From positions 38,479-102,478 of the forward strand of contig CALRMU020000004.1 of the NCBI GenBank assembly GCA_943369295.1: DNA of 64,000 bases, read 5' to 3'. This DNA comes from Synechococcus sp. UW140. GTDB lineage: Bacteria; Armatimonadota; Fimbriimonadia; Fimbriimonadales; Fimbriimonadaceae. The notes under the pieces were generated by a model. It was not told where the DNA came from, ran no database searches, and saw only the letters and a list, made by a program, of their open reading frames with translations. Below are positions 1-64,000 of the stretch, piece after piece. Each line of letters starts with the position of its first letter. Within the stretch, counting starts at the first letter, position 1. The translations under genes were made by a program, and so were the position numbers.

Positions 1-716
1 GCCTCTTCCATTTCTCGTAATGATCTAAAGCCGAGCAGTGTTGGTCCCTTTTTGGCTGATGCGGCGAGCAGAGAAAGGTGAGGGTTCGCACCTTTTGCCG
101 CGGTCTGGACCGATGGGTGGTGGCCTAAGGAGTCGCTGCCTCCTAAGGTCAATGGACTGCTCATTACGACTCCGACTCGGCGCGATTCGGCCATAGGACG
201 GAGGCTAGATTCAGTTTCGCCCGATGGAGTCTGCGGGAGCATGATGGCCTCGAAGGCATCGTGGAACTGCCACACGCTCTGTGCCGCCCAGGGTGAGCCT
301 AACACTTGAAGCCCAAAGAACTTGACCAGTCCTTCCTCTCTGGCTTCTTCCATGGCATCCAGGGCACCTGTAATCTGGTGCTCTTCAAGGGCAGTCTTGA
401 CGGGAAGAAAGCAGAATTCAAGGCAGTCTCGACCTAAGGCAGAAAGAAGGGCGAGCAGACTGGCCTGCAGCACACGAGAAGCGGCGGCAGCATCGTTTGC
501 CTTGCTGACCTCACGTCCGATGAGACCGATAAAGGGGACGTCGGCTCCGCGGAGATAGTGCCCCCACATAACTTGTGATGAGGATATTTCGACCGGCGCC
601 TGCCAATGCACGGCCATTTCGGCCATGGCACCTGCCTCACTTAAATCGGCTGGCTGCAGAAGTTTGGGCCAGATCGTGGGGAAGACCTTGTTGGTCCGCC
701 CAAAGGGTTGAATCAC
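1..716 (-). CDS. aldo/keto reductase-like oxidoreductase, partial (C-terminus runs off the window at position 1)
   Basis: Missing from the ORF track because it has no stop inside the window. Manual minus-strand translation from GTG 716 (alternative ATG 626; upstream in-frame stop at 761-759) to position 1 is stop-free. It reads ...RDCLEFCFLPVKTALEEHQITGALDAMEEAREEGLVKFFGLQVLGSPW...ESRRVGVVMSSPLTLGGS..., resembling AKR blocks (ALxxLxxxGKxRxxGxS; GVxVxxxSPLxxG). The + ORF 322..558 is antisense to it and looks spurious. Confidence 0.5.
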   Translation of the reverse strand, partial: MIQPFGRTNKVFPTIWPKLLQPADLSEAGAMAEMAVHWQAPVEISSSQVMWGHYLRGADVPFIGLIGREVSKANDAAAASRVLQASLLALLSALGRDCLEFCFLPVKTALEEHQITGALDAMEEAREEGLVKFFGLQVLGSPWAAQSVWQFHDAFEAIMLPQTPSGETESSLRPMAESRRVGVVMSSPLTLGGSDSLGHHPSVQTAAKGANPHLSLLAASAKKGPTLLGFRSLREMEE

Positions 717-802
717 ATGTTCATTCAACCCGACCAAATAGCAGCAGGGAGGGCCAATCTACCGCGAAGTTCCACGTTACAACTCGGTATCATGGGCCGC
801 TG

Positions 803-1561
803 ATGGACTTTTCATGGCTGTCTGAACCACAAACGTGGATTGCGTTTCTTACCCTTTTGATTTTAGAAATCGTTTTGGGTGTTGATAACATCATCTTCAT
901 CTCTATTCTCTCCGGCAAGCTGCCGCCTGAGCAGAGAAAGAAGGCGTGGCAGATCGGCTTGGGATTGGCTCTGGTTCTGCGCCTGGGACTGCTGTTCATG
1001 ATCAGTTGGATCATGGGATTGAAGGCTGACCTCTTTTTCATGTTCGGTCAAGGAATATCAGGCAAGGATCTGATTCTCATCTTTGGCGGCTTGTTCTTAA
1101 TGTACAAGGCGGTTAAGGAGATTCATGAAAAGCTTGAGGGAGATGAGCATGAAAAGAAGATTGGAGAGGTGACCTTTACCTCGGTCATTATTCAAATCCT
1201 CATCCTCGACCTGGTCTTTTCTCTTGACTCGGTTATCACTGCCGTTGGCATGGTCAAGCATATCGAAATCATGGTCGCGGCGATCCTGGTTGCCGTTGTA
1301 GTGATGTTGGTGCTGGCAGAGAAGATTGCGAACTTTGTTCACAAGCACCCGACCGTTAAGATGCTGGCCTTGGCATTCTTGGTCCTCATCGGTGTGACTC
1401 TTCTGGCTGAAGGAACAGGCAGCAAGATTCCTAAGGAATACATTTATTTCGCCATGGCTTTCTCAGTGCTGGTTGAAGTGCTTAACCTCAAGATGAAGGG
1501 AAGCAAAAAGGTTGTCAAGCTCAACGAAAAGTATGAAGATGAGCCTAAGCCTCTGGCCTAG
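803..1561 (+). CDS. TerC-family integral membrane protein
   Basis: Within track ORF 575..1561. The conserved part begins at ATG 803 (MDFSWLSEPQTWIAFLTLLILEIVLGVDNIIFISIL...). The GVDNIIF and LDSVITAVG motifs and multiple hydrophobic helices are typical of TerC/YoaE-type proteins. The 76-aa upstream extension is Arg/Pro-rich and unlikely to be translated. Confidence 0.8.
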   Translation: MDFSWLSEPQTWIAFLTLLILEIVLGVDNIIFISILSGKLPPEQRKKAWQIGLGLALVLRLGLLFMISWIMGLKADLFFMFGQGISGKDLILIFGGLFLMYKAVKEIHEKLEGDEHEKKIGEVTFTSVIIQILILDLVFSLDSVITAVGMVKHIEIMVAAILVAVVVMLVLAEKIANFVHKHPTVKMLALAFLVLIGVTLLAEGTGSKIPKEYIYFAMAFSVLVEVLNLKMKGSKKVVKLNEKYEDEPKPLA

Positions 1562-1582
1562 CATTCCTTTTCCCAGCCGAAC

Positions 1583-1624
1583 AAAAACCGGGGCCGCAGT
1601 TCAACTGCAGCGCCGGTTTTTGTT
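1583..1624. terminator. bidirectional rho-independent terminator between convergent genes
   Basis: aaaaaCCGGGGCCGCAGttcaaCTGCAGCGCCGGttttt: 12-position stem with 10 pairs, A-run upstream and T-run downstream. It sits between the TerC stop (1561) and the stop of the minus gene (1641). Confidence 0.7.
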
Positions 1625-1640
1625 GTCTTTCTAACTCAGC

Positions 1641-2450
1641 TTATACACCGTCGCCAGCTTCGGCGATCTTGGTGTACCTGCCACCAGCAAACTTGCCTAG
1701 GGTGCTGGATCCGGCTTCGTAACCACCCCAGCGATTGATGATCTCGAGGCCCGGCTTGCCGTCAAGGTTCCAAAGACCAGCAAATGAGGTGTGTCCGGTG
1801 ACTCCACCTTTCACCCCGCCCGTGTAGTAAATGACCGTGTTCTTCACTGTTCGACCAGAAACAGATCGGATCATGGCCAGAGAGAACTCTTCGGTTCTTG
1901 GTCCTTCCACCATGCTAGTGTAAACATTGTACATATCCTTGTCGGATCGGCTTCCAGCATAGATCAGCACTTCCTGAGTGCCATTGCCATCAAGGTCTGC
2001 CTGAATCACAGTGTGCAGCTTGATCGGGGGCTTTTTGTGTCCCTTTGTCTTCAAAAAGTCGCCGACTGCCTTGATGTAGGTGGCCGAAGTGTTGGAGATG
2101 ACATTGTAGGTGGGGGCGGCAGGCTTTGAACCAAACCACACAACGTTGTTGACAGGCAGGGTCCTGTTATTGACGATCCAGCCTCGATCACCAGGTCCAG
2201 CATCATCATTGCCGAAGACCAGGCCAGGGTTCTTTAGTTCCTTGGCTGTCTTGCCAGAAAGAACGAAGCATGAGCCGCTTGAAGCAGCCTTGACAACGGA
2301 ATCATCGATGGTTTTGTTGGGCCAGGATTTGCTGTAAATGCTGTCCATGGGCTTCCAATTGCCGCCTTGAGCAATGGCAAGTGAAAGGTTGTCAACGGCG
2401 AGAATTCCGCTCTGAGGAGCAAGAAGAAGGGAAGCAATAACTCCAACCAT
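1641..2450 (-). CDS. hypothetical secreted protein with FG-GAP/VCBS-like DxDGNG motifs
   Basis: 269-aa ORF with a hydrophobic N-terminus (MVGVIASLLLAPQSG...). Contains ADLDGNGTQEVLIY and WNLDGKPGLEII motifs reminiscent of FG-GAP/VCBS repeats. Function unknown and the start is uncertain. Confidence 0.55.
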   Translation of the reverse strand: MVGVIASLLLAPQSGILAVDNLSLAIAQGGNWKPMDSIYSKSWPNKTIDDSVVKAASSGSCFVLSGKTAKELKNPGLVFGNDDAGPGDRGWIVNNRTLPVNNVVWFGSKPAAPTYNVISNTSATYIKAVGDFLKTKGHKKPPIKLHTVIQADLDGNGTQEVLIYAGSRSDKDMYNVYTSMVEGPRTEEFSLAMIRSVSGRTVKNTVIYYTGGVKGGVTGHTSFAGLWNLDGKPGLEIINRWGGYEAGSSTLGKFAGGRYTKIAEAGDGV

Positions 2451-2519
2451 GACCTGATCTTATACCTGGCAGAAAAGGCGGACATGAAGGAAAAGAATCG
2501 CCAGCCAAATATGCTCATG

Positions 2520-2558
2520 GACTGTAGTTTTCTGGGCGACTGATTGAAAACTACAGTC
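2520..2558. repeat. perfect 13-bp inverted repeat (hairpin; possible terminator or operator)
   Basis: GACTGTAGTTTTC-tgggcgactgatt-GAAAACTACAGTC lies between two co-directional minus-strand ORFs. There is no clear U-tract on the minus strand. Confidence 0.4.
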
Positions 2559-2571
2559 CGTGAGGCTGGTC

Positions 2572-2859
2572 TCAGGGAACCAGCTTGATCTGGTCTGGTC
2601 TGAGTTCAGAGCCCTGGCTGGCAAGTCTGACCTTATCTCCCTTGCTGAAGGCCGACTTGGCTGACTGGAACCGGCTGTGCCTGCAGTCCTTGATCGTCAC
2701 CTTGATTGTGCGGCCTGCCGAAGAAAGGGTCAGCTCGGTCTGGATTCGGTGGCCCAGCTGGCCGGCAAAGTGCCTGCGAATCGTCACATCTTGAACTGTG
2801 TAGGCAGGGATCGCCTGGTCTAAGGCGTGGCTGGCAAGGAGGAGCATTGGGGGGAACAC
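2572..2859 (-). CDS. small hypothetical protein
   Basis: 95-aa ORF starting 22 nt downstream of the glycoside hydrolase gene stop on the same strand. No recognisable motif. Confidence 0.35.
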   Translation of the reverse strand: MFPPMLLLASHALDQAIPAYTVQDVTIRRHFAGQLGHRIQTELTLSSAGRTIKVTIKDCRHSRFQSAKSAFSKGDKVRLASQGSELRPDQIKLVP

Positions 2860-2880
2860 TTGTAATAAACCTCTTTTTAT

Positions 2881-5214
2881 TTAGGGATCAATTTTTGTGC
2901 CAAGTTTGATTACCCCACCCTTCGTCACCAGGGGGTCATGAAGAATTTTGTGGAAGTTTCTGAGCCTGATCTTCGTTGTTCCCGCAAGTCTCTTGGCGCT
3001 ATCGACGAGCAGAAGGTTATCCAGCCTAACCGGCCAGTTCATCACTCCATCATCTGGCCCACCCCACCATCCTGCACCTTTTGCAGAGACATCAAACCGA
3101 ACAATACGCCAGCCCACCCAGTCGATCACGACTCCGTTTGGCTGAAAGGTTTGGCCCTTCGCATCCACGAACCTCGATCGCAAAATGTTTCCGCTGCCAT
3201 CGCCCTCCACCTCAAGACCGTAGCTGACCACTTCTCCTTCCTTGCTCGCCAAGGTGGGGAAGGGCTCGGCACGAATGAGTGAGTAGCTCCAGCCAGCAGG
3301 AAAGGTGGAGGAATAGATCCAGGTTCCTGGCTCGCTCGGGTCAGGTCGTACTGATGCTTGGGGTGGTTTCTCACCTTCGCTGTGGCTGGAGAATTGGGGA
3401 GCTGAATCGTAAAGGGGGACGAGTTTCTGCCAAGGCTGGGCCGCAACAACTCTTCCGTTTAGTGAGACAGAGGCTCGAAACCCTGCCTGTGGCTTGAGAT
3501 CAAGCTTCTGAACGAGACTTCCGTTCACTTGCAGAGGCTTGGCCCCGGCTTGAGTTATGAGCATTAGGCTCCCTTTCCAGCCTGTGGGATTCTTTAGAAG
3601 CATTGTCTCAGAATCAGCTCCGAGTTCTATGGTTAACGGAGTCTTTGGAACGAGAGTCAGGGTTCGAGTCTGAGGGATTGAATTCTTGCCCGCCAATGAT
3701 GCAGTGAAAGCAATCGGCTTGCCTATGCCATAGGCTGCCTTGACTTGATCCAGAAGTGTCTTGAACTGTTCCGCCTTAGTTCTGGGCAGATCAGGCACAC
3801 TGCGAGCCTCTATCTGGAACTGTAAGTTGTCTTCACCCACCGCAAAAACTCTCATTTCATCCTGGGCCCGAACAGCGCGAAGGCTGTCCAGCCATGGGCC
3901 AAGCAGTTTTCGGACATCGCTCTCAGTCTCGACTTCATAAGCTTGGTTCTTAGCTGGGAGCATTGCAAGGCTTCTCAGCCAGTCATCGACCTTTTCAGGC
4001 ACTAGTAACTTCGGAGTGCTGGTGAAGGTGACTCCCTTTTCTCTCGTAAAACTCACCTCTTCAGATCCAGATTCGGAAATCAGGTTGCCCTTGCCCGGGG
4101 TCAAAGGAAGACGGGCAGCGAAGGGCTGGTTGGTCTGGCTCCAAACAGCGAGACGGATTTCTTGGCCCTTCGTGAAGATCAGAATTCTGGCTTCATCGCC
4201 TTCGCTCGGCAGAATGTCTCGACTCACATCCGCGGCAAACTTAAACCCCTTCAGCTCCTTGGCGAAAAAGGCGAGGAGCTTTGACGCTGGCTTGTCGGAC
4301 AGATCGTGGCTCAAAATTCCGAAGTGGTGTTCAGGCTCGTTGGGGTCTGTGCCGTCGTTCTTCCAGTCGTAGTAAATGCTGAGGTTCACGCCCGCCGCCA
4401 GGTTGCTTAGGTACTGGCGGGCGACGTAATCGGCCTTTAGCTGAGGGGTTTGCCCCTTCCAAATGCCGGAGTAGCCCCACTCTCCGCTGAGGAGAGGCAG
4501 GGTTCTGCCTCCGCTGTATTTGGCGGTGAGGAGGCGCAGCTTCTGCCAATCTTCAAACGAAGTTTCTGGCTGAGTCTGCCTGTAAGGATGGACTGAGACA
4601 GCATCGAAGTACTTTAGGACTCCTCTTGTGAAGGTGCCTTCGAGAAAAGCCCAGTCGAACCCGGATGTCGCTGGCCCGATGTACCACTCTTGGGGAGCGA
4701 CTTCTCTCATCATCCTGCCGACAGAGACAGCAAGCCTTGAGTAGAGCTCAACATTTGGCTCCGGCTTCCAAAACAGGGCCAGGTTGGGCTCGTTCCACAT
4801 CTCCCACAAAACGCCTTGGCCCTTGTACCTTTCCACTGCCTTGCGCACAAATTCCACAAAGGCAGCCTGGGCAGCTTCGGTCTTGGGAGCTCCTTTTTCA
4901 TAGAGGTCGTTGCCGTAATCGAGGATGAAGAGGGGGCGGATTTGGTGCTTCTTTAGGTGCCCCATCAGGCGGTCGTAGCCGGAAAAATCGTATTTGCCTT
5001 TTTCTTTCTCGACCTGGCTCCAAAAGAGGTCCATCCTCACCCACTTGATACCGAGCGCTGCCATTTTCTCCATCTCGCCTGGCTGGGGATCGGTGAAATG
5101 GATGTTGACTCCCCAGCCTGAAGGGACCGTCGCGTCTGGCAGGGGGAACCTTTCTCGGTATGAGAGGTTCTGGCTTTGGGCAATGGAGAGGCCGAGGAGG
5201 GTGGCTGAGATCAT
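2881..5214 (-). CDS. glycoside hydrolase, GH5-like (beta/alpha)8 catalytic domain plus long C-terminal region
   Basis: 777-aa ORF with an N-terminal signal-like segment (MISATLLGLSIAQSQ). WGVNIHF...IKWVRMDLFWSQVEKEKGKYDFSGYD...GVLWEMWNEPNL carries the clan GH-A 'NEP' acid/base motif. The ~450-aa C-terminal part has unknown domains. Confidence 0.75.
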   Translation of the reverse strand: MISATLLGLSIAQSQNLSYRERFPLPDATVPSGWGVNIHFTDPQPGEMEKMAALGIKWVRMDLFWSQVEKEKGKYDFSGYDRLMGHLKKHQIRPLFILDYGNDLYEKGAPKTEAAQAAFVEFVRKAVERYKGQGVLWEMWNEPNLALFWKPEPNVELYSRLAVSVGRMMREVAPQEWYIGPATSGFDWAFLEGTFTRGVLKYFDAVSVHPYRQTQPETSFEDWQKLRLLTAKYSGGRTLPLLSGEWGYSGIWKGQTPQLKADYVARQYLSNLAAGVNLSIYYDWKNDGTDPNEPEHHFGILSHDLSDKPASKLLAFFAKELKGFKFAADVSRDILPSEGDEARILIFTKGQEIRLAVWSQTNQPFAARLPLTPGKGNLISESGSEEVSFTREKGVTFTSTPKLLVPEKVDDWLRSLAMLPAKNQAYEVETESDVRKLLGPWLDSLRAVRAQDEMRVFAVGEDNLQFQIEARSVPDLPRTKAEQFKTLLDQVKAAYGIGKPIAFTASLAGKNSIPQTRTLTLVPKTPLTIELGADSETMLLKNPTGWKGSLMLITQAGAKPLQVNGSLVQKLDLKPQAGFRASVSLNGRVVAAQPWQKLVPLYDSAPQFSSHSEGEKPPQASVRPDPSEPGTWIYSSTFPAGWSYSLIRAEPFPTLASKEGEVVSYGLEVEGDGSGNILRSRFVDAKGQTFQPNGVVIDWVGWRIVRFDVSAKGAGWWGGPDDGVMNWPVRLDNLLLVDSAKRLAGTTKIRLRNFHKILHDPLVTKGGVIKLGTKIDP

Positions 5215-5309
5215 TTGTCCCTGTGCTTTATGTTAGCTTGAATCAAGGAGATAAGTGCTTGCAGCTCACGCGTCGCTGGAAAAACAGAATTGCAAAAAAG
5301 AGCGGTGGT

Positions 5310-6440
5310 TAAACCTTCTCATTCCTGGCTGAGCGAAGCTCATCCAGGCCACAGTCACTTGTTGCTTCGATGAGGCTTGCTCTAGATTGCACTGGCGATG
5401 CCAGTGGCACAGGTTTCAGAAATCGAGAGTTTCCAGTTGATTAGTTCGGCCAAAGTGTTCTTGGACTATCAAGCTTTGGTGCCCCGGTCTGGCAGCGAGG
5501 CACGAGCAGAAGGCCGGGAACGGAAAATCAAGCGAAAATCGGGAAAAGTGCCACTGGCATCGCCAGTGCTCTTTTAGGATAGGCCTGAACTAGACTCTCA
5601 GCTGCTGCACCGTTGGCACAACTAGGAGATGAAGAAAGTTCGATTCTCAAGCATTACCATTCCTGGCTGAGCGGAGCTCAATCAGGACACAGTCACTTGT
5701 TGCTTCGACGAAACTTGCCCTAGATCGCACTGGCGATGCCAGTGGCACAGGTTTCAGAAATCGAAAGCCACCTGCTTAGGGTTTGGTGCAATGCGTTCGT
5801 CAGCCGACAAGATATGGTGCCCCGGTCTGGCAGCGAGGCACGAGCTGAAGGCCGGGAAAGGAGAGGTTCTGAACGTGCTATTCACCTCGTTTTCGTGCCA
5901 CTGGCAGCGCCAGTGCTGTTTCACAATGGGCGTGATCTAGACTCCCAGCTGCCGCAGAGTTGGCAAAACTAGGAGATGAAGAAAGTTCGATCCTTAAGCT
6001 TTACCATTCCTGGCTGAGCGGAGCTCAACCAGGCCACAATCACTTGTTGCTTCCACGAAACTTGCCCCAGATTGCACTGGCGATGCCAGTGGCACAGGTT
6101 TCATCTGTTAGAAACCTAAATTGAATACAAACTACAATGCGTTCGTCAGCCGACAAGCTATGTTGCCCCGGTCTGGCAGCGAGGCACGAGCTGAAGGCCG
6201 GGAAAGGACAATCAAGCGAGAATCGGGAAGAGTGCCACTGGCAGCGCCAGTGCTGTTTCACAATGGGCGTGATCTAGACTCTCAGCTGCTGCAGAGCTGG
6301 CAAAACTAGGAGATGAAGAAAGTTCGATCCTCAAGCTTTACTATTCCTGGCTGAGCGAAGCTCAACCAGGCCACAGTCACTTGTTGCTTCGACGAAACTT
6401 GCCCTAGATCGTACTGGCGATGCCAGTGCTTTTTCACCTC
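5310..6440. repeat. tandem array of 3.3 copies of a ~340-bp non-coding unit containing inverted REP-like palindromes
   Basis: The unit landmark ATTCCTGGCTGAGCG recurs at 5321, 5659, 6006 and 6343 (periods 338/347/337). Palindrome CACTGGC-GAT-GCCAGTG occurs at 5390, 5728 and 6075 (degenerate at 6412). Its inverse CACTGGC-A[TG]C-GCCAGTG occurs at 5552, 5899 and 6236. A conserved hairpin block GCCCCGGTCTGGCAGCGAGGCACGAGCWGAAGGCCGGGAA is present in each full unit. No ORF is conserved across all copies. Confidence 0.9.
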
Positions 6441-6519
6441 ACTCGTGGTTGTGACTCACCCTTCATGCTTTGCGACTACTTAGCGAACCCTGTCAAAGCT
6501 GTCAAACCTTTTTGCTCCC

Positions 6520-6562
6520 TCAAAAACAGAAAACTGCCCCTGGCCAGAAGGCCAAGGGCAGT
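6520..6562 (-). terminator. rho-independent terminator of pdhB
   Basis: Minus strand reads ACTGCCCTTGGCC-ttct-GGCCAGGGGCAGT followed by tttctgtttttg, beginning 25 nt after the pdhB stop. Confidence 0.75.
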
Positions 6563-6586
6563 CGAACTTTCCAGCCGCAGAGATTC

Positions 6587-7561
6587 TTACTTGAACTTGC
6601 GGAAGGCAGCGATGACGTCGTTCTCATCCGGGATGCACTCGAGTTCAAGAACTCGCGCATAGGGCATGGGAACATTGAGTCCGCCAACGCGAAGGACGGG
6701 AGCGTCCAGGTCATCGAAGCAGTCTTCGCTGATCGAAGCGGCGAGTTCGCCACCGAAACCACCGAACTTCCAGTCTTCCTGCACCACAATGGCGCGGTGA
6801 GTCTTGCGGACTGATTCGTAGATCGTCGTTCTATCCAAGGGAGCCAAGGATCGAACGTCGACGACTTCAACACTGACTCCTTCCGCCGCCAGCTTTTCTG
6901 CCACAGCCAGGTTGACCTGGGTCATGCGGGAGTAGCCGATGAGGGATACATCAGTTCCTTCTCGCAGGATCTGAGCCTTGCCGAAAGGAACGGTGAAGGT
7001 CTTGTCGTCGGGAATCTCGCCCTTCAGAGTGTAAAGGCCGGGGTTCTCGGTGAAGATGACAGGGTTGTCATCTCGGATCGCCGTTTTGATCATGCCGTAG
7101 ACGTCGGCGACTGTGGCGGGGGCCACAACCTTGAGTCCAGGGCAGTGGGCGTACCAGCCTTCAACCGAGTGGCTGTGCTGAGCAGAGAGCTGCTTGGCAG
7201 CGCCGCCTGGGCCACGGATCACCATGGGGCAGGTGGCCTGGCCACCCGTCATGTAGTGCACCTTGGCAGCGTGGTTGAGAATCTGGTCCATGGCGAGAAT
7301 TGAGAAGGACATAGTCATCATCTCAACAATCGGCCTCAGGCCAGTCATGGCAGCTCCGATCGCGATGCCTGTAAAGCCGGGCTCGGTGATAGGAGTGTCG
7401 ATGATCCTTCGTTCGCCGTACTTGGGCAGAAGACCAGCGGTCACCTTAAAGGTGCCTTCGTAGCGGCCAATGTCTTCTCCCATGATAAAGATGTTGTCAT
7501 CTCTATCAAGCTCTTCAATGATTGCCTGGCGGAGGGCGTCGCGGTAAGTGGTTTGAATCAT
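6587..7561 (-). CDS. pdhB: pyruvate (2-oxoacid) dehydrogenase E1 component, beta subunit
   Basis: 324 aa. ...IFIMGEDIGRYEGTFKVTAGLLPKYGERRIIDTPITEPGFTGIAIGAAMTGLRPIVEMMTMSF... is typical of heterotetrameric E1 beta (transketolase-like Pyr and C-terminal domains). Confidence 0.88.
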   Translation of the reverse strand: MIQTTYRDALRQAIIEELDRDDNIFIMGEDIGRYEGTFKVTAGLLPKYGERRIIDTPITEPGFTGIAIGAAMTGLRPIVEMMTMSFSILAMDQILNHAAKVHYMTGGQATCPMVIRGPGGAAKQLSAQHSHSVEGWYAHCPGLKVVAPATVADVYGMIKTAIRDDNPVIFTENPGLYTLKGEIPDDKTFTVPFGKAQILREGTDVSLIGYSRMTQVNLAVAEKLAAEGVSVEVVDVRSLAPLDRTTIYESVRKTHRAIVVQEDWKFGGFGGELAASISEDCFDDLDAPVLRVGGLNVPMPYARVLELECIPDENDVIAAFRKFK

Positions 7562-7579
7562 TTCTTGCTCCGTGTCCTC

Positions 7580-8596
7580 TTAGTGGCCCTTCTCCGGCTC
7601 AATATCGGAGTAGACGTTGGCGTAGACCTCATCTGGGGCAGGGAATGGCGAGGCATCAGCCTTCTCGTAGATGTCATCCACGGCCAGCCTTAGCTCTTCG
7701 TCAATCTCTTCAAGCTGCTCAGCGGTAAGGATGTTTCTTTCGATGAGAGTGCGCTCCAGTCTCAAAACTGGGTCGCGCTTAAAGTTCTCTTCCTCTTCTT
7801 CCTTTGTTCGGTAAAGCTGCCTGTCGTTGTCGGCTGCGCCATGGCCCGCAAAGCGGTAGTTCATGGCTTCAACCAGATAAGGCTTCTTGTTGGTGCGAAC
7901 GTAATCGACAATTCTCATGGCGTCTTCGCGAACCTGAAGGACATCCATATTGTCGAGCCTTTCGGACTTGATGCCGAAGGGAAGACCTCGCTTGTAGAGC
8001 TGGGTGTCAGAGGCGTGGTACTCAAGCCTCGTGCCCATAGCGAATTCATTGTTTTCAATGACGAAGACAATCGGGAGATCCCACAGAGCAGCCATGTTCA
8101 AGGTTTCAAACACGACGCCAGCGTTGCTGGCTCCATCTCCCAAGTAGCAGATGGTGACTCTGTCTTCGTTTCGGTACTTGGCGGCGAAGGCAAGGCCAGC
8201 ACCAAGCGGGATGTGTCCACCAACGATTCCCCAGCCGCCATAGAAGCAGCGTTCGATATCGTAGATGTGCATCGATCCGCCTTTGCCGTGGCTATAGCCA
8301 CCGCTGCGGCCCATGATTTCGGCCATGACCTTGACCGGGTCGCTGCCCATGATAAGGGGCTGAGCGTGGTCGCGGTAGGCGGTGATCACGTAATCCCAGC
8401 CAGGCTTAAGGGCTTCATTCCAGCCCACGGCAGTCGCTTCCATGCCAATGTAGACATGCATGTAGCCACCAACCTTGCCTTGCCGGTAAGCGACATTGCA
8501 TTTGTCTTCAAAGCGCCGAATGAAGAGCATCTGACGGTAGAGCTCTTCCAGTTTGGCGGGTGAGAGCTGTTCTGGAGTCTGGGCCGTATTCGCCAC
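7580..8596 (-). CDS. pdhA: pyruvate (2-oxoacid) dehydrogenase E1 component, alpha subunit (TPP-binding)
   Basis: 338 aa with a GTG start preceded by gaggaag. Motifs: YRQMLFIRRFEDK...GKVGGYMHVYIGMEA...GKGGSMH...YLGDGASNAG (TPP motif). It lies 18 nt upstream of pdhB. Confidence 0.88.
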   Translation of the reverse strand: MANTAQTPEQLSPAKLEELYRQMLFIRRFEDKCNVAYRQGKVGGYMHVYIGMEATAVGWNEALKPGWDYVITAYRDHAQPLIMGSDPVKVMAEIMGRSGGYSHGKGGSMHIYDIERCFYGGWGIVGGHIPLGAGLAFAAKYRNEDRVTICYLGDGASNAGVVFETLNMAALWDLPIVFVIENNEFAMGTRLEYHASDTQLYKRGLPFGIKSERLDNMDVLQVREDAMRIVDYVRTNKKPYLVEAMNYRFAGHGAADNDRQLYRTKEEEEENFKRDPVLRLERTLIERNILTAEQLEEIDEELRLAVDDIYEKADASPFPAPDEVYANVYSDIEPEKGH

Positions 8597-8801
8597 GTTT
8601 TTATCTTCCTCTGGAAAGGGCAGGTCGTCAGCCGACTTTCCCCTTTAGGGGTCGTTCGGGCGGACTGGTGGAGAATACCCCTGGCGATATGGGGGGCAGG
8701 GTTCCTTGAGGGACCCTGGTTATTCTTGCGGTGAAAGAGGCCGAAGCCCTTCCTTTCGCTTGCGAGAGGAAGGGGCAGGGGATGGAGAGCGAAATACTGC
8801 T

Positions 8802-10076
8802 TCAGCCCAAAGCTGACCTGAATGCCGCTTCGGTTCTGTTCAAAATTTCGTCGATCTCAGCTTCAGAAATCACGATGGGGGGCGTGTAGCGGAAAGTGCG
8901 ATTTCGCGTTTCTTTGGTCAGGACTCTCTGGGCTGTCAGGGCCTTGCTTAGAGCCTTTGTGTCGGTTCCTTCTTCGACTTCCAAACCGATAAGCAGACCG
9001 CGAGACCTAACCTCTTTGATGCAGGAAAAGGGAAGAGACCTTAATCCATCCGTCAGCCTGGCTCCCATGGCCTCAGATTTGCCACAGAAGTCTTTGACCT
9101 CCATTTCTGTCATTGCGGCCAAAGCCACAACACTGCCAAGAGGATTGCCGCCAAAGGTGCTTCCGTGGTCGCCAGGAACAAAGACTTCCATCACTTCTTT
9201 TTTGCCGATAGCAGCAGAAACAGGAAGAATTCCTCCACCCAGAGGTTTGCCTACGGCCAGGATGTCTGGCTTGGCATCTTCGTACATCCAAGCGAATTTA
9301 CGGCCGGTTCGGCAGAAGCCAGTCTGAACTTCATCCCAGATAAGAAGAACATTGTTCTTGGTGCAAAGCTCGCGGACCTTGGCCATCCACCCGTCGTCCG
9401 GAATCAAGATTCCACCTTCTGCCTGAATCGGTTCGACCAAAAAAGCGGCTGTGTTCGGGGTGATGGCTTCTTCGAGAGCGGCCAGATCGTTGAAGGGAAT
9501 GACCTTGAAGCCAGGGGTGAATGGGCCGAAGTGCTTTTTGTACTGGTCTTCGGTGCTAAAGCCTACGATCGTTGTGGTTCTGCCGTGGAAGTTGTCTTGG
9601 CAGACAATGATTTCAGCCTGGTCTTCGGGCACTCCTTTGACCGTGTAGGCCCACTTTCTGGCCAGCTTAATGGCGGTTTCGTTGGCTTCTGCTCCTGTGT
9701 TCATGGGGCAGGCCATATCAAGCTCGGCGTACTCGCACAGAGCTTTTAGAAAGAGAGCGACCTCGCTGGAATAGAAGGCTCGGCTGGTGACTGTCACCAA
9801 ATCAAGCTGCCTGCGAAGGGTCTCGACCACGAAGGGGCTCAGATGGCCATGGGCTACAGCTGAATAAGCGCCGATGCAGTCAAAGTAGAGGTTTCCCTCT
9901 TGATCCCACACCTTCACGCCTTCGCCGCGAACAGGGTTGACGGCTAAAGGCTTGTAGTTATGAGTTCCATAAGCCTCCGTCATCTGGAAGACCTCGGCAT
10001 CGCTTAGGGCGGCTACAGCTTCCTGCACTCCCTCTTCGGCGAGGGTCTGCCACAGATTTTTCTGGAGGCTCTGCAT
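8802..10076 (-). CDS. rocD: ornithine aminotransferase (class-III PLP aminotransferase)
   Basis: 424 aa. EAYGTHNYKPLAVNPVRGEGVKVWDQEGNLYFDCIGAYSAVAHGH...NTGAEANETAIKLARKWAY...DEVQTGFCRTG closely follows the OAT/RocD pattern. Confidence 0.8.
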   Translation of the reverse strand: MQSLQKNLWQTLAEEGVQEAVAALSDAEVFQMTEAYGTHNYKPLAVNPVRGEGVKVWDQEGNLYFDCIGAYSAVAHGHLSPFVVETLRRQLDLVTVTSRAFYSSEVALFLKALCEYAELDMACPMNTGAEANETAIKLARKWAYTVKGVPEDQAEIIVCQDNFHGRTTTIVGFSTEDQYKKHFGPFTPGFKVIPFNDLAALEEAITPNTAAFLVEPIQAEGGILIPDDGWMAKVRELCTKNNVLLIWDEVQTGFCRTGRKFAWMYEDAKPDILAVGKPLGGGILPVSAAIGKKEVMEVFVPGDHGSTFGGNPLGSVVALAAMTEMEVKDFCGKSEAMGARLTDGLRSLPFSCIKEVRSRGLLIGLEVEEGTDTKALSKALTAQRVLTKETRNRTFRYTPPIVISEAEIDEILNRTEAAFRSALG

Positions 10077-10163
10077 GTCTTGAGTTTGGAGGATAGGGAA
10101 GCCCCTTGTGAACCCCTTTGGCTGAATGTCCTGCCCCAGTTTTTGGGGGTATAGACTGGAGCC

Positions 10164-11744
10164 ATGTCGATAATCGAGATCATTTGGCTGTCTGTCGGCC
10201 TTGTGGTCGGGCTGGTTCTCTCTGCTCTGCTCTTCATGGCTGGCTCCAACAAGCTGAAGGCTAAAGCGGCTGAGGCGGAGGCTGACTTTCTTAAACAGAA
10301 GAGTGAACTGGACAGGAAAATTGCGGAAAGCACCCCAAAACTGGAGCGTTTAGCCAAGCTTGAGGAAGACGTGGTGACGATTCAGAACCAGTTGAGAGAA
10401 TCTGAGTCGAAAGCTGCTACAGAGGAATCTAAAGCTTCTGAGAGGCTAAGGGAACTGGAGGATCGGCGCCAGAGACTGGAGCAGCTTGAGCGAGATTTGA
10501 ACGCCAAGACGGAGATCATCACCCAGTTTGAGACAGAGAAGGCTCGGCTTCAGTCTCAGATGAAAGCGGCTCAAGACAACTTAGAAGAACAGAAAGTTCT
10601 GCTGCGTGAGGCGGAGTTTAAGTTCAAAGATGCCTTCACGGCTCTCTCTTCTGAGGCGCTGAAGTCGAGTCAAGACCAGTTTCTTAAGTCTTCGCAGGAG
10701 ATTCTTAAGCAGTACACAGAAGGAGCCAAGAACGAGTTTGGCAAGAAATCAGAAGAGTTCGGCAAGCTGCTTGACCCCCTGAAAGAAAAGCTGGGAGAAC
10801 TGGATAAACAGAATCAAGAAATGGAGAAGTCTAGGGCTTCAGCCTATTCTGAACTTAAGCAGCAGGTGACTCAGCTTAGCAGTCAACAGGTGGACTTGAC
10901 GAAAGAAACCTCGAGGCTGGTGAAGGCCCTTCAGGATCCTGGCACGGCAGGAAGCTGGGGAGAAATGCTTCTGGAAAAGGTGGTCGAAATGGCTGGCCTT
11001 CCCGAAGGAATCATCTTTGAATTGCAGGAAAGCACGACGACGGAGGAGGGAAGACAGAGGCCGGATATGGCTATTCGTCTGCCTGGCGACCGCTGCCTTA
11101 TCGTTGACAGCAAGGCCCCGCTTAAGGGATATCTTGATGCCCTTGAATCAGAAGATGAGACGATTAAAGCGGGTCTGCTGAAGGAGCTTCCGCGGAAGCT
11201 GCTGGGGCACGCTCAGGAGCTGAAGAAAAGAAGCTACGATAAGAGAGTCGAGACCCCAGACTTCACCGTCATGTTCATCCCCAGTGAATCAGCGTTCCGA
11301 GTAGCTTTGGAGCAGAGACCTGGATTGATTGAGGAAGTAATCGATCTGCGCGTAATTATGGCGACTCCTTCGACGATGCTGGCTCTGCTGAAGGTTGTGG
11401 CCTATGGTTGGCGGCAGGACAAGCTGACTCAGACTGCCAAAGAGGTGCAGGAACAGGCTCAGAGATTGTACGAAACGGTGGTCACTCTGATGGGTCATTA
11501 CGAAAAGCTTGGTCGAGCGTTAGGCAGCGCCGGCAAGGCCTACAATGAGTTCGGATCGTCCCTCAACTCGCGAGTGGTTCCGGCCGCCCGCAAGTTCAGA
11601 GACTTTGGGATTTCGGCCAAGAACGAAGTCTCGGAATCTGAGCTGATCGAATTTGCCCCGAGACCCCTTGTGGCTCCCGACTTTCAGTCGAAAAACGCTC
11701 TGCCCGCCGGGGACACGGGCCTTTTCGGTGAGGAGGCCGAGTAG
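10164..11744 (+). CDS. rmuC: DNA recombination protein RmuC
   Basis: 526 aa: N-terminal TM helix, long coiled-coil (E/K/Q-rich), then the RmuC nuclease-like C-terminus (RPDMAIRLPGDRCLIVDSKAPL...FTVMFIPSESAF). Confidence 0.85.
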   Translation: MSIIEIIWLSVGLVVGLVLSALLFMAGSNKLKAKAAEAEADFLKQKSELDRKIAESTPKLERLAKLEEDVVTIQNQLRESESKAATEESKASERLRELEDRRQRLEQLERDLNAKTEIITQFETEKARLQSQMKAAQDNLEEQKVLLREAEFKFKDAFTALSSEALKSSQDQFLKSSQEILKQYTEGAKNEFGKKSEEFGKLLDPLKEKLGELDKQNQEMEKSRASAYSELKQQVTQLSSQQVDLTKETSRLVKALQDPGTAGSWGEMLLEKVVEMAGLPEGIIFELQESTTTEEGRQRPDMAIRLPGDRCLIVDSKAPLKGYLDALESEDETIKAGLLKELPRKLLGHAQELKKRSYDKRVETPDFTVMFIPSESAFRVALEQRPGLIEEVIDLRVIMATPSTMLALLKVVAYGWRQDKLTQTAKEVQEQAQRLYETVVTLMGHYEKLGRALGSAGKAYNEFGSSLNSRVVPAARKFRDFGISAKNEVSESELIEFAPRPLVAPDFQSKNALPAGDTGLFGEEAE

Positions 11745-12311
11745 GTGGCGGAAGGAAGGGCCCTAAGGAAGAAGAAGGAAGTCCGCGACTTGATGAGAGA
11801 GTTCGCGGCTGGCCACAACCCGGCGCAAGAAGTCACTTTCCTCCTGCAAGATTGGTCAGATGCTTACAACGTTGGGGGGCTGCTCAGGGTCGCTGACGGG
11901 CTGGGAATCAAAAAGCTTTACTGCACGGGCAAGACTCCTCAGCTGCCCAATCCTATGATTCCTGTCACCTCGATGGGGGCCCATAGAAGGGTTGAAATGG
12001 AGTACCACAAGGTTCATGAAGAGGCGGCAAAAGCGGCCATCGAGGACGGATGGACCTTGATCGGGGTGGAGATTGCCGAGGGCGCCGAACCCCATTTTGA
12101 TTTCGACTACCCCCCAAAGACCTGCTTGGTTTTAGGGGCGGAAGGAGCTGGAGTCTTCCCCAGCGTTCTCAAGCATTGTAAAGGTTCTGTGTTTATTCCT
12201 ATGCAGGGCAAGGGGCGCAGCCTCAATGTTCACGTATCAGGAGCGGTCGTCGCTTTTCACGTCATGGCTGAATCGTGGCGGGCAGGTGGAACCAAAACAA
12301 GTGAAGATTAG
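11745..12311 (+). CDS. SpoU/TrmH-family RNA 2'-O-methyltransferase
   Basis: 188 aa; the GTG start directly follows the rmuC stop. Motifs: YNVGGLLRVADGLGI...LVLGAEGAGV...IPMQGKGRSLNVHVSGAVVAF (SPOUT knot motifs). Confidence 0.8.
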   Translation: MAEGRALRKKKEVRDLMREFAAGHNPAQEVTFLLQDWSDAYNVGGLLRVADGLGIKKLYCTGKTPQLPNPMIPVTSMGAHRRVEMEYHKVHEEAAKAAIEDGWTLIGVEIAEGAEPHFDFDYPPKTCLVLGAEGAGVFPSVLKHCKGSVFIPMQGKGRSLNVHVSGAVVAFHVMAESWRAGGTKTSED

Positions 12312-12320
12312 TTCAATTAG

Positions 12321-12349
12321 TTAGCGGGATTGAAAATTTCGCTTATAAT
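12321..12349 (+). promoter_or_regulatory. putative sigma70-type promoter of the Cys-rich operon
   Basis: TTAGCG-17 nt-TATAAT, followed 9 nt later by a strong AGGAGG and ATG 12370. Confidence 0.4.
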
Positions 12350-12369
12350 AAACATAACAGGAGGCAAAG

Positions 12370-12726
12370 ATGCACCACAGAATCATCAGAATCGGGCTCG
12401 CACTGATGCTTCTTGTTGTCGGGATTGCACCTGGGTTTGCGGCGGCATTTAAGTGCTGCTGCGGCCCGAAAGAACCCGAAATCAAAGCCAAAACCTGCTG
12501 TCCATCCTGCAGCTGTGAGCTGAAGGCAGACACCGAACACAAGGGCTCTACGGAGTTCGTTTGGGTTCCGGTTGAGCTGGAAGTTGGTTTGGTGCCTCAG
12601 CTTGTTAAGCTGTCAGTAGATGCCTTTTTGGTCCAGCCGAAAGCTTTTCAGGCTATTCCAGAACCCCAAGGTCATTCGCCCCCCGAGCGGGTCCTTGGCC
12701 GCGCTCCCCCTCTTTTCTGTTCCTAA
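12370..12726 (+). CDS. secreted Cys-rich small protein (hypothetical)
   Basis: 118 aa with a strong SD (AGGAGGcaaagATG). A signal peptide MHHRIIRIGLALMLLVVGIAPGFAAA is followed by FKCCCGPKEPEIKAKTCCPSCSCELK, which has 7 Cys in 25 residues. Confidence 0.6.
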   Translation: MHHRIIRIGLALMLLVVGIAPGFAAAFKCCCGPKEPEIKAKTCCPSCSCELKADTEHKGSTEFVWVPVELEVGLVPQLVKLSVDAFLVQPKAFQAIPEPQGHSPPERVLGRAPPLFCS

Positions 12727-12787
12727 GGAATTTTGTCCTTTGGGGGCGCAAGCCTCCCCTACCTGAACAGAACAAAAAGAGAAAACA

Positions 12788-12991
12788 ATGTCTTCAATCA
12801 TTTTCGGCCTCATGCTGGCCGTCGCAAACATCACTACCCCCGCACTTGCCACCAACAGCATTTCGTGCTGCGGAACCAACTGCTGCAAGGCTTGCGCCTG
12901 CGCCTGCGTTGAGAACTGTGGATGCTGCAAAGGTGGAACCTGCACTTGTGTGAACTGCACGGCCTGCGGCTGCTGCAGCGCCAAGCCCTGA
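12788..12991 (+). CDS. secreted metallothionein-like Cys-rich peptide (hypothetical)
   Basis: 67 aa. A predicted 21-aa signal peptide (MSSIIFGLMLAVANITTPALA) precedes a 46-aa region with 16 Cys in CC/CxC/CxxC arrangements and no aromatic or His residues (TNSISCCGTNCCKACACACVENCGCCKGGTCTCVNCTACGCCSAKP). Confidence 0.6.
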   Translation: MSSIIFGLMLAVANITTPALATNSISCCGTNCCKACACACVENCGCCKGGTCTCVNCTACGCCSAKP

Positions 12992-13034
12992 TCCACGCCA
13001 AGCAATCACCCTGCCCTAAAGGGTTAAGGTGAAA

Positions 13035-13080
13035 GATTCCGGACAAACTTTTTTGAGAGTCCGGAATCTGCCTTTCCTTT
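13035..13080 (+). terminator. intra-operon hairpin / possible leaky terminator after the Cys-rich peptide gene
   Basis: GATTCCGGA-caaacttttttgagag-TCCGGAATC followed by tgcctttccttt. It lies between the peptide stop (12991) and the next start (13091). Confidence 0.4.
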
Positions 13081-13090
13081 AGATGGCCCG

Positions 13091-13702
13091 ATGAATCAAA
13101 CTAAAAACAAGATGATTTCTACATTCGCAATTGCCGCAATTCTCATGGGGAGCCCAGTTCAGGCTGCTCAAGCACCTGCTCCTCTCAACTGCCCAATCAT
13201 GCTCAACGGCGTCGCTGATATGAAGAGCAAGCCCGTTGTGATGGGTGGCTTTTCGTTCCACTTCTGCTGTCCTGGCTGTGATGCCAAGTTCAAAAAAGAT
13301 CCCTCCGGATCGATGAAGAAGGCGGTCGAAGCCAAAAAGACCGTCGGAGTTTCTCTGTTCGACCCAGTCAATGGGGTTCGAATGGATGCCGCCAAAGCCA
13401 AGGGCACGGCCGACTTTAACGGAATTCGCTACTACTTTGCGTCTCGAATCAACGCGCAGAAGTTCTCAGAAGCTCCGGCAAGTTTCACCGCCACTCCCAA
13501 GCAGGAGGTCCTCTACTGCGTGGTGATGAAGCAGGCGATCAGGAGCTACGAAGCCGCCCATTCTTATGTTGATCATAAGGGCGTCCGCTACTACATGTGC
13601 TGCGCTCCCTGCAATGGTCAGTTTAAGGAGAAGCCAGATACCTTCATCGCCAATGGCAAGCCAAGGTCTGCAGGGTTCGCAATCGAGGCTGCCCAAGGAT
13701 GA
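13091..13702 (+). CDS. periplasmic protein with three YHS/TRASH-like metal-binding modules
   Basis: 203 aa with signal peptide MNQTKNKMISTFAIAAILMGSPVQAAQA. Modules: CPIMLNG...GGFSFHFCCPGCDAKFKKDP; DPVNGVRMD...NGIRYYFASRINAQKFSEAP (Cys-less); CVVMKQ...KGVRYYMCCAPCNGQFKEKPDTF. These match the YHS pattern (C..M......Y.G..YYFC...C...F...P). Confidence 0.7.
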   Translation: MNQTKNKMISTFAIAAILMGSPVQAAQAPAPLNCPIMLNGVADMKSKPVVMGGFSFHFCCPGCDAKFKKDPSGSMKKAVEAKKTVGVSLFDPVNGVRMDAAKAKGTADFNGIRYYFASRINAQKFSEAPASFTATPKQEVLYCVVMKQAIRSYEAAHSYVDHKGVRYYMCCAPCNGQFKEKPDTFIANGKPRSAGFAIEAAQG

Positions 13703-14418
13703 TGAACTCAGCTAAAGTTTGTGTTGGTTTGAGCCTGGGGCTTGGACTGATCGGCACGGCTTTGGCCCAGGACCCCGCACTCGGTGAAGAGCCAGTCAAT
13801 CCCAGACTGGCCCCCACTTGTGCTGGCTGTGCCGGAGCTGCCGCAAACCTGGAAGGAGGCAAAGTGATGTGGGAATGGCAGGCGACTGTCCGCTACCTCA
13901 ACACCACAGACCCTGCAACCCGGTGGCGGTTTGTCTTGGACAAAAAGATCACCGAGCGGTTTACTGTCGGCATTGAGCGTGGCGGCGGTGAAGGGATGAA
14001 GCACATTGTGGGCTCATCCTGGCAGGATCGTCTGTCTCACTCTGATGGTCGGGCGATCATGCCTCGGGCTACCTGGTTCATCACTCCAGAGAAAGGCAAC
14101 CTTCCTTCGGCAGTGCTTGGCATGGGCAGCGACAGGCTTTCTATCCCCCGTGGGCAGGCTGCTTTTCTTACCTTTGCCAAGCTGATTCCAGGCAGTGATT
14201 TCACTCCTTTCGTCAGCTTTAAGTGGTCAACTTACAAGCAGCGCCTTGCCTTTCCCTTTGGGATCAACTGGCAGTTCGCTCCACAATGGACGGCCCAAGC
14301 AATCAACGACGGGGAATACACCCATCTGCTGGTAAGCCATCAGAAGGGTGACTTGGGGCTGAGCTTGGTCTTGGCTAGGTCTCGAAACCTCGGCTTCCAA
14401 ACGAGCTTCAGTTTCTAA
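13699..14418 (+). CDS. small outer-membrane beta-barrel-like protein (hypothetical)
   Basis: 239 aa; ATGA start/stop overlap with the YHS gene. It has a signal peptide (...GLIGTALAQ) and a CAGC motif near the N-terminus. The C-terminus LGFQTSFSF shows alternating hydrophobics and a terminal Phe (OMP beta-signal). Confidence 0.55.
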   Translation: MMNSAKVCVGLSLGLGLIGTALAQDPALGEEPVNPRLAPTCAGCAGAAANLEGGKVMWEWQATVRYLNTTDPATRWRFVLDKKITERFTVGIERGGGEGMKHIVGSSWQDRLSHSDGRAIMPRATWFITPEKGNLPSAVLGMGSDRLSIPRGQAAFLTFAKLIPGSDFTPFVSFKWSTYKQRLAFPFGINWQFAPQWTAQAINDGEYTHLLVSHQKGDLGLSLVLARSRNLGFQTSFSF

Positions 14419-14436
14419 AGATCGTTTGTGTTTCTT

Positions 14437-14484
14437 GATGGCGGTTTTCAGCTATGCCAATGGGCAAAAGCGAAAACCGCCATC
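14437..14484. terminator. bidirectional terminator hairpin between convergent genes
   Basis: GATGGCGGTTTTC-22 nt loop-GAAAACCGCCATC, a 13-bp perfect stem, between the stops at 14418 (+) and 14491 (-). Confidence 0.65.
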
Positions 14485-14490
14485 TGGCGT

Positions 14491-15036
14491 TTAGGGTCTT
14501 GGGTTGAGAGCGATCCTTAAGATTCCACGCGGGTTGTCTTCCGCCAGGCCAATCTTGCGCGAGACAATCATGTCCTTAGCTCCCCCGCTGAGGGTGGCTT
14601 TCCATGAAGCACGTGATAATTCAGGCAGCCTCTGACCTCGAAGAGCTGCATCTGTCGTGCTCAAAACTTCGCCATCAAGATTTGTAAAGGTAACAGACCT
14701 AAAGCTGCCTTCTCGTGCAATTCTTTGCAGAATCTGATCAAGGCGTGAAATATCCGACCTGTAGACATCATTCGAAAGCGCTGCCCCGACTGCATTGGCT
14801 GTCTGAAGCTGGCCTTCGCGCCATGCGGCAGAAGCCTGCCAGTTGCCTCGTGTGATCAGGATCCAAGAGAAGATCACTAAGGCAAACACAGAGACGAGCA
14901 CTCGCACCCAGGCTCTCTGCTTCCACATTCTTACAAAAACGGCCAGTGGCGAAGCCCTTTTAGCTTCGGGTGAGGCGGATGTAGAGGCTTCTCCTAAATC
15001 TTGTGAAGGTGCCTTTGTTTCTTCCTTGTCAATCAT
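14491..15036 (-). CDS. hypothetical membrane-anchored protein
   Basis: 181 aa with one TM helix (VRVLVSVFALVIFSWILI). It lies 48 nt downstream of tsaD on the same strand. No recognisable domain. Confidence 0.5.
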   Translation of the reverse strand: MIDKEETKAPSQDLGEASTSASPEAKRASPLAVFVRMWKQRAWVRVLVSVFALVIFSWILITRGNWQASAAWREGQLQTANAVGAALSNDVYRSDISRLDQILQRIAREGSFRSVTFTNLDGEVLSTTDAALRGQRLPELSRASWKATLSGGAKDMIVSRKIGLAEDNPRGILRIALNPRP

Positions 15037-15084
15037 AGACTTCAGTCTAGTCTATCGCAGATAGCAGTCTCGGTGATTGACTGA

Positions 15085-16149
15085 TCAAAGGCTGCTCAAC
15101 GCTCCGCTTGCCGAAACATCCAGGCTCCAATCGGATCTTTCTCCTCTGGCAAACCTGAATGATCCAGCAAGTCCAATCATTCCAGCGTTGTCCGTGCAGA
15201 GATCAAACGGCGGGCAGTAGAAAGGAATTCCCCTGGCCGATGCCACAGAGGCGAAAGATTGTCGAAGGGCGACATTGGCCGAAACCCCGCCCGCCAAGCC
15301 AAAACTCTGGCAGTCAATCTCGTCCAGGGCAGCCGTTGCCTTTTCCGTCAGGGTCCTGACGATCACGGCCTGGAGGCTGGCACAGGCATCAGCAACGTTG
15401 AGGTTTTGTCCTTCGGCTTCGACCAAACGCAGCACCGCAGTTTTTAACCCGCTGAAGCTGAAGTTGAAAGGATCCTTTTTCAAACCTCGTGGCAGCTGAT
15501 ACCGCTTAGGGCTGCCGGTCAGGGCCGCTTCTTGAACCACTTTCCCGCCTGGAGTCCCCAATCCCATGAGCCTTGCGGCTTTATCAAAGGCTTCACCAGC
15601 GGCATCATCCAAGGTCTGGCCGATCAGCTCAAACTTGCCCCATTCGCGCACCAGAACCAGCTCTGTGTGGCCACCGCTGACGACCAAGATCAGCATAGGC
15701 AGAGGAGGAACTTCACCCAGCTCTTCGGCGCAGAGAGCCATGACGTGTCCTTCAAGGTGATTGACTCCAAGCAATGGCACTCCCCAAGCCGAAGCCAGAC
15801 CCTTGGCTGCGGTCAAGCCAACGCTTAAAGCTCCGACCAAACCAGGGTTGGTCGTCACGACGATTCCAGAAGGTTTTTCCCCCGCGAGAGGCAGGAGCGC
15901 TTCTTCAATCACGGGGAGAATCGCTTCGACATGGGCTCGTGAGGCAGCCTCAGGAACCACGCCTCCCCACTGGGCATGGAGGTCCAGCTGGCTGGCAACC
16001 AAGTTGCTCAAAACCTTTCTGCCGCAGACAAGGGCGGCGGCGGTCTCATCACACGATGTCTCGATTGCCAAAAGGGGGTGGGGCCAAAACACGGGCTCAC
16101 TTATTGTGACTCCACAGGCCAAGATACCCAAGGCTGCAGAGTCTCGCAA
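15085..16149 (-). CDS. tsaD: tRNA N6-adenosine threonylcarbamoyltransferase
   Basis: [16 protein letters not shown]..., [14 protein letters not shown] and GLAGGVSAN motifs of Kae1/TsaD. The true start may be GTG 16092 ([16 protein letters not shown]), which would remove a non-conserved 19-aa extension. Confidence 0.88.
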
Positions 16150-16168
16150 TCAGGTAAACAGGGCAACC

Positions 16169-17323
16169 ATGTCGGCCAGGACTCTCACCGTCGGACTCAT
16201 TGGCTATCAGTTTATGGGCAAGGCCCATAGCAATGCCTATCGCCAAGCCAACCGCTACTTCGATCTTCCTGCAAAGGTGCGGATGAAGACGATCTGCGGC
16301 AGAACTGAATCTGCCGTCAAGGCCGCCGCCGAAACCTTTGGCTGGGAAGGCTATGAAACTGACTGGAGAAAGGTTATTGCCGATCCAGAAATCGATATCA
16401 TCGATGTGGCTACGCCCGGCCGGGTGCACTTCGAAATCGTCATGGCAGCCGCCGCAGCTGGCAAGATTGTTTTCTGCGAAAAACCGATTGGAAACACCTT
16501 GGCTGAAGCCGAAGAAATGGCCGAGGCAGTGAGGAAGGCTGGAGTCCAGAGCGGGGTTTGGCACAACTACAGAAAGTCGCCTGCTGTTGCTTTGGCCAAG
16601 CAGATGATTGATGACGGCTTAATCGGTGATATTTTTCATTTTCGTGGCCATTATCTGCAGGATTGGATCATTGATCCTGAGTTTCCTTTGGTCTGGAGAC
16701 TGCAGAAATCCATTGCCGGCAGCGGCACCCATGGCGACATTCACAGCCATATCATCGACATGGCTCGATTCCTTGTCGGCGAGTTCGATGAAGTCAGCGG
16801 TTTGATGCACACCTTCATCAAGCAGCGGCCTCTGGTCGGAGAGATTAACGACAGGCTTGGCGCCACAGCTTCTACAGAAATGGGAGAAGTGGATGTGGAT
16901 GACGCAGCCATGATGCTGGCCCGATTTAAGTCGGGAGCCCTGGGCGTTTTTGAAGCCAGTCGGTTCGCAACGGGACGCAAAAACTACAATCGCTTTGAGA
17001 TTAACGGAAGCAAAGGTTCATTAGTTTTTAATCAAGAAAGGATGAACGAGCTTGAATACTACAATCACCTCGACCCCGAATCCACAAGAGGCTTTAGAGT
17101 GATTCAGGCCACGGATGGATCGCATCCTTATGCGGGTCACTACTGGCCCGTCGCCCACATTATTGGCTACGAGCACACCTTTATCAACTGGCTGGCTGAT
17201 GCAGTGGTGGCGATCTGTGAAAACAAGCCTATTTCGCCGAATATCGAAGATGGATTGGCGAATCAGAGGGTGCTTGATGCGGTGGAAAGATCCCACGAAA
17301 CCCGTCAGTGGGTCAAGCTGTAG
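16169..17323 (+). CDS. Gfo/Idh/MocA-family NAD(P)-dependent oxidoreductase
   Basis: Conserved part of track ORF 15761..17323, starting at ATG 16169: [24 protein letters not shown]...DIIDVATPG...FCEKP (Rossmann N-domain). The upstream 136 codons are antisense to tsaD and low-complexity. Confidence 0.82.
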
Positions 17324-17332
17324 AACCTGGGC

Positions 17333-17590
17333 CTAGGCGGCTTCTCTCAGGTCGTCAAAGCCTGTCTCAGGCTGGTGCCCGGCGGTCTTCTTTTCGCCAA
17401 GAAGGTCGCTGGGCTTCATGCTTTGAAAGGAGGCACGGGCAAGCTTAAGCAGGGCCTGCTGGAAGACGGGGGTATCCCCCTCCTCGCTATTCAGGCACCT
17501 GCTTAGCAGTTCCTCAATCTCCTCCATGGTCAGTTGGAGGCAGACGGAGCTTTCATCTCTGCCCATACCATTAGTGAGTATCGGCAACAA
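17333..17590 (-). CDS. small hypothetical protein
   Basis: 85-aa ORF (TTG start preceded by aggaa), acidic and helical-looking (MEEIEELLSRCLNSEEGD...). No recognisable family. Confidence 0.3.
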   Translation of the reverse strand: MLPILTNGMGRDESSVCLQLTMEEIEELLSRCLNSEEGDTPVFQQALLKLARASFQSMKPSDLLGEKKTAGHQPETGFDDLREAA

Positions 17591-17772
17591 ATTCCTGAGT
17601 CCTTCAGGCCGATTTAAGAATGTTCAGACTTCAAGTGAAACTGCGGGCATGGCTGTGCGTTTAGAAGATTAGTGACGCCGAGAGGGCAAATCTTTGGGGT
17701 CATTTGGGCAAAACTGCAGAGAATGCGGTGAGTTCAGCCTAGCTTAGGCCATACTTAAGGGGAAGGGGTTTT

Positions 17773-20700
17773 ATGAAGCGTTCGCCAGCAGTTCCGCGTT
17801 TATCGTGGATGGCTTGGATGCTCGTGGCGACGGCCATGGCATCTGCGCAGGGTCAACCTGAAGCGACAGTCACGTCGACTTCGGTTGAATCTGGCGGCAA
17901 AACCTACGTCGAATCCATCCGACTCAGCCCCAATCGCTTTTCTCAGGCGCTTCGTTTTGGGGCCATCAAGCGCGGTTCAGAAACTCTTGACCTAGGCGGA
18001 AAGAGGCTGGCTAAGGGAACCGATTACGAAATCGATTACCCCTCCGGCACGATCTACCTGAAAGTTCCAGTTCAAGAAGGTCAGCAGCTTCGCGTCAACT
18101 ACCGTTACGATGAGGAAAAAGGCGCGGCTGGCAGCTTCGGCATGGCCGGCACCACCTCGACCTCTGGCTTCAACGGATTCAAGTTCGATTTTGCCCAAGG
18201 CAACTCAGCTTTTGTCGGCCTCGGGATGACCGAAAGATTGGGTGACGGGACGGTGCTGAGCAGCAACGTTTACGGAATCTCCAATTCGTTCAGCCTCATG
18301 CCCGGCACGAGTCTCAAGGGCCTCTTCATGGTAGGTCAAAGGGATAACACTCAGTCCACCGACATGCTGACAGGCGCCTCCAACCGATCTTCGGTTGAGG
18401 AGGGGCAGGGCAGAGCCTTGATCCAGAGCCTTGAGAGCCGAGTTGGCAAGAAGGGCAAATTCACTGCCTACTTCCAAGACATCGATTCTCGATTCGGCGG
18501 CTTCCAAGCCTTGGGTGCGAATGGCTACACCGGCGACCAAGTCGGGCAGCTTTCGCGAGAAAAGGGCCTCAAAAGGACTGCTCTCGGCTTCGATAACATT
18601 GGCACCGATTCCGCCAACATTTCCAACAGTCTCCAGACTGTCGGCGACGACAACGGCACCATCACGCGGCGAACTGCAGCGGCTGAAGGCAAGGGCTTTA
18701 AGCTGAATTGGTGGAGCCAGGATGTCGATAAAGGATTCACTCGCTTTGCTGACATTGGCGCTGCCGACTGGCAGCAGATGGGCAAGGAACGCGGCTTCGT
18801 CCGCGAAGGAATGAGCGGATCGCTCGGCTTTGCTGGTGGTCAAACTCAGTTTTCTACACTCAAGCTCGATTCTGAGCAGGGTGGCCTGGCTCGTTCCAGC
18901 CTCGGAATCACGGCGGGCCGTTGGAAGATCGGTTTCAGCGAGCAGAGAGTCGATCAGGGTTTTGTCCGGTTCGGCGACCTGAGAGGCGACGAGTGGAATG
19001 GAGCTCAGCTTCAGCACGAACGCGGCCTTCTTCGCAGAAACTACGCAATCGATGGTGAGGTTGGCAAGGGCCAAAAGGTTGCCGCCAGCCAGGGAGTCGT
19101 TCGGACCTCCGACGCCGATTTCTCCAGCTTGGACATGACTGCCAATCTGGGCAAGTTCTCCATTGAGCACATCAATCGCACGGTTGACAAGAGCTTTAAC
19201 CGCCTTGGCAGCTTGGGCGGAGACGTTAACGCTCATGCCGCAGCTGCCTTGAAAGTCAGCTCATCGGCCAACCCTCAGGGGCACGATATCGGGGCCTTTT
19301 TGAACAGCGCCGGACTCGAAAGAAGCTCTTGGCGGCTTGGATTCAACTTTGATAAGGGCAGCTCAGTCTCCCTTCACACCTCAGATATTAAGGGCAAGGA
19401 TGACAAGCTGGGTTCTAAGGAACTCAACATCAAGACCCCCAACCTGAACCTGAAGGTTAGAGATCAGAAGACTGGCGATAAGTTCAGCGAAGTCAGCAGG
19501 CTCATGCCGTCAGAGCATGGGGTGCATGGTGCTTCGGTCGGCCTTAATCGCCAGGACATCAGCGGAGATATGAAGCTGGGTGGATCTAGAACCCTGGCTT
19601 TCTCCAAGACTTCCGCCAACGATCTGGGCGGCGATCTTTCACGCGAAACCTTGAGCATGAGAGACAAGGGTCTGGAACTTGACTACAAGTCGCGCAATGT
19701 CGACAGCAAGTTTCAGGGCCTCGGCTCCTTCGCAGACCCCGAAAGAGATCTCTTTAGAGCCCTTTCTGGCTACAAGACTCAAGAAGGTCGTCTGAGATGG
19801 GCTCCTTCCAAGTCTCTCAGCATTGAATCTGACCTCTGGGGTTGGGAAGAAATTCTCGGCTCAAAGGAGCGCTTTACCGAAAGGACTCTCGTTCGATGGC
19901 AGGCCGATAAGGCTACATCTTTTGAGATGCTGAATACCGAGCATCGCTTCGGAGATGAGTTCGGCGATCAGGTCAATCAGAGAGGACAGAAGTTCACCCT
20001 CGGAAGAGACATTGCTTCCTTTGGAAAGCTGACCCTCAGCCAGGATGCTCAGACCTACGATGGCAGCGGCGAAAAGAATCCTGACTCCCTGACTAGGTCA
20101 GTCAGCTTCCAGGCCAAGCTGAACCCCAAGACCGGCTTTAAGACTGAGCAGTCTGAAACAAGATTTGAGGATGGAACCCGCACCACGGTTCTTTCCAATA
20201 CCCTCAGCACGGATCTCACCAACCGGGCTGGAGTCAGTGTTACCCAAACCAACGTCAACCGAGACGGCGAGAAAACTGACGAGACTCATCGCCAGTATGG
20301 TTTTTGGTATGACTTCGGCAAGGGAATCAAGTTCAACTACGGCTACCAGAGAGCCCTGAACGGCGAAGAAGGCAGCCTGAACAGCAAGACTGAACTGACT
20401 CCTGGCACGGTCCAGGATGTCAAGATCGACTCTGCTTCCTATAGTCAAGTTCGACAGGATGACAGGCGAGATCAGACCATCGGCCGATTCAGTCTAGCCA
20501 GCGCCAAAGCCATGAACTGGGGAATCCTCCAGGATGTCCGCTTCTCATTCAACGCCGATACTCACCGCGATCAGTATCGATGGCAGAGAGAGAACAGGTC
20601 CATGAACTTTGCGGCATCGCATGACGCCATGGGATTCGGATTTGACTATAACAGTCAGGTCAGCCCCACCGGTGATCGAGCCATTGACCGATTTTTCAGC

Positions 20701-21261
20701 TTCACGACGGATAGAACCAACAAGGCAGATTTTGTTGGCTCCTTCCGCTACGGTGTGCGAACCCTCCCCACCGACCAGACAGTCATGATTCGTGACTACA
20801 GCCTGGCTTGGAAGCCCGCCGACAACGTTGTGTTCAAGCATGCCGTTGTCACCAACGCTCTGGCAAACCAGAACGGGGTTCTGCTCGGGACGGTTCATAC
20901 CCCTCTGAGAAGCAACATCTGGAGCTTGGACATCCAGAACTCAAGGAGCCTTAAGGCTGGACTTTTCTGGAAGGAAAATCAGGACGAAGCTCGGTTCTTG
21001 CGGAGCAGAGAAGGCGGGATCAACTTGGTGCTCAATGCCAACAATCCTTCGCCCATCAGCCTGAGCTACGGGGTTCAGCAGGTGGACGATAGGGGAACAA
21101 GAAAGACCGCTCACAAGTTCGGATTCATCTTCAATCAGAGACCCGGACCCAACCAGAGCTGGAACATCCTTTTTGAGAATCTTAACTGGCAGCACGGTCG
21201 ACCAGAGAACACCCTGCTTCAGAACTGGAACGCTCGAATGGATTACTCCTGGCGATTCTAA
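17773..21261 (+). CDS. large outer-membrane protein with internal ~80-aa repeats (hypothetical)
   Basis: 1162 aa with signal peptide MKRSPAVPRLSWMAWMLVATAMASAQG. The motif [QR]xVDxxFxxFxxLG occurs six times at aa 235, 316, 391, 469, 564 and 641. Each is followed ~27 aa later by an (E/K)RG(L/F)xR-like motif. The C-terminus NARMDYSWRF is a typical OMP beta-signal. Confidence 0.75.
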   Translation: MKRSPAVPRLSWMAWMLVATAMASAQGQPEATVTSTSVESGGKTYVESIRLSPNRFSQALRFGAIKRGSETLDLGGKRLAKGTDYEIDYPSGTIYLKVPVQEGQQLRVNYRYDEEKGAAGSFGMAGTTSTSGFNGFKFDFAQGNSAFVGLGMTERLGDGTVLSSNVYGISNSFSLMPGTSLKGLFMVGQRDNTQSTDMLTGASNRSSVEEGQGRALIQSLESRVGKKGKFTAYFQDIDSRFGGFQALGANGYTGDQVGQLSREKGLKRTALGFDNIGTDSANISNSLQTVGDDNGTITRRTAAAEGKGFKLNWWSQDVDKGFTRFADIGAADWQQMGKERGFVREGMSGSLGFAGGQTQFSTLKLDSEQGGLARSSLGITAGRWKIGFSEQRVDQGFVRFGDLRGDEWNGAQLQHERGLLRRNYAIDGEVGKGQKVAASQGVVRTSDADFSSLDMTANLGKFSIEHINRTVDKSFNRLGSLGGDVNAHAAAALKVSSSANPQGHDIGAFLNSAGLERSSWRLGFNFDKGSSVSLHTSDIKGKDDKLGSKELNIKTPNLNLKVRDQKTGDKFSEVSRLMPSEHGVHGASVGLNRQDISGDMKLGGSRTLAFSKTSANDLGGDLSRETLSMRDKGLELDYKSRNVDSKFQGLGSFADPERDLFRALSGYKTQEGRLRWAPSKSLSIESDLWGWEEILGSKERFTERTLVRWQADKATSFEMLNTEHRFGDEFGDQVNQRGQKFTLGRDIASFGKLTLSQDAQTYDGSGEKNPDSLTRSVSFQAKLNPKTGFKTEQSETRFEDGTRTTVLSNTLSTDLTNRAGVSVTQTNVNRDGEKTDETHRQYGFWYDFGKGIKFNYGYQRALNGEEGSLNSKTELTPGTVQDVKIDSASYSQVRQDDRRDQTIGRFSLASAKAMNWGILQDVRFSFNADTHRDQYRWQRENRSMNFAASHDAMGFGFDYNSQVSPTGDRAIDRFFSFTTDRTNKADFVGSFRYGVRTLPTDQTVMIRDYSLAWKPADNVVFKHAVVTNALANQNGVLLGTVHTPLRSNIWSLDIQNSRSLKAGLFWKENQDEARFLRSREGGINLVLNANNPSPISLSYGVQQVDDRGTRKTAHKFGFIFNQRPGPNQSWNILFENLNWQHGRPENTLLQNWNARMDYSWRF

Positions 21262-21281
21262 GCGGCATAAAGCTCATACAG

Positions 21282-21319
21282 CAGGCTTCTGGGATAACCC
21301 GGAAGCCTGTTTGTTTTTT
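21282..21319 (+). terminator. rho-independent terminator of the large OMP gene
   Basis: CAGGCTTC-tgggataacccg-GAAGCCTG followed by tttgttttttg, 20 nt after the stop. Confidence 0.8.
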
Positions 21320-21396
21320 GTCTGGCGTCAGCCATGTTCAAGGCATTCGGACTCAACTCCAGTCTCGCTGCATCATCATCCGGTATGGTCTTAGCT

Positions 21397-22308
21397 ATGC
21401 AAGAGGTCACTTTCGCTGGTGCCAGGTGCGCCAAGCTGGCCAACAAACAGCTTGAACTTTACGCCTCGCTCGATGTCGGCCCGCGCATTATTGGTCTGCA
21501 GCTGGCAGGGGAATCTAACAACATTCTCAAGACCTATCCCGACCAGCTGGCAAACCCCAATCCAGATCAGTTTGAACTCTATGGCGGCCACAGGTTGTGG
21601 GCTGCCCCCGAGATCGCCGGCTTTACAGATGAGCCGGATGGAATGCCGCTTGACAAGGCTCACATGGATGGCGGAGCTCTGGTTCTTGAAGGTGCATTGG
21701 GCGTAAGCAAGCTAAGAAAGCAGATCCGAGTTTGGATCGACAACAACCAGGTTCATCTGCAGCACACCTTAACCAACGAAGGAGAAGAGCCAGTCGAGGT
21801 GGCTCTTTGGGCGCTTTCGGTGATGGAGGCTGGCGGAGTTGGCCTGACCCCTCAGGGACCCTACGTTCCCCACGGAGAGACTCTTGATCCGGAGCGTCCC
21901 TTGGTGATGTGGCCCTACACCCGCATGAACGACCCAAGGGTCAGATGGGGCGATAGGATGATCCGCCTCAATCAGCACCCTAGCGGCGGCCCCTTTAAGT
22001 ACGGAGCCTGGCTGAAGGAAGGTCTTGCTGGCTACTGGCGAAACAATCTTCTATTTCTCAAGGCTTTCCCGCCTGGCCGAGTCGACAACCTGCTCGACTT
22101 TGGCTGCAGCTTCGAGACCTTTACGAGAGAAGAGATGCTTGAAGTCGAATCACTTTCTGAGAAGGTGGTTTTGGCTCCTGGCGAAAGCGCCTCTCACCCC
22201 GAGACCTGGGCGATCTTCGCTGCCGATGCTCCTCCTTTTGGTGAAGATCAAGGCCGCGATTGGTTTGATCACCATGGTCTGAAAATGAGCCCTTGGTTTT
22301 TGGATTAA
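21397..22308 (+). CDS. hypothetical protein, possibly aldose-epimerase-like fold
   Basis: Track ORF 21334..22308. ATG 21397 (MQEVTFAGARCAKLANKQLELYASLDVGPRIIGLQ...) clears the upstream terminator. The pattern resembles DUF4380/mutarotase-like proteins, but I cannot verify this. Confidence 0.5.
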   Translation: MQEVTFAGARCAKLANKQLELYASLDVGPRIIGLQLAGESNNILKTYPDQLANPNPDQFELYGGHRLWAAPEIAGFTDEPDGMPLDKAHMDGGALVLEGALGVSKLRKQIRVWIDNNQVHLQHTLTNEGEEPVEVALWALSVMEAGGVGLTPQGPYVPHGETLDPERPLVMWPYTRMNDPRVRWGDRMIRLNQHPSGGPFKYGAWLKEGLAGYWRNNLLFLKAFPPGRVDNLLDFGCSFETFTREEMLEVESLSEKVVLAPGESASHPETWAIFAADAPPFGEDQGRDWFDHHGLKMSPWFLD

Positions 22309-22332
22309 GCAGGCTGTTTCCTAAGACAAAAG

Positions 22333-22370
22333 AAAGCTGGTGCAGCAGATAAGACTGCTGCACCAGCTTT
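22333..22370. terminator. bidirectional terminator hairpin between convergent genes
   Basis: AAAGCTGGTGCAGCA-gataagac-TGCTGCACCAGCTTT: perfect 15-bp stem flanked by A/T runs. Confidence 0.8.
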
Positions 22371-22372
22371 CA

Positions 22373-24316
22373 TTAAGAGACTGAGATGGAGTAGATGGCG
22401 GCGAAGCCTTTTCTGCTTTCATCAGAGACCCTGATTCTGATTAAGGGATTTTTGGCAGAATCGAGCTCTAGGACTACGCTCTGATTCGATCTGACAAGAG
22501 ACTGCAGGCTTCGCAGAGGTCTGCCCGTCACGGCATCTTCGATGTAAATCTTGGTGCCTTCTTCCAAGCGAAATCCGAGAGTCAACCTGCCTGAAGCGAA
22601 GGGACGCGAGACCGCCTGGCCGCGAAGCTCTCGTTGATTTTCGTCACCTGTGGCGGCGATTCCTGCGAGCTTGTCAGCTCCCACCCAGCCAGGGCCACCC
22701 ATCAAAGTCCAGTCTGCCTGGCGGTTTGGGGCGTTCAATGAAAGAGTGGAGGTCGCGGTGAACCTTGCCCCTCCGGCAGTGCCTCTAAATTCCACCTCGC
22801 CAGCAAGCTTCATCCCCTTTTCCAAAGGAAGCTCGAACCCTTCTGGGCCGATGACTGCTGGCTTGACTATGCCTCCGGGCAGAACAAATGAGCCACTGGG
22901 ATTAAGGGGGCGTCCAGGAATCTGCAGGAAGGTCGGGGAGGCCACGATCTTGATGCCTTGGGCGTCGTAGGCGAGTACCGGAGGCTTTACTCCGATCGGG
23001 GCGGCGGGTTCGCCCGGCATCCGGGTTCTGCCAGCTGGCGTCACAAGGTCGATGTCGTAGATCCCTTCGTAGGGAATCCTCATTTGTTTGAGCAGAGTGA
23101 TTGGCCCTTTCTCGGTTAACGTCAAAGCGTCAACCGGTTCGGTCCAGCCTTTTTCTGAAGTGTAGATCGACCCGAAAGTCTGGATGATATCGAGGATCGA
23201 GCCCATAAACTGGCCTTCGCCATGGGTGAATCCGGGCCAGGCATCCGTCCCTTGTCGAGCCAGCATCCAGGGAGTCGAGGCAAATCGCCCCATCACTAAG
23301 CCATCCTGCCAAAGGCCGTTTTGTTCTCCTGACGACATGGAATAGAGGCCATGGCTGGTCCGCAGCATCTGCACAGCCTTGCGGAAGTTGGTGGGGGAAC
23401 TCTGCTGCGAGGTAGCGGTCAGCAGAGCTGGCAGGTACCAAGCCTCCCAGGCTGGCCTGTCTCCGGCCAAAGCCAGCAGACCCTTGGTCGGGACTGGGGC
23501 TGCACGAAGATCATTTTCGGTGGCTTGGACGGCAAGGACCTTATCGACCAGTCGATCTCTCAACTGAATAAGACTCACTTTGGCTTCGGCCGGTGCAAAG
23601 GAGAGGGACTGGTTGATTGCCTCAATTGCTGCCAGTTGGTCTCCAGCGGTTCTGGCATCGTTTTCCAGCCAGGCCAGATTCCCGGAGACTCTCTGCTTCA
23701 AGGCTGCTTGGATTGGGCTGCCTTCTTTGGCCAACTTGGCCATCTGGGCAAGGGAGCCGAGTTCGTTGGGAGTGATCTTTTGACGATTGCTGGCACGGGA
23801 TGCCGCCCATGCTTCGGTCTGCTTTGCCAGAGCTGCCGCTTGGGGATACTCAGGGAAGTCTGCGGCATAGCGTGCCGCCCATCCAGCACCCTGCAGCAGA
23901 TCAACGTCACCAGCGGTGACTCCATCAGGGAGGATTTTGACCGGACCTTCCAGAATTCCAGAAGCCACAACCAGATTCATCATTTGGTCGGCGGTTTGGC
24001 TCCAGCCTGTCTGCTTAAGCTTCTTAGACCAGGCTTTCATCCAGTAGGCTGATCGAATCCAAGCGCCATCGATGACACGGCTTTTGGGGGGCAGCACACC
24101 CTCCAGTCCGTTGAGAGAGACAGGCACCAATCCTTGGCGGCCAGAGCCCGGCTCACCCGGCAGACGGATAAAGGAGTAGGCCCAGCGGACCGTTCCGATG
24201 AGTGGAGTGGTTTGGGGGAAGGCGCTTTCTAGCGGAGCAGGGGAGGGAAGGGGGGGAGTCTGTCCGATTAGTGTGGGCGCAATAGCTGCCATCGCCGCGC
24301 TTAGAACAAGGCTCAT
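22373..24316 (-). CDS. large secreted hypothetical protein
   Basis: Track ORF 22373..24364. ATG 24316 gives a signal-peptide-like N-terminus (MSLVLSAAMAAIAPTLIGQ). No motif recognised. Confidence 0.6.
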   Translation of the reverse strand: MSLVLSAAMAAIAPTLIGQTPPLPSPAPLESAFPQTTPLIGTVRWAYSFIRLPGEPGSGRQGLVPVSLNGLEGVLPPKSRVIDGAWIRSAYWMKAWSKKLKQTGWSQTADQMMNLVVASGILEGPVKILPDGVTAGDVDLLQGAGWAARYAADFPEYPQAAALAKQTEAWAASRASNRQKITPNELGSLAQMAKLAKEGSPIQAALKQRVSGNLAWLENDARTAGDQLAAIEAINQSLSFAPAEAKVSLIQLRDRLVDKVLAVQATENDLRAAPVPTKGLLALAGDRPAWEAWYLPALLTATSQQSSPTNFRKAVQMLRTSHGLYSMSSGEQNGLWQDGLVMGRFASTPWMLARQGTDAWPGFTHGEGQFMGSILDIIQTFGSIYTSEKGWTEPVDALTLTEKGPITLLKQMRIPYEGIYDIDLVTPAGRTRMPGEPAAPIGVKPPVLAYDAQGIKIVASPTFLQIPGRPLNPSGSFVLPGGIVKPAVIGPEGFELPLEKGMKLAGEVEFRGTAGGARFTATSTLSLNAPNRQADWTLMGGPGWVGADKLAGIAATGDENQRELRGQAVSRPFASGRLTLGFRLEEGTKIYIEDAVTGRPLRSLQSLVRSNQSVVLELDSAKNPLIRIRVSDESRKGFAAIYSISVS

Positions 24317-24674
24317 AGGTTCATTAACATTCTGCAGCGAATCTTCTATCCCAAGTCGGGCCAAAGTCCGCTGTGGTTACAATGGGGTCATTATTGTTCT
24401 TGAGAAGCAGATAGAAATGGATTCTGGCAAGGGAGATTCCTTTGCGAGTCAAAGCTTGCCGGGCCAAAGAGTTTTGGGGGAGTAAAGGATATTCGCCTCG
24501 AAGAAGGGAAGGTTGGTTTAGCCCTTTCACATGGATCGGCAAGGAGAGTGACTGCGGCGGAAGCAGAGGAGTTGCACTGGTCTCCAAACTGGCCGAAGTG
24601 AATAGGTCCGGCTTATGACTGGCATCTGCAAGGATAACCCCCTGACTAACGGCGCCTTTGGCTAAACTAAACAA

Positions 24675-25253
24675 ATGGGCCAGATACCTCCTTTCACCTC
24701 AGGCGGCGAAGCATCAGCTCCTCAGCCAGCTAAGAAGAACAACACAGTGCTATGGGTCGTGCTGGCCGTAGTGGTGGGCGGCAGCTGCTTTGTCTGCATC
24801 ATCGCCGCTGCGATCCTCTTGCCAGTCTTCAGCCAGGCTCGCAAGGCGGCTTTGGCGACGCAGTCGCTCAGCAATGTGAAGCAGATTGCGACCGGTTTGA
24901 TGATGTACTCGGCCGACTATGATGACCGCCTGCCGAAAGCCGATGAGTGGCAGGATCTGCTTGACCCCTATGTGAAGGACCCTGACACCTTCGTTCCTCC
25001 CTACAAAGATCAGCCCGGAGGATATGCGTTTAATCGGGCCTTGAGTCAGGTGTTTCTTTACGATATTCCGATTCCGGAAAAGACTCCTATGGTGTTTGAG
25101 TCCCTTGAATCGGGAAGAAACCTGACTGGTGGCCTCGACGATCTTCGGAACAAAGAACCGAGGGCAGCCATTGGAATGGCTGATTCATCCGCGAGGCGAG
25201 TGGAGATTCTCGGGGCATCCTCATACGAGTGGGCTCCTAAGATTTCCAAGTAG
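24675..25253 (+). CDS. membrane-anchored DUF1559-like protein (pseudopilin-related, without prepilin leader)
   Basis: 192 aa with one TM helix (VLWVVLAVVVGGSCFVCIIAAAILL). This is followed by PVFSQARKAALATQSLSNVKQIATGLMMYSADYDDRLP. The same SN(V/L)xQIGxALxxYxxDxxDR(L/M)P block occurs in the two pseudopilin-like genes at 30958 and 31578. Confidence 0.6.
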   Translation: MGQIPPFTSGGEASAPQPAKKNNTVLWVVLAVVVGGSCFVCIIAAAILLPVFSQARKAALATQSLSNVKQIATGLMMYSADYDDRLPKADEWQDLLDPYVKDPDTFVPPYKDQPGGYAFNRALSQVFLYDIPIPEKTPMVFESLESGRNLTGGLDDLRNKEPRAAIGMADSSARRVEILGASSYEWAPKISK

Positions 25254-25334
25254 AGACCCGGGTCTGAACTGAAAAGCTTCTGAACAAAACAAGTGCTAGC
25301 CTGCATTCAGGGATAGACTCTGTTAAGAACTCTC

Positions 25335-26006
25335 ATGCCTCAATTGCTCCTCGCCGAAGACGATTCTGCCATTGGCAAGGCCATTAAAGATGGCCTTGAA
25401 ACAGCAGGGTTCAAGGTGACATGGGTCAAGAATGGTTCCGAGGTTCTGCCCATGATTGAGCAGAATTCTTACAACCTTTTGATTCTTGACCTCATGCTGC
25501 CTGGATTGGACGGCATGGAGGTGTGTGTGGAAATTCGGCGTCACCGTCAGGCATTGCCCATTCTTATGGTCACAGCCCGCGATGCAGTAGCCGATAGAGT
25601 CGATGGCCTCAACTCTGGCGCCGATGACTACATGACCAAGCCCTTCGAGTTCCCCGAGCTCCTGGCCAGGGTTAGGGCACTGCTGAGGCGTCATCACGTT
25701 ATCAAGACTTCGGTCATCGAGATCGGCGACCTCGTCATCGATACCACTCAGAAGACCGTGAAGCGGGGGACGAGAGAGATTCTCCTGACTCCCCGGGAGT
25801 TCACCCTGCTTGAGGCCCTGGCCCAAAACGCTGGCGCTGTGCTCTCTAAAGAAGAGATCGCCATGAAGGTTTGGGAGGACGAGTTCACCAGCTCGAATAC
25901 GGTTGAGGTTCATGTAAAGAACCTGCGAAGAAAGCTTGATGAAGAAGGAGAGACAAAACTGATCCACACTCTGCACGGAATGGGTTACTCTCTTCGTAGT
26001 CTATGA
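25335..26006 (+). CDS. OmpR-family two-component response regulator
   Basis: 223 aa. Receiver domain (LLAEDD...LILDLMLPGLDG...TARD) plus a winged-helix output domain (LTPREFTLLEAL...VEVHVKNLRRKL). Confidence 0.9.
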   Translation: MPQLLLAEDDSAIGKAIKDGLETAGFKVTWVKNGSEVLPMIEQNSYNLLILDLMLPGLDGMEVCVEIRRHRQALPILMVTARDAVADRVDGLNSGADDYMTKPFEFPELLARVRALLRRHHVIKTSVIEIGDLVIDTTQKTVKRGTREILLTPREFTLLEALAQNAGAVLSKEEIAMKVWEDEFTSSNTVEVHVKNLRRKLDEEGETKLIHTLHGMGYSLRSL

Positions 26007-27415
26007 CGATCAGAGCCAAGCTGACCTTGCTTAACGCAGGGGTGATTGCCATTCTCACCTCCCTGCTTGGCATCATTGTCTTTGTTACTACCACGGCTGA
26101 CCTCCAGTCTTCGATCGATCGTGAGCTGTCAACCAGGGCGCAGCTGGCTCAAAGGATTTTTGGACGAGCCACCTATGTGCCGAACTCGGGGGCTCCTGCA
26201 CCTGGTGCCAATGATCTGACCAGAGAAGAGATTGCTTCGATCACCCTCCGACAGCCCAGAATCTTTGATGATTCTGAGCTTGATGATCCCCGGATGCAGC
26301 ACTGGGACAGGCAGGCACTTGAAGAAGTGAGGCGCACAGGCAAAACCCTGATGACGACTTTGAAGCTGCCCAGTGATAACGGCGGCACAACTGAATCGAT
26401 CCGTGTTTTAACGATGAGAATTCAGGCGGCGAAGGGCAAAGCAAGCTGTCTACAGATTGCAGCCAGCCTGGCTGCTGTGCAGGAAGAAACCACTCGTCTT
26501 GCTGAGAGGCTGCTTATCCTAGTTCCCTTAAGCTGGCTAGCCGCAGGATTGGCCGGCTGGTTGTTGACCTACATGGCGCTGCGGCCAGTTCGACGTCTGG
26601 CTCAAGATTCTCAGGCTTTGCTGGAAGGTGACCCTGGCCTTCGGCTGCCCAGCAGCGACCCCGATGAGATGGGTCAGCTCGCCCGCGTTATCAATCAGGG
26701 CTTAGAAAAGATTGAACTGGGATACCGCCGCCTTGAGCGATTTGCCGGGGATGCCAGCCATGAACTTAAAAGCCCTCTCACAGCGATCATGATCCGGGCC
26801 AGCTCTGCCCCAAAAGATAATCCAGAAGCCATGAGCGCGAATCTGGATGCTATTCGAGAATCAGCGAGAGGCATGTCTGGGATGATAAACGACCTTTTGC
26901 TTGCAGCGAAAATGGGAGAAGGGCGTGAGCATCCTTCCTCAATCTCACGGCTGGATGAAGCTGTCCAGGAAGTGGTGAAATCTGTGCCGCCATCTGAACT
27001 AGCGAGGATTGTCGTAGGCGAAGTAGCTCCACTTGAAGTTGTTGGCGAGCCGATTTTGGTTCAACGAATCATTGCGAACCTTGTCTTCAACAGTCTAAAG
27101 CACGGAGGCAGCCATGCCATGGTGCGAATCGCGGTTGTAGAAGAGAAAGGCAAAGCCAAGATCACAGTTGCTGATACCGGAGCGGGGATTGATCCGGAAG
27201 AGATGCCTTACATTTTTGAAAGATTCTATAGAGGCGATTCTGCTCGGACCCATGGTGAAGAATGGAAAGGAGAGGGAAGTGGCCTTGGCCTGGCTATTGT
27301 CAAGAGCCTTACGGAAAGAATGCAGGGCTCAATCAGCTGCCAAAGCCAAGTAGGAGAGGGAACCACGATGACCGTTCATCTTCCTATCTTTGAAAAGCGG
27401 ACGCAGAAGAAATGA
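26003..27415 (+). CDS. sensor histidine kinase
   Basis: 470 aa; ATGA overlap with the regulator gene. It has two TM segments, a HAMP-like region, an H-box FAGDASHELKSPLTAI and an HATPase_c domain (DTGAGI...GSGLGLAIV). Confidence 0.9.
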   Translation: MTIRAKLTLLNAGVIAILTSLLGIIVFVTTTADLQSSIDRELSTRAQLAQRIFGRATYVPNSGAPAPGANDLTREEIASITLRQPRIFDDSELDDPRMQHWDRQALEEVRRTGKTLMTTLKLPSDNGGTTESIRVLTMRIQAAKGKASCLQIAASLAAVQEETTRLAERLLILVPLSWLAAGLAGWLLTYMALRPVRRLAQDSQALLEGDPGLRLPSSDPDEMGQLARVINQGLEKIELGYRRLERFAGDASHELKSPLTAIMIRASSAPKDNPEAMSANLDAIRESARGMSGMINDLLLAAKMGEGREHPSSISRLDEAVQEVVKSVPPSELARIVVGEVAPLEVVGEPILVQRIIANLVFNSLKHGGSHAMVRIAVVEEKGKAKITVADTGAGIDPEEMPYIFERFYRGDSARTHGEEWKGEGSGLGLAIVKSLTERMQGSISCQSQVGEGTTMTVHLPIFEKRTQKK

Positions 27416-27420
27416 TCTGG

Positions 27421-27452
27421 AAAGCGATGTAACAATCCAATCGCTTTTCTTG
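27421..27452 (+). terminator. putative terminator after the kinase gene
   Basis: AAAGCGAT-gtaacaatcca-ATCGCTTT followed by tcttgt. Confidence 0.45.
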
Positions 27453-27465
27453 TAATATCTGCTGC

Positions 27466-28020
27466 ATGGCCACGAACGAAAGACTTCGAGAGTTGGAAAA
27501 GCAGTTCTACGATTTGGCTCAGGAGATCTTCGCTGAAAGAGCCAAGTACGAGCCGGAATCTGTCTTAGACTATTCCTTTCTCTCAGGTCAGGGCCCGGTC
27601 AAACTGAGTGAACTCTTTGGAGATAAGAACGAGCTCATTGTCAGCCACAACATGGGGGAATTCTGCAGTTACTGCACCATGTGGGCAGACTGCCTTGAAG
27701 GCAGCAGAAAGCATTTGGAAACTCGGTGTGCACTGGTGATGGTGACCAGCGACACTCCCGAGGTTTTTCAGCGCAATGCGGCAGAAAGGGGCTGGACTTA
27801 CAGAATTCTGCAGGATGAATCGAAGGAGTTCACTGCCGCTATGGGGTTCTGGAATGAGGAGCAAGGCTGGGGGCCAGGGGTTTCTACATTCAGGAAGAAC
27901 CCGGACGGGAGCATTTTAAGGACAGGCTGGACTGAATATGGCCCGGGCGATGCCTTCTGTCCACCCTGGCATTACTTCAGTCTGCTCGGAATCAGTGAGG
28001 ACGACTGGTCTCCAAAATAA
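27466..28020 (+). CDS. DUF899-family thioredoxin-like protein
   Basis: 184 aa. ...VKLSELFGDKNELIVSHNMGEFCSYCTMWADCLEG... matches the DUF899 CxxC/WAD pattern. Confidence 0.7.
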   Translation: MATNERLRELEKQFYDLAQEIFAERAKYEPESVLDYSFLSGQGPVKLSELFGDKNELIVSHNMGEFCSYCTMWADCLEGSRKHLETRCALVMVTSDTPEVFQRNAAERGWTYRILQDESKEFTAAMGFWNEEQGWGPGVSTFRKNPDGSILRTGWTEYGPGDAFCPPWHYFSLLGISEDDWSPK

Positions 28021-28116
28021 CCATTGTTGCAATAAGAAGCCCCTGCTTTGAAGTGGCCGGAACAGCTACGAAGTTTTGTTGCCTTCGTTAGCAGATTCCA
28101 GCTAGAATAGGCCTTC

Positions 28117-29655
28117 ATGCAGATGCGAACAGCGCTCGGAAGCCTTAGCCTTGTCGGTTTGGCCTTCCTTGCATCCTCCTCAATGGCTCAGGGGCAGCCA
28201 GATGTTATTGCCCGAATTATCAAGGAAGGAAAGGAGAAATCTCAGGCCTTCAAGACGATCAGCGACCTTGGCACTCAGGTCGGAGCGAGGGTGACTGGCT
28301 CGAAAGCGCTTGATAAAGGAATCGATTGGGCAATTGATCGCTTTAAGAAGGCTGGAGTTGATAAAGTTTGGAAAGAACAGTGGGGATCAATCCCAGAAAC
28401 CTTTGATCGAGGTCCAAACAACTCTGTCCGCATGATCTCTTCTTACAACAGAGACTTTGTCTTTTCCACCCCATGCTGGACATACGGAACCAAAGGGAAA
28501 GTCACTGGAAACCTCGTTAAAATTCCTACAACAATGGAGGAGTTTGAAAAGGTTAAAGGCAGTCTAAAGGGCGCCTTTGTTTTGATGCCAGCCAATATGG
28601 GAATGCGCGGCCCCAACTGGGCCAACCGATCTGATATTGACAAGGCTCTTGATAGTGCAGGCATTGCTGGCCGCGTTTACAGCACTGGCAGAGAACTCGT
28701 TTGGACTCATGGCAGCTGGCTGACTTGGACCGAAGAAACTCGACCCAAAACCCCACTTATCATGGTTCGACAGAGCGATTTCGATGCCGCTGTTTATAAC
28801 ATTGATAAGGGCAGGAATCCTAAGCTCGAAGCCCAAGTTGACAACCGCATTGAAAAGAAGCCCATGCCGGTTTACAACGTGATTGCTGAGATTAAGGGCA
28901 CAGAAAGACCGGATGAGATTGTCATTATCTGCGGCCACTTCGATTCTTGGAACGGTCCTGGCAGCCAGGGCGCAAGCGACAACGGAACCGGTACGACAGC
29001 CACCCTAGAAGCAGCCAGAATTTTGGCCGCGAGCAAGGTGAAGCCGAGGCGAACCATCCGCTTTATCTTGTGGACGGGTGAAGAACAGGGTCTGCTGGGT
29101 TCACGCGCTTACTGCGAGACTCACAAGGATGAAATGGCAAAAATTTCTGCTGTTCTTAACGAAGATTCTGGCCAGAACCCCCACGCCGCCATTCTTGGAC
29201 TTCCCCAGATGATGGAAGTTTTGAACGACGCTGTGGCCCCCATGAAGACGGCCTTCCCTGATTTTCCTGTGGAGGCAAGGGAAGTAGAGCGCCTTCCTCG
29301 CGGTGGCAGCGACCATGCTTCCTTCTTGGCTAAGGGAGTGCCCGCTTTCTTCCTGCAGAAAAAGTCGATCAAGGATTACGGCTTTGTGTGGCACACCCAG
29401 CACGACAGGGTTGACCAGGTTGAGGATTTGTGGCTGAGGCAGATGTCGACCAACCTTTCTGTATTGGCCTACAACCTGGCTCAGGCTCCTGAAATGCTGC
29501 CTAGAGTCCCCATGTCGGCCACCACCTACGATCCTCACAATCTTGGTGGAGCTATCGCTCCTCACGAGATGGAGAGTGAGATTCACACCTGCGGCTGCAG
29601 CATCAACTTTGAGTTGAAGCATGTCGTGCACAAGATCCGGCTGCGGACTCGTTAA
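28117..29655 (+). CDS. M28-family metallo-aminopeptidase (secreted)
   Basis: 512 aa with a signal peptide. GHFDSWNGPGSQGASDNGTGTTATLEAARIL...WTGEEQGLLGS are metal-ligand motifs of M28 peptidases. Confidence 0.8.
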   Translation: MQMRTALGSLSLVGLAFLASSSMAQGQPDVIARIIKEGKEKSQAFKTISDLGTQVGARVTGSKALDKGIDWAIDRFKKAGVDKVWKEQWGSIPETFDRGPNNSVRMISSYNRDFVFSTPCWTYGTKGKVTGNLVKIPTTMEEFEKVKGSLKGAFVLMPANMGMRGPNWANRSDIDKALDSAGIAGRVYSTGRELVWTHGSWLTWTEETRPKTPLIMVRQSDFDAAVYNIDKGRNPKLEAQVDNRIEKKPMPVYNVIAEIKGTERPDEIVIICGHFDSWNGPGSQGASDNGTGTTATLEAARILAASKVKPRRTIRFILWTGEEQGLLGSRAYCETHKDEMAKISAVLNEDSGQNPHAAILGLPQMMEVLNDAVAPMKTAFPDFPVEAREVERLPRGGSDHASFLAKGVPAFFLQKKSIKDYGFVWHTQHDRVDQVEDLWLRQMSTNLSVLAYNLAQAPEMLPRVPMSATTYDPHNLGGAIAPHEMESEIHTCGCSINFELKHVVHKIRLRTR

Positions 29656-29678
29656 GGGTTAGCAGTCTGACTGAACGA

Positions 29679-29713
29679 GACGGTCGCTCTTGAAGAGAGC
29701 GGCCGTCTTTTTG
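29679..29713 (+). terminator. rho-independent terminator
   Basis: GACGGTCGCTCT-tgaag-AGAGCGGCCGTC followed by tttttgtt. Confidence 0.8.
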
Positions 29714-29812
29714 TTCTGTCAAAGTACCAAAACCCGGTTTTCGACCGAGCCATAGGCGAAGGGGCGAATCTCGCCCCAGAGGTCACGGGGAGGTTCCGAA
29801 GAAGAAAGTGAA

Positions 29813-30847
29813 TCACTTCTCGGTCGGAAAGGGGTTTCGGCTAAACCCAAACTGATGCCAATAGGGGTAAGCCTTGGGGGCCTCGCTCGCCTTGTCAAGT
29901 CTGGCGATCTGGTCCGAAGTCAGGCTCCAGCCGACCGCCCCAAGGTTCTGCATCAACTGAGTTTCGTTTCGGGCCCCAATGATCAGGGTTGCAACAGTCG
30001 GCCTCTGCAGAAGCCAGTTGAGGGCCACCTGGGTGATGGTCTTCTCGGTTTCCTTTGCAATCTCGTCCAGCACATCCACGACATTGAAAAGCAGCTCATC
30101 CGGAACCTCGGGGCCGCCGCTCATAGAAACGGGGTTGTTGATCCGGCTGTTTTCAGGCAGAGGCTGGCCACGGCGAATCTTGCCCGTCAGCCGTCCCCAA
30201 CCCAGAGGACTCCATACAACTGTGCCGACCTTCTGATCATCGGCAAGGGGCATCAGCTCCCATTCGTAATCGCGGCCGACCAGTGAGTAGTAGGCTTGGT
30301 GGGCGACATAGGGGGTGAGGTTGTGCTGCTTTTGGTAGGCAAGCGACTTCATCAAATGCCATCCGCTGAAGTTGCTGACCCCCAGGTAGCGAATCTTGCC
30401 CTGCTTGACCAGGAGGTCCAGAGTGTTGACCGTCTCTTCGATTGGGGTCATGGCATCAAAGCTGTGAAGCTGAAAGAGGTCGATGTAGTCTGTTCCAAGA
30501 CGCTTGAGGCTGCCTTCAACGGCATTAATCAAATGAAAGCGGGATGAACCTACTTCGTTGGGGCCAGAACCGAAGGTGAAAGTCGCCTTGGTCGAGATGA
30601 GAACCTTGTTTCTCCGCCCCTTTATGGCTGCACCCAAAATCTCTTCGGCAGCCCCGGCGCTGTAAACGTCGGCCGAATCGAACATGGTGACTCCGTGGTC
30701 GAGGCAGATATCCACCAGACGTGTTGCCTGCTCAACATCTGTGCTGCCGAAGCCTTCAAAAAAGGCTCCCTTGCCTCCAAAGGTTCCTGTTCCCATGCTG
30801 AGGGCCGGCACCTTCAGTCCGCTTCCACCGAGGAGTCTGTATTCCAT
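29813..30847 (-). CDS. aldo/keto reductase
   Basis: 344 aa. MEYRLLGGSGLKVPALSMGTGTFGG...FDSADVYSAG.AEEILG...DYIDLFQLHSFD...GKIRYLGVSNF are canonical AKR motifs. Confidence 0.9.
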   Translation of the reverse strand: MEYRLLGGSGLKVPALSMGTGTFGGKGAFFEGFGSTDVEQATRLVDICLDHGVTMFDSADVYSAGAAEEILGAAIKGRRNKVLISTKATFTFGSGPNEVGSSRFHLINAVEGSLKRLGTDYIDLFQLHSFDAMTPIEETVNTLDLLVKQGKIRYLGVSNFSGWHLMKSLAYQKQHNLTPYVAHQAYYSLVGRDYEWELMPLADDQKVGTVVWSPLGWGRLTGKIRRGQPLPENSRINNPVSMSGGPEVPDELLFNVVDVLDEIAKETEKTITQVALNWLLQRPTVATLIIGARNETQLMQNLGAVGWSLTSDQIARLDKASEAPKAYPYWHQFGFSRNPFPTEK

Positions 30848-30917
30848 GCCTCCAGTCTACGCTTCAGAAAAAGAACTCGGGGCCAATTGAATGACTGCGT
30901 TGAGAGAAAGTTCTTTC

Positions 30918-30945
30918 TTGCAATTGCCTACTATTCATCTATAAT
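30918..30945 (+). promoter_or_regulatory. putative sigma70 promoter upstream of pseudopilin-like genes
   Basis: TTGCAA-16 nt-TATAAT. The -10 element ends only 12 nt before ATG 30958, so the leader would be very short. This lowers confidence. Confidence 0.35.
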
Positions 30946-30957
30946 ATGATTAGGTAA

Positions 30958-31575
30958 ATGACGGTCAAGGGGTTCAGTCTGATAGAGCTGCTGGTGGTAA
31001 TGGCGATAATAGCTGTTCTTTCAGGGATTGTTTTTGCTGTCACAAGCAAGGTCATGGCAAGGGCCAAATCCATGTCTTGCCTGAGCAATGTCAGCCAGAT
31101 AGGCGAGGCACTAAAGCTGTATGGAGAATCTTATGGTGATCGCCTGCCGCCCTATTCAACCAAAACAATTTGCGGTCTTCCTGATGGGCTTGTTTATGAA
31201 CCGGCAAATTTGAAATCTGTTTTGATGCCCTACCTTGGTACTGATAAGGTTTGCCATTGTCCTGCAGACCATCATGCAAGGTCTGCTGCTGATACAGGCT
31301 GTGGAGAAGACAACCTGCATTGGAGTTATGAGTACAGCATTCCTGTGTTCATGCTGAGGAAAAAGGAACAAGGCAGTCTTGATCTGGCTTGTGGTCAAGG
31401 GCCCTTTTTAGCGAGCACAGCTCCGCTTGAGGATAAGCACAAGACGATCGCTGGGCCCGCAGATACTCCTGCTCATGATGGCAAACAATGCACTGTTTAC
31501 TTCGACCTGCACTCCGCCTGTGTGACTATTCCAAAACAGTTGGAGCAACGAAAGATTGCTTTGAGCAAAGAGTAA
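30958..31575 (+). CDS. prepilin-type N-terminal cleavage/methylation domain protein (DUF1559-like pseudopilin)
   Basis: 205 aa. MTVKGFSLIELLVVMAIIAVLSGIVFAV is a class-III signal/methylation motif (G|FSLIELLVV). It is followed by the LSNVSQIGEALKLYGESYGDRLPPY block. Confidence 0.85.
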   Translation: MTVKGFSLIELLVVMAIIAVLSGIVFAVTSKVMARAKSMSCLSNVSQIGEALKLYGESYGDRLPPYSTKTICGLPDGLVYEPANLKSVLMPYLGTDKVCHCPADHHARSAADTGCGEDNLHWSYEYSIPVFMLRKKEQGSLDLACGQGPFLASTAPLEDKHKTIAGPADTPAHDGKQCTVYFDLHSACVTIPKQLEQRKIALSKE

Positions 31576-31577
31576 GA

Positions 31578-32213
31578 ATGAAGAAAACATCAGCCTTCAG
31601 TCTCACAGAACTCATGGTTGTCATAGCCATCATCATGATTCTGCTCGGCCTTGTGATGACCATAGCCAACAAGGTGCTGGCATCTGCCAGTGGAACAAAG
31701 TGCATGGCAAACCTAAGCCAAATAGGAAAGGCTCTTAAAGCCTACGCAGAGGACCATGACGACAGGATGCCACCCTTTGCCACGATCTATGGAATCGGAG
31801 TTCCAGACGGTGCTCCCCTGCCAGCAGAGGGGCAGCTGAAGTCAGCCCTTCTGCCCTACACAAAGTCAGGCGAAATCTTCTACTGTCCGGATGATCCAGC
31901 GAAGAAATCTGGTGTGGCAGATCGGTACGGAAACTCCTCTCTACACACAAGCTACAAATGGGGAATAGAGGCTGAACAGATCACCAAGAAGACATCAAAG
32001 CATTTCGATCTCGCTTTCTCATACAGCAGCCAGCCTAGCCTCGATCGACTCTTTTCGGATCGTTACCACGTTGTCAGCCGGAATGAAGACTGGCTTCCTC
32101 ATGGAGATCACGAGTGCAGTGTCTTTTTTGATCTTCATGGAAAGTGTTTTTCAAGGGCCCAAGCCATTCAGCATTTGGAGATGGCCGCGAGGAACAGAAG
32201 AGAAAATCCTTAA
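31578..32213 (+). CDS. prepilin-type N-terminal cleavage/methylation domain protein (DUF1559-like pseudopilin), paralog
   Basis: ATG 31578 within track ORF 31488..32213. MKKTSAFSLTELMVVIAIIMILLGLV..., then MANLSQIGKALKAYAEDHDDRMPPF. It starts 2 nt after the previous gene's stop. Confidence 0.85.
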   Translation: MKKTSAFSLTELMVVIAIIMILLGLVMTIANKVLASASGTKCMANLSQIGKALKAYAEDHDDRMPPFATIYGIGVPDGAPLPAEGQLKSALLPYTKSGEIFYCPDDPAKKSGVADRYGNSSLHTSYKWGIEAEQITKKTSKHFDLAFSYSSQPSLDRLFSDRYHVVSRNEDWLPHGDHECSVFFDLHGKCFSRAQAIQHLEMAARNRRENP

Positions 32214-32271
32214 AGCAGCTTTCGTATCCAGGGCCGCAACAGCCGGGTTCGTCAGCCGCAATCCCCCTCTG

Positions 32272-32309
32272 AACAAAAATCGGGCTTCCCTCAAACAGGG
32301 AAGCCCGAT
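32272..32309 (-). terminator. rho-independent terminator downstream of the tRNA
   Basis: Minus strand reads ATCGGGCTTCCC-tgtttga-GGGAAGCCCGAT followed by ttttgtt: a 12-bp perfect stem, 18 nt after the tRNA 3' end. It may also stop the convergent pseudopilin transcript. Confidence 0.8.
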
Positions 32310-32327
32310 TCTATTCACCACAAACTT

Positions 32328-32403
32328 TGGCGCGCTCGAGAGGATTCGAACCTCCGACCCCCAGCTCCGCAAGCTGGTGCTCTATCCGCTGAGCTACGAG
32401 CGC
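32328..32403 (-). tRNA. tRNA-Arg, anticodon GCG (CCA encoded)
   Basis: Manual cloverleaf on the minus strand. Acceptor GCGCTCG/CGAGCGC; D arm GCTC-AGCGGATA-GAGC (A20 present); anticodon arm CCAGC-TTGCGGA-GCTGG. Variable loop GGGTC; T arm GGAGG-TTCGAAT-CCTCT; discriminator G; CCA; 76 nt in total. Confidence 0.85.
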
Positions 32404-32692
32404 ACAGCCCCACTAATGTACCTCAGCCTCCCAGCCCTCCTCGTGAAGTGGTCCCTAGGCGGCCCATTATCAGAGAGCAAGTGGGGCGACCAGAAGCAGG
32501 TTTTCCACACAGCAATCTAACTTACAGCAATCAGACTGATGGTAAACCGACGGTCAGCAAACCCACGATCAGCAGCCTTGCCAGAAAGCAGCGGCCCCCG
32601 TATAGAAGCGGGTCACGAAGCGGCTCCAGTCTGCCGTTCTCATGTGTAGAGGTTCTCGAGGAGGTGCGAAATGCCCCTTCTCTCAGCGAGGT

Positions 32693-32818
32693 ATGTTTAT
32701 TCCCCTTGTTGTTTCGGCAGTCGGCTTGGTCGCCGCCGTCGGAGCTTGGTTATTGACTAAAGAGGCGCTCAGAAAGCTGGATCGGCCTGAGCTCCAGGAT
32801 CTTTCTGATCCTCCCTAG
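32693..32818 (+). CDS. possible small single-TM protein (41 aa; alternative start 32642 gives 58 aa)
   Basis: Below the ORF-track size cutoff. MFIPLVVSAVGLVAAVGAWLLTKEALRKLDRPELQDLSDPP is followed 30 nt later by a good terminator. The SD is poorly spaced (gaggtATG). Confidence 0.3.
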   Translation: MFIPLVVSAVGLVAAVGAWLLTKEALRKLDRPELQDLSDPP

Positions 32819-32848
32819 GTTTTTCTCCATCCGACCCATCCATCCCAA

Positions 32849-32880
32849 GCCCCTCACCTCGGTGGGGGGCTTTTCATTTT
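32849..32880 (+). terminator. rho-independent terminator
   Basis: GCCCCTCAC-ctcg-GTGGGGGGC (9-bp stem including one G.U pair) followed by ttttcatttt. Confidence 0.7.
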
Positions 32881-33324
32881 GCCTGCACGGGCACTGGAGT
32901 GGGACGATGTCACCACTCGCCGTTTGAACTCAAAACCCATTGCCTGAAAAATGGGATTCAGTTACCACCGGTCGGGTACAACTTTTGGTCTGGCAAGGGG
33001 CTCAGCTTGAAATGTTTGGGAATCAGCCACCACTAAGGACTGAACAGTCGATTCTTGTCACCCAGGCCCAGACCCTTCCGCCTAGCAGGGTGAGTTTTGA
33101 GTTCACTTTTTATGTAGACAAGCAAGTAGAAAAACGGAAAATGATTCTGCTATTACATAAGAAAATGTGGAAAACTCAGACTTTTTTGAGGTTTGTGGTG
33201 ACTGAAAGGTTGATTAGTAGTAAATGGTTGGTGCTAAGATGGACGTGCGGTGGAGAGAAGAAAAGGACGACTTCTTCCGCGCGCCTAGGAACCTCACACA
33301 CACAGTCTCGGGTCCCCGCCATGG

Positions 33325-33897
33325 ATGGCAGGGACCGAGGATCCTAAGGCCGCCTTCCGCGAGGGCCAAGTGTCGAGCAGTTTACAAATCCAAAATATTG
33401 CTCGATCAGTCGATGAACTAGCCGTCGATGATAAAGGCCGCGTCATGGTCCCGCAAAGCCGCCAATTTCTTCTTGGACCAGCCTTTCAAATTTTCCGCGA
33501 TCCTCGCGGCTGTCTCCTGCTTATGGAGAACAGCAAATACACACAGTTTGTCGAAAAGATTATCGGCGACCAGTTCGATCCCCTTGGCCTGGTTTCTCCC
33601 GAACTCTCTGTACTTCAGGATTACGTTTTATCTGAAGCTGTCGATGGCAAGATCGATCCTCAAAACCGAATGGTCGTCCCCCTTCGGCTGCGCTCTTGGG
33701 CGCATATCAAAGAGAAGATCTATCTCCGCGGCAAGGGCCACGTGGTTGAACTCTGGTCTAAAGAGGTCTACGATGCCTACGCCAAGATGTCCGACGAGCA
33801 GCGCTTGACGGATGACGTGGTCAAGTACACAGCAGCCATTAAGGAACTCTTCGCCAAGCCGGTCCAGCTCCACCTTGCAGGAGGCGGTTCTGAATGA
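33325..33897 (+). CDS. mraZ: transcriptional regulator MraZ
   Basis: Two SpoVT/AbrB-like halves (DDKGRVMVPQSRQF...; DPQNRMVVPLRLRSW...), first gene of the dcw cluster. The N-terminus is longer than usual. GTG 33370 (preceded by gaggg) is an alternative start. Confidence 0.8.
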   Translation: MAGTEDPKAAFREGQVSSSLQIQNIARSVDELAVDDKGRVMVPQSRQFLLGPAFQIFRDPRGCLLLMENSKYTQFVEKIIGDQFDPLGLVSPELSVLQDYVLSEAVDGKIDPQNRMVVPLRLRSWAHIKEKIYLRGKGHVVELWSKEVYDAYAKMSDEQRLTDDVVKYTAAIKELFAKPVQLHLAGGGSE

Positions 33898-34793
33898 CCC
33901 TCGCCCCAGAGCATGTCCCTGTAATGCTCAAAGAGGTGATGGATATTCTTCCCCTGAAGCCAGGGGGGGTCTATATGGATGGCACCCTGGGCTTGGCTGG
34001 CCACGCACTGGCCGCCGCTGAAAAGGTGCGCCCCGGCGGAAAGATCATCGGCTTTGATTGGGATGCCTCCCTCTTGGCTCGAGCCCAGGTTAGACTCGCC
34101 GAGCTTAAGGGTGTCGAAACTCTGTTCTATCACGATGATTTTCGATCTGCCCCTGAGTGGCTTCGAGATTCTGTCCAGGTCAATGGCATGCTCCTAGACC
34201 TGGGAGTCAACAACGCTCACTTTGAACTGGCCGAGCGAGGCTTCAGCTACCGTTTCGATGGCCCATTGAATATGCGCATGGATAGGAGCAAGGGCGAAAC
34301 CGCCTCTTCTTATCTCAACCGCGCCACGGTCACCGACATCGAAAAGACTTTATGGACTTATGGTGATGAAAGGTGGGCGAGAAGAATCGCTCAGGTCATC
34401 GTCGATCGCCGTCCCCTTCACACCACTCAAGATCTTGTGGACTGCGTACATGCCGCTGTTCCACCGGCAATGAGAGATAAGAACATTCACCCGGCCAGCC
34501 GCACTTTTCAGGCGATCCGCGTGAAGATCAACGCCGAGCTGGATGAGCTTGAGGAGACGATGGTCGAACTCGCCGGACTCCTTGCTCCTGGCGGAGTCCT
34601 GGCGGTTCTTAGCTACCACAGCGGCGAAGATCGGGCCGCAAAAGCGGCTTTTCGTTCGCTCGCCCAGGAGCCTCACTACACAGAACTTTACCGCAAACCC
34701 CTGCTTCCTTCGCCTGAAGAAGTTGAAGCAAACCCCAAGGCGAGAAGCGCGAAACTGCGCGCGATTCGCCGAAACCCGGAGACCTTATCATGA
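33894..34793 (+). CDS. rsmH: 16S rRNA (cytosine1402-N4)-methyltransferase
   Basis: 299 aa; ATGA overlap with mraZ. HVPVMLKEVMD...YMDGTLGLAGH...DLGVNNAHFE..RGFSYRFDGPLNMRMD...FQAIRVKINAELDEL are canonical MraW/RsmH motifs. Confidence 0.92.
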   Translation: MTLAPEHVPVMLKEVMDILPLKPGGVYMDGTLGLAGHALAAAEKVRPGGKIIGFDWDASLLARAQVRLAELKGVETLFYHDDFRSAPEWLRDSVQVNGMLLDLGVNNAHFELAERGFSYRFDGPLNMRMDRSKGETASSYLNRATVTDIEKTLWTYGDERWARRIAQVIVDRRPLHTTQDLVDCVHAAVPPAMRDKNIHPASRTFQAIRVKINAELDELEETMVELAGLLAPGGVLAVLSYHSGEDRAAKAAFRSLAQEPHYTELYRKPLLPSPEEVEANPKARSAKLRAIRRNPETLS

Positions 34794-35203
34794 GCCGCAG
34801 TCGAAGACCAGCCCGTCGCACCCCCAGCCGCCGCCCTCAGAGGCGCAAGGCAGTCAAGCGTCAGGAGACTTCTGGCGCGATGATTCTCTCTGTGGGAGTC
34901 GTCTGTCTCATCTTCTTCGTCCTCGGATATGTCGGAAGCACTTTGGCTGCAGGAATGTCGCGCCAGAAAGCTAACGAAGAACTGGCCTGGCTGACCAATA
35001 TGAGCCAGGATGTGAGAGGAGATTTAAGCCGCCAAGTTGCACGCAGTGCCGAGTTTCTTGTCGTTGGCCAAAGAATGGGCGAAACCATTGATAAGGGCGA
35101 CGAGGATACTGAGCTCTACGTCTCCAATTTAGGGGCCGAAGCCGAACAGGATGTTCAGGCACAAAACATTGGGGAACAGGCCGATGCCGTCACGGAAGAT
35201 TGA
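34790..35203 (+). CDS. ftsL: cell division protein FtsL-like (bitopic membrane protein)
   Basis: 137 aa; ATGA overlap with rsmH. It has a basic N-terminus, a single TM helix (MILSVGVVCLIFFVLGYVG), then a coiled-coil-like segment. The call rests on position between rsmH and ftsI and on topology. Confidence 0.6.
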   Translation: MSRSRRPARRTPSRRPQRRKAVKRQETSGAMILSVGVVCLIFFVLGYVGSTLAAGMSRQKANEELAWLTNMSQDVRGDLSRQVARSAEFLVVGQRMGETIDKGDEDTELYVSNLGAEAEQDVQAQNIGEQADAVTED

Positions 35204-37307
35204 TCAGGTGAAGAAGGCGCGTGAGCGCAAAGGAATGAGGGGTGTCCGAATGGTTGCCCTCTTTTCTGTTGGCGCTTTGGCCCTTGCTTCTCTCTCTCAG
35301 CTCGACCGCCAGGTTTTGCGGACAGACAAGCCTCTTGTTGCTTTTGGACTTGGTAAAAAAGGCAAGCTTGCCGCCCCTCCCTTCCGTGGCCCCATCCTCG
35401 CCGCCGATGGAAGAATGGTGGCGGAATCGATCGATTCCTACAAGCTCTCGCTGCACTATAAGACTCTGCCGACCGCTCCTGCCTTTTTTGCCGATCTCAG
35501 TCAGTCCACCGGACTGCCTCCGAGCGAACTGACGGCCCTAAGGGAAAAGAAAACTGCCGCGGGCAAGCCTGTCACCGCTTCATTCGATCAAGGCCTCAGT
35601 CCAACGCAAGTTGAACGGGCCAAGGGTGTTCAGGAAAAGTGGCAGACCGCCGGCCTTACATTTGAAGAAAGGCCAGAAAGGCTTCGGCCTCTGGGTGAGG
35701 CAGTTGCTGACCTCGTAGGAGCCGCAAGCTTTGAAGAGGATAGAAAGCAGAGAAAGACTCTTTTTGTCGGCCGGTATGGTCTTGAAAACTCGCTGAACGG
35801 TCACTTGACCGGCACGGGGCCCCTGCCGAGCGCCAAGCGTGCCAGGATCACAGGCTTGACCGACGAGATTCGTAAGCGGGTTGATGCCGCCTCAGGCCCG
35901 AATCCTGAGCGAAGAGGCGTTGTCCTCACCATCGATTCAGGAATGCAGCAGGCCGCCTACGAGGCAGTCAGAAAGGCTGTCATTCGGACAAGTGCTGCTG
36001 GTGGTTCTGCCCTCGTGCTCGACCCCAAATCAGGCGACCTTTTGGCTTCCGCTGACTATCCGCCCGGACGCACGATTACGGGAGTTGTCAATGGTGAGGA
36101 GCAGGGCTACCTTTACGGCCCGACTGATGCCGCTTTCGAACCTGGTTCCACCTGGAAGCTGCTGACCATGGCATTGGCCTACGATCTCAGGCTCATGTCG
36201 CCTGGCGATACTTTCGTCTCCACTTCGAGTCTGGCTATGCCCAGAGGGCGCCCGATCCGAAACCACGGAGGCAAAGCCTTCGGTGCCATTTCGCCTGGCC
36301 AAGCTATGGCTTATTCCTGCAACACCACCACGGCTCGCTGGGCTTTGGGCATCGGCCAGGATAGATACTATAAGTGGCTGAAATCAACCGGTGCAGTGGA
36401 GAATCGAGCCGGTCTAGGAATGGCGACCGAAACCCGTGGGCTCTTCCATTACGGAACCTCGATTCGAGACTTGGCGAGCGTCGGATTCGGTCAGGGAATC
36501 AACCTTACTCCTGCATCGCTCATCGGCCTTTTTGGCATGATCGCCAACGAGGGCAAGTACGTCAGCCCACGGTTGATTCGATCATTGGGTGGCATTGATC
36601 TGCCAAGCGAAGTTCGGGGTCAGTTCCTTTCGCCAGAAGCCTGTCGGGAAACCTTAAGGGCGGCCGAGATGGTTGTCACCGAGCCAGGCGGCACAGGTCA
36701 CAAGCTGCAGATTCCTGGCTTGAGATTCGGCGGCAAAACGGGAACCGCTCAGATTATCAAGGCGGAAGCTGCCATTGGCTACCGAGCCAACTTCGTCGGA
36801 TTTGTTCCAGCAGAAAAGCCCAAGTACGTGATCTTGGTTATGGTTGATAGGCCAAGCCATGCAGACTACTACGGAGCCAGCGTAGCTGGCCCAGCCTTTG
36901 TCGATATCGCCAAGGCGCTGGTAGCCCAGGGCAAGGTCTCTGGTCCGAGCCTCGCTCAGGCCGAGCCTCTTCCTTCGGCAAGACCTGCTCCGGAAGCTCC
37001 AGCGAGAGCGGCCCAGCCCAATCCTACAACGAGACGAGCAGTTGAGGGGCAGGTCGCTAGGACAAACACAGCCTCGCGTTCTACATCAGATTCCAACTCC
37101 ACCAGGCGCTCTTCTGCCCGGACTACCGAAGAGAAAGCACCGCCCGCCAGACCGAGGTCGGAAAGGGCAGAAGAGCGCACGAACACCAGCAGGCGAACAA
37201 CCGAAAGGTCTGAGACCAAGGCTGACGAAAAGAGGACGCCCTCTTCAGAAAGAAGGAGAAGCGAACCCGAAAAAAAGACTGAGCCCAGGAGGAAGTCGGA
37301 AGAGTGA
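35184..37307 (+). CDS. ftsI: penicillin-binding protein (FtsI/PBP2-type transpeptidase) with long basic C-terminal tail
   Basis: Track ORF 35151..37307; ATG 35184 preferred. It has a TM anchor (VALFSVGALALASL), a dimerisation domain and transpeptidase motifs (STWK at ...FEPGSTWKLLT; SCN at ...AYSCNT; KTGT at ...GGKTGTAQ). A ~121-aa Arg/Ser/Thr/Glu-rich tail follows. Confidence 0.88.
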   Translation: MPSRKIDQVKKARERKGMRGVRMVALFSVGALALASLSQLDRQVLRTDKPLVAFGLGKKGKLAAPPFRGPILAADGRMVAESIDSYKLSLHYKTLPTAPAFFADLSQSTGLPPSELTALREKKTAAGKPVTASFDQGLSPTQVERAKGVQEKWQTAGLTFEERPERLRPLGEAVADLVGAASFEEDRKQRKTLFVGRYGLENSLNGHLTGTGPLPSAKRARITGLTDEIRKRVDAASGPNPERRGVVLTIDSGMQQAAYEAVRKAVIRTSAAGGSALVLDPKSGDLLASADYPPGRTITGVVNGEEQGYLYGPTDAAFEPGSTWKLLTMALAYDLRLMSPGDTFVSTSSLAMPRGRPIRNHGGKAFGAISPGQAMAYSCNTTTARWALGIGQDRYYKWLKSTGAVENRAGLGMATETRGLFHYGTSIRDLASVGFGQGINLTPASLIGLFGMIANEGKYVSPRLIRSLGGIDLPSEVRGQFLSPEACRETLRAAEMVVTEPGGTGHKLQIPGLRFGGKTGTAQIIKAEAAIGYRANFVGFVPAEKPKYVILVMVDRPSHADYYGASVAGPAFVDIAKALVAQGKVSGPSLAQAEPLPSARPAPEAPARAAQPNPTTRRAVEGQVARTNTASRSTSDSNSTRRSSARTTEEKAPPARPRSERAEERTNTSRRTTERSETKADEKRTPSSERRRSEPEKKTEPRRKSEE

Positions 37308-38800
37308 CTTTAGATCAGCTGCTTGATGGCTTAGATCTTCCTGTACTTGCTTCTCAGAATCTTCACAAGAATCTGAGAGGCATTTCTTCTGACAGCCGCA
37401 CGGCTCGTTCTGGAGACCTTTTCATCTGCATGCCATCGGCAGCGCGAGATACACATCAGTATCTGATCCCCATGGCAGGGCAGGGAATCGAAGGAGCTTT
37501 CTGCCACACAGAGGAAGGCTATTCCTTGGCCGTCAGCCTCGGATTGGCCTCGGTTCTTCTGCCAGCAGAAACCAGTCAGTTCTTTTCGGCTGCCGGAAAA
37601 TCCGCCCACAAAATGATGGATTTCCCCACCCAGAAGATGAAGCTGGTGGGGGTGACAGGCACTAACGGGAAGACATCAACTGCATGGATGCTTCGCGATG
37701 CTCTTCAGGTCATCCATGGTCCGACCGCCTACCTAGGGACCCTTGGGCTCAAGACTCCAGCCGGACTTGAACTTGTTTCGAATACAACTCCCTGGCCGGT
37801 TGATTTGGCCCTCATGTGCAAAGACGCCGTGAAGTCGGAATGCACCGCCATGACCATGGAGGCAAGCAGTCACGCTCTTGCCGAGCAGAGGCTGGCCGGA
37901 GTGCTATTTGATGTGGGAGTCTTTACCAACCTGACTCAAGATCATTTGGACTTCCACAAGACCATGGATGCCTACGGAGAAGCTAAGAAGCTTCTCTTCA
38001 CTCAAAAGGCCAGGGAAGCCAGAGAGGCAGGAAAGGATTTCATTTCAGTCCTTAACATTGGCGACGAACTGGGCGCTAAGTGGGCCAAAGAATTAACAGG
38101 GCAGATCGTCACCTATGGCTCAGAAAGCGCCGCTCTTCAGGTGTCGATCATTCAGGCCACGGCCGATTCGCTGCACCTCAAGGCGAGTTGGGAAGGAAGA
38201 TTTGTAGAGTACAGCCTTGGTTTTGGCGGACTCTTTCACGTGCAGAACTCCACTGCAGCTTTAGGAGCCCTTTTGGCTCTTGGCCATTCGTTGGATAGGT
38301 CGTGTGAGGCCCTCTCTTGGGCCTCCGCGACCCCTGGAAGATTTGAGCCCGTTCACAACGACCTTGGCTTCAGCGTTCTCATCGATTACGCCCACACGCC
38401 TGACGCCCTGAGAACAGTGCTGACTTCGGTTAAAGAACTGCCCCATAAGCGGATCATCACTTTGTTTGGATGCGGCGGTGATAGAGACAAGACAAAACGT
38501 CCTTTGATGGCCCAGGCGGCATCCGAGGCATCTGACCTCGTGATTCTTACCAGCGACAACCCGCGCACGGAGGATCCACTTGACATCATCGCAGATGCTC
38601 AAGTGGGATTGACTGGCACTGACCATCGAACCATTCCTGATAGAACAGATGCCATTTTTGAAGCCATTGCCTTGGCAGAAGAAGGCGACATCGTCGTGCT
38701 TGCCGGAAAAGGGCACGAGAACTATCAGATTATCGGCCGCGAAAAGCGGGCCTACGATGATAAAGAAGTGGCCATGCGGGCCTTGGCGGCGAGGTCTTGA
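37304..38800 (+). CDS. murE: UDP-N-acetylmuramoyl-L-alanyl-D-glutamate--2,6-diaminopimelate ligase
   Basis: 498 aa; GTGA overlap with ftsI. GVTGTNGKTST P-loop. The DNPR motif (LTSDNPRTEDP) indicates meso-DAP specificity. Confidence 0.9.
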   Translation: MTLDQLLDGLDLPVLASQNLHKNLRGISSDSRTARSGDLFICMPSAARDTHQYLIPMAGQGIEGAFCHTEEGYSLAVSLGLASVLLPAETSQFFSAAGKSAHKMMDFPTQKMKLVGVTGTNGKTSTAWMLRDALQVIHGPTAYLGTLGLKTPAGLELVSNTTPWPVDLALMCKDAVKSECTAMTMEASSHALAEQRLAGVLFDVGVFTNLTQDHLDFHKTMDAYGEAKKLLFTQKAREAREAGKDFISVLNIGDELGAKWAKELTGQIVTYGSESAALQVSIIQATADSLHLKASWEGRFVEYSLGFGGLFHVQNSTAALGALLALGHSLDRSCEALSWASATPGRFEPVHNDLGFSVLIDYAHTPDALRTVLTSVKELPHKRIITLFGCGGDRDKTKRPLMAQAASEASDLVILTSDNPRTEDPLDIIADAQVGLTGTDHRTIPDRTDAIFEAIALAEEGDIVVLAGKGHENYQIIGREKRAYDDKEVAMRALAARS

Positions 38801-40161
38801 TTCACCTCACTCTTTCTGATTTTGCTCGACGCTGTGGCGGCGAGCTCTTTGCACCCGAGGCAGTGATTTCTGGCTTCGCCACTGATTCGCGGGAAGTGGT
38901 TGAGGGCAGCCTCTTTTTGGCGATCAAGGGGGCAAAAGTCGACGGCCACGAATTTGCCGAGCAGGTGACAGCCGCCGGAGCCTGTGCCGTACTGGCGGAG
39001 CGGCCCTTGGCTGTGCCTCACATTCTGGTTCCCAACTTAGTCGACGCCTTGGCTAAGTTTGGTTCGAGCCTGAGAGAGGAGTTTGCCGGAGTCGTGGTCG
39101 GAGTCACAGGTTCGGCCGGCAAGACGACAACCAAGGAGTTCATCGCTGCTGCCTTGAGCCCGAATGGAACGGTTCTGAAGAACAGAGGCAACAGAAACAC
39201 GGAATACACATCGCCCCTCATTTGGGCCGAGCAGAATCCAGGCGACTGGGCGGCTGTTGTCGAGATGGGGATGAGAGGTTTTGACCAGATTAGGCACCTG
39301 GCGAAAATCGGCCGACCCAACATTGCCGTCATCACCATGATTGGCACTGCTCACATTGAAATGGTGGGCAGCCGAGAGGGAATTGCCCGCGCCAAGGGCG
39401 AGATTTTGGAGTACGTGGAGCCTGAGGGCCATGCCATCTTCTGGGCCGAAGATGATTTTCTGAGCCAGCTTAAGGGCATGACTCATTCCACCGTTTCGAC
39501 TTTTGGCTTTAGTCCCGAGGCTGACTGCCGCATCACTGGCTACCGTGCCATCAACTGGAAGTCATCTTTGATTGAAGGACTCTGCGATGGTGCCCGTTGG
39601 TCAGCAGAGCTTGGAATTCTTGGCCGCCACCATGCAAGAAACGCTGCCGCCGGTCTCCTGGCTGCTGTCAGAGGTGGAGTTAAGCTGGCTGAAGCTGCTG
39701 CCGATCTCAGCAGGGCTGAGCTTCCTCCCATGCGAATGGAAGCGGCAGAACTGGATGGAATCACCTACCTGATTGATGCCTACAATGCCAGCCCAGATTC
39801 GACTTCGGCGGCTTTGCAGGCTTTGGCCGAAGTGCCAGCTTCTGGAAAGCGAGTCGCTGTTCTGGGAGAGATGAGGGAACTAGGCGACTACACCGAAAGG
39901 GGTCATCGCTTGGTGGGGCAGTCTTTGGCGGCTGCCATGCCGGACGCCTGCCTTCTTACTGGGGGCCCCACTTCTTTCATCGCAGAAGAAGCGATGAAGA
40001 GCGGCTACCCGGAATCACGTCTGACTCAGCTTGAGGCAGTTGATCTTGATGTCGTGCGCAGCTTTTTGGGCAAGCTGACCTCTGGTGACGTTGCCCTGAT
40101 TAAAGGCAGCAGAGCTTTGGGTCTCGAAACAGCCCTGCCAGAAGGGGTGAAGCGTGTTTGA
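38797..40161 (+). CDS. murF: UDP-N-acetylmuramoyl-tripeptide--D-alanyl-D-alanine ligase
   Basis: 454 aa; TTG start overlapping the murE stop. GVTGSAGKTTTKE P-loop, Mur ligase middle and C-terminal domains, and its position in the dcw cluster. Confidence 0.88.
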   Translation: MIHLTLSDFARRCGGELFAPEAVISGFATDSREVVEGSLFLAIKGAKVDGHEFAEQVTAAGACAVLAERPLAVPHILVPNLVDALAKFGSSLREEFAGVVVGVTGSAGKTTTKEFIAAALSPNGTVLKNRGNRNTEYTSPLIWAEQNPGDWAAVVEMGMRGFDQIRHLAKIGRPNIAVITMIGTAHIEMVGSREGIARAKGEILEYVEPEGHAIFWAEDDFLSQLKGMTHSTVSTFGFSPEADCRITGYRAINWKSSLIEGLCDGARWSAELGILGRHHARNAAAGLLAAVRGGVKLAEAAADLSRAELPPMRMEAAELDGITYLIDAYNASPDSTSAALQALAEVPASGKRVAVLGEMRELGDYTERGHRLVGQSLAAAMPDACLLTGGPTSFIAEEAMKSGYPESRLTQLEAVDLDVVRSFLGKLTSGDVALIKGSRALGLETALPEGVKRV

Positions 40162-41125
40162 TCCCGATATGCTCTATTCGGCTGGGCTCGGGTTACTGTC
40201 CGCCCTCTTGGCCTCATCGATTCTTGCGCCTTTCATTCTTAAGGCTTTGGTCAAGGCCAAAAGCCAGCAGACGATTCACCACAGCCTGCAGGAGCATGCC
40301 CACAAGCAGGGAACTCCGACAATGGGAGGGCTTATCGTTCTTGCCGGAGTGGCAAGCGCGGCTGCCTTGGCTGGGTTCAGAGACCTTGCAGCCCCCCTTG
40401 TGCTCATGGCGGTTTTTGCCGTTCTGGGCTACTTGGATGACTATTTGATTCCCAAGCTAAAGCCAGGCAAAAGAGGCTTTGACTGGATGCCGAAGATGGC
40501 CTGCCAGATTGCCGCTGTGGCAGGATCGCTTGCTTTGGCGGGAAGGCTGGACCCCATCAGCTTCGGGCTCGGGCTCTTTCTGATTCTCTTTTACTCTAAC
40601 GCCTACAACTTTAGTGACGGGCTCGACAGCCTCGCCGGAGGATTGGGAATGATCCTGGCCGGAGCCTTTATCATTCTTCTCGGAATGGTGATGGGCTCCC
40701 AGACCCTCGGCTTTCTTCTCGGAGCAGTGATCGGCGGGCTTATGCCTTTCATGTTCCTCAACGCTCCCCCCGCCAAGGTCTTTATGGGCGACGTCGGAGC
40801 TTTGAGCATCGGCGCCCTTTTCGGCTGGACGACCCTAGTTCTTCTCGTCCCCGCTCCGGGTGCACCCATCGATCTCACCCTCCTCCTTCCTTTGGTCGTG
40901 GTCAGCTTGGTGATGTTCGCCGAGATCGTGCCCGTGCCATTGCAGGTCGCCAGTGCGAAGCTTCGCAAGGGCAAGAGGCTCTTTCCCTTTAAGACTCCTA
41001 TTCACCACGGCGTGCAGGAGCTGGGATGGTCGGAATCGCGAATCGCCTGGCTCTTTCACCTCGTCCAAGCAGGTTGTGCAGTGGCCGGAATCATTCTTTA
41101 CGCTGTCATGAGGGTGAATGCCTAG
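40154..41125 (+). CDS. mraY: phospho-N-acetylmuramoyl-pentapeptide transferase
   Basis: 323 aa, polytopic. ...HKQGTPTMGGL...LDDYLIPKLKPGKRG...NAYNFSDGLDSLAGG...VFMGDVGALSIGALFG are MraY motifs. Confidence 0.92.
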   Translation: MFDPDMLYSAGLGLLSALLASSILAPFILKALVKAKSQQTIHHSLQEHAHKQGTPTMGGLIVLAGVASAAALAGFRDLAAPLVLMAVFAVLGYLDDYLIPKLKPGKRGFDWMPKMACQIAAVAGSLALAGRLDPISFGLGLFLILFYSNAYNFSDGLDSLAGGLGMILAGAFIILLGMVMGSQTLGFLLGAVIGGLMPFMFLNAPPAKVFMGDVGALSIGALFGWTTLVLLVPAPGAPIDLTLLLPLVVVSLVMFAEIVPVPLQVASAKLRKGKRLFPFKTPIHHGVQELGWSESRIAWLFHLVQAGCAVAGIILYAVMRVNA

Positions 41126-42518
41126 CTTCGATTTCTCTGGTTTGAGGGTGGCTGTCGCGGGACTGGGAGTCTCGGGGCAGGCCGCGGCTTTGGCCATTCA
41201 AGCAAGGGGCGGCGACGTAACAGCCCTTGACGAAAAACCCGGAGATTCAGGTCCTCAGCTTCAGGCCGTTGATCGTCTGACTGGCCAGGGAGTCAAGGTG
41301 ATTACTGGCTGGCCAGGCAGGCTGGACAGCAGAGAGTTTGACCTTCTTATTGTCAGCCCAGGAATCAGAATCAACCACCCTGTCATGCAGGATATGGCGG
41401 GCAAGGTGTGGGGAGAAGTCGAGCTGGCCTGGCAGATCAGCCGTGCTCCTTTGATGGCAGTCACAGGCACCAACGGCAAGAGCACTGTCACAGTCTTGAC
41501 CTGGCTTCTGCTTAACGCCGAAGGCAAAAAGGCGAAGCTCTGCGGAAACATTGCCGGTTCTGGATTCCCAGAAATGGCCCTGACTCAGGCTGCCTCTGAG
41601 GCTGAGCCGGACCAGATTTTAGCTTCAGAAATCAGCAGTTTTCAGCTTGAGACTGTTCATGAATTCCGGCCCTTCTCGGCTGGAATCACCGTCATTACTC
41701 CCGACCACCTGGACCGCCATGCCTCTTACGCCGAATACCGCCGGTGCAAGTTGAAGCTGGTTCAGAAGATGGGAATGGGGGATAGAGTTGTCGCTCCCCT
41801 GCACGTCAAAGATCCTCTCGCGCAGGATCTCTTTGAGCTCGCTCCCAACGCGACCCACGTTTCGTTTGACCCAACCGGCAGGCAGAAGGGAGAGAATTCC
41901 GTCGTCTATCGAGAAGGGGCGACCCTCCTTCTCGGCGGGCACAGACTAGAAATCAGCGAGCTTCAGGTTCCTGGCGAGCATTTCGTTGCCAACGTCATGA
42001 TGGCCTGGGAACTGGCAAGCGCCTTTACCCAACTGGGTGCGGCCAGCATCGCTGCCCTTCGCGAGTTTAAAGGGTTGAACCACCGCATGGAGTTGGTGGG
42101 AGAGAAGCAGGGAATCAAGGTCATCAACAATTCGATGTGCACCAACCCAGGGGCGGCCGCGGCTTCGATTCTGGCTCTTGCTGCCACTCACCCAGGAAGG
42201 CAGCACCTGATCATGGGGGGCAGCCCCAAGAACATGGGCGAGGAAGAATTCGAGCCTCTAAGGCAGGTTTTGAGAGAGACAGACTGCCTTGTCCGATTGA
42301 TTGGCCCGAACCCCGATTTCTTCAGGACACTCTTGGGTGTGGAGCTCACTCACTTCGACTCTTTGGATCGGGCCTTTGCCGACTGCACGGCTAAGGCAGA
42401 AAGAGGGGAAGTGGTTATGCTTGTCCCCGCATGTGCAAGCACCCCACCCTTCGCAAATTTTAAAGAACGAGGCGATGCTTTTAAGAGCATTGCCAACCAA
42501 TGGCTGGAGGCCCAATGA
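41118..42518 (+). CDS. murD: UDP-N-acetylmuramoylalanine--D-glutamate ligase
   Basis: 466 aa. N-terminal Rossmann VAVAGLGVSGQAAA, AVTGTNGKSTV P-loop, and its position between mraY and ftsW. Confidence 0.88.
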   Translation: MPSFDFSGLRVAVAGLGVSGQAAALAIQARGGDVTALDEKPGDSGPQLQAVDRLTGQGVKVITGWPGRLDSREFDLLIVSPGIRINHPVMQDMAGKVWGEVELAWQISRAPLMAVTGTNGKSTVTVLTWLLLNAEGKKAKLCGNIAGSGFPEMALTQAASEAEPDQILASEISSFQLETVHEFRPFSAGITVITPDHLDRHASYAEYRRCKLKLVQKMGMGDRVVAPLHVKDPLAQDLFELAPNATHVSFDPTGRQKGENSVVYREGATLLLGGHRLEISELQVPGEHFVANVMMAWELASAFTQLGAASIAALREFKGLNHRMELVGEKQGIKVINNSMCTNPGAAAASILALAATHPGRQHLIMGGSPKNMGEEEFEPLRQVLRETDCLVRLIGPNPDFFRTLLGVELTHFDSLDRAFADCTAKAERGEVVMLVPACASTPPFANFKERGDAFKSIANQWLEAQ

Positions 42519-43822
42519 AAAGAACAAGGAAGACGACAAAGAAGGTCAGCAGGAGGTCGACTCCTGGGCTGATTCCCTCTATGATTTCAGGCTTGACCAG
42601 AGTCAAGGACCGCTTGACGCGGATGCCTGAAATTGACTGGCCTTTGTTTGGATTGTGCTTTCTGGCCAGTTTGATTGGCATCGTGGCGATTTTCAGCGCG
42701 GGCATGACCGGCTCGACGACTTTCGGCGTGCCCCGCGATGCTTTTAAGCAGGGCATCTGGCTGGTTGCCGGAATCATTGCTTTCATTCTTACGGCTGGCT
42801 GCCGAGCAGAAGGGATTCAGAAATGGACGCGAGGGCTGCTTATGGGTGCTGCCGTCCTGGTTCTGCTTACTTTCGTTCCAGGACTTGGAAAGACTGAGAA
42901 CTCTCAGACCTTGTGGCTTGACCTGAAGGTCATTTCACTTCAGCCTGCCGAGCTGCTTAAGTACGCCGCCCTCATGGGTGTCGCCCTCTCTTTCTCAAAG
43001 ATGTCTGAAAGGCCGATTTGGCGGGGAATGGATGCTTATTCCAGCTTTCCCCACATGCTTGAAAAGTACATTTTCCCCTTGATCAAGCACAACTCTCCTG
43101 TCATTTTGGGCTTGACCTGCGCGGGTCTGGTTTTGGCCCAGCAGGATATGGCAACGGCCTCTGTTATCTTGGTCGCAACACTCGGAATGATGGTTGCTTC
43201 GGGTGTCTCCAACATTCAAGTGCTTAAACTCGTTGGAGTTTTGGCAGTGTTGTCCCTCGTCTTTGCCTTGACTGCTGGCTATAGAATGTCACGCATTCAA
43301 AACTGGGTCAATCGTTACGATCCGGCCATCATCAACCACGGCGGATTCCAGCAGACGAGGTCGGAGCTGGCCTTGGCAAAAGGAGGCTGGTATGGCCGCG
43401 GCCTAGCTCAAGGGACGATTAAGAAAAGCCTTCCCACCCCGACCAGTGACTTTGTTATGGCAACGGTGGGAGAGGAAACTGGCGTCTTAGGAGTGTGGGC
43501 AATCATCGGCATCATGGCTGCCATCTGCCTGCGCATGCTGCACCTCGCGGAGCGAGCCAGCGGTATGGGAAGGATGGTCTGTACAGGGGCAGGAGTCTGG
43601 ATTGCTGCCCAGACCGCCATAAATGTGGCAATGGTGAATGCATGGATTCCGGCTGTCGGACTGCCCATGCCGTTCATCACCTACGGCGGTTCGAGCCTTA
43701 TTGTTTTGTGGATTTTGGTGGGAGCCGTTTCGGCTCTCTCTGTGCGGGTGAAGGAGGAAGAATCAGTTGCGTCTGACAGTGACGGGTGGGGGCACGGGCG
43801 GACACGTTTTTCCCGCACTTGA
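42515..43822 (+). CDS. ftsW: SEDS-family peptidoglycan glycosyltransferase FtsW
   Basis: Track ORF 42500..43822. ATG 42515 has a ggagg SD and an ATGA overlap with the murD stop. It is polytopic, with LQPAELLK and PTPTSDFVMATVGEETG motifs typical of FtsW/RodA. Confidence 0.88.
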   Translation: MKRTRKTTKKVSRRSTPGLIPSMISGLTRVKDRLTRMPEIDWPLFGLCFLASLIGIVAIFSAGMTGSTTFGVPRDAFKQGIWLVAGIIAFILTAGCRAEGIQKWTRGLLMGAAVLVLLTFVPGLGKTENSQTLWLDLKVISLQPAELLKYAALMGVALSFSKMSERPIWRGMDAYSSFPHMLEKYIFPLIKHNSPVILGLTCAGLVLAQQDMATASVILVATLGMMVASGVSNIQVLKLVGVLAVLSLVFALTAGYRMSRIQNWVNRYDPAIINHGGFQQTRSELALAKGGWYGRGLAQGTIKKSLPTPTSDFVMATVGEETGVLGVWAIIGIMAAICLRMLHLAERASGMGRMVCTGAGVWIAAQTAINVAMVNAWIPAVGLPMPFITYGGSSLIVLWILVGAVSALSVRVKEEESVASDSDGWGHGRTRFSRT

Positions 43823-44873
43823 GGCAGCCAAGGCTGCCCGCGACAAGGGCTGGCAGGTTGAATATCTTGGCTCAGAAAGGGGGCAGGAGGGGGCGGCCTG
43901 TGCCAAGGCAGATATTCCCTTTATCGCCTTTCCTTCGCATCCTTTAATCAAGCCTTTCTCCTGCCGAGGTGCAAAGACTCTGCTTTTGATGGCCAAGGCG
44001 ATCCTGATGGCCAAGCGTCGCCTCTTGGAAAGGCGGCCTGACGCTGTCTTGACCATGGGGGGCTATTCCAGTGCCCCCGTCGTGCAGGCGGCCAAGGCCC
44101 TAAGGATTCCGATCATCGTCCACGAGCAGAACAGCGTTCCGGGGCGAACCAACCTCTTAGCGGCCAAGGGGGGAGGGGCTGTCTGTTCGGTGTTTCACCA
44201 TACGGCACAGCATTTTCCTGGCAGTAAAGTCATTCGCACTGGCAACCCAGTTCGTGCAAGTTTGAGGGAGGCGGCTTCGGGGATTCTGCCCTTTAACACG
44301 CCCTGGGCAGCCGGGCGCCCTGCTGTTTTGGTGATGGGGGGCAGCCAGGGGGCTGCTGCTTTGAACGATGTTTCTCTTGCTACCGCCGTTCGTATGGCAA
44401 GAGCCGGGATTCAGTGGATTCACTTGACTGGTCCGAACCATTACGAGGGAGCTTTGGAGGCCAGGGCCAAGCTTTCTGTCGGCGGTGACTACGACATACG
44501 AGCCTTTATGGATGCAGACGGCATGGCAGAAGCGTTCAGCGCTTGCCAGATGGCTGTGTGCAGGAGCGGAGCAGGAACCCTTACAGAATTGGCTGCTTTT
44601 CGTCGGCCTTCGATTCTTGTGCCTTACCCTAACGCCTTTGCCGACCACCAAAAGGTAAACGCTCAGGAGTTTGTTGAGATGGGGGCGGCCGTGATGCTTG
44701 AACAGAAAGACCTTTCCCCCTCTGGTTTGGAAGGGCGGATTTTATCCTGGCTGCACGATAAGGATCTCTACGCCGAGGCGCAGAAGGCAATGGCTGAATG
44801 GGATATTGTGGACAGTACAGAAAGGATTATTCAGGTTCTAGAAGAGACAGTTAAGCGCCCTGCCTTAGCCTGA
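43767..44873 (+). CDS. murG: undecaprenyldiphospho-muramoylpentapeptide beta-N-acetylglucosaminyltransferase
   Basis: 368 aa; TTG start 9 nt after AAGGAGG, overlapping the ftsW 3' end by 56 nt. TGGGTGGHVFPALE N-terminus and C-terminal ...CRSGAGTLTELAAFRRPSILVPYP... Confidence 0.9.
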   Translation: MRLTVTGGGTGGHVFPALEAAKAARDKGWQVEYLGSERGQEGAACAKADIPFIAFPSHPLIKPFSCRGAKTLLLMAKAILMAKRRLLERRPDAVLTMGGYSSAPVVQAAKALRIPIIVHEQNSVPGRTNLLAAKGGGAVCSVFHHTAQHFPGSKVIRTGNPVRASLREAASGILPFNTPWAAGRPAVLVMGGSQGAAALNDVSLATAVRMARAGIQWIHLTGPNHYEGALEARAKLSVGGDYDIRAFMDADGMAEAFSACQMAVCRSGAGTLTELAAFRRPSILVPYPNAFADHQKVNAQEFVEMGAAVMLEQKDLSPSGLEGRILSWLHDKDLYAEAQKAMAEWDIVDSTERIIQVLEETVKRPALA

Positions 44874-44889
44874 CCCTGAAAAGTGATTT

Positions 44890-47148
44890 ATGAGAAAAAA
44901 AGCCGAGCTCGGAAGATTTGCTGACCGTCAGCTGCTTGATTCCTGCACCAGATTCTATTTGATGGGAATCGGAGGAGCGGGGATGTCTTCTATCGCCCTC
45001 ATGCTCAAAGCTAAAGGCAAGGAAGTCTTTGGAGTTGACAGAGAGCCTTCTGATCTTTTGGACTTTTTGGCTGGCGAAGGTGTCGAAGTTCGAGTCGGAT
45101 CTTGGCCCGAGGCTGTTGTTGAAGGCACAGGCCTAATTCTCTCAGATGCGATTCGTCTGGATGAGCCGGAAGTGTTGAAGGCTGATGAGCTGGGACTTCC
45201 TCTTTTCCGCCGTTCACAGGCTCTTGGCTGGCTGCTGGGAGACAAAAAAGTGATTGCCATTACCGGCACTCACGGCAAGACCACAACCTCGGCAATGGTG
45301 GCCATGGGGCTGAGGGCAGCCGGGCTTGACCCCACGATTATCGTCGGAGCCAAGGTCCCCCAGCTCGGCGGGTCAATCATCGAAGGCAAGGATGCTTGGG
45401 CCGTAGTGGAAGCCTGCGAGGCCTACGAGAGCTATCTTGATCTTGACCCTCATCTTGCTGTTTTAACCAATCTTGAGCCTGATCATTTGGATTACCACGA
45501 GAACTGGGAGAACCTGCAGGCATCCATGAAGAAGTTCATGGCCAAGGTGCCGAATGAAGGCAGGATTTTTGCTTCTGGCGAAGAGGGTGAATGGCCAGCC
45601 GCGCAGTTTGCCGCCGAGGGGCTGGTTTGCGAATACTGCGAGGAAGATTGGACTCGGCTGAGCGGTGGTCAGGAGATGTTTCTGACTGGGAAGCATAACC
45701 GGCTGAACGCTGCCGGAGCCCTGATGGCCTGTTCTGCTGCTGGCGCTGACCCAGCCTTGGCCGCGGCAGGCATCGCCTCATTTACTGGCGCAGACCGCCG
45801 CATGCAGACAATTTACGATAAAGAAGCTGTTGTTATTGACGACTACGCTCACCTTCCCACTGAGATCAGAGCCACGATCCAGGCTGTGAGGGAGAAGCAC
45901 CCTGACAATCGTCTTGTTGCCGTTTTTCAGCCTCATCTCTATTCAAGAACCGCCGAGCATCTTGCCGATTTCAGCCTGGCGCTGGACGAAGCCGATTTCG
46001 TGGTGGTGACAGATATCTTCCCGGCCCGCGAAGATCCGATCCCGGGCGTTTCGAGCGTGAGAATCGCAGAGGGCTTGACCAAGCCTCACTCTTACGTTCC
46101 TTCGCGATTCCGCTTGGCAAGGAAACTCAAGGAACTTTCTCAGCCTGGCGATGTCTTTTTGATCATGGGGGCAGGGAACATCAGCGAGGTTCCGGCTCAG
46201 CTTGCCGCCGAACTGGATCGACCTGCCAGGACTGGCCGAGTTGCCGTCCTGATGGGTGGCGAATCTGCTGAGCGGGAAGTCTCGATTCATTCAGGAAGAG
46301 CGGTCAAGGCTGCCCTCACTCGACTCGGCTTCGAGACGATTGAGCTGGATCCTGCACATATCTTTTTAAAGTCAGGTTCTTTGTCTGAACTGATGGGCCC
46401 GAACCGTCCAGACTGCGCTCTGCTGCCCATTCACGGACCTCTCTCGGAAGATGGTTCGCTTCAAGGAGTGCTGGATCTGCTGCATATTCCTTATTCAAGC
46501 CCTGGACTTTTAGCGACGGCTCTGGCCATGGATAAGGACAAGGCTAAGGAGATTCTCGTCAACGCCGGAATCGATGTTCCGAAGGGAGTTTTGGTCAGAA
46601 GAGGGGACGATGTCCCGGCCATCACCTTTACAAAAGCTGTGGTCAAGCCAAATAGGCAGGGTTCGACGGTCGGGCTTACCTTTATCGAAGGAACTTCTCA
46701 GCTTGCTCAGGCCATTGATCTGGCTCTGAGGTACGACGAATCCTGCCTGGTTGAGGAGCTTATCGAGGGGGTTGAGATTTCGTGCCCAGTAATGGGTGAC
46801 CGTCCTCTTCTTCCAGTTGAAATCAGACCGAAAAAGGGAGGCTACGACTTCGCCAACAAGTACACTCCTGGTGCGACGGATGAGCCTTGCCCACCCGTCA
46901 GCCTCACGCAGGAGCAGATTGAAGAATCCAGACAGATTGCTCTCAAAGCCCATCAGGCTCTGGGGTGTCGCGGTTTGACTCGGACGGACATGATTGTCAC
47001 CAAAGATCGCATCGTGGCCCTTGAGGTCAATACACAACCGGGAATGACAGAGACCAGTCTTGTCCCCAAAAGTGCAGCCGCGGTCGGAATCAGCTTTGAC
47101 GAGCTTGTGAAGTGGATGGTGGAGGACGCTCTTGCCCAAAAAACGTAA
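44890..47148 (+). CDS. murC: bifunctional UDP-N-acetylmuramate--L-alanine ligase / D-alanine--D-alanine ligase (MurC-Ddl fusion)
   Basis: Single uninterrupted 752-aa ORF. Residues 1-~440 are MurC (YLMGIGGAGMSSIA..., ITGTHGKTTT, DDYAHLPTEI). A short linker ELDRPARTG follows. From ~aa 449 (nt ~46234) it is Ddl (RVAVLMGGESAEREVSIHSG..., ATP-grasp ...EELIEGVEISCPV..., ...LEVNTQPGMTETSL). Confidence 0.88.
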   Translation: MRKKAELGRFADRQLLDSCTRFYLMGIGGAGMSSIALMLKAKGKEVFGVDREPSDLLDFLAGEGVEVRVGSWPEAVVEGTGLILSDAIRLDEPEVLKADELGLPLFRRSQALGWLLGDKKVIAITGTHGKTTTSAMVAMGLRAAGLDPTIIVGAKVPQLGGSIIEGKDAWAVVEACEAYESYLDLDPHLAVLTNLEPDHLDYHENWENLQASMKKFMAKVPNEGRIFASGEEGEWPAAQFAAEGLVCEYCEEDWTRLSGGQEMFLTGKHNRLNAAGALMACSAAGADPALAAAGIASFTGADRRMQTIYDKEAVVIDDYAHLPTEIRATIQAVREKHPDNRLVAVFQPHLYSRTAEHLADFSLALDEADFVVVTDIFPAREDPIPGVSSVRIAEGLTKPHSYVPSRFRLARKLKELSQPGDVFLIMGAGNISEVPAQLAAELDRPARTGRVAVLMGGESAEREVSIHSGRAVKAALTRLGFETIELDPAHIFLKSGSLSELMGPNRPDCALLPIHGPLSEDGSLQGVLDLLHIPYSSPGLLATALAMDKDKAKEILVNAGIDVPKGVLVRRGDDVPAITFTKAVVKPNRQGSTVGLTFIEGTSQLAQAIDLALRYDESCLVEELIEGVEISCPVMGDRPLLPVEIRPKKGGYDFANKYTPGATDEPCPPVSLTQEQIEESRQIALKAHQALGCRGLTRTDMIVTKDRIVALEVNTQPGMTETSLVPKSAAAVGISFDELVKWMVEDALAQKT

Positions 47149-47953
47149 AAAGCGGCGTGGCCCGCCCCCCATCAGCGCCGAAGCTCTCTTTTGGTCACTG
47201 CTTGTGGTCAATCTAGTTCTTGGCTGTTTTCTTAGCCCTATCACCTCAATCCGTAAGGCCAAGGTTATCGGAGCGCATCCTGAAAGTCATGCTGATATTG
47301 AGGCTGACCTAAAGAAGCTGGAAGGCGTTCCCTATGCCCTTGTTCGAAGAGGCTGGGTTGAAAACCGTCTCCTGCTCGATGGTTCGGCATCAGTTGTAGA
47401 GTGGAAGGGAAACATCTTTGGCCGAGTTGGTTTCACCCTCGTGCCTCGTCAGGCTGTGGCAAGAGTTGTCGGCGAGGGTCTGCCGGGGGATATGGCCTTA
47501 GATAAAGAGGGCAGACTCTTTAGGTCTGTTCAGCCTCAGGATGGTTTAGTGGCACTAAGCATTCCTCAGAGAGCCAAAGAATCAACTGGCCTGATCTTGT
47601 CAGGATGGGAGGCAGGCACGGCCGGAGCCTTCGCAGCAGGCCTCCCCGAGGTGCTGGGGGGAGATTTGAGCGGATCCACGATCACCATGACCGAGGACAG
47701 TGCCTTCAAACTTGACATCTCTGGGAGCAGTCTTGATCTCGGAGCCCTGCCGTCAGTTGATGAGGCTCTGGAGCAGGTCGTGGCCTTTGTCAAAAGTCGT
47801 CCTTCGATGGGATTTGGTTCACAAAGTTCAGGAGAACGGGACCAGGCTCCCAGCAGACAGGGTGAAAGGGACCAAACTGCAGCAGATCCCAAAATTTCTG
47901 CTGGTTCAGACCAGGGAACAGGGACCGCCTCTCCTCCTGTTTCAAATGATTAG
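47132..47953 (+). CDS. ftsQ: cell division protein FtsQ/DivIB-like
   Basis: 273 aa; TTG start 6 nt after ggagg. It has a basic N-terminus, one TM helix (LFWSLLVVNLVLGCFL) and a POTRA-like segment (IRKAKVIGAHPESHADIEADLKKLEG). It sits between ddl and ftsA and has a Pro/Ser/Gln-rich C-terminus. Confidence 0.65.
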   Translation: MPKKRKKRRGPPPISAEALFWSLLVVNLVLGCFLSPITSIRKAKVIGAHPESHADIEADLKKLEGVPYALVRRGWVENRLLLDGSASVVEWKGNIFGRVGFTLVPRQAVARVVGEGLPGDMALDKEGRLFRSVQPQDGLVALSIPQRAKESTGLILSGWEAGTAGAFAAGLPEVLGGDLSGSTITMTEDSAFKLDISGSSLDLGALPSVDEALEQVVAFVKSRPSMGFGSQSSGERDQAPSRQGERDQTAADPKISAGSDQGTGTASPPVSND

Positions 47954-47956
47954 GCC

Positions 47957-48760
47957 ATGAATCCATTTCCTGTAGCTGGTGAAAAGTCGTCGGGCTGGAT
48001 GATTATCAGTTTTGTCGGACTGTTAGTCGGGGTCATGGCGGCGATGGCGCTTGTGCAGCATTCGCAGACAGACGAAAGGGTTCGAAGGCTGCCTGGTGAT
48101 ATTCGTGATCAAGTTCTGAGCGGGGACCTTAATGTCACGGAGGAGATGGCCAAGCTGCGAACTGAGGTTCAGAAGCTGCGCGAAGAAAAGACTGCGCTTG
48201 AAATTGCCGCGTCGTCTGGACAGAATTTGACCCAAGAACTAAACGATTCGCTGCAGAATGCGAAGCTGTTTGCTGGATTGACAGAAGTTGAAGGCCCAGG
48301 GGTCACGGTGATTTTGAGAGACAGCAAGAAGCCCGCCGAGGAGCTTGCCAATGTCAACGATGCGATCATTCACGATGCCGACTTGGTCAGGGTGATTAAC
48401 GAACTCTGGAATGCTGGCGCTGAGGCGATTACTGTCAACAACAAGAGAGCAGGGCCCACAACAAGCTATAGATGCGTCGGCTCTGTGATTGTGGTGGATG
48501 GAGCCAGGTTTGCAGCACCAATCGTTATCAGAGCGATGGGAGACCCGGATGCTCTCTACGGCGGGTTGAATCTCCCTGGAGGAGTTCTGGCTGAGATCCG
48601 AGAATTGGATCCGGCCATGGTTGAAATTGCCATTTCGGACAAGATGAGATTCCCGGCATTTGATGGATCGACGGCGAGGAAGTTCGCCAGTCTGCCTAAG
48701 CCAGAGGAAAAGGAAAAGGCGGAAACTTCAACAAACCGCAGGTCAGGAGGCCGAAATTAA
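47957..48760 (+). CDS. DUF881-family division-associated protein
   Basis: 267 aa with an N-terminal TM helix and a coiled coil. ...VEGPGVTVILRDS...DLVRVINELWNAGAEAITVNNKR... is typical of DUF881 (Bacillus YlxW/YlxX-like). Confidence 0.75.
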   Translation: MNPFPVAGEKSSGWMIISFVGLLVGVMAAMALVQHSQTDERVRRLPGDIRDQVLSGDLNVTEEMAKLRTEVQKLREEKTALEIAASSGQNLTQELNDSLQNAKLFAGLTEVEGPGVTVILRDSKKPAEELANVNDAIIHDADLVRVINELWNAGAEAITVNNKRAGPTTSYRCVGSVIVVDGARFAAPIVIRAMGDPDALYGGLNLPGGVLAEIRELDPAMVEIAISDKMRFPAFDGSTARKFASLPKPEEKEKAETSTNRRSGGRN

Positions 48761-48770
48761 AGGCATTCCT

Positions 48771-49187
48771 TTGATTCTGCCTGTTGCAGCAATCATTGCC
48801 GGCTTTATCATTGGTCTTCAGCTCAAAGCGCCTCTTCCACCAGAATACGTTGCCTATCTTGGCCTCGCCGTCATGGGCGGAATTGATACTGTTCTAGGTG
48901 GCTATCGCAGCAGTCTTGAAGGAAAGTTTAACGGATCTATCTTTTTGACCGGCTTTTTGGGCAATATCCTCATGGGATCGGCCCTAGCGTGGTTAGGCGA
49001 ACAAATGGGCATCAACCTCTTTTTGGTTGTTGCCTTCGTCTATGGAGGAAGGATCTTTAACAATCTCAGCATTATTCGAAGGATTCTTCTCACTCGGTGG
49101 TCCGATTGGAGGGAGCAGACTCGTCTTGAAGCTGAGAGAGCCAAGCAGGCGGCAGCAGCACCTGCATCTAAGGAAGGACAGTCTTAA
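48771..49187 (+). CDS. sbp: small basic protein Sbp (DUF1290)
   Basis: Within track ORF 48660..49187. TTG 48771 gives MILPVAAIIAGFIIGLQLKAPLPPEYVAYLGLAVMGGIDTVLGG...VYGGRIFNNLSIIRR. This follows the DUF1290/Sbp pattern as I recall it. The upstream 37 codons overlap the DUF881 gene. Confidence 0.7.
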   Translation: MILPVAAIIAGFIIGLQLKAPLPPEYVAYLGLAVMGGIDTVLGGYRSSLEGKFNGSIFLTGFLGNILMGSALAWLGEQMGINLFLVVAFVYGGRIFNNLSIIRRILLTRWSDWREQTRLEAERAKQAAAAPASKEGQS

Positions 49188-49190
49188 GCT

Positions 49191-50420
49191 ATGGAAACCA
49201 GGCAGGCAGCCGTATTGGAGATTTCTGGCAGCAAGGTCGTGTGCCTTGCAGCCAGCGTCACGGATGGGAAGTTTCAAGTAGATGGCTTTACGGCGGTGCC
49301 CTGCCGCGGCTTGACAAAGGGCGCGATTCGAGACGAAGAGGAAGTCGGCCAAGCTGCATTGCAGGCGATTCAGAAGGTTGAAAAGGAGCTGGGCGAGCAC
49401 ATCATGGGCTTTGCCATCAACATCTCTGGCCCCCACCTTCAATGCTCCACCAGCCAGGGCTACCTGCCCATCGTTCCTCAGGGGCGAGTCCTGCGAGCCG
49501 AGGACGTCCTCACAGTCCTCAAGCACAGCCGACAGGTTCTTGTTGGTTCTGATAGAGAACAGGTCACGGCGGTCCCCAGAGAATTTCGAGTTGATGGACA
49601 GCGAGGCATTGCTGACCCGGTCGGTTTGGCTGCTAACAAGCTGGAAGTCATGACGACCATGGTCACTGGCGCAAAGAAAGTGATCGATGGTCACGCGCAT
49701 TTGGCGGCTAGGATTGGCAGAAGACTGGACCAAATCGTCGTTCAGCCTTTTGCATCTGCCTTTGGCTGCGCTCCCATGGAAGCACTTGATCTTGGCTGTG
49801 CCGTGATTGACGTAGGTTTTCTTTCTACCGATGTCGCTGTTTATCTTGATCACAAGCCTGTTCACTGTGCCTGTCTTCCTATCGGCGCCCACCACATCAC
49901 CAGCGATATTGCTTATCTTCTAAAGACCGAACTCGGAGAGGCAGAAAGAGTTAAGGTTGAACATGGTGTGGCAACACCTGCCGGAGTTTCTGACAACGAC
50001 GTTATCGATATTCTCCAAAAGGAAATGTCTTCTCCTCGGCCCCTTAAGCGCAGGGCGATGGCGGAGATTATCGAGGCACGAGTCAGAGAAATTGCCACAT
50101 TTGCAGGCAAAGAAATTGAAAAAAGCGGAGTGGCAGGCAAGCTTGCAGGAGGAATTTTCCTCACTGGCGGCTGCGCTCACTTAGAAGGTGTTGAGCTTGT
50201 GTTTGAAAAGGCACTTAGCGGGCGAAGAGTCAAACCGGCAGCGCCAAAAACAACAGGACCAAACAGCAGAAGGCTCATGGATCCCATCTTTTCAACCTCT
50301 GTGGGCATGGCTCGCATGGTTTTAGAGTTGGATCAGCAGGAGTTTGAGCCCGTTTCTGGCACGAAAGGGTGGCAGGAAGGCTTTAAGGCGATACAATCAA
50401 TCTTCGGGCGGCGTCCATAA
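49191..50420 (+). CDS. ftsA: cell division protein FtsA
   Basis: 409 aa; actin-like ATPase pattern ([14 protein letters not shown]..., ...[15 protein letters not shown]..., ...[14 protein letters not shown]...), immediately upstream of ftsZ. Confidence 0.88.
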
Positions 50421-51706
50421 TGGATAGGCGGTCGGAACCAAAGGAAGGAATCGTGGATCAATCGGGTGCAGTAATCAAGGTCGTCGGAGTGGGGGGCGGC
50501 GGTTCGAATGCCGTCAACTCCATGGTCGAGGCCGGAATCCTGGGCGTCGAGTTTATCGCTATGAATACGGATGTTCAGGCGCTCGATCAGTCTAAGGCGC
50601 ATAAACGTATTCAAATCGGGATCAATCTGACCCGAGGACTCGGCGCGGGAGGAGACCCCGAAGTCGGCCGAAGCGCTGCCGAAGAATCGAAGAACGAGAT
50701 TCGGAAGGTTCTTGAAGGCGCCGACATGGTCTTCATCACCGCTGGAATGGGTGGTGGAACCGGTACTGGTGCGGCTCCTATCGTCGCCGATATCGCTCGC
50801 GAACTGGGCGCGGTCACGGTGAGCATCGTCACAAGGCCCTTCACCTTCGAAGGCCGACGACGAGAAAAGCTTGCAGAAAATGGAATCACCAGCCTTGTTG
50901 GCCGGGTCGATACCATGATCACCATTCCCAACGACAGGCTGATGAATGTCGCTGAGCGAAGGACCGCTATCCGCGACGCCTTCCGCATGGCAGACGAAGT
51001 TCTCCGCCAGGGCGTCCAGGGCATTTCCGATATCATCACGATTCCTGGCCAGATCAACGTCGACTTTGCCGACGTTAAGGCGGTCATGCAGAACGCTGGC
51101 CCTGCTCTGATGGGCATTGGCTACGGTGTCGGGGAGCACAGAGCTCTACAGGCCGCACAGGATGCCACTTCCAGCCAGTTGCTTGAGCAGTCTATTGATG
51201 GCGCTCGTGGTCTTCTGGTCAACATCACGAGCAGCGAAGATCTCACCCTCGCTGAACTCAACGATGCCATGGAGTACATCCATTCGCTCTGCGACATGGA
51301 AGATGCTGCCATCTACCTCGGCACGGTTATCGACCCGAACATGAGCAACGAGGTGAGAATCACGGTTCTTGCCACAGGGTTCGACCCAGAGATCGCACGG
51401 TCACGCACTTCCACCAGAGCCGAGGTCCGCACTCCTCAGCCAGAGCCGGAAGAAGTCTGGACCAGCTTCCAGCCCAAGTCGGTTCTCGATGGCGCCAAGG
51501 AAGAAGCTGAAGCCGAACAGCCAGCGGAAGAACCAAAGACTTCTCGGCCTTCAACTGCCCCCAGACCCTATGAGCCAGGCCGACCTCGTCCTCGCGACAT
51601 TTGGGCCGGTGCATCGGGTGCTCCGGAAGAAGAGGGAATGGATGATGACGAAATCTCCCTGCCCACCTTCCTTCGTGAGCATAAAAAGAAGAAAGAAGGC
51701 GGCTAG
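50420..51706 (+). CDS. ftsZ: cell division GTPase FtsZ
   Basis: 428 aa; TAATG overlap with ftsA. Tubulin signature [17 protein letters not shown], a long disordered linker and a conserved C-terminal peptide ([13 protein letters not shown]). Confidence 0.97.
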
Positions 51707-51721
51707 TTTCCCTTCTTTACG

Positions 51722-51761
51722 CAGAGTTCTATGGCTGCTTCCCTGCATGGGAGCCAGCCAT
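51722..51761 (+). terminator. rho-independent terminator of ftsZ / dcw operon
   Basis: ATGGCTGCTTCCC-tgcat-GGGAGCCAGCCAT (12 of 13 positions paired) followed by tttctttct, 15 nt after the ftsZ stop. Confidence 0.75.
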
Positions 51762-51836
51762 TTTCTTTCTGTGAGGTGTTGGTTTTGGTAAACAGCATTC
51801 AAGGGGAGCTTTTCTTGACTGTCTGTGAAAACTGCG

Positions 51837-51985
51837 ATTCACGACCTTTTCCTCGTTACTCGAAAAAGGTCGTGGCACCCAAGAATTGGTCTGCTCAACC
51901 TATGTCTTTCGTTGGTTTCACCCACGCCCCCCCCAGCTTAGGAAGTGGTTGAACTTTCCGGAACCAGCCCGTCGAGTGGCCCCGA
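51837..51985. repeat. composite intergenic repeat, copy 1 (hairpin element X + element Y)
   Basis: X = ATTCACGACCTTTTCctcgttactcGAAAAAGGTCGTGGCACCC (51837-51880). Y = TATGTCTTTCGTTGGTTTCACCCACGCC...CTTAGGAAGTGGTT...GGCCCCGA (51901-51985). It is near-identical in organisation to 52271-52419. Confidence 0.85.
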
Positions 51986-52195
51986 GGTAAGAGGGGACGC
52001 TCGATGGGAGAATAAAGTCACCCTCTTCCCAGGAAGAGGGTCGGGGTGATGGCAAATTATGCAGCTTTTTGGCTTAAGATTGGCGAGTATTCTCGGATGC
52101 AGCACTGGTTGATAAGCCTTGAATCCATGGCTCCCTAGCTAGTGACTCTGAAGGAGTAGGTGGCCGTGAACTGGCTCTGAATCGGTTTTTTGGCT

Positions 52196-52228
52196 TATGT
52201 CTTTCGTGGGTTTCACCCACGCCACCCC
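52196..52228. repeat. partial copy of element Y
   Basis: TATGTCTTTCGTGGGTTTCACCCACGCCACCCC matches the 5' part of Y and then diverges. Confidence 0.75.
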
Positions 52229-52270
52229 TTTGCAGGCGATGATTGAAGAGTGTCTTTGGCAAGAGTCCAC

Positions 52271-52419
52271 ATTCACGACCTTTTCTTCGTTACTCGGAAA
52301 AGGTCGTGGCACCCTTCACCTTTAATTCCTCGAGGTATGCCTTTCGTGGGTTTCATCCACGCCACCCCAACTTAGGGCGTGGTTAGACTTTTCGGATCTG
52401 GCCCGTCGCGTTGCCCCGA
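52271..52419. repeat. composite intergenic repeat, copy 2 (X + Y)
   Basis: X = ATTCACGACCTTTTCttcgttactcgGAAAAGGTCGTGGCACCC (12-bp perfect stem). Y = TATGCCTTTCGTGGGTTTCATCCACGCCACCCCAACTTAGGGCGTGGTTAGACTTTTCGGATCTGGCCCGTCGCGTTGCCCCGA, with an internal CCACGCC/GGCGTGG hairpin. Confidence 0.85.
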
Positions 52420-52466
52420 CGCCATCTTTCCATAGTCAAGAATAAGTTCACCAATTCAAGTCAGTC

Positions 52467-52817
52467 CTACTTGAACTGTGCGCCCGACTTGATCCACTCA
52501 TCAACCACCTTGATATCTGCTTCTTTCAGCTTGCCAGCCGGAGGCATCATAGGCCCCTCACCCTTCATCCGCTTTGAAAGGGAGCTCTTCTTAGGATCTT
52601 TCGGCACGACGGCCTTCTTCACCCCTTCGGGGGCATCCAGCCTCAAACCGCCATAGGCGGCCTCCGCTCGATGGCACGAAACACAGTGCTTTTTAAGCAG
52701 AGGATCAACTTGTTTTGTGTAGCTGGGGGGCGCCGGTTTAGGACCCTTTTGAGCCTGAACCGGGATGAGAATTCCCAGAGAAAGAATTGCAATTCCGATG
52801 AGGAGGCTAAAGCGCAT
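52467..52817 (-). CDS. small secreted c-type cytochrome (PSCyt1-like)
   Basis: 116 aa with a signal peptide (MRFSLLIGIAILSLGILIPVQAQ). It has a single CVSCH haem-binding motif followed by ...AAYGGLRLD..., as in the 'planctomycete cytochrome c' domain. Confidence 0.75.
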   Translation of the reverse strand: MRFSLLIGIAILSLGILIPVQAQKGPKPAPPSYTKQVDPLLKKHCVSCHRAEAAYGGLRLDAPEGVKKAVVPKDPKKSSLSKRMKGEGPMMPPAGKLKEADIKVVDEWIKSGAQFK

Positions 52818-52869
52818 CCACTTTAGTATCTCCTCAAAGAATTGTTAAAGAGTTAATATTTAGGACTCA

Positions 52870-53793
52870 TTACATTTTTGTCAAGATTGGTTTTTCAACC
52901 AAGTCATGAAGGGCAAATGTCAGAGTCTCGAATTCGAACCTAAAACCGTGAATCATCGCCAGTTCCGGTACGACTCTTTGCCCATCAAGAAGCAGGCTTG
53001 GTTCGATTCCCATCATGGGCAGGACGGCCTTGATGATGAAGGCGGGGGCAGGGGGAATGGGAGGCTTTCCGTAGACATCCCTCAAGCCCGCCATGAGCTC
53101 TGCATTTGTTACAGGGCTGGGGGCAGTTCCATTGATGGGGCCAGATACTTCGTTCGTCACGGCCCAGACAAACATCCGCACAAGATCCTGAAGGTGAATC
53201 CAGCTGACGTACTGCTGGCCCGATCCGAGAGCGCCGCCCGCATACATGTTGGTTACCTTTGAAAGCTGATCAAAGGCTCCTCCACCGTGGCCAAGAACAA
53301 TGCCAATTCTGATCATCACTCGGCGGACATCAGGCAGGTTCTCCTTCATCACGGCCGATTCCCAGGCCATGCAGGTATCGGGCAGAAACCCTTCTCCGAT
53401 TGCGCTAGCCTCGGTCAGAATCTTGTCGCCCCTGTCTCCGTAGATTCCGATCGCCGAAGCGTTGACCCAAACCTCGGGCTTGCTGCTCAAACCCGCGATC
53501 AAGCGGCCCAGCTGCTGGGTGGAATCGACTCTGGATTTGAGAATCTCCTCTTTTGCCTGGGTGGTGAAGCGGGTCATGATGGAGCGGCCCGCAAGATTGA
53601 TGAGGGCTCTGCTCTCGCTCAAGGCTCTGCCAAGGGGGGAGGCGGGGTCATCTGACCAAGCCACAGTTTCATCAGCTCCTTTCACAGATGCGCCTCGGGA
53701 GACGGCGGTAATGTGCCATCCCTCCTCTTTAAAGGCCTTCATCAAAGCGGTTCCGATGAATCCGCTTGCTCCTGCGATGACTATCTTGTTCAT
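52870..53793 (-). CDS. TIGR01777/YfcH-like NAD-dependent epimerase/dehydratase family protein (SDR with DUF1731 C-terminus)
   Basis: 307 aa. MNKIVIAGASGFIGTALMKAFKEEGWHITAVSR (GxxGxxG), with C-terminal ...GQRVVPELAMIHGFRFEFETLTFALHDL. Confidence 0.78.
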   Translation of the reverse strand: MNKIVIAGASGFIGTALMKAFKEEGWHITAVSRGASVKGADETVAWSDDPASPLGRALSESRALINLAGRSIMTRFTTQAKEEILKSRVDSTQQLGRLIAGLSSKPEVWVNASAIGIYGDRGDKILTEASAIGEGFLPDTCMAWESAVMKENLPDVRRVMIRIGIVLGHGGGAFDQLSKVTNMYAGGALGSGQQYVSWIHLQDLVRMFVWAVTNEVSGPINGTAPSPVTNAELMAGLRDVYGKPPIPPAPAFIIKAVLPMMGIEPSLLLDGQRVVPELAMIHGFRFEFETLTFALHDLVEKPILTKM

Positions 53794-54392
53794 TCTTCCT
53801 CAAGCATCCACTGCTTCTGAATTGTCTGTTCGACGCCCAGGTTCTGCAGAACTCGGGCGACGACTGTATCCGCGAGGTCTTCTAGACTCTTAGGATTGGT
53901 GTACCAAGCCGGGCAGGCTGGCAGAACCGTTGCCCCTGCTTCGACAAGGGTCGTCATGTTGCGCAGCATGATCAGGTTCCAGGGCATTTCCCTGGGAACT
54001 AGAATAAGGGGGCGTCGCTCCTTAAGGCAGACATCGGCCGACCGGGTGAGAAGGTCATTCGAGATGCCATGAGCGATCCTTCCCGCTGTCCCCATGCTGC
54101 AGGGAAGGATAACCATGCCGTCGTGGCGAAAACTTCCGCTGGCCGGAGGGGTGAAGTAATTCTTCTCGTCCAGCAGCTTGATCTGAGGGTAGTCCGCTCC
54201 CAGCCATTCCAGGGTTGAAAAGTTGGAGATGCTGGGAGAGACTCCGAGCTCGGTTTGGGCGACATCCAGAGCCTGTCGGCTGAGCATGAGATAGATCTCA
54301 TCCCAAATCCCGGCGGCGGCGCGAAGAAATCTCTGGGCATAGATGGCTCCGCTTGCCCCTGTTACGCCCACTACTAGGCGGCCTGTCCCCAT
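53790..54392 (-). CDS. ubiX: flavin prenyltransferase UbiX
   Basis: Track ORF 53790..54497. ATG 54392 gives MGTGRLVVGVTGASGAIYAQRFL..., then ...ILPCSMGTAGRIAHGISNDLLTRSADVCLKERRPLILVPRE.P. This start avoids an antisense overlap with the divergent GT gene. Confidence 0.85.
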   Translation of the reverse strand: MGTGRLVVGVTGASGAIYAQRFLRAAAGIWDEIYLMLSRQALDVAQTELGVSPSISNFSTLEWLGADYPQIKLLDEKNYFTPPASGSFRHDGMVILPCSMGTAGRIAHGISNDLLTRSADVCLKERRPLILVPREMPWNLIMLRNMTTLVEAGATVLPACPAWYTNPKSLEDLADTVVARVLQNLGVEQTIQKQWMLEEE

Positions 54393-54447
54393 GTCAGTGT
54401 AATCTACGTCTTCGCACCTCCTACAATCTAGGGGGTCCCTCCTTGCC

Positions 54448-55743
54448 ATGGCCGCCGACCCCAAACACCACAAGGCTTCTGGGGTTCTTTGGGCCATCCT
54501 CCTTTTCGGATTTGCGGCAAGGCTCTGGTGGGTTCTCGCGGTGGATACTCAGCCAGTCACCGATTTCGCCTGGTACTTCAATAAGGCCGCTGAGATCAGC
54601 CAGGGACTGGGCTACCAAGACAAGGGCTTTTCAACCGCCTATTGGCCGGTCGGCTGGCCAGCCGCTTTGGGCTTGATATTCAAGCTGTTTGGGGCGAGTT
54701 TGGGGGTCGCTAAGGCGTTTACTCTGCTCCTCACCTGGGCGGCGATTCCACTTACTTACAGCCTGAGCCGACGAATCTTCTCCTCAGAGCTCGCGGCTTT
54801 GGTTGCGGCAGGAGTTGTGGCCTTTCACCCCCACTTCATCGCTTACTCTTCTATCCTTGCCTCTGAGCCCCTTTTCACCTGCCTGACCCTGGCCTTTTTC
54901 AATTGGAGTCTAGCGTCTAGGCAGAAGCCAATTTTTGCCGGACCAGGAGGAGCGGCCCTGGGGTTGGCCTGTCTGGTTCGGCCCCAGGCAATTCTTCTGC
55001 CTTTAATGATGGCTGCCTTTAGCTGGAAGCTGGATGCGAAGAGAAGAAGAGACGCTTTTCTCGTGCTGGGGCTGACTTTCATTCTTGCCGGGGCTGTCAT
55101 GTCTCCCTGGCTGCTTCACACCAAGGCAGTCTTTGGCCGCTTCGTTTTTGTCAGCACCAACGGAGGAGACAACCTCTTGATAGGCCACCATCCGGGTGCC
55201 ACCGGCCGTTATACCAACCCTGACTCTTGTGGATTGGTTCGTCCGCCTGGGATGAAGGAAGGTGAGCGAGACCAGGCAGCCCTGAAGCAGGGAATAGCCA
55301 ACATTAAATCGGACCCTGTGAGGTCGCTAGCCCTCATTCCTGCGAAGATATCCACGACCCTTTTCACCACGACAGATGCCGCCTATTGGGCTTTTCAGAA
55401 AAACCCCGAAGGATTGGATGTCCCGGGTAAGGGTAGTGACAAGGCCCTCTTTCTCGGGTTTAGGTCGTTGAGCCATTGGGCGTTTATCGGAGTTTTGGCG
55501 GCTGGGCTTATTGGTTTGGCAAAGCTTCTATTTATGGCCAAAGCAGATGAAATGAGAAGGGCAGGGGCGGCGGTTGTGTTTTCCGGAGTCCTTCTGCCCC
55601 TCCTGCTCAGCGCAGTCTTTTTTGGCAACCCCAGATTCTTTTTTGCCGCCATTCCTTTGCTGGCTATTGCGATAGGCGGAATTTTTGCCTCCAGCGGCAA
55701 GGCATCCCTTACGCCCGACCAGGAAACGTCTGATTCGGTATAA
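54448..55743 (+). CDS. GT39/GT83-like (ArnT/PMT-type) membrane glycosyltransferase
   Basis: 431 aa, polytopic (about 10 or more helices). The N-terminal pattern ...LLFGFAARLWWVLAVDTQPVTDFAWYFNKAAEISQGLGY... is typical of dolichyl/undecaprenyl-phosphate-sugar-dependent glycosyltransferases. Confidence 0.7.
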   Translation: MAADPKHHKASGVLWAILLFGFAARLWWVLAVDTQPVTDFAWYFNKAAEISQGLGYQDKGFSTAYWPVGWPAALGLIFKLFGASLGVAKAFTLLLTWAAIPLTYSLSRRIFSSELAALVAAGVVAFHPHFIAYSSILASEPLFTCLTLAFFNWSLASRQKPIFAGPGGAALGLACLVRPQAILLPLMMAAFSWKLDAKRRRDAFLVLGLTFILAGAVMSPWLLHTKAVFGRFVFVSTNGGDNLLIGHHPGATGRYTNPDSCGLVRPPGMKEGERDQAALKQGIANIKSDPVRSLALIPAKISTTLFTTTDAAYWAFQKNPEGLDVPGKGSDKALFLGFRSLSHWAFIGVLAAGLIGLAKLLFMAKADEMRRAGAAVVFSGVLLPLLLSAVFFGNPRFFFAAIPLLAIAIGGIFASSGKASLTPDQETSDSV

Positions 55744-55753
55744 CCCTTGCGTC

Positions 55754-56275
55754 ATGGCAGAACTCCTTGCAGCCAAATTGATCCGCGACGTGCCCGATTT
55801 TCCCAAGCCTGGGATCATGTTCAAGGACATTTCACCTGTTCTCCAGGACCCCGTCGCTTTGAAGCAGGCTGTTGAGTTCATGGCGCTTGACGTCAAGGCC
55901 AAGGGCGCCGAAGTCGTCGTTGGAATCGAAAGCCGAGGCTTCATTTTTGGTGTGCCCATCGCTCTCGAATTGGGTCTGCCTTTCGTCATGACCCGCAAGG
56001 TGGGCAAGCTGCCCTTCCACACGATCCAGACCGAGTACAGCCTTGAGTACGGAACGGCCAAGATCGAAATGCACACTGACTCTTTGGTTCCTGGTCAGAA
56101 GGCTTACATCGTCGATGACCTGCTGGCCACTGGAGGCACAGCGGCAGCCAGCGCTCATCTGGTTGAAGAGCTGGGCGGAAAGGTCTGCGGCTTCGGCTTC
56201 ATTATCGAACTCGGATTCTTGAATGGCCGTGAGAAGCTTGAAGGCTACGAAGTCTGCTCGCTGATCAACTTCTAA
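55754..56275 (+). CDS. apt: adenine phosphoribosyltransferase
   Basis: ATG 55754 within track ORF 55685..56275. IRDVPDFPKPGIMFKDISPVLQDP...VVGIESRGFIFG...YIVDDLLATGGTA (PRPP motif). Confidence 0.92.
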   Translation: MAELLAAKLIRDVPDFPKPGIMFKDISPVLQDPVALKQAVEFMALDVKAKGAEVVVGIESRGFIFGVPIALELGLPFVMTRKVGKLPFHTIQTEYSLEYGTAKIEMHTDSLVPGQKAYIVDDLLATGGTAAASAHLVEELGGKVCGFGFIIELGFLNGREKLEGYEVCSLINF

Positions 56276-56287
56276 GGAGATAACATC

Positions 56288-56677
56288 ATGTTCCGCGCAT
56301 CTGCACTTTTCGCTTTTCTGCTTCTGGCCGGCCCTGTTGTCGTCAAGGTCGATGACCTTGTTGGCAAGAGGGAAGAACTGAATGAAAAAGTAGTTCAGGT
56401 CACGTCTGAAGTCAAGGACTTTGAAGCCAAGACCAGCCGACGAGGCAACAAGTACACAGTCTTTAAGCTTGTAGGCAAAAAGCAGAACGTCTCTGTTTGG
56501 CTGGGCGGCCACCTTAAGGAAGCCGACGCCCCTAAAAACGGTGACACTGTGCAGGTGACCGGAATTTTTGACAAGGAAAAGAAGGTCGGAACTCTGACCT
56601 TTTTGAACGAAATTGATGCCTCCACCCGGAAGGATAAGCCTTACGGAGTGAAGGTTATCAAGCGGAAAAAGTCTTAA
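56288..56677 (+). CDS. hypothetical secreted protein
   Basis: 129 aa with signal peptide MFRASALFAFLLLAGPVVV. It is Lys-rich with no recognised motif. The stop overlaps the miaA start. Confidence 0.5.
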   Translation: MFRASALFAFLLLAGPVVVKVDDLVGKREELNEKVVQVTSEVKDFEAKTSRRGNKYTVFKLVGKKQNVSVWLGGHLKEADAPKNGDTVQVTGIFDKEKKVGTLTFLNEIDASTRKDKPYGVKVIKRKKS

Positions 56678-57591
56678 TGCCCCGGCCCTGCCTGCTTGCA
56701 GTTTATGGCCCGACTGGCTCTGGCAAGTCGGCTTTAGCTGAAACGCTGGCAGGGCCTCTTAATGCCCGCCTCATCTCGGTCGATGCCTTTCAGGTTTACC
56801 GAGGATTCGATATAGGTACGGGCAAACCAAAACCCCCCCACAATTGGCTCGGCGTCGATCTCATCGACCCGGAGGAAGACTTTGGTGTTGTTGAGTTCAT
56901 TCGCTACGCCCTTCCTCTTCTAGAAGAGTCTTGGCAGAGAGAGGAGAATGTGATCCTCGCGGGGGGAACAGGCCAGTACATGAGGGCGCTTTTAGAAGAG
57001 TTCTCTGACCTCGGTCCCCTGCCGAACCCAGAGCTGCGGGCTGCCCTGATGCAGAGGGAGAAGGAAGAAGGTCTGGCCTCTTTGGCTTCGGAATTGAGCC
57101 TGCTGCATCCAGAGAACAAAGTTGACGTAAAGAATCCAGTGAGGGTTCGCAGGGCTTTAGAACGACTTCTTCAGCCAAGCGAACCATTTCACTTCACCAT
57201 CCCGCCTTTCCTAAAGCTCAAAATTGGACTTCAAGTCGACCCAGAACTTCTCGCCATTTGGCAGGAAAAACGCATTTCGGCTATGTTCCGAGATGGTTGG
57301 ACGGTAGAGATTGAAGGTCTAATGGCCAAGGGAGTGCCGGAGTCGGCACCAGCATGGCGGGCTATCGGGTATGACGTTGTGAAGAGGGCTCTTATTCAGC
57401 AGTCAGGCCTGACAGAAGCTGCAGCCGAGGCTGCTATTCTTCATCGTCAGTACGCCAAGCGCCAAAGAACTTGGCTGCGAAAAGAACCTAATCTTCAATG
57501 GGTGAATGTTTCTGGGGAAACCCAGACTAGTTACGATTTGGCTCACGAAGTGATGAGCCACATTCGGGCAGGGAAAAAAGAGAATGGCTAA
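56677..57591 (+). CDS. miaA: tRNA dimethylallyltransferase
   Basis: 304 aa. [15 protein letters not shown]-loop, ...[16 protein letters not shown]..., and conserved synteny with hfq. Confidence 0.9.
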
Positions 57592-57844
57592 GGGAATCAA
57601 CCTGCAGGATATGTTTCTGAATCAGGTCCGCAAAGAGGGAATTGGCGTGACCATTTACTTGATGGGTGGAGTTCAGTTGAGGGGTAGTGTGAGGGGATTT
57701 GATGCCTTCACTGTCCTTCTTGATGCTCCGGGCAAACCGACTCAGCTTGTTTATAAGCATGCGATCACAAGCATCGTTCCGCTTAAGCAGATTGGTGGAC
57801 GTGAAGACGGCCGCGGGGATAGGCCAGGCGAACACGAAGAGTGA
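57584..57844 (+). CDS. hfq: RNA chaperone Hfq
   Basis: 86 aa. [40 protein letters not shown]......[12 protein letters not shown] are the Sm1/Sm2 motifs. It overlaps the miaA 3' end by 8 nt. Confidence 0.95.
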
Positions 57845-58659
57845 TCCCTTTTGCCAAGTGGCAGGGCTGCGGAAATGACTTTGTCATGCTGCAGCTTGAG
57901 GATTTGAAAAAGGCAGGTCTGACCGAGGGATTAACTCCTGATCAAACTGCCCGAATCTGCGACAGGAATTTTGGGGTGGGTGCGGATGGTTTAGTGACCA
58001 TTCAGTTTCTGCCCCAAGGTCTTGTCTGCCACATGTGGAACCCCGATGGCAGCCAAAGCGGAATGTGCGGAAATGGCATTCGCTGCACGGCTTTGTACAG
58101 CCGCGACGCTGGACTCTGGCAGTCGGGTGAGCCCTTCTGGATGGCAGAAAGGCAGGTGGGCGTCACCCTTGATGGCGACCTTGTGAAGGTCCAGATGGGG
58201 CACCCCTCTGGCGATCCCTTCGACCCCACTCGCACAGACCTCGTCCCCCAGCCGATTGAGCTTCTCGTTGAAGATAGGCTCTTTAAGGCCCTTGGGGTCA
58301 GCTTTGGCAACCCCCACATCGTCATGGTGGTTCCCGACCTGGCGGAAGTTGATTTAAGGCGCTTCGGTCCGAGGCTGGAAAAGCATCCTGACCTGCCCGG
58401 GCCGACCAACGTGCACTTTGTCCAGACGACTTCCCGAGAGACAGCGAAGGCGATTCACTGGGAAAGAGGGGCAGGTGAGACCTTGAGCTGCGGTTCGGGA
58501 GTCTGTGCGATCTTTACTGTTCTGCGATATCTGGGATTGGCCGGAGATTCTCTTTCGCTTCAGGTGCCGGGCGGATTATTCCAGCTGGAGCAGACGGAAG
58601 AAGGAGTCTTGAAAACCGGGCCAGCTGCCGAATCTTTTCGTGGTTTTCTCTCCCTCTAG
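57841..58659 (+). CDS. dapF: diaminopimelate epimerase
   Basis: 272 aa; GTGA overlap with hfq. [14 protein letters not shown], catalytic Cys motifs (MCGNGIRC; SCGSGVCA) and GNPH. Confidence 0.9.
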
Positions 58660-58779
58660 TGCTCCTGCAGAAGAGCTTTTCAGGCTTCCTTCAGCAGCCG
58701 CTGCAAACCGTATTTGTCCTTCTGCCTACTAGGTTGTGACCTGCCGGGCTGGCTCTATATGCTTAGGTAGAATTCCTGT

Positions 58780-59940
58780 GTGCCGAAGTCCAGGAAGCTT
58801 GAGAAGTACACCAATAGCATCGTTCCACCTCGCTACCAAAGTGCTTCATACAGCTTCAATGACAAAGAAGAAGTTGTCACTGGTCTTCACGAAAAGTCTC
58901 TGCCTTTGGGACGCTACGGCCGCTACGATAACCCATCTTGGCTGGTGGCAGAAGCTCAGCTTGCCGAGCTGAACAAGACTGAAGGAGCTTTGGTTTTCAG
59001 CTCAGGAATGGCTGCTCACAGCACCACCTTCTTGACCCTTCTCGCCAATGGCTCCAAGATGGCCATGCCTTCCGAATCCTATCGGCAGGTAAGAAAGCTC
59101 TGCTTCACGACCCTGCGAAAGTTTGGAATCGACGTCACCGAGCTTTCGGTCAAGCACTCAGAGACTTTTCTAGAGAATCTGAAGGAAATCGGTCAGGATC
59201 TTGACCTTCTCCACCTGGAGATGCCCTCTTCTCCTCAGATGTTCCTGATTGATCTGGAGAAGATTCGAGGCCTGGTTTCAGACAAGACCATCATCACGAT
59301 GGACTGTTCCTTTGCTCCTCCGCAGAACTTTCTGCCTCATGAGCACGGGGTCGATATTGCTCTTTACAGCGTCACCAAGTACCTTGGCGGACATGGGGAT
59401 ATTCTTGCCGGAGCGGCCACTGGTTCTTGGCGGCTTTTGGAGAAGATTAAGGAAGTTCGTGATACGACGGGCGGCATCACCGATGGTGGTACGGCAGAAC
59501 TGATTTCTCGAAGCCTTCAGACACTTGAAATGCGAGTTCAGAAGGCCAATGTCATGGGCCAGCAGCTTGCCGACTTCCTGGAAGGCCACGAATTGGTTAA
59601 CCGTGTTTTCTACAACGGCCTCAGCTCACACCCCCATCACGAACTGGCCAAGAAGTACCTTAGGGGCCACGGAGGAGTTGTCACCTTTGAAGTCCCTGGC
59701 ACAGAATTGGAGGTCGCTCATTTCGTCGATCTTCTTCAGCTGCCCTACATGGCTTCCAACTTTGGCTGCCATGTCTCTTTGGTTGAGCAGAGCACCTTTT
59801 TCACCTACTACGAGTACTCAGATGAAGAGCTGATCGACATCTCGGTTCCAAGAACGACTGTCCGTTACTCTGTGGGCTACACCGATTCGATTGAAGACAT
59901 TTGTGCCGATATCGATCGAGCCCTGCGGACTTACAAGTAG
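58780..59940 (+). CDS. Cys/Met-metabolism PLP-dependent enzyme (cystathionine gamma-synthase/beta-lyase family)
   Basis: 386 aa, GTG start. ...FSSGMAA... and the PLP-lysine motif YSVTKYLGGHGDILAGA. The exact reaction is not assignable. Confidence 0.8.
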   Translation: MPKSRKLEKYTNSIVPPRYQSASYSFNDKEEVVTGLHEKSLPLGRYGRYDNPSWLVAEAQLAELNKTEGALVFSSGMAAHSTTFLTLLANGSKMAMPSESYRQVRKLCFTTLRKFGIDVTELSVKHSETFLENLKEIGQDLDLLHLEMPSSPQMFLIDLEKIRGLVSDKTIITMDCSFAPPQNFLPHEHGVDIALYSVTKYLGGHGDILAGAATGSWRLLEKIKEVRDTTGGITDGGTAELISRSLQTLEMRVQKANVMGQQLADFLEGHELVNRVFYNGLSSHPHHELAKKYLRGHGGVVTFEVPGTELEVAHFVDLLQLPYMASNFGCHVSLVEQSTFFTYYEYSDEELIDISVPRTTVRYSVGYTDSIEDICADIDRALRTYK

Positions 59941-59972
59941 CAGCCCATTCTGGTGCTGGGATTTATGTTCAT

Positions 59973-60004
59973 GCCACGAGAGATTTTCTCGTGGCAATCT
60001 TTTT
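59973..60004 (+). terminator. rho-independent terminator
   Basis: GCCACGAGA-gattt-TCTCGTGGC followed by aatcttttt. Confidence 0.8.
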
Positions 60005-60086
60005 GCGCAACCCTGAGCAAGAACGGCTAGGATTCGGTGACGACGAAAATTGCAGGTTTCAGTTTGAGTGATTGGCTTAATCCTTG

Positions 60087-60336
60087 TGCCACTGGCAGCG
60101 CCAGTGCAGGCAACGAAAAGCTGCAAGCCTTTTGCTGAACTGAAATCCTTGTCTTTCAATAGCTTTCAAGACTCATCTTAGACACTTGAGGCCAAAACTC
60201 TTCATTCATGGCTCACTGGCGCTGCCAGTGGCACAGGGGCCCAATCTTTAGTCAATGATTCACTGGCGTTGCCAGTTGTACAGGGACCGAAGCTCTTTGA
60301 ACAATGATTCATTGGCGCTGCCAGTGGCACAGGGGG
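60087..60336. repeat. cluster of four REP-like palindromic elements (same family as in the 5.3-6.4 kb array)
   Basis: GTGCCACTGGCAGCGCCAGTGC (60087-60108, one orientation). Three direct copies in the other orientation: TCACTGGCGCTGCCAGTGGCACAGGGG (60213), TCACTGGCGTTGCCAGTTGTACAGGG (60260, degenerate) and TCATTGGCGCTGCCAGTGGCACAGGGG (60309). Two are preceded by AATGATT. Confidence 0.85.
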
Positions 60337-60356
60337 GCGATGAGTTGTCCTGAGAT

Positions 60357-61787
60357 TCAGGCTCTGGCGGCGATAGCTTCCTGGTACATCTCAAGGTAGT
60401 CCGGAGCAGTACGGTTCCAGCTCCAGTCCTCTCGCATCGCCAGTCGAATCATTCTCTGCCACTCGGCTTGGTCGGCAAAGGTTGCAACAGCTTTGCGAAT
60501 CGCTCCCATAAACTCCTCTGAGGTGTGAGGAGTAAAGGTGAATCCAGTCATGTCTTCTGTGACAGTGTCGGCCAAGCCACCCGTGTAATGAACCACGGGC
60601 AGAGTGCCATATCGCATGGCAAACATCTGTCCCAAGCCGCAGGGTTCGTAGCGGCTAGGCATTAGAAAGACGTCGCTGCCAGCGTAGATTCTCTGGGCAA
60701 GGTCAGGATCAAACTGGCTGGCGTAGACCATCTTGCCGGGGTACTGCTCGGCTAGAAACTTCAGGCTGGCGGTGATTCCTGCATCCCCTTGGCCCTGTAC
60801 TGCCACCACACATCCTGCTTCAATCATCTGCTCAACGGCGGGGATGAGAAGGTCAAAGCCCTTTTGGTCGGCAAGTCGAGAGACCATGCCGCAGACGAGT
60901 GTTTTCTCATCGGCATCAAGGCCAAGTTCCTTGATCAGCTCTCTCCGGCAGACGGCCTTTCCAGAAATGTCCTCAAGGCTGAAATGGGCAGGCAGATCCG
61001 GATCCGTCTTGGGGTCGTGACCTTCGACATTGATTCCGTTGAGAATGCCTTTTAGCCTGTGCTGAGTCCTCAGATGCTTCATCAGGCCAGTCAGAACGCC
61101 TCCCTGCTCCTCTGAGGTGATTTCCACTGCGTAGGTGGGGCTCACTGTGCTGACCTGCTCGCTGTAGGCAGCGCCGGACTTGAGCATGTTGACCGACCCG
61201 TAGGTTTCGAGTTTGTCGTAGGTGAAGAGGCTGTGGGGAAGGCCGGCCAAGTCAAGGGTGTCTTGACCAAAAACGCCTTGGTGAGAAAAGTTGTGAATCG
61301 TGAAGCAGGAGGCAGTTTTCTCCCACTCGCGACCTTTACGCTCCCTCATAAAGACGGGCAGAAACCCCATCTGCCAGTCGTGGCTGTGGATGACGTTTGG
61401 CATCCACCCGAGAGATTCGCAGGCCCTGAGAACGGCCTGTGAGAAGTAAAGCCAGTCTTCGCGGCCAAGATCGTAAAGCGCCCGCCGATCCATAACCCTT
61501 TTGAACCTTTCCTCGCCATCGATCAGCATGAGGGTAAGGCCTTCGGATTCGGCAATGTGAACGACGCTGTGAATGCGTCTGCCGCCTGCGAAGGGGACTT
61601 CGATTCCCGTCTTTGTCGAGACGATGAGGGGCCTCAGGGCATCCATGATGAAGCCGTAGGCGGGAAGGGCAATGCGGGCTTCAACACCGAGAGGTGTCAA
61701 AGCCCGGGGCAGAGATCCTACGACATCCGCAAGTCCCCCAACCTTTGCCCAAGGGGAAGCTTCAGCGGCAGCAAATAGGACCTTCAT
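60357..61787 (-). CDS. glgA: glycogen (starch) synthase
   Basis: 476 aa. MKVLFAAAEASPWAKVGGLADVVGSLPRAL (KxGGL motif), GT5 family, C-terminal ...MPSRYEPCGLGQM... Confidence 0.93.
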   Translation of the reverse strand: MKVLFAAAEASPWAKVGGLADVVGSLPRALTPLGVEARIALPAYGFIMDALRPLIVSTKTGIEVPFAGGRRIHSVVHIAESEGLTLMLIDGEERFKRVMDRRALYDLGREDWLYFSQAVLRACESLGWMPNVIHSHDWQMGFLPVFMRERKGREWEKTASCFTIHNFSHQGVFGQDTLDLAGLPHSLFTYDKLETYGSVNMLKSGAAYSEQVSTVSPTYAVEITSEEQGGVLTGLMKHLRTQHRLKGILNGINVEGHDPKTDPDLPAHFSLEDISGKAVCRRELIKELGLDADEKTLVCGMVSRLADQKGFDLLIPAVEQMIEAGCVVAVQGQGDAGITASLKFLAEQYPGKMVYASQFDPDLAQRIYAGSDVFLMPSRYEPCGLGQMFAMRYGTLPVVHYTGGLADTVTEDMTGFTFTPHTSEEFMGAIRKAVATFADQAEWQRMIRLAMREDWSWNRTAPDYLEMYQEAIAARA

Positions 61788-61807
61788 GTGTGTGCTTTAC
61801 GGATCAG

Positions 61808-62992
61808 CTAGAGAGCCTCAATAAGGACTGCGGTAGCTTCTCCCCCTCCGATACATGGGCTGCAGATGGCGTAGCGTCCGCCTCGCCTGCGCAGCTCCAT
61901 AAGGCTGGTGAGAATCAGCCTGGTTCCCGTCATGCCAATGGGGTGTCCGAGCGATACTGCTCCCCCATTGACGTTCAATTTTTCACGCGGAATGCCAATC
62001 GTGTCGGCCGTGTGCATGGCAACGACAGAGAAGGCTTCGTTGATTTCAAAAAGATCAATGTCGTTTTGAGTCAGGCCAGTTTTGGTCAGAAGCTTTTGAA
62101 CTGCGGCGGCAGGGGCGGTGGTGAACCACTCTGGCTGCTGAGCGTGCTGAGTCCAGGCCTTCACTCTGCCAATCGCTTGCAGCCCTTGTTCTGAAGCGTA
62201 GGCTTCTGAAGCCATGACCAAGGCGGCGGCGCCATCGTTGATCGAGCTGGCATTGCCGGCGGTGGTTACACCTTCTTTGCCGAAAGCGGGGCGAAGGGTC
62301 GGAAGCTTATCGATGTTTCCTCGGCCCGGCTCTTCGTCAGATGAGACCATGATCGGGTCGCCTTTGCGTTGAGGAACGCCAATCGCTTCAATTTCTTCGG
62401 CGAGTCTTCCTTCTGCCTGGGCAGCCAGGGCTCGTCGATAGCTCTCAGCGGCGTACTCGTCAATCGCTTCGCGGCTGTAGTTGTTTTCCTTTGCGCAGAG
62501 GTCGCCGCAGCTTCCCATGTGCTGGTTGGAATAGGGGTCCCACAGGCCGTCATGGATCATGGAGTCCAGCATCTGGGCGTGTCCCATTCTTAGGCCCGCT
62601 CGTCCGCCAGGAAGAATGTAGGGGGCGTTGGTCATGGATTCCATGCCGCCTGCCACGATGACCTGGCTTTCTCCCAGAGCGATTGCCTGGGCGGCCAGCA
62701 TGACAGTCTTCATTCCGCTTCCGCAGACCTTGTTGATGGTGGTGCAGGGAACGCCGTCAGGAAGTCCAGCGCCTTTTGAGGCCTGTCGTGCTGGTGCCTG
62801 GCCGACTCCGCCAGAAAGCACGCATCCCATCAAGACTTCTTCAATCGCATCGGCTGGAACTCCAGATCGTGAAAGAGCAGCCCGAATTGCATGGGCGCCA
62901 AGCTGGGGACCAGTGAAGGTTGAAAGACTGCCCTGAAAGCATCCGATTGGCGTGCGAGCGCCAGAAAGGATCACTGCGCTGTGAAGACTCAT
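61808..62992 (-). CDS. acetyl-CoA C-acetyltransferase (thiolase II)
   Basis: 394 aa. ...ARTPIGCFQGSL..., active-site NKVCGSGMK, ...NGGAVSLGHPIGMTG..., ...CIGGGEATAV... Confidence 0.92.
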   Translation of the reverse strand: MSLHSAVILSGARTPIGCFQGSLSTFTGPQLGAHAIRAALSRSGVPADAIEEVLMGCVLSGGVGQAPARQASKGAGLPDGVPCTTINKVCGSGMKTVMLAAQAIALGESQVIVAGGMESMTNAPYILPGGRAGLRMGHAQMLDSMIHDGLWDPYSNQHMGSCGDLCAKENNYSREAIDEYAAESYRRALAAQAEGRLAEEIEAIGVPQRKGDPIMVSSDEEPGRGNIDKLPTLRPAFGKEGVTTAGNASSINDGAAALVMASEAYASEQGLQAIGRVKAWTQHAQQPEWFTTAPAAAVQKLLTKTGLTQNDIDLFEINEAFSVVAMHTADTIGIPREKLNVNGGAVSLGHPIGMTGTRLILTSLMELRRRGGRYAICSPCIGGGEATAVLIEAL

Positions 62993-63110
62993 GACGGAAG
63001 AGAGGATAGCACTCAGGAGCGTTTGTTAAAAGGAAAAGCCCCCCTCCTGCCTAGGCAGAAAAGAGGCTCTTTTTGGCTTCAGAACCCTCGAGGGGGCTCC
63101 AAGCCGTTTG

Positions 63111-63392
63111 TCAGTCTCCGGCTGATCCGCCGAAGAAAGGATCGAATGGAATCAGACCCAACCGGCTGGCCGTTCGCAGGGCCTGAACCCTGTTTCTGAC
63201 CTGCAGCTTCTGATAGACGTTTGCGAGGTGGAAATCCACGGTTCGCTTAGAGACGACCATCTTGTCTGCGGCTTCTTGGCTCGAGTGTCCCTGAGCGATT
63301 AAGCTCAGCACCCGGACCTCTGTTGGAGTCAGTCTGACTCCTCTCTGAGTCTCGTTTCCACGAGATGCACTTGGAACTGCCATATCATCCAT
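63111..63392 (-). CDS. stand-alone LuxR/GerE-type HTH transcriptional regulator
   Basis: 93 aa. LTPTEVRVLSLIAQGHSSQEAADKMVVSKRTVDFHLANVYQKLQVRNRVQAL is a canonical GerE HTH. No receiver or sensor domain is present. Confidence 0.8.
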   Translation of the reverse strand: MDDMAVPSASRGNETQRGVRLTPTEVRVLSLIAQGHSSQEAADKMVVSKRTVDFHLANVYQKLQVRNRVQALRTASRLGLIPFDPFFGGSAGD

Positions 63393-63575
63393 CCCTTTCG
63401 TGTTCTGCCGCCTGTCTCTTTATTTCCACAGTCCCCCGCACTTTTGAGATGGTCCTTGAAAAAATCTTAAAATTCTCTTTCTGCCCTTGAAGTCGGGCAG
63501 GCTGAAACAGAGGCATGGCTGTGCCTTCTTATAAGATCGGCATCAGCCCGTAATGTTCCCAGGGGAAGAGGATGA

Positions 63576-64000
63576 TTACCGAGGAGATTCTAAGAGTTCG
63601 GCCCCTTGGGCTGCCAGGCAGGGAAGAAGCCTGGGAGTGTGCTGAGGAAACTTTTCTCGGTAGCTGGTTTCGGCGGAACTGAGGAAGGCCTCGATTTCAC
63701 TTTCGTGGACCAAAGCGACGCAGCATCCCCCGAACCCTGCACCGGTCAGGCGAACCCCCACGCAGCCAGGGGCGGCAGCACAGGATTCAGCCATGCCGTC
63801 CAGCTCGGGCACGCTGACTTCAAAATCATCTCTCAGGCTCTGATGGCTTTCTGCCATCAAAAGGCCGATCTCGTGCTCATCACCCCGTTCGAGAGCTGCG
63901 GCGAAATCGATGCACCTCTGATTTTCGGTCAGCACGTGGCGGGCTCGCTTGGCTTCAAGGTCAGTGAGTTTTTCACTTCTCCAGTCGCCTAAGCCAGCAT
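63576..64000 (-). CDS. galK: galactokinase, C-terminal part (N-terminus beyond the window end)
   Basis: The track starts it at GTG 63935. The minus-strand frame stays open to position 64000 (...LGDWRSEKLTDLEAKRARHVLTENQR...). Motifs: RHVxTENxR, LMxxSHxSLRDDFEVSxPELD and TGAGFGGCCVALV (GHMP kinase motif 3). Confidence 0.85.
   Translation of the reverse strand, partial: AGLGDWRSEKLTDLEAKRARHVLTENQRCIDFAAALERGDEHEIGLLMAESHQSLRDDFEVSVPELDGMAESCAAAPGCVGVRLTGAGFGGCCVALVHESEIEAFLSSAETSYREKFPQHTPRLLPCLAAQGAELLESPR

Follow-up and report, generated by a model that had tools for sequence, protein, structure and literature searches.

The space between pdhB and a GH-like gene in the window (the whole 64,000-nucleotide stretch of DNA analysed) holds a repeat array, which raises the question of whether its units are genes or a form of repetitive DNA. 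The preliminary description had put forward two candidates, a tandem family of ~170-nt small RNA (sRNA) genes and a REPIN/MITE-derived satellite. The second candidate fits a locus with a dispersed palindrome family, inverted pairs, strain-variable copy number and absence in more distant relatives, and the array is probably repetitive DNA of the REP/BIME or REPIN-cluster kind, amplified by unequal recombination, and not a set of dedicated genes. To our knowledge nothing is known of repetitive non-coding DNA in Armatimonadota.

Anatomy of the array

A single tandem array was detected at 5320-6428 (TRF; period 337, 3.3 copies, 83% matches, score 1444), bearing out the array first described, and consists of 3.3 units of about 338 bp each arranged head-to-tail. 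Domain matches placed PdhB on one side and a GH-like protein on the other, also as described. Each unit is a mosaic of three palindromic modules (hp1, REP and block 3) and linkers. The hp1 hairpin, CCTGGCTGAGCGRAGCTCA, was found at 5324, 5662, 6009 and 6346 (chance expectation 0.06), the REP palindrome CACTGGC-NNN-GCCAGTG in seven array copies of alternating orientation (chance expectation 0.06) and block 3 in three array copies (none expected), counts far above chance. The features of the locus are:

2881-5214, minus strand: GH-like protein, 777 aa
5320-5389, plus strand: unit A core, with the hp1 hairpin at 5324-5348, then a 41-nt spacer with a TTGCTT..TAGATT element
5390-5413, plus strand: unit A REP(+), CACTGGCGATGCCAGTG with the tail GGCACAG
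5414-5478: unit A V1, variable, length conserved
5479-5520: unit A block 3, a conserved imperfect palindrome with the invariant centre CAGCGAGGCACGAGC
5521-5547: unit A V2, 27 nt, A/C type
5548-5568, minus strand: unit A REP(-), GTGC plus CACTGGCATCGCCAGTG, an exact inverted copy of REP(+), then CTCTTTTAGG
5569-5657: unit A tail linker, its 3' end formed by AGGAG-ATG and a 13-codon ORF that is not kept in the sister lineage L029
5658-6004, plus strand: unit B, with core 5658-5727, REP(+) 5728-5751, V1 5752-5816, block 3 5817-5858, V2 5859-5894 (36 nt, B type), REP(-) 5895-5915 and tail 5916-6004
6005-6341, plus strand: unit C, with core 6005-6074, REP(+) 6075-6098, V1 6099-6162, block 3 6163-6204, V2 6205-6231, REP(-) 6232-6252 and tail 6253-6341
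6342-6467, plus strand: partial unit D, with core 6342-6411, the solo palindrome TACTGGCGATGCCAGTG at 6412-6428, CTTTTT after it (terminator-like, plus strand) and a short tail ending in CCTTCATG at 6460-6467
6532-6563, minus strand: strong intrinsic-terminator-like hairpin of pdhB, 14-bp stem and T run, between pdhB and the array and outside the repeat
6587-7561, minus strand: PdhB (Transket_pyr/Transketolase_C)
60086-60333: second REP cluster, with REP(-) 60086-60107 and REP(+) 60214-60237, 60261-60284 and 60310-60333

The REP has a 7-8-bp stem, a 3-nt loop and a 5-nt tail. Classical REPs carry a conserved GTAG or CGTC tag at one foot (PMC3733652); here the foot is GTGCC/GGCAC and neither tag is present. 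Along the array the REPs run + - + - + - and then solo, separated by two classes of linker (~145 and ~160 nt), and the final palindrome is a solo form that lacks the GGCAC tail.

Pairwise identity across units A, B and C was 0.87-0.91 for the core, 0.95-1.00 for REP, 0.60-0.72 for V1, 0.95-0.98 for block 3, 0.42-0.85 for V2 and 0.83-0.96 for the tail. Block 3 and the REPs (0.95-1.00) are more alike between units than core and tail (0.83-0.96), so some function is likely. V1 measured 64-65 nt in our module table and 65-67 nt with other anchors, not the ~58 nt first given, and the 3' part of unit A's V1 proved to be a diverged homologue where it had been called unrelated. A and B do share the 5' end of V1, over ~17 nt where ~10 had been reported. 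The preliminary description also judged swapped segments framed by conserved modules to be unlike simple decay, which is fair. V1 and V2 hold their length and behave as old alleles, not as hypermutation sites, a reading drawn from the B-type V1 of the relative L030. For the mosaic as a whole we favour old diverged unit alleles shuffled by recombination, with the palindromic modules kept alike.

Several other explanations of the units were tried and rejected. Hypermutation of V1 by a DGR or otherwise did not fit, since the differences extend beyond adenines and L030, more distant, has a B-type V1; inversion of V1 or V2 between units gave reverse-strand scores at background level. No coding role was found: the palindrome-internal ATG opens 59, 78 and 13 codons in A, B and C, respectively, this frame and the 13-codon MKKVRSSSFTIPG ORF after AGGAG vary in frame and length and are not conserved in L029, and the reading frame of block 3 differs between unit A and L029. 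The earlier statement that no ORF survives in all copies holds, with frames and lengths differing between units. A CRISPR array was rejected because the variable part is shorter than the conserved one, repeat orientation alternates and Pfam scans detected no cas gene, and an integron cassette array because Pfam scans detected no integrase gene and no GTTRRRY core is visible in the sequence. The palindrome also matches a sigma-54 promoter (TGGCA-N6-GTGC), which we treated as coincidence because the match follows from the palindrome itself and the 'promoters' of a doublet would face each other.

Strain variation and dispersal of the modules

A close strain, L001 (identity to the window of 0.93-0.95 at 4-fold sites), has a single core, a chimera that matches unit A in its 5' part and unit D in its 3' part. 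L029, of a sister lineage, has one non-tandem unit in which block 3 and both palindromes are kept. In L030 and L031 the sequence breaks inside block 3, and the more distant relatives L032 to L035 have no element. In a comparison for MITE features, L035 reads CATTCCTG directly followed by CTTTGCGACT, where the window reads CATTCCTG, the array and then CCTTCATG followed by CTTTGCGACT; the left flank is otherwise unalignable and the insert as a whole has weak terminal inverted repeats. Copy number changes between near-identical strains (L001 against the window), an outcome that the preliminary description had set against sRNA genes. Core and tail diverge by 13-17% between units A and B, which exceeds the difference between the window and L001; the array is therefore older than the split between these two, and L001 represents a collapse. 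The single core of L001 could be an assembly collapse instead of a biological one. Taken at face value, the array looks like one that expands and contracts among closely related strains of an uncultured bacterium resembling Armatimonadota.

A recombination mechanism would account for this gain and loss of units. The two inverted REPs of a unit may pair into a 21-bp stem around V1, block 3 and V2, forming a REPIN-like hairpin; being palindromic themselves, they also double as 17-nt direct repeats. Slippage or recombination between the 17-nt repeats would delete the interior, so that only a solo palindrome remains, the form seen in unit D and L001. Unequal homologous recombination between cores would gain or lose whole units, with 3.3 units as the outcome in the window, a single chimeric core in L001 and a single unit in L029. 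V1 and V2 would be old diverged alleles resisting homogenisation, with the palindromic modules kept alike via gene conversion and/or sequence recognition by a putative protein. A RAYT-like mobilising enzyme may be encoded elsewhere in the genome, and the array may locally influence termination or the stability of mRNA between pdhB and the GH gene.

A 42.6-kb plasmid-like replicon also contains hp1 and block 3 but no REPs, showing that the unit is a mosaic of separable modules. The best named matches of the replicon's UDP-glucose dehydrogenase are from Armatimonadota. This replicon of an Armatimonadota-like host is deposited in GenBank as a cyanophage, and the three 'cyanophage' entries in GenBank with hp1 and block 3 in common appear to be a bacterial plasmid; a literature search found no paper on the Yong-DA record. 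The related plasmid-like replicons L080 to L082 contain no hp1, block 3 or REP, and no match was found among PLSDB plasmids. Metagenome scans with the hp1 and block 3 patterns gave no matches in a collection that evidently does not include the L001 and L029 samples. A viral scan gave no match to the block 3 pattern and 25 matches to the 17-mer CAGCGAGGTCACGAGCT, none with block 3 flanks and 19 in one shared, unrelated context.

REP is the sole part of the unit that recurs elsewhere within the window, with 11 copies at two loci (chance expectation 0.06), all of them outside long ORFs. The 85 nt upstream of the second-locus REP were compared with the array core and homology was rejected (z = 0.5-3.7, inside the range of the window background). 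The exact 21-mer pattern, with one free loop base, was found at 26 loci in GTDB species genomes, 23 of them in Planctomycetota MAGs, where we estimate that about one match would be expected by chance. The Planctomycetota copies are mostly inverted doublets, lying between long ORFs in at least six loci, and in one Pirellulaceae MAG a ~340-nt non-coding element with inverted REPs at its boundaries is present twice. REP density in the window lineage is low (2 loci per 64 kb), with no further sites in about 95 kb of relatives' DNA; at 42 loci in other genomes about 9 extra sites were found over about 315 kb, and no recurring neighbour gene family stood beside the REPs of these 42 loci. A Pfam scan detected no RAYT, Y1 or other transposase among roughly 45 window ORFs, and eight ORFs adjoining REPs at other loci had no Y1 transposase (Y1_Tnp) match. 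Literature searches found no paper on the palindrome motif or on Planctomycetes REPs of the same sequence.

REP families are normally genus- or species-specific. We offer as a speculative and rather unlikely reading that (G)CACTGGC-NNN-GCCAGTGGCAC is one REP-like family shared by Planctomycetota (many classes, including Kuenenia) and the Armatimonadota-like lineage, its near-invariance being due to a sequence-reading, horizontally mobile enzyme or a conserved host factor. The units would then be REPINs carrying cargo, with block 3, as a putative protein-bound site, and the two variable, allele-like segments enclosed by inverted REPs; such units would shuttle between chromosome and plasmid and might also be transcribed. 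If true, a phylum-spanning REP family with modular cargo would represent a novel type of REP system, and if one enzyme or host factor maintains the 21-nt palindrome, REP systems can cross phylum boundaries.

RNA structure and alternative explanations

The inverted pair REP(+)::REP(-) formed a 21-bp stem in both MFE and RNAalifold structures, in the latter alongside the block 3 hairpin. No compensatory change was found in the REP or block 3 stems (RNAalifold and pair counts): of the 12 pairs of block 3, 7 are disrupted in at least one copy and none is compensated, and the centre is invariant. By our count block 3 shows no strand preference (89% paired on the plus strand, 87% on the minus). In hp1 there was one compensatory pair (8-18, G-C to U-A or U.G) among six sequences, equalled in 33 of 500 shuffles, and 95.5% of cells were paired on the minus strand compared to 89.4% on the plus. 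Covariation of the hairpins was thus seen in hp1 and not in the other two modules; the hp1 pair and its better minus-strand pairing are hints of RNA-level selection. A unit also folded more stably on the minus strand (z = -3.5) than on the plus strand (z = -2.1). Searches against Rfam 15 at the gathering threshold matched tRNA-Arg alone in the whole window and nothing relevant in 18 REP-bearing loci, and at E <= 10 the region 5000-6800 had no credible match.

Tandem sRNA genes on the plus strand are an unlikely explanation. In this model transcription would be driven by a core promoter, TTGTTGCTT..TAGATT, and would extend from REP(+) across V1, block 3 and V2 as far as REP(-) and its U-tract to give an RNA of about 185 nt, with V1 and V2 as paralogue-specific seed regions; unit D and L001 would yield a ~105-nt RNA ending at the solo palindrome and UUUUU. 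Conserved frames around variable segments are the pattern of sRNA paralogues, the plus-strand U.G pair is present in all seven block 3 copies, and ssr9 with ISPpu9 is a precedent for a REP-linked sRNA module (PMC12288879). The TTGCTT-N15-TAGAT element noted at the outset is present, and its -10-like TAGATT resembles the TACATT upstream of tRNA-Arg, but promoter-like sites were no commoner than in shuffled sequence, and unit C has a degenerate form of the element and L029, which retains REPs and block 3, has none. The suggestion that the inverse palindrome terminates is similarly divided: a terminator scan flagged 5552-5568 with CTCTTTT (and the solo palindrome, 6411-6429, with TTTTT) on the plus strand, but B, C and L029 have weak U-tracts downstream of REP(-). 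Further against the model, the REP and block 3 stems are uncompensated and the covarying hp1 pair lies outside the proposed sRNA, a conspecific strain dispenses with the whole array, plasmid block 3 copies come without promoter element or REP terminators, and no Rfam family matches. The proposed ~170-nt sRNA genes thus gained no positive support, and annotators should not label the units as sRNA genes without expression data.

We consider RNA modules on the minus strand, which also encodes the two flanking genes, equally improbable. Here the array would be a long structured spacer or leader, in which hp1 and possibly the REPs form hairpins at transcript 3' ends or in leaders. Such hairpins would terminate, stabilise or insulate transcripts of pdhAB and GH in the manner of E. 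coli 3' UTR REPs. On this strand hp1 is an 11-bp stem with G.U pairs; its pairing, its 8-18 change and the unit fold described above also favour this strand, and the plasmid hp1 lies in the same orientation about 27 nt past the stop codon of a GDP-mannose dehydrogenase gene, followed by UGUUGUUUU. A recent preprint describes REPs in E. coli as regulating via the 3' UTR (doi 10.64898/2026.03.23.713779). However, the strong terminator of pdhB itself precedes the array, the minus-strand hp1 of the window lacks a U-tract after it, the covariation amounts to one pair in six sequences, matched by some of the shuffles, block 3 favours neither strand and the GH gene manages without the array in L001, L035 and L033.

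A cassette array built by site-specific recombination, with block 3 or hp1 as the recombinase site and units integrating and excising as circles, is highly improbable. Block 3 has ~12-bp imperfect inverted arms around an invariant 9-10-bp centre, and its uncompensated outer arms and constant centre are as expected of a protein-bound DNA site. Three block 3 copies lie on the replicon, which encodes a 'recombinase', and array and plasmid site alike have n units bracketed by n+1 copies of hp1. Against this, no recombinase gene is near the array, related replicons with an integrase lack the sites, no dif or attC GTTRRRY core-site consensus is visible in the sequence and ordinary homologous recombination explains the L001 junction.

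Finally, wrong expansion of a repeat in the window assembly can be all but dismissed: although the interior (5412-6381) was seen in that assembly only, two contigs assembled independently from short reads of the same strain (ERR9580635) ending at window ~5411 and 6382, both array edges match these contigs exactly, relatives bear the same modules, and the three units differ at 4-17% of conserved-module positions with distinct V1 and V2, differences that expansion does not create.

Comparison with known systems

The NsiR1 repeats upstream of hetF in Nostoc form a tandem sRNA array of short units, each shown to be transcribed and conserved across species. Like these, the present array has intergenic head-to-tail repeats with a promoter-like and a terminator-like element per unit; unlike them, it is dispensable within a species and its transcription is hypothetical.

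The BIMEs (bacterial interspersed mosaic elements) of E. coli are clusters of REPs (PMC3333891). Their linkers measure 1-30 nt, and that of BIME-1 contains an IHF site. The array resembles BIMEs in its alternating short palindromes, two alternating linker classes (one with an extra conserved motif, comparable to the IHF site), intergenic position, tandem reiteration and strain-variable copy number. It differs in its linkers of ~145 and ~160 nt, a palindrome with no GTAG tag, the additional hp1 and block 3 modules, the lack of a RAYT among the scanned ORFs and its Armatimonadota-like host. In the REPINs of Pseudomonas fluorescens SBW25, the subject of 2011 work by Bertels and Rainey, an inverted REP pair reportedly forms a long hairpin, singlets are said to be remnants and clusters are reportedly ordered and tandem with conserved spacing between elements. 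The array shares the long hairpin from an inverted pair, the singlet remnants and the ordered tandem clusters, and is unlike these REPINs in its 145-nt 'loop' with a conserved hairpin and two variable segments. The tails of REP doublets point outward in Planctomycetota and inward within an array unit.

The ssr9 module of ISPpu9 in Pseudomonas putida is a REP-associated non-coding module, found with or without a transposase, and a selfish passenger; it resembles the array as a non-coding module tied to REP sequences (PMC12288879). ISPpu9 inserts into the REP, whereas the array interior is flanked by complete palindromes, no IS110-family gene was seen with the array and its module is only a candidate for transcription. 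Among these systems the locus is best regarded as a probable REP/BIME-like system with very long, modular linkers, marking a recombination-prone, strain-variable spot that breaks short-read assemblies.

Anatomy and integrity of the array

Tandem Repeats Finder placed positions 5320-6428 of the window in one array (period 337, 3.3 copies, 83% matches), and aligning the four units (A, B, C and a partial D) bore out the five-part unit anatomy proposed in the preliminary description. The 17-nt palindrome, termed REP when it carries a GGCAC tail (21-mer, plus or minus orientation) and solo when it does not, occurs 11 times in the window compared to 0.06 expected. The hp1 hairpin occurs four times (0.06 expected) and block 3 three times in the window (0 expected).

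Modules of the array unit: length; identity among units A, B and C
Core (hp1 and spacer): 70 nt; 0.87-0.91
REP: REP(+) with tail 24 nt, REP(-) 21 nt; 0.95-1.00
V1: 64-65 nt; 0.60-0.72
Block 3: 42 nt; 0.95-0.98
V2: 27 or 36 nt; 0.42-0.85
Tail: 89 nt; 0.83-0.96

The array lies between two genes:
6587-7561, minus strand: PdhB gene
6563-6532: strong terminator-like hairpin following the PdhB gene
Start at 5214, minus strand: GH-like gene (777 aa)

The partial fourth unit terminates in a solo palindrome followed by CTTTTT. Downstream of this palindrome unit D is homologous to the stretch 3' of REP(-) in units B and C, so the interior between the two palindromes behaves like an indel with a 17-nt direct repeat at either end.

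Two contigs of an independent Logan assembly of the same strain (run ERR9580635) matched the window exactly where they overlapped the array edges. L002 was 100% identical to the window across its full 11,180 nt and stopped at window position 6382, L052 stopped at ~5411, and these end points are the two array edges. An assembly artefact was rejected, since the edges match independent contigs exactly and the three units differ from one another, which a false expansion would not yield.

V1 had a constant length in five sequences (65-67 nt with the alignment anchors used) and a mosaic sequence. Its first ~17 nt are common to A and B and its last ~32 nt to B and C; A-like and B/C-like stretches are mixed in the relative L029, and L030 carries the B type along the entire length. 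Since the B type is kept in a more distant relative, the variable segments are old alleles and did not arise by rapid mutation. V1 differences were not restricted to adenines. Inversion of the variable segments was considered and rejected, with no sign of it found.

Copies of the modules outside the array

REP is the sole part of the unit that recurs elsewhere in the window, in a second cluster with (A)ATGATT before each of its three REP(+):
58780-59940, plus strand: Cys/Met-metabolism PLP enzyme gene
60086-60333: second REP cluster; one REP(-) and, 107 nt on, three REP(+) at a ~48-nt period
60357-61787, minus strand: glycogen/starch-synthase-like gene

The 21-mer pattern CACTGGCGNTGCCAGTGGCAC matched 26 loci in 185,579 species genomes, where by our own estimate ~1 match would be expected by chance, and 23 of the 26 belonged to Planctomycetota MAGs (Planctomycetaceae, Pirellulales, Kuenenia, Fuerstiella and others). 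In IMG/VR, 16 contigs contained the 21-mer. The Planctomycetota copies were usually inverted doublets (GTGTGCCACTGGCnnnGCCAGTG - 10-110 nt - CACTGGCnnnGCCAGTGGCACAC), typically with a variable hairpin in the middle. Doublets lay between long ORFs in at least six loci and some within larger palindromes, with an outer motif CTAGTGCTCTGTCA ... TGACAGAGCACTAG in several loci. No recurring gene family was found among the neighbours of REP-bearing loci, no Y1 transposase in eight ORFs adjoining the 21-mer, and no Rfam match in 18 of the 21-mer loci. In one Pirellulaceae MAG, a ~340-nt non-coding element flanked by inverted REPs whose tails point outward is present twice (L012 3520-3900, L013 1250-1600; ~88% identical, one internal indel), so that the same palindrome is used here as in a MITE. 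REP density was roughly one site per 35 kb, a rough count based on extra sites in the retrieved loci. On these matches, the palindrome is REP-like and dispersed across phyla.

A 'distant' BLASTN search with unit B against the phage collection matched, through block 3, three near-identical 42,586-bp records named as Aphanizomenon phage Yong-DA and Afl-JY11 and Planktothrix phage Pag-JY44 (ON073792.1, here L054; PP438404.1, PP438434.1). The three GenBank records represent one circular replicon of that length. Its Rep, RHH protein, ParA, ParB and about 20 exopolysaccharide genes give L054 the appearance of a plasmid; a recombinase is also encoded, and no phage structural genes are annotated. Fimbriimonadaceae supply the best named relatives (66-70%) of its UDP-glucose dehydrogenase, and the samples that yielded the window relatives L029 and L034 also contain related replicons. 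L054 is probably a plasmid belonging to an Armatimonadota-like bacterium present in cyanobacterial cultures. Its module copies are:
19583-19642, 34234-34292 and 40228-40281: block 3
19539-19563 and about 19664-19691: hp1

One block 3 has hp1-like 25-mers on both sides, at distances of 57 and 28 nt; REP is absent there, and the spacer 3' of hp1 is homologous to the window core spacer. The occurrence of hp1 and block 3 without REP shows that the array unit combines an hp1-block 3 module with REPs. When about 700 kb of retrieved DNA, including three related replicons, was searched with nhmmer profiles of the two motifs, no additional copies appeared.

Relatives and history of the spacer

The window holds a full dcw cluster including FtsA and FtsZ. 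FtsZ has its best named relatives among Fimbriimonadaceae and Armatimonadetes MAGs (63-67% identity) and the relatives of the GH protein point in the same direction, so the source is treated as an uncultured, apparently deep Armatimonadota-like lineage. Within the dcw cluster a single 752-aa ORF (44890-47148) fuses Mur ligase (MurC-like) and D-Ala-D-Ala ligase domains. The order pdhA-pdhB-spacer-GH was conserved among relatives, with differing spacer content.

Relatives' pdhB-GH loci: identity to the window at 4-fold sites; spacer content
L001: 0.93-0.95; single core and solo palindrome
L029: 0.91 on the pdh side (pdhA/pdhB), 0.70 on the GH side; one non-tandem unit
L030, L031: 0.76 (L030, GH gene); core, REP(+), B-type V1, start of block 3, then contig end
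L035: 0.65 (GH gene); element absent, spacer short and empty
L033: element absent, spacer short and empty
L032, L034: 0.53-0.79 (L032); unrelated ORFs

The unit of L029 has a degenerate core, both REPs and a block 3 with one substitution. The spacer ORFs of L032 (4942-5908) and L034 (2317-2580) comprise 87 aa in both and an additional 230 aa in L032, with no match in precomputed Pfam; the GH protein of these lineages shares about 74% identity with that of the window. The spacer is an insertion hotspot. Comparison of L029 with window 1-12100 (0.91 versus 0.70 at 4-fold sites) places a recombination breakpoint at or adjoining the repeat-bearing spacer.

The divergence of unit A from unit B is 13-17% in core and tail and exceeds that between the window and L001, which suggests that the array is older than the split from L001. 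The L001 core carries unit A variants in its 5' part and unit D variants in its 3' part; most likely L001 lost the array via recombination between the first and last cores. The whole insert is flanked by CATTCCTG and CCTTCATG (5320-5327 and 6460-6467), and in L035 (1-174) CATTCCTG is joined straight to the right flank (CTTTGCGACT). L035 tentatively resembles an empty site with an 8-bp target duplication, its left flank being otherwise unalignable.

Possible RNA role and overall reading

Compared with shuffled sequence, the unit gave a somewhat better fold (z = -2.1 for the plus and -3.5 for the minus strand), and the consensus fold of four F units was a 21-bp REP(+)::REP(-) stem enclosing the block 3 hairpin, with no compensatory change in either. 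Among seven copies of block 3, 7 of 12 stem pairs were disrupted in one copy or more, always without compensation, while its centre CAGCGAGG(T)CACGAGC was invariant save for a 1-nt indel and one loop substitution in L029. Such conservation points to recognition of the sequence itself or to a recent common origin, and away from selection on an RNA helix. The promoter-like element noted in the preliminary description scored at chance level in a scan, is degraded in unit C and is missing from L029; together with the lack of an Rfam match for the array and of compensation in the REP and block 3 stems, this makes it improbable that the array consists of sRNA genes.

Covariation, proposed earlier as a check on the hairpins, was seen at one hp1 pair (8-18, G-C to U-A or U.G) and at none in the REP and block 3 stems. 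More hp1 stem cells were paired on the minus than on the plus strand (95.5% versus 89.4%; six sequences, 33/500 shuffles equal), and on L054 a minus-sense hp1 lies about 27 nt past a stop codon, with a U-rich tract after it. Both observations favour hairpins acting in minus-strand RNA, which we nevertheless regard as no more probable than sRNA genes.

The earlier statement that no ORF survives in all copies agrees with our finding no conserved ORF. At the tail ends (5608-5663, 5955-6010, 6292-6347) AGGAG is followed immediately by ATG and a 13-codon ORF, MKKVR(S/F)(S/L)S(F/I)TIPG*, with its stop codon within hp1. It was not found in L029 or in the plasmid copies and is thus probably not a gene.

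On the best-supported reading, three palindromic unit types make up a mosaic that resembles a BIME or REPIN cluster, in a spacer that serves this lineage as insertion hotspot and recombination breakpoint. Homologous recombination would amplify and collapse such an array; a putative mobilising or binding protein may be involved, and neighbouring transcripts may be affected. The array is ordinary as strain-variable repetitive DNA, and unusual in its very long linkers, its modular build from three kinds of palindrome and the base-for-base match of one array palindrome to a different phylum. Whereas classical REPs have a GTAG/CGTC tag, the array palindrome is without it and so is not a classical REP; it is here called REP-like, not a member of the REP family.

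Follow-up and report, generated by a model that had tools for sequence, protein, structure and literature searches.

What do four small co-directional genes in the genome of a member of the Fimbriimonadaceae (Armatimonadota) do together, and how are they controlled? An initial annotation of the window (the whole stretch of 64,000 nucleotides analyzed here) had described two exported metallothionein-like peptides (g1 and g2) followed by a periplasmic protein with three YHS modules (g3) and a small outer-membrane barrel (g4). All four open reading frames were found where they had been placed (Table 1), and their sequences support an envelope-targeted operon based on Cys-type metal chemistry, whose products include a YHS/TRASH protein and a small barrel of the outer membrane. 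The comparisons with related loci suggest that this is probably an envelope metal-handling operon, most likely for copper, that is translationally switched by its first gene.

Table 1. Positions of the genes, motifs and predicted RNA structures of the operon within the window.
Feature	Position	Strand	Description
-10-like box TATAAT	12345-12350	+	TATACT or CATAAT at equivalent site in L001, L007, L033
g1 Shine-Dalgarno AGGAGG	12361-12366	+	Strong; CAGGAGG invariant in four relatives
g1	12370-12726	+	ORF, 118 aa; putative CutF/CruR-like regulatory nascent peptide
Candidate sensor Cys cluster codons of g1, CCCGPKEPEIKAKTCCPSCSC	12454-12516	+	CC, CxC family-invariant; ~61-80 residues from arrest site
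RAPP arrest codons CGC GCT CCC CCT	12700-12711	+	R[AG]PP conserved; 1-7 residues from C-terminus
Stem, 5' arm	12710-12722	+	Would lie inside footprint of ribosome stalled at RAPP; pairs with 12765-12781
Stem, 3' arm	12765-12781	+	Spans AAAGAG ribosome-binding region of g2
g2	12788-12991	+	ORF, 67 aa; metallothionein-like by composition, predicted exported
Hairpin in g2-g3 spacer	13016-13082, inner stem 13034-13068	+	-37.9 kcal/mol, z = -4.2
g3	13091-13702	+	ORF, 203 aa; three YHS/TRASH modules, predicted periplasmic
g4	13699-14418	+	ORF, 239 aa; predicted outer-membrane beta-barrel; ATGA overlap with g3
PTCAGCAG (CxxC) motif	13813-13836	+	N-terminal in g4, at predicted periplasmic end of barrel; near-invariant in fused and split homologues
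Hairpin between convergent g4 and 181-aa gene	14437-14484	both	z = -4.3 (+), -5.8 (-)

The boundaries that had been drawn around the operon held in part. Of the proposed TATAAT-type promoter, a -10-like box is present and conserved in relatives, but no canonical -35 box was found upstream of g1 and a consensus scan called no full -35/-10 promoter; the strong bidirectional terminator proposed after g4 corresponds to a hairpin that is strong on both strands but lacks a clear U-tract and went uncalled in the scan. Flanking genes in the window and its syntenic relatives encode RmuC, a SpoU methylase, a 181-aa hypothetical protein, TsaD, and a GFO/IDH/MocA oxidoreductase. Signal peptides had been assigned to all four products, and a simple heuristic did recover a hydrophobic core and an AxA-type site at each N-terminus; by the same heuristic, however, the basic n-region is missing in g2, and in g3 if its start is at 13112. 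Four further features had gone unremarked, namely the C-terminal RAPP of g1, the stem between RAPP and the ribosome-binding site of g2, a conserved hairpin in the g2-g3 spacer, and the fusion of g3 and g4 in most relatives.

The first gene encodes a protein with a predicted signal peptide (aa 1-26; heuristically, RIIR as a basic n-region, a hydrophobic core of 13 residues and an AAA/F site), FKCCCGPKEPEIKAKTCCPSCSCELK directly after AAA, a cluster of Cys residues from C29 to C49 out of 8 Cys in total, and RAPP at aa 111-114. No Pfam or NCBIfam family matched g1, a profile search of 5.8 billion proteins returned its own family alone with no match carrying a Pfam domain, and none of 16 family members matched anything in Pfam, DUF2946 (PF11162) included, at E-values up to 10. 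Across 22 homologues with ~20% identity (114-150 aa, according to the ORF calls used), the constant elements are a predicted signal peptide, the Cys motifs CC and CxC, and R[A/G]PP at the C-terminus, and nothing else; an alignment of 16 homologues (A2) has CC, CxC, P104 and R..PP as its sole invariant residues. The distance from CxC to R[AG]PP is fixed at 59-64 aa in the 22 sequences, and the end of R[AG]PP is 1-7 residues away from the C-terminus in every homologue but that of L026, where LSPP occupies the homologous position. The gene is the first of its operon wherever it is present, with a spacer of 51-86 nt to the next gene (16 loci), and some relatives carry the YHS-barrel gene without it (L009-L011, L013, L023, L025, L034, L036). 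R[AG]PP is found in just 1 of 55 other long ORFs of the window, and in GTDB proteomes RAPP and RGPP occur in 0.11% and 0.05% of proteins, respectively (PMC12992588). RAPP arrests the ribosomes of both B. subtilis and E. coli (PMC10951233), and its arrest mechanism is already established (PMC10951233, PMC12992588).

The codons at and after RAPP are also linked to the start of the next gene. The pairing between the two stem arms of Table 1 appears in both the minimum-free-energy and the centroid folds, and a compensatory change from U-A to G-C is found within the window clade (L033 and L039). A stem joining the stall footprint to the downstream ribosome-binding site (RBS) was seen in the window and in L001, L007, L014, L016, L017, L018, L020, L021 and L030; the arm sequences are unrelated between lineages, and in most lineages the downstream RBS pairs with codons that lie immediately 3' of RAPP (combined Fisher p = 3e-5 when compared with genomic controls and 2e-8 when compared with shuffles). 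The stems of L012, L019 and L022 are individually weak, and in L006 and L008 the RBS-hiding hairpin is local, with its 5' arm outside the footprint of a stalled ribosome. Near-unconstrained sequence, fixed motif spacing, an arrest motif and an RBS-linked stem do not bear out the description of g1 as a metallothionein-like exported peptide, and g1 as a second metallothionein-like cargo is not supported, its conservation being confined to the predicted signal peptide, CC...CxC, the 59-64 spacer, R[A/G]PP and the stem.

These features make g1 most probably a stalling leader peptide of the CutF/CruR kind that senses metal or redox state, and we infer the stalling, its ligand and the direction of regulation as follows. 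Translated from its strong Shine-Dalgarno sequence, g1 would be exported co-translationally via Sec until the ribosome stalls with Arg-Ala-Pro at the P site and with Pro at the A site. Approximately 61 residues would then separate CxC from the peptidyl-transferase centre, and therefore C29-C49 would lie beyond the ribosome tunnel and the SecY channel, in the periplasm. Without a stalled ribosome, the two arms would pair and mask the g2 ribosome-binding site, whereas a stalled ribosome would cover the 5' arm, free the site and allow g2 to be translated; in relatives, the site freed would be that of the YHS-barrel gene. What the exposed Cys cluster encounters, whether a metal to bind or the formation of a disulfide, would determine the duration of the stall. 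Precedents exist in both directions, as copper prolongs the stall in CutF and relieves it in CruR. Of the products controlled, g2 would act as a Sec-exported, thiolate-rich buffer of metallothionein-like composition, g3 as a periplasmic protein with three YHS/TRASH modules, and g4 as an outer-membrane channel of 12 strands whose periplasmic mouth carries CxxC; the last two form one polypeptide in most relatives, where a ResA/TlpA-type thiol reductase follows.

Among the closest known systems is CutF of the Rhodobacter capsulatus cutFOG operon, a protein that combines a signal peptide with a Cys motif and a PP motif and whose operon has a stem-loop shielding the Shine-Dalgarno sequence of the next gene (PMC9973294; bioRxiv 10.1101/2025.02.05.636593). 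CutF-like proteins are a rule-defined class (<150 aa, a Sec signal peptide, and Cys and/or His residues as a putative metal site), and those with Cys motifs mostly head copper homeostasis genes (PMC9973294). Under these rules, g1 has the length, the C-terminal PP, the short spacer and the Cys site (a predicted metal site) of the class. Like CutF, it is small, with a predicted Sec signal, a Cys motif and PP among its 15 C-terminal residues; its gene opens a metal-related operon, with a short spacer before the next gene, and the next RBS is hidden by a stem-loop that a stalled ribosome could melt. The two differ in that g1 has no DUF2946 match, carries CC...CxC instead of CxxxC at a spacing of 59-64 instead of 45 aa, has RAPP/RGPP as its core instead of a PPP run, and occurs in Armatimonadota, where it would regulate a YHS-barrel and a metallothionein-like protein instead of a multicopper oxidase.

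The comparison with CruR (Bordetella pertussis Bp2923, DUF2946) is similar. CruR combines CXXC with RAPP and heads copper operons, often with AhpC_TSA genes (PMC9426467). In both proteins, RAPP stands a few residues short of the stop and at a constant distance from an invariant Cys motif; CruR has an export signal, as is predicted for g1, and both head operons that often include outer-membrane and thioredoxin-fold genes (AhpC/TSA-type for CruR, whose operons are copper-linked; PMC9426467). However, there is no HMM match between CruR and g1, and the spacing differs: the DUF2946/CruR rule places CXXC ~45 residues from RAPP (within 1-2), whereas g1 has CxC at 59-64. The signal peptide is dispensable for regulation by CruR, which works through Rho-dependent termination and has a long spacer of 162 bp, unlike the g1 loci with their 51-86 nt spacers and RBS-hiding stems. 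Additionally, g1 fits the features of the RAPP class, with R-A/G-P-P near the C-terminus of a small, predicted secretory protein upstream of a putatively regulated gene (PMC12992588), as in ApdA, ApdP, ApcA and SecM-like arrest peptides (PMC7897499, PMC10951233, PMC10987492). The role of these peptides is to monitor Sec or YidC, and they are encoded ahead of sec or yidC genes, whereas g1 carries a Cys cluster that is invariant and is followed by envelope genes of metal type.

The composition noted for g2 was reproduced, with a predicted mature region of 46 aa that contains 16 Cys (35%) and zero aromatic or His residues. Homologues of 61-157 aa and 30-35% Cys, with Cys positions kept, were found in L001, L007, L038, L040, L039, L033 and partly in L004/L005, always between g1 and g3 and restricted to the subclade in which g3 and g4 are split. 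Changes fall chiefly at third codon positions, indicating that g2 is coding, and L033, where a 93-nt in-frame tandem repeat is present, has a predicted mature form of 136 aa and 30% Cys that likewise lacks aromatic and His residues. The gene is never annotated in protein collections, and four variants searched against Pfam and NCBIfam at E-values up to 10 matched no family, metallothionein families included. The evidence supports g2 as a conserved, putatively exported protein that is metallothionein-like by composition. It resembles the bacterial metallothioneins (SmtA/BmtA, MymT, PmtA) in its small size, 30-35% Cys, motifs (CKC, CxC, CC), lack of aromatics, richness in Lys and Gly, and repeat-driven length variation, and differs in its predicted Sec-type signal peptide and lack of a Pfam metallothionein match; characterised bacterial metallothioneins are cytoplasmic. 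Csp1, an exported copper storage protein, is a Tat-exported four-helix bundle and is unrelated to g2 in form. In the oxidising periplasm, the 16 Cys of g2 might form disulfides and not bind metal. Downstream, a GC-rich hairpin of other sequence occupies the same g2-g3 position in L001, L007, L033, L038 and L040, and may serve as a partial terminator or mRNA stabiliser.

The true start of g3 is likely 13112 (196 aa), as relatives begin at the equivalent Met. The three YHS modules that had been proposed were recovered as three stretches of g3 that match the Pfam family YHS (PF04945; E = 7.9e-14), along with TRASH families; with membership defined as PF04945, PF08394 or PF24273 above the curated cut-off, g3 scored 51.8 bits for YHS (cut-off 30.3), 33.5 for TRASH_HVO_1752_C (27) and 28.6 for Arc_trans_TRASH (27). 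Its AF2 model (pLDDT 87) has three beta-beta-alpha modules (a beta-hairpin and a helix), of which the first and third carry CP[IV]M...CCxxC and the second has no Cys. The sole weak PDB matches for the YHS modules are phenol hydroxylase structures, in which YHS Cys clusters are able to hold structural zinc. For g4, the overlap with g3 and the C-terminal GFQTSFSF were confirmed (...FSF in the window, GF or AF in relatives), a signal peptide of its own was predicted at aa 1-23, and no Pfam family matched. Its assignment as an outer-membrane barrel was upheld by an AF2 model of ~12 strands (pLDDT 77 overall and ~88 in the barrel) and by a Foldseek search of the PDB, in which all probability-1.00 matches are transmembrane barrels (designed TMB, FapF, KdgM, NanC); alignment A1 has 40 invariant columns.

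In most relatives, g3 and g4 form a single ~407-aa protein with YHS modules, PTCAGCAG and a predicted 12-strand outer-membrane barrel, which is usually followed by a ResA/DsbE/TlpA-like thioredoxin, its gene lying directly downstream in at least 14 relatives. The four-gene order is not an ancestral unit; the core runs from a g1-like gene to the YHS::barrel fusion to the thioredoxin, with g2 evidently a lineage-specific insertion and g3/g4 evidently the split form of one protein. PcoB/CopB, encoded in copper operons (PMC9210255, PMC12509749), similarly join a 12-strand outer-membrane barrel, whose termini face the periplasm, to an N-terminal periplasmic metal-binding region (putative in g3+g4). 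However, they have no sequence relationship to g4, the window form is split into two genes, and the disordered His/Met-rich tail of PcoB/CopB is replaced in g3/g4 by folded Cys-type YHS/TRASH modules and a CxxC.

The conserved third gene bears on the alternative that best survives, although it is unlikely: that g1 senses thiol redox state and not metal, its nascent Cys cluster reporting periplasmic oxidative folding within an operon for envelope thiol homeostasis, with disulfide formation providing the pulling force that would end the stall. The ResA/TlpA-like thioredoxin in relatives would suit such a role, small ORFs with RAPP/RGPP are over-represented upstream of genes that belong to the DsbA family or encode a thioredoxin domain (PMC12992588), and the CutF authors themselves weigh disulfide formation and copper binding as competing forces. 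Against this, the YHS/TRASH modules of g3 are metal-linked domains, the composition and repeat expansion of g2 fit metallothioneins and not redox proteins, and CutF-like proteins with Cys motifs head mostly copper genes (PMC9973294).

It is much less probable that g2 is a disulfide-rich secreted peptide (a bacteriocin, RiPP or bufferin-like product) or an export substrate of the g4 barrel. The product of g2 has a signal-peptide-like leader and many Cys, bufferins are Sec-exported, Cys-containing RiPPs, and the g4 model does resemble the polypeptide channel FapF, among other barrels. Bufferins are also named beside metallothioneins as copper chelators (PMC12509749). However, the FapF match reflects generic 12-strand barrel similarity (TM 0.4), the barrel family is present without g2 in most lineages, and g2 matched no NCBIfam or Pfam precursor. 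As had been noted initially, no RiPP maturase lies near the operon: none adjoins it in the window or in any of ~20 related loci (MNIO/DUF692 with DUF2063, radical SAM, YcaO and LanM being absent next to the operon in the window and syntenic relatives), neither a maturase nor an ABC exporter lies within ~10 kb of the operon, and no ABC gene was seen in the window flanks or in any syntenic relative. Equally remote is the model of the initial annotation, in which four structural parts may form a "sequestration or trafficking module" with g1 and g2 both as metal carriers and no regulation; the 8 Cys and predicted signal peptide of g1 and the compact, co-directional operon would suit it, yet g1 is almost unconstrained outside CC, CxC and R[AG]PP while its inter-motif length is fixed, a C-terminal RAPP and an RBS stem would be purposeless in a carrier, and CruR and CutF are short-lived and cis-acting (PMC9426467, PMC9973294).

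Read as a metal-handling operon switched by g1, the locus combines a known kind of regulation (CutF/CruR) with a novel cargo. Nascent peptides that sense metal were recognised as regulators only in 2022-2023, for the most part in Pseudomonadota, and g1 would carry the principle into Armatimonadota with an unrelated sequence family. The sensor-arrest distance of ~61 instead of 45 residues would make the g1 sensor clearly periplasmic, a naturally occurring test of the way in which spacing determines the compartment that is sensed. Two of the putatively regulated components appear to be undescribed. One is the outer-membrane barrel in fusion with YHS/TRASH modules of the Cys type, which points to a function for YHS domains in the periplasm; the other is a protein of metallothionein-like composition with a predicted signal peptide. 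A bolder reading, possible but somewhat doubtful, would make g2 the first bacterial metallothionein known to be exported via Sec, a periplasmic thiolate buffer repeat-expanded from 46 to 136 mature residues, gated directly by a metal-sensing RAPP arrest peptide whose periplasm-exposed sensor is ~61 residues from the ribosome and fully outside SecY, and acting with an undescribed, Armatimonadota-only family of YHS outer-membrane channels. If g2 binds metal in the periplasm, the view of bacterial metallothioneins as purely cytoplasmic would change, and g2 would also provide a compact, repeat-tunable metal-binding module for biotechnology.

The first gene of the operon, g1, most likely encodes a regulatory arrest peptide and not a cargo protein, as judged from the pattern of residues kept in its homologues. 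Across an alignment of 16 g1 homologues, which share about 20% identity (17-25%) with the window protein when members of its clade are set aside, only seven residues past the signal peptide are invariant: a CC pair, a C-x-C motif, one proline, and the R..PP within a C-terminal R[A/G]PP motif (RAPP in the window). This motif ends 1-7 residues ahead of the stop codon and lies 59-64 residues from the CxC in 22 of 22 g1-family sequences, with the sequence between them being unconstrained. The limited set of invariant residues and the fixed spacing argue against the proposal of the initial annotation that g1 is a second metallothionein-like cargo. No stronger bacterial arrest cores than RAPP and RGPP are known. 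Both motifs are excluded from proteomes, RAPP occurring in about 0.11% of proteins, and small secretory ORFs located upstream of metal, TonB, and thioredoxin genes are enriched for them at their C-termini (PMC12992588). Within the window, R[A/G]PP is present in one of the 55 other long ORFs. Searches with g1 returned nothing in Pfam or NCBIfam and only 2 phmmer matches among 1.8 billion representatives; a profile search recovered its own family alone, with no bridge to DUF2946, the family of the copper-sensing leader peptide CruR. Additionally, in many homologues the terminal motif is preceded, at a distance of 8-16 residues, by another RAPP-like element (alignment columns ~160-170; e.g., TRAPPDIGPSPDSPRGPP, ANAPPGSPPQESASRAPP, and CRGPPDWQIVQSRTYRGPP, with HSPPERVLGRAPP in the window), which may be a tandem pause site.

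Coordinates of features in and around the operon (window numbering)
Feature	Coordinates	Strand	Description
TerC-family gene	575-1561	+	integral membrane protein; Pfam E = 1.6e-48; ~11 kb upstream of operon
TATAAT box	12345-12350		precedes g1
g1	12370-12726	+	118 aa
g1 N-terminal half aligned with g2	12370-12520		CCCG...CC.SCSC
Antisense ORF	12613-13005	-	130 aa; overlaps g2 and 3' end of g1
Stem arm, stall side	12710-12722		directly 3' of RAPP
Stem arm, g2 side	12765-12781		AAAGAG ribosome-binding region of g2
g2	12788-12991	+	67 aa; 16 Cys
g2 N-terminal half aligned with g1	12788-12900		CCG...CC.ACAC
g3	13091-13702	+	203 aa
g3, Met equivalent to start in close relatives	13112		196 aa
g3 C-terminus	13660-13702		KPRSAGFAIEAA
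g4	13699-14418	+	239 aa; ATGA overlap with g3
Hairpin	14437-14484		between g4 and convergent gene; z = -4.3 and -5.8 on the two strands
181-aa gene	14491-15036	-	convergent with g4
Downstream ORF	17773-21261		1162 aa
Downstream ORF	21334-22308		324 aa
Downstream ORF	22373-24364		663 aa

The stall-side arm falls within the footprint of a ribosome stalled at RAPP and, in the predicted fold, pairs with the ribosome-binding region of g2. Equivalent stems were found in related loci, namely L014/L015 (GUCUGAUCAC with GUGAUCAGAU), L016/L020 (CUCCGUGAUCA with UGAUCACGGAG), L017, L018, L021, and L030 (a 12-bp perfect stem), and the arm sequences are unrelated from lineage to lineage. When the duplex of the 22-nt footprint with the 28-nt ribosome-binding window was scored against random genomic windows and shuffles, the combined p values for 11 lineages were 3e-5 and 2e-8, respectively. 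In the window clade, RNAalifold recovered the stem, in which L033 and L039 replace a U-A pair with G-C, a compensatory change. The exceptions were L006 and L008, where the hairpin at the ribosome-binding site is a local one, and L012, L019, and L022, whose stems are individually weak.

Leader peptides of this kind are known from copper sensing. CruR carries an export signal, an invariant CXXC, and a RAPP three residues from its C-terminus at a fixed 45-residue spacing; it heads copper-linked operons with outer-membrane transporters and AhpC_TSA genes among their members, and its stall is relieved by copper, with transcription then terminated by Rho (PMC9426467). CutF combines a Sec signal peptide with a CxxxC and a proline-rich C-terminal motif; the cutO Shine-Dalgarno sequence is shielded by a stem-loop, and periplasmic copper prolongs the CutF stall, turning cutO on (PMC9973294; bioRxiv 10.1101/2025.02.05.636593). 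Provided that its putative signal peptide is genuine, g1 fits every rule of the published definition of CutF-like proteins. By sequence it falls outside DUF2946, and it differs from CruR and CutF in using CC...CxC and a spacer about 16 residues longer. Set against the CutF authors' arithmetic (~30 residues in the ribosome tunnel and ~17 across the membrane), the 61 residues of g1 suggest that its cysteine cluster would, at the stall, lie wholly in the periplasm, outside the SecY vestibule.

The second gene, g2, lies between g1 and g3 in every readable member of the window's clade (the split subclade, in which g3 and g4 are separate). Its length and cysteine content vary among L040 (67 aa, 16 Cys), L001 (65 aa, 15 Cys), L038 (63 aa, 14 Cys), L007 (61 aa, 13 Cys), L039 (77 aa, 18 Cys), and L033 (157 aa, 41 Cys, with a 93-nt tandem repeat of 2.1 copies at 92% identity within the Cys-rich part); L004/L005 contain the 3' end only. 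The homologues retain the hydrophobic N-terminal segment and the cysteine positions, and changes fall mostly at the third codon position (22-23 vs. 9-13 at positions 1 and 2). A spurious ORF is ruled out by this codon-position pattern, by in-frame indels, and by conservation in at least seven lineages. In keeping with the initial description, the composition is typical of metallothioneins: aromatic residues are absent, CKC, CxC, and CC motifs occur, and the residues are C, K, G, A, T, D, and E. Neither a word-indexed search across 5.8 billion proteins nor a back-translated scan of JGI metagenomes gave a match to g2; the exact sequence is absent from protein collections because gene callers never called it, and homologues were reached via neighbouring genes only. 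The n-region of the signal peptide has no basic residue in g2, nor in g3 if the latter starts at 13112. In all cases g2 is followed by a GC-rich hairpin, its sequence differing between lineages, which might serve as a partial terminator or as a stabiliser favouring g2 over g3 and g4.

The N-terminal halves of g1 and g2, each a signal peptide followed by a Cys motif, align weakly (shuffle p = 0.02-0.04, window and L033), and g2 may derive from a partial g1 duplication lacking the arrest tail. The likeliest origin of the antisense ORF here is the GC-rich Cys/Ala codon repeats of the sense strand, which would produce it incidentally.

For g3, the three YHS/TRASH-like modules first reported were recovered both by Pfam (three stretches matching YHS, along with TRASH families) and in an AF2 model (pLDDT 87) of three beta-hairpin/helix modules. 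A PDB sequence search yielded YHS matches to phenol hydroxylase alone, all of them weak, and Foldseek with the g3 model returned nothing significant. No Pfam or NCBIfam family matches g4; its assignment as a small outer-membrane barrel is borne out by an AF2 model of ~12 antiparallel strands (pLDDT 77, ~88 in the barrel), for which all confident Foldseek matches are transmembrane barrels (designed TMB, FapF, KdgM/NanC, and Omp33). Homologues of g4 at 44-51% identity are ~407-aa proteins in which a signal peptide and two or three YHS modules are joined to the barrel, together with a PTCAGCAG motif that hardly varies, indicating that the YHS modules are periplasmic appendages of an outer-membrane barrel and that a CxxC lies where the two parts meet. 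Functionally, g3 and g4 together come closest to PcoB, whose 12-strand barrel has a metal-binding region at the N-terminus (PMC9210255, PMC12509749). The YHS::barrel family was found in Armatimonadota only (19 genome loci and 5 metagenome loci).

The g3/g4 split is genuine. Both the overlap and a signal peptide belonging to g4 itself are found again in L001, L004, L007, L033, L038, and L040, and an independent split occurs in L030, ruling out a frameshift artefact. The g3 C-terminus aligns with the PTCAGCAGEA of the fusions, both cysteines being lost; it is apparently a relic of the fusion junction, which suggests that the fission passed through duplication of this junction.

Relatives carry, in this order, a g1-like gene, the YHS::barrel fusion, and a thioredoxin-fold gene with an EFWATWC motif, which matches Pfam Thioredoxin, AhpC-TSA, and Redoxin and, below cut-offs, NCBIfam ResA, DsbE, and TlpA. 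The window subclade has a split fusion, lacks the thioredoxin gene, and carries g2 as an insertion between g1 and g3. The g1-like ORF is absent upstream of the YHS::barrel gene in L009-L011, L013, L023, L025, L034, and L036. A response-regulator/GGDEF gene lies upstream of this gene in L009-L011 and L034, and a divergent OmpR-family two-component system adjoins the operon in L025 and L036; the L025 system scores under heavy-metal family cut-offs and therefore does not show metal specificity. In L026, a 57%-identical lineage, the g1-like gene (159-578) is followed directly by the barrel gene (672-1406) with the YHS gene absent, and LSPP occupies the expected R[A/G]PP position, 62 residues after CGC, which could be switch decay or assembly error.

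The four ORFs were present exactly as first listed, in a Fimbriimonadaceae (Armatimonadota) metagenome-assembled genome; g4 is 88% identical in the best genome match. The flanks are housekeeping genes (aminotransferase, RmuC, SpoU methylase, TsaD, and a GFO/IDH/MocA oxidoreductase), and Rfam gave no real match on 11700-15200. Of the proposed TATAAT-type promoter, the box is kept in relatives, as is an invariant AGGAGG ahead of g1, but a consensus promoter/terminator scan called neither the box nor a full sigma-70 promoter. The same scan missed long-loop hairpins, although the proposed bidirectional terminator corresponds to a hairpin strong on both strands. The 181-aa gene, whose product contains a single hydrophobic segment at the N-terminal end and gives no more than weak hints in Pfam (LapD_MoxY_N, E = 1e-3), keeps its position in all close relatives; in other lineages the thioredoxin gene takes this place, encoded on the other strand. 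The TerC-family gene is probably unrelated to the operon. The three downstream ORFs match no Pfam family at E <= 1e-5, and the 1162-aa gene is syntenic in relatives.

Combined, the sequence, structure prediction, and comparative evidence on this locus most likely points to a stall-gated scheme. A ribosome translating g1 would stall at RAPP and open the ribosome-binding site of the next gene, with the exported g1 cysteine cluster setting stall duration via metal binding or disulfide formation; g2 would be a periplasmic thiolate buffer, g3 a three-YHS-module protein, and g4 a channel in the outer membrane whose mouth carries a CxxC. Among metals, copper is favoured, by a slight margin, because Cys-type CutF-like proteins mostly head copper genes. 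For an exported sequestering protein, induction by metal excess, as in CutF, fits somewhat better than repression. Thiol-redox sensing in place of metal sensing, with disulfide formation by the g1 cysteines, is unlikely next to these copper-linked CutF-like precedents. Less probable still is the initial model in which all four products are structural: its metallothionein-like, YHS, and outer-membrane barrel parts stand, but g1 reads as a regulatory arrest peptide. Equally improbable is that g2 is a secreted disulfide-rich or modified peptide. Neither Pfam nor NCBIfam gave a match for g2, metallothionein and RiPP precursor families included.

For the favoured stall-gated scheme, the regulatory principle is already known. 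The main text of the CutF paper (PMC9973294) and that of the proteome-wide RAPP study (PMC12992588) make no mention of YHS, Armatimonadota, or metallothionein, and the g1 sequence family, its geometry, the phylum, and both cargo types, the YHS::barrel and the exported metallothionein-like protein, appear to be previously undescribed.
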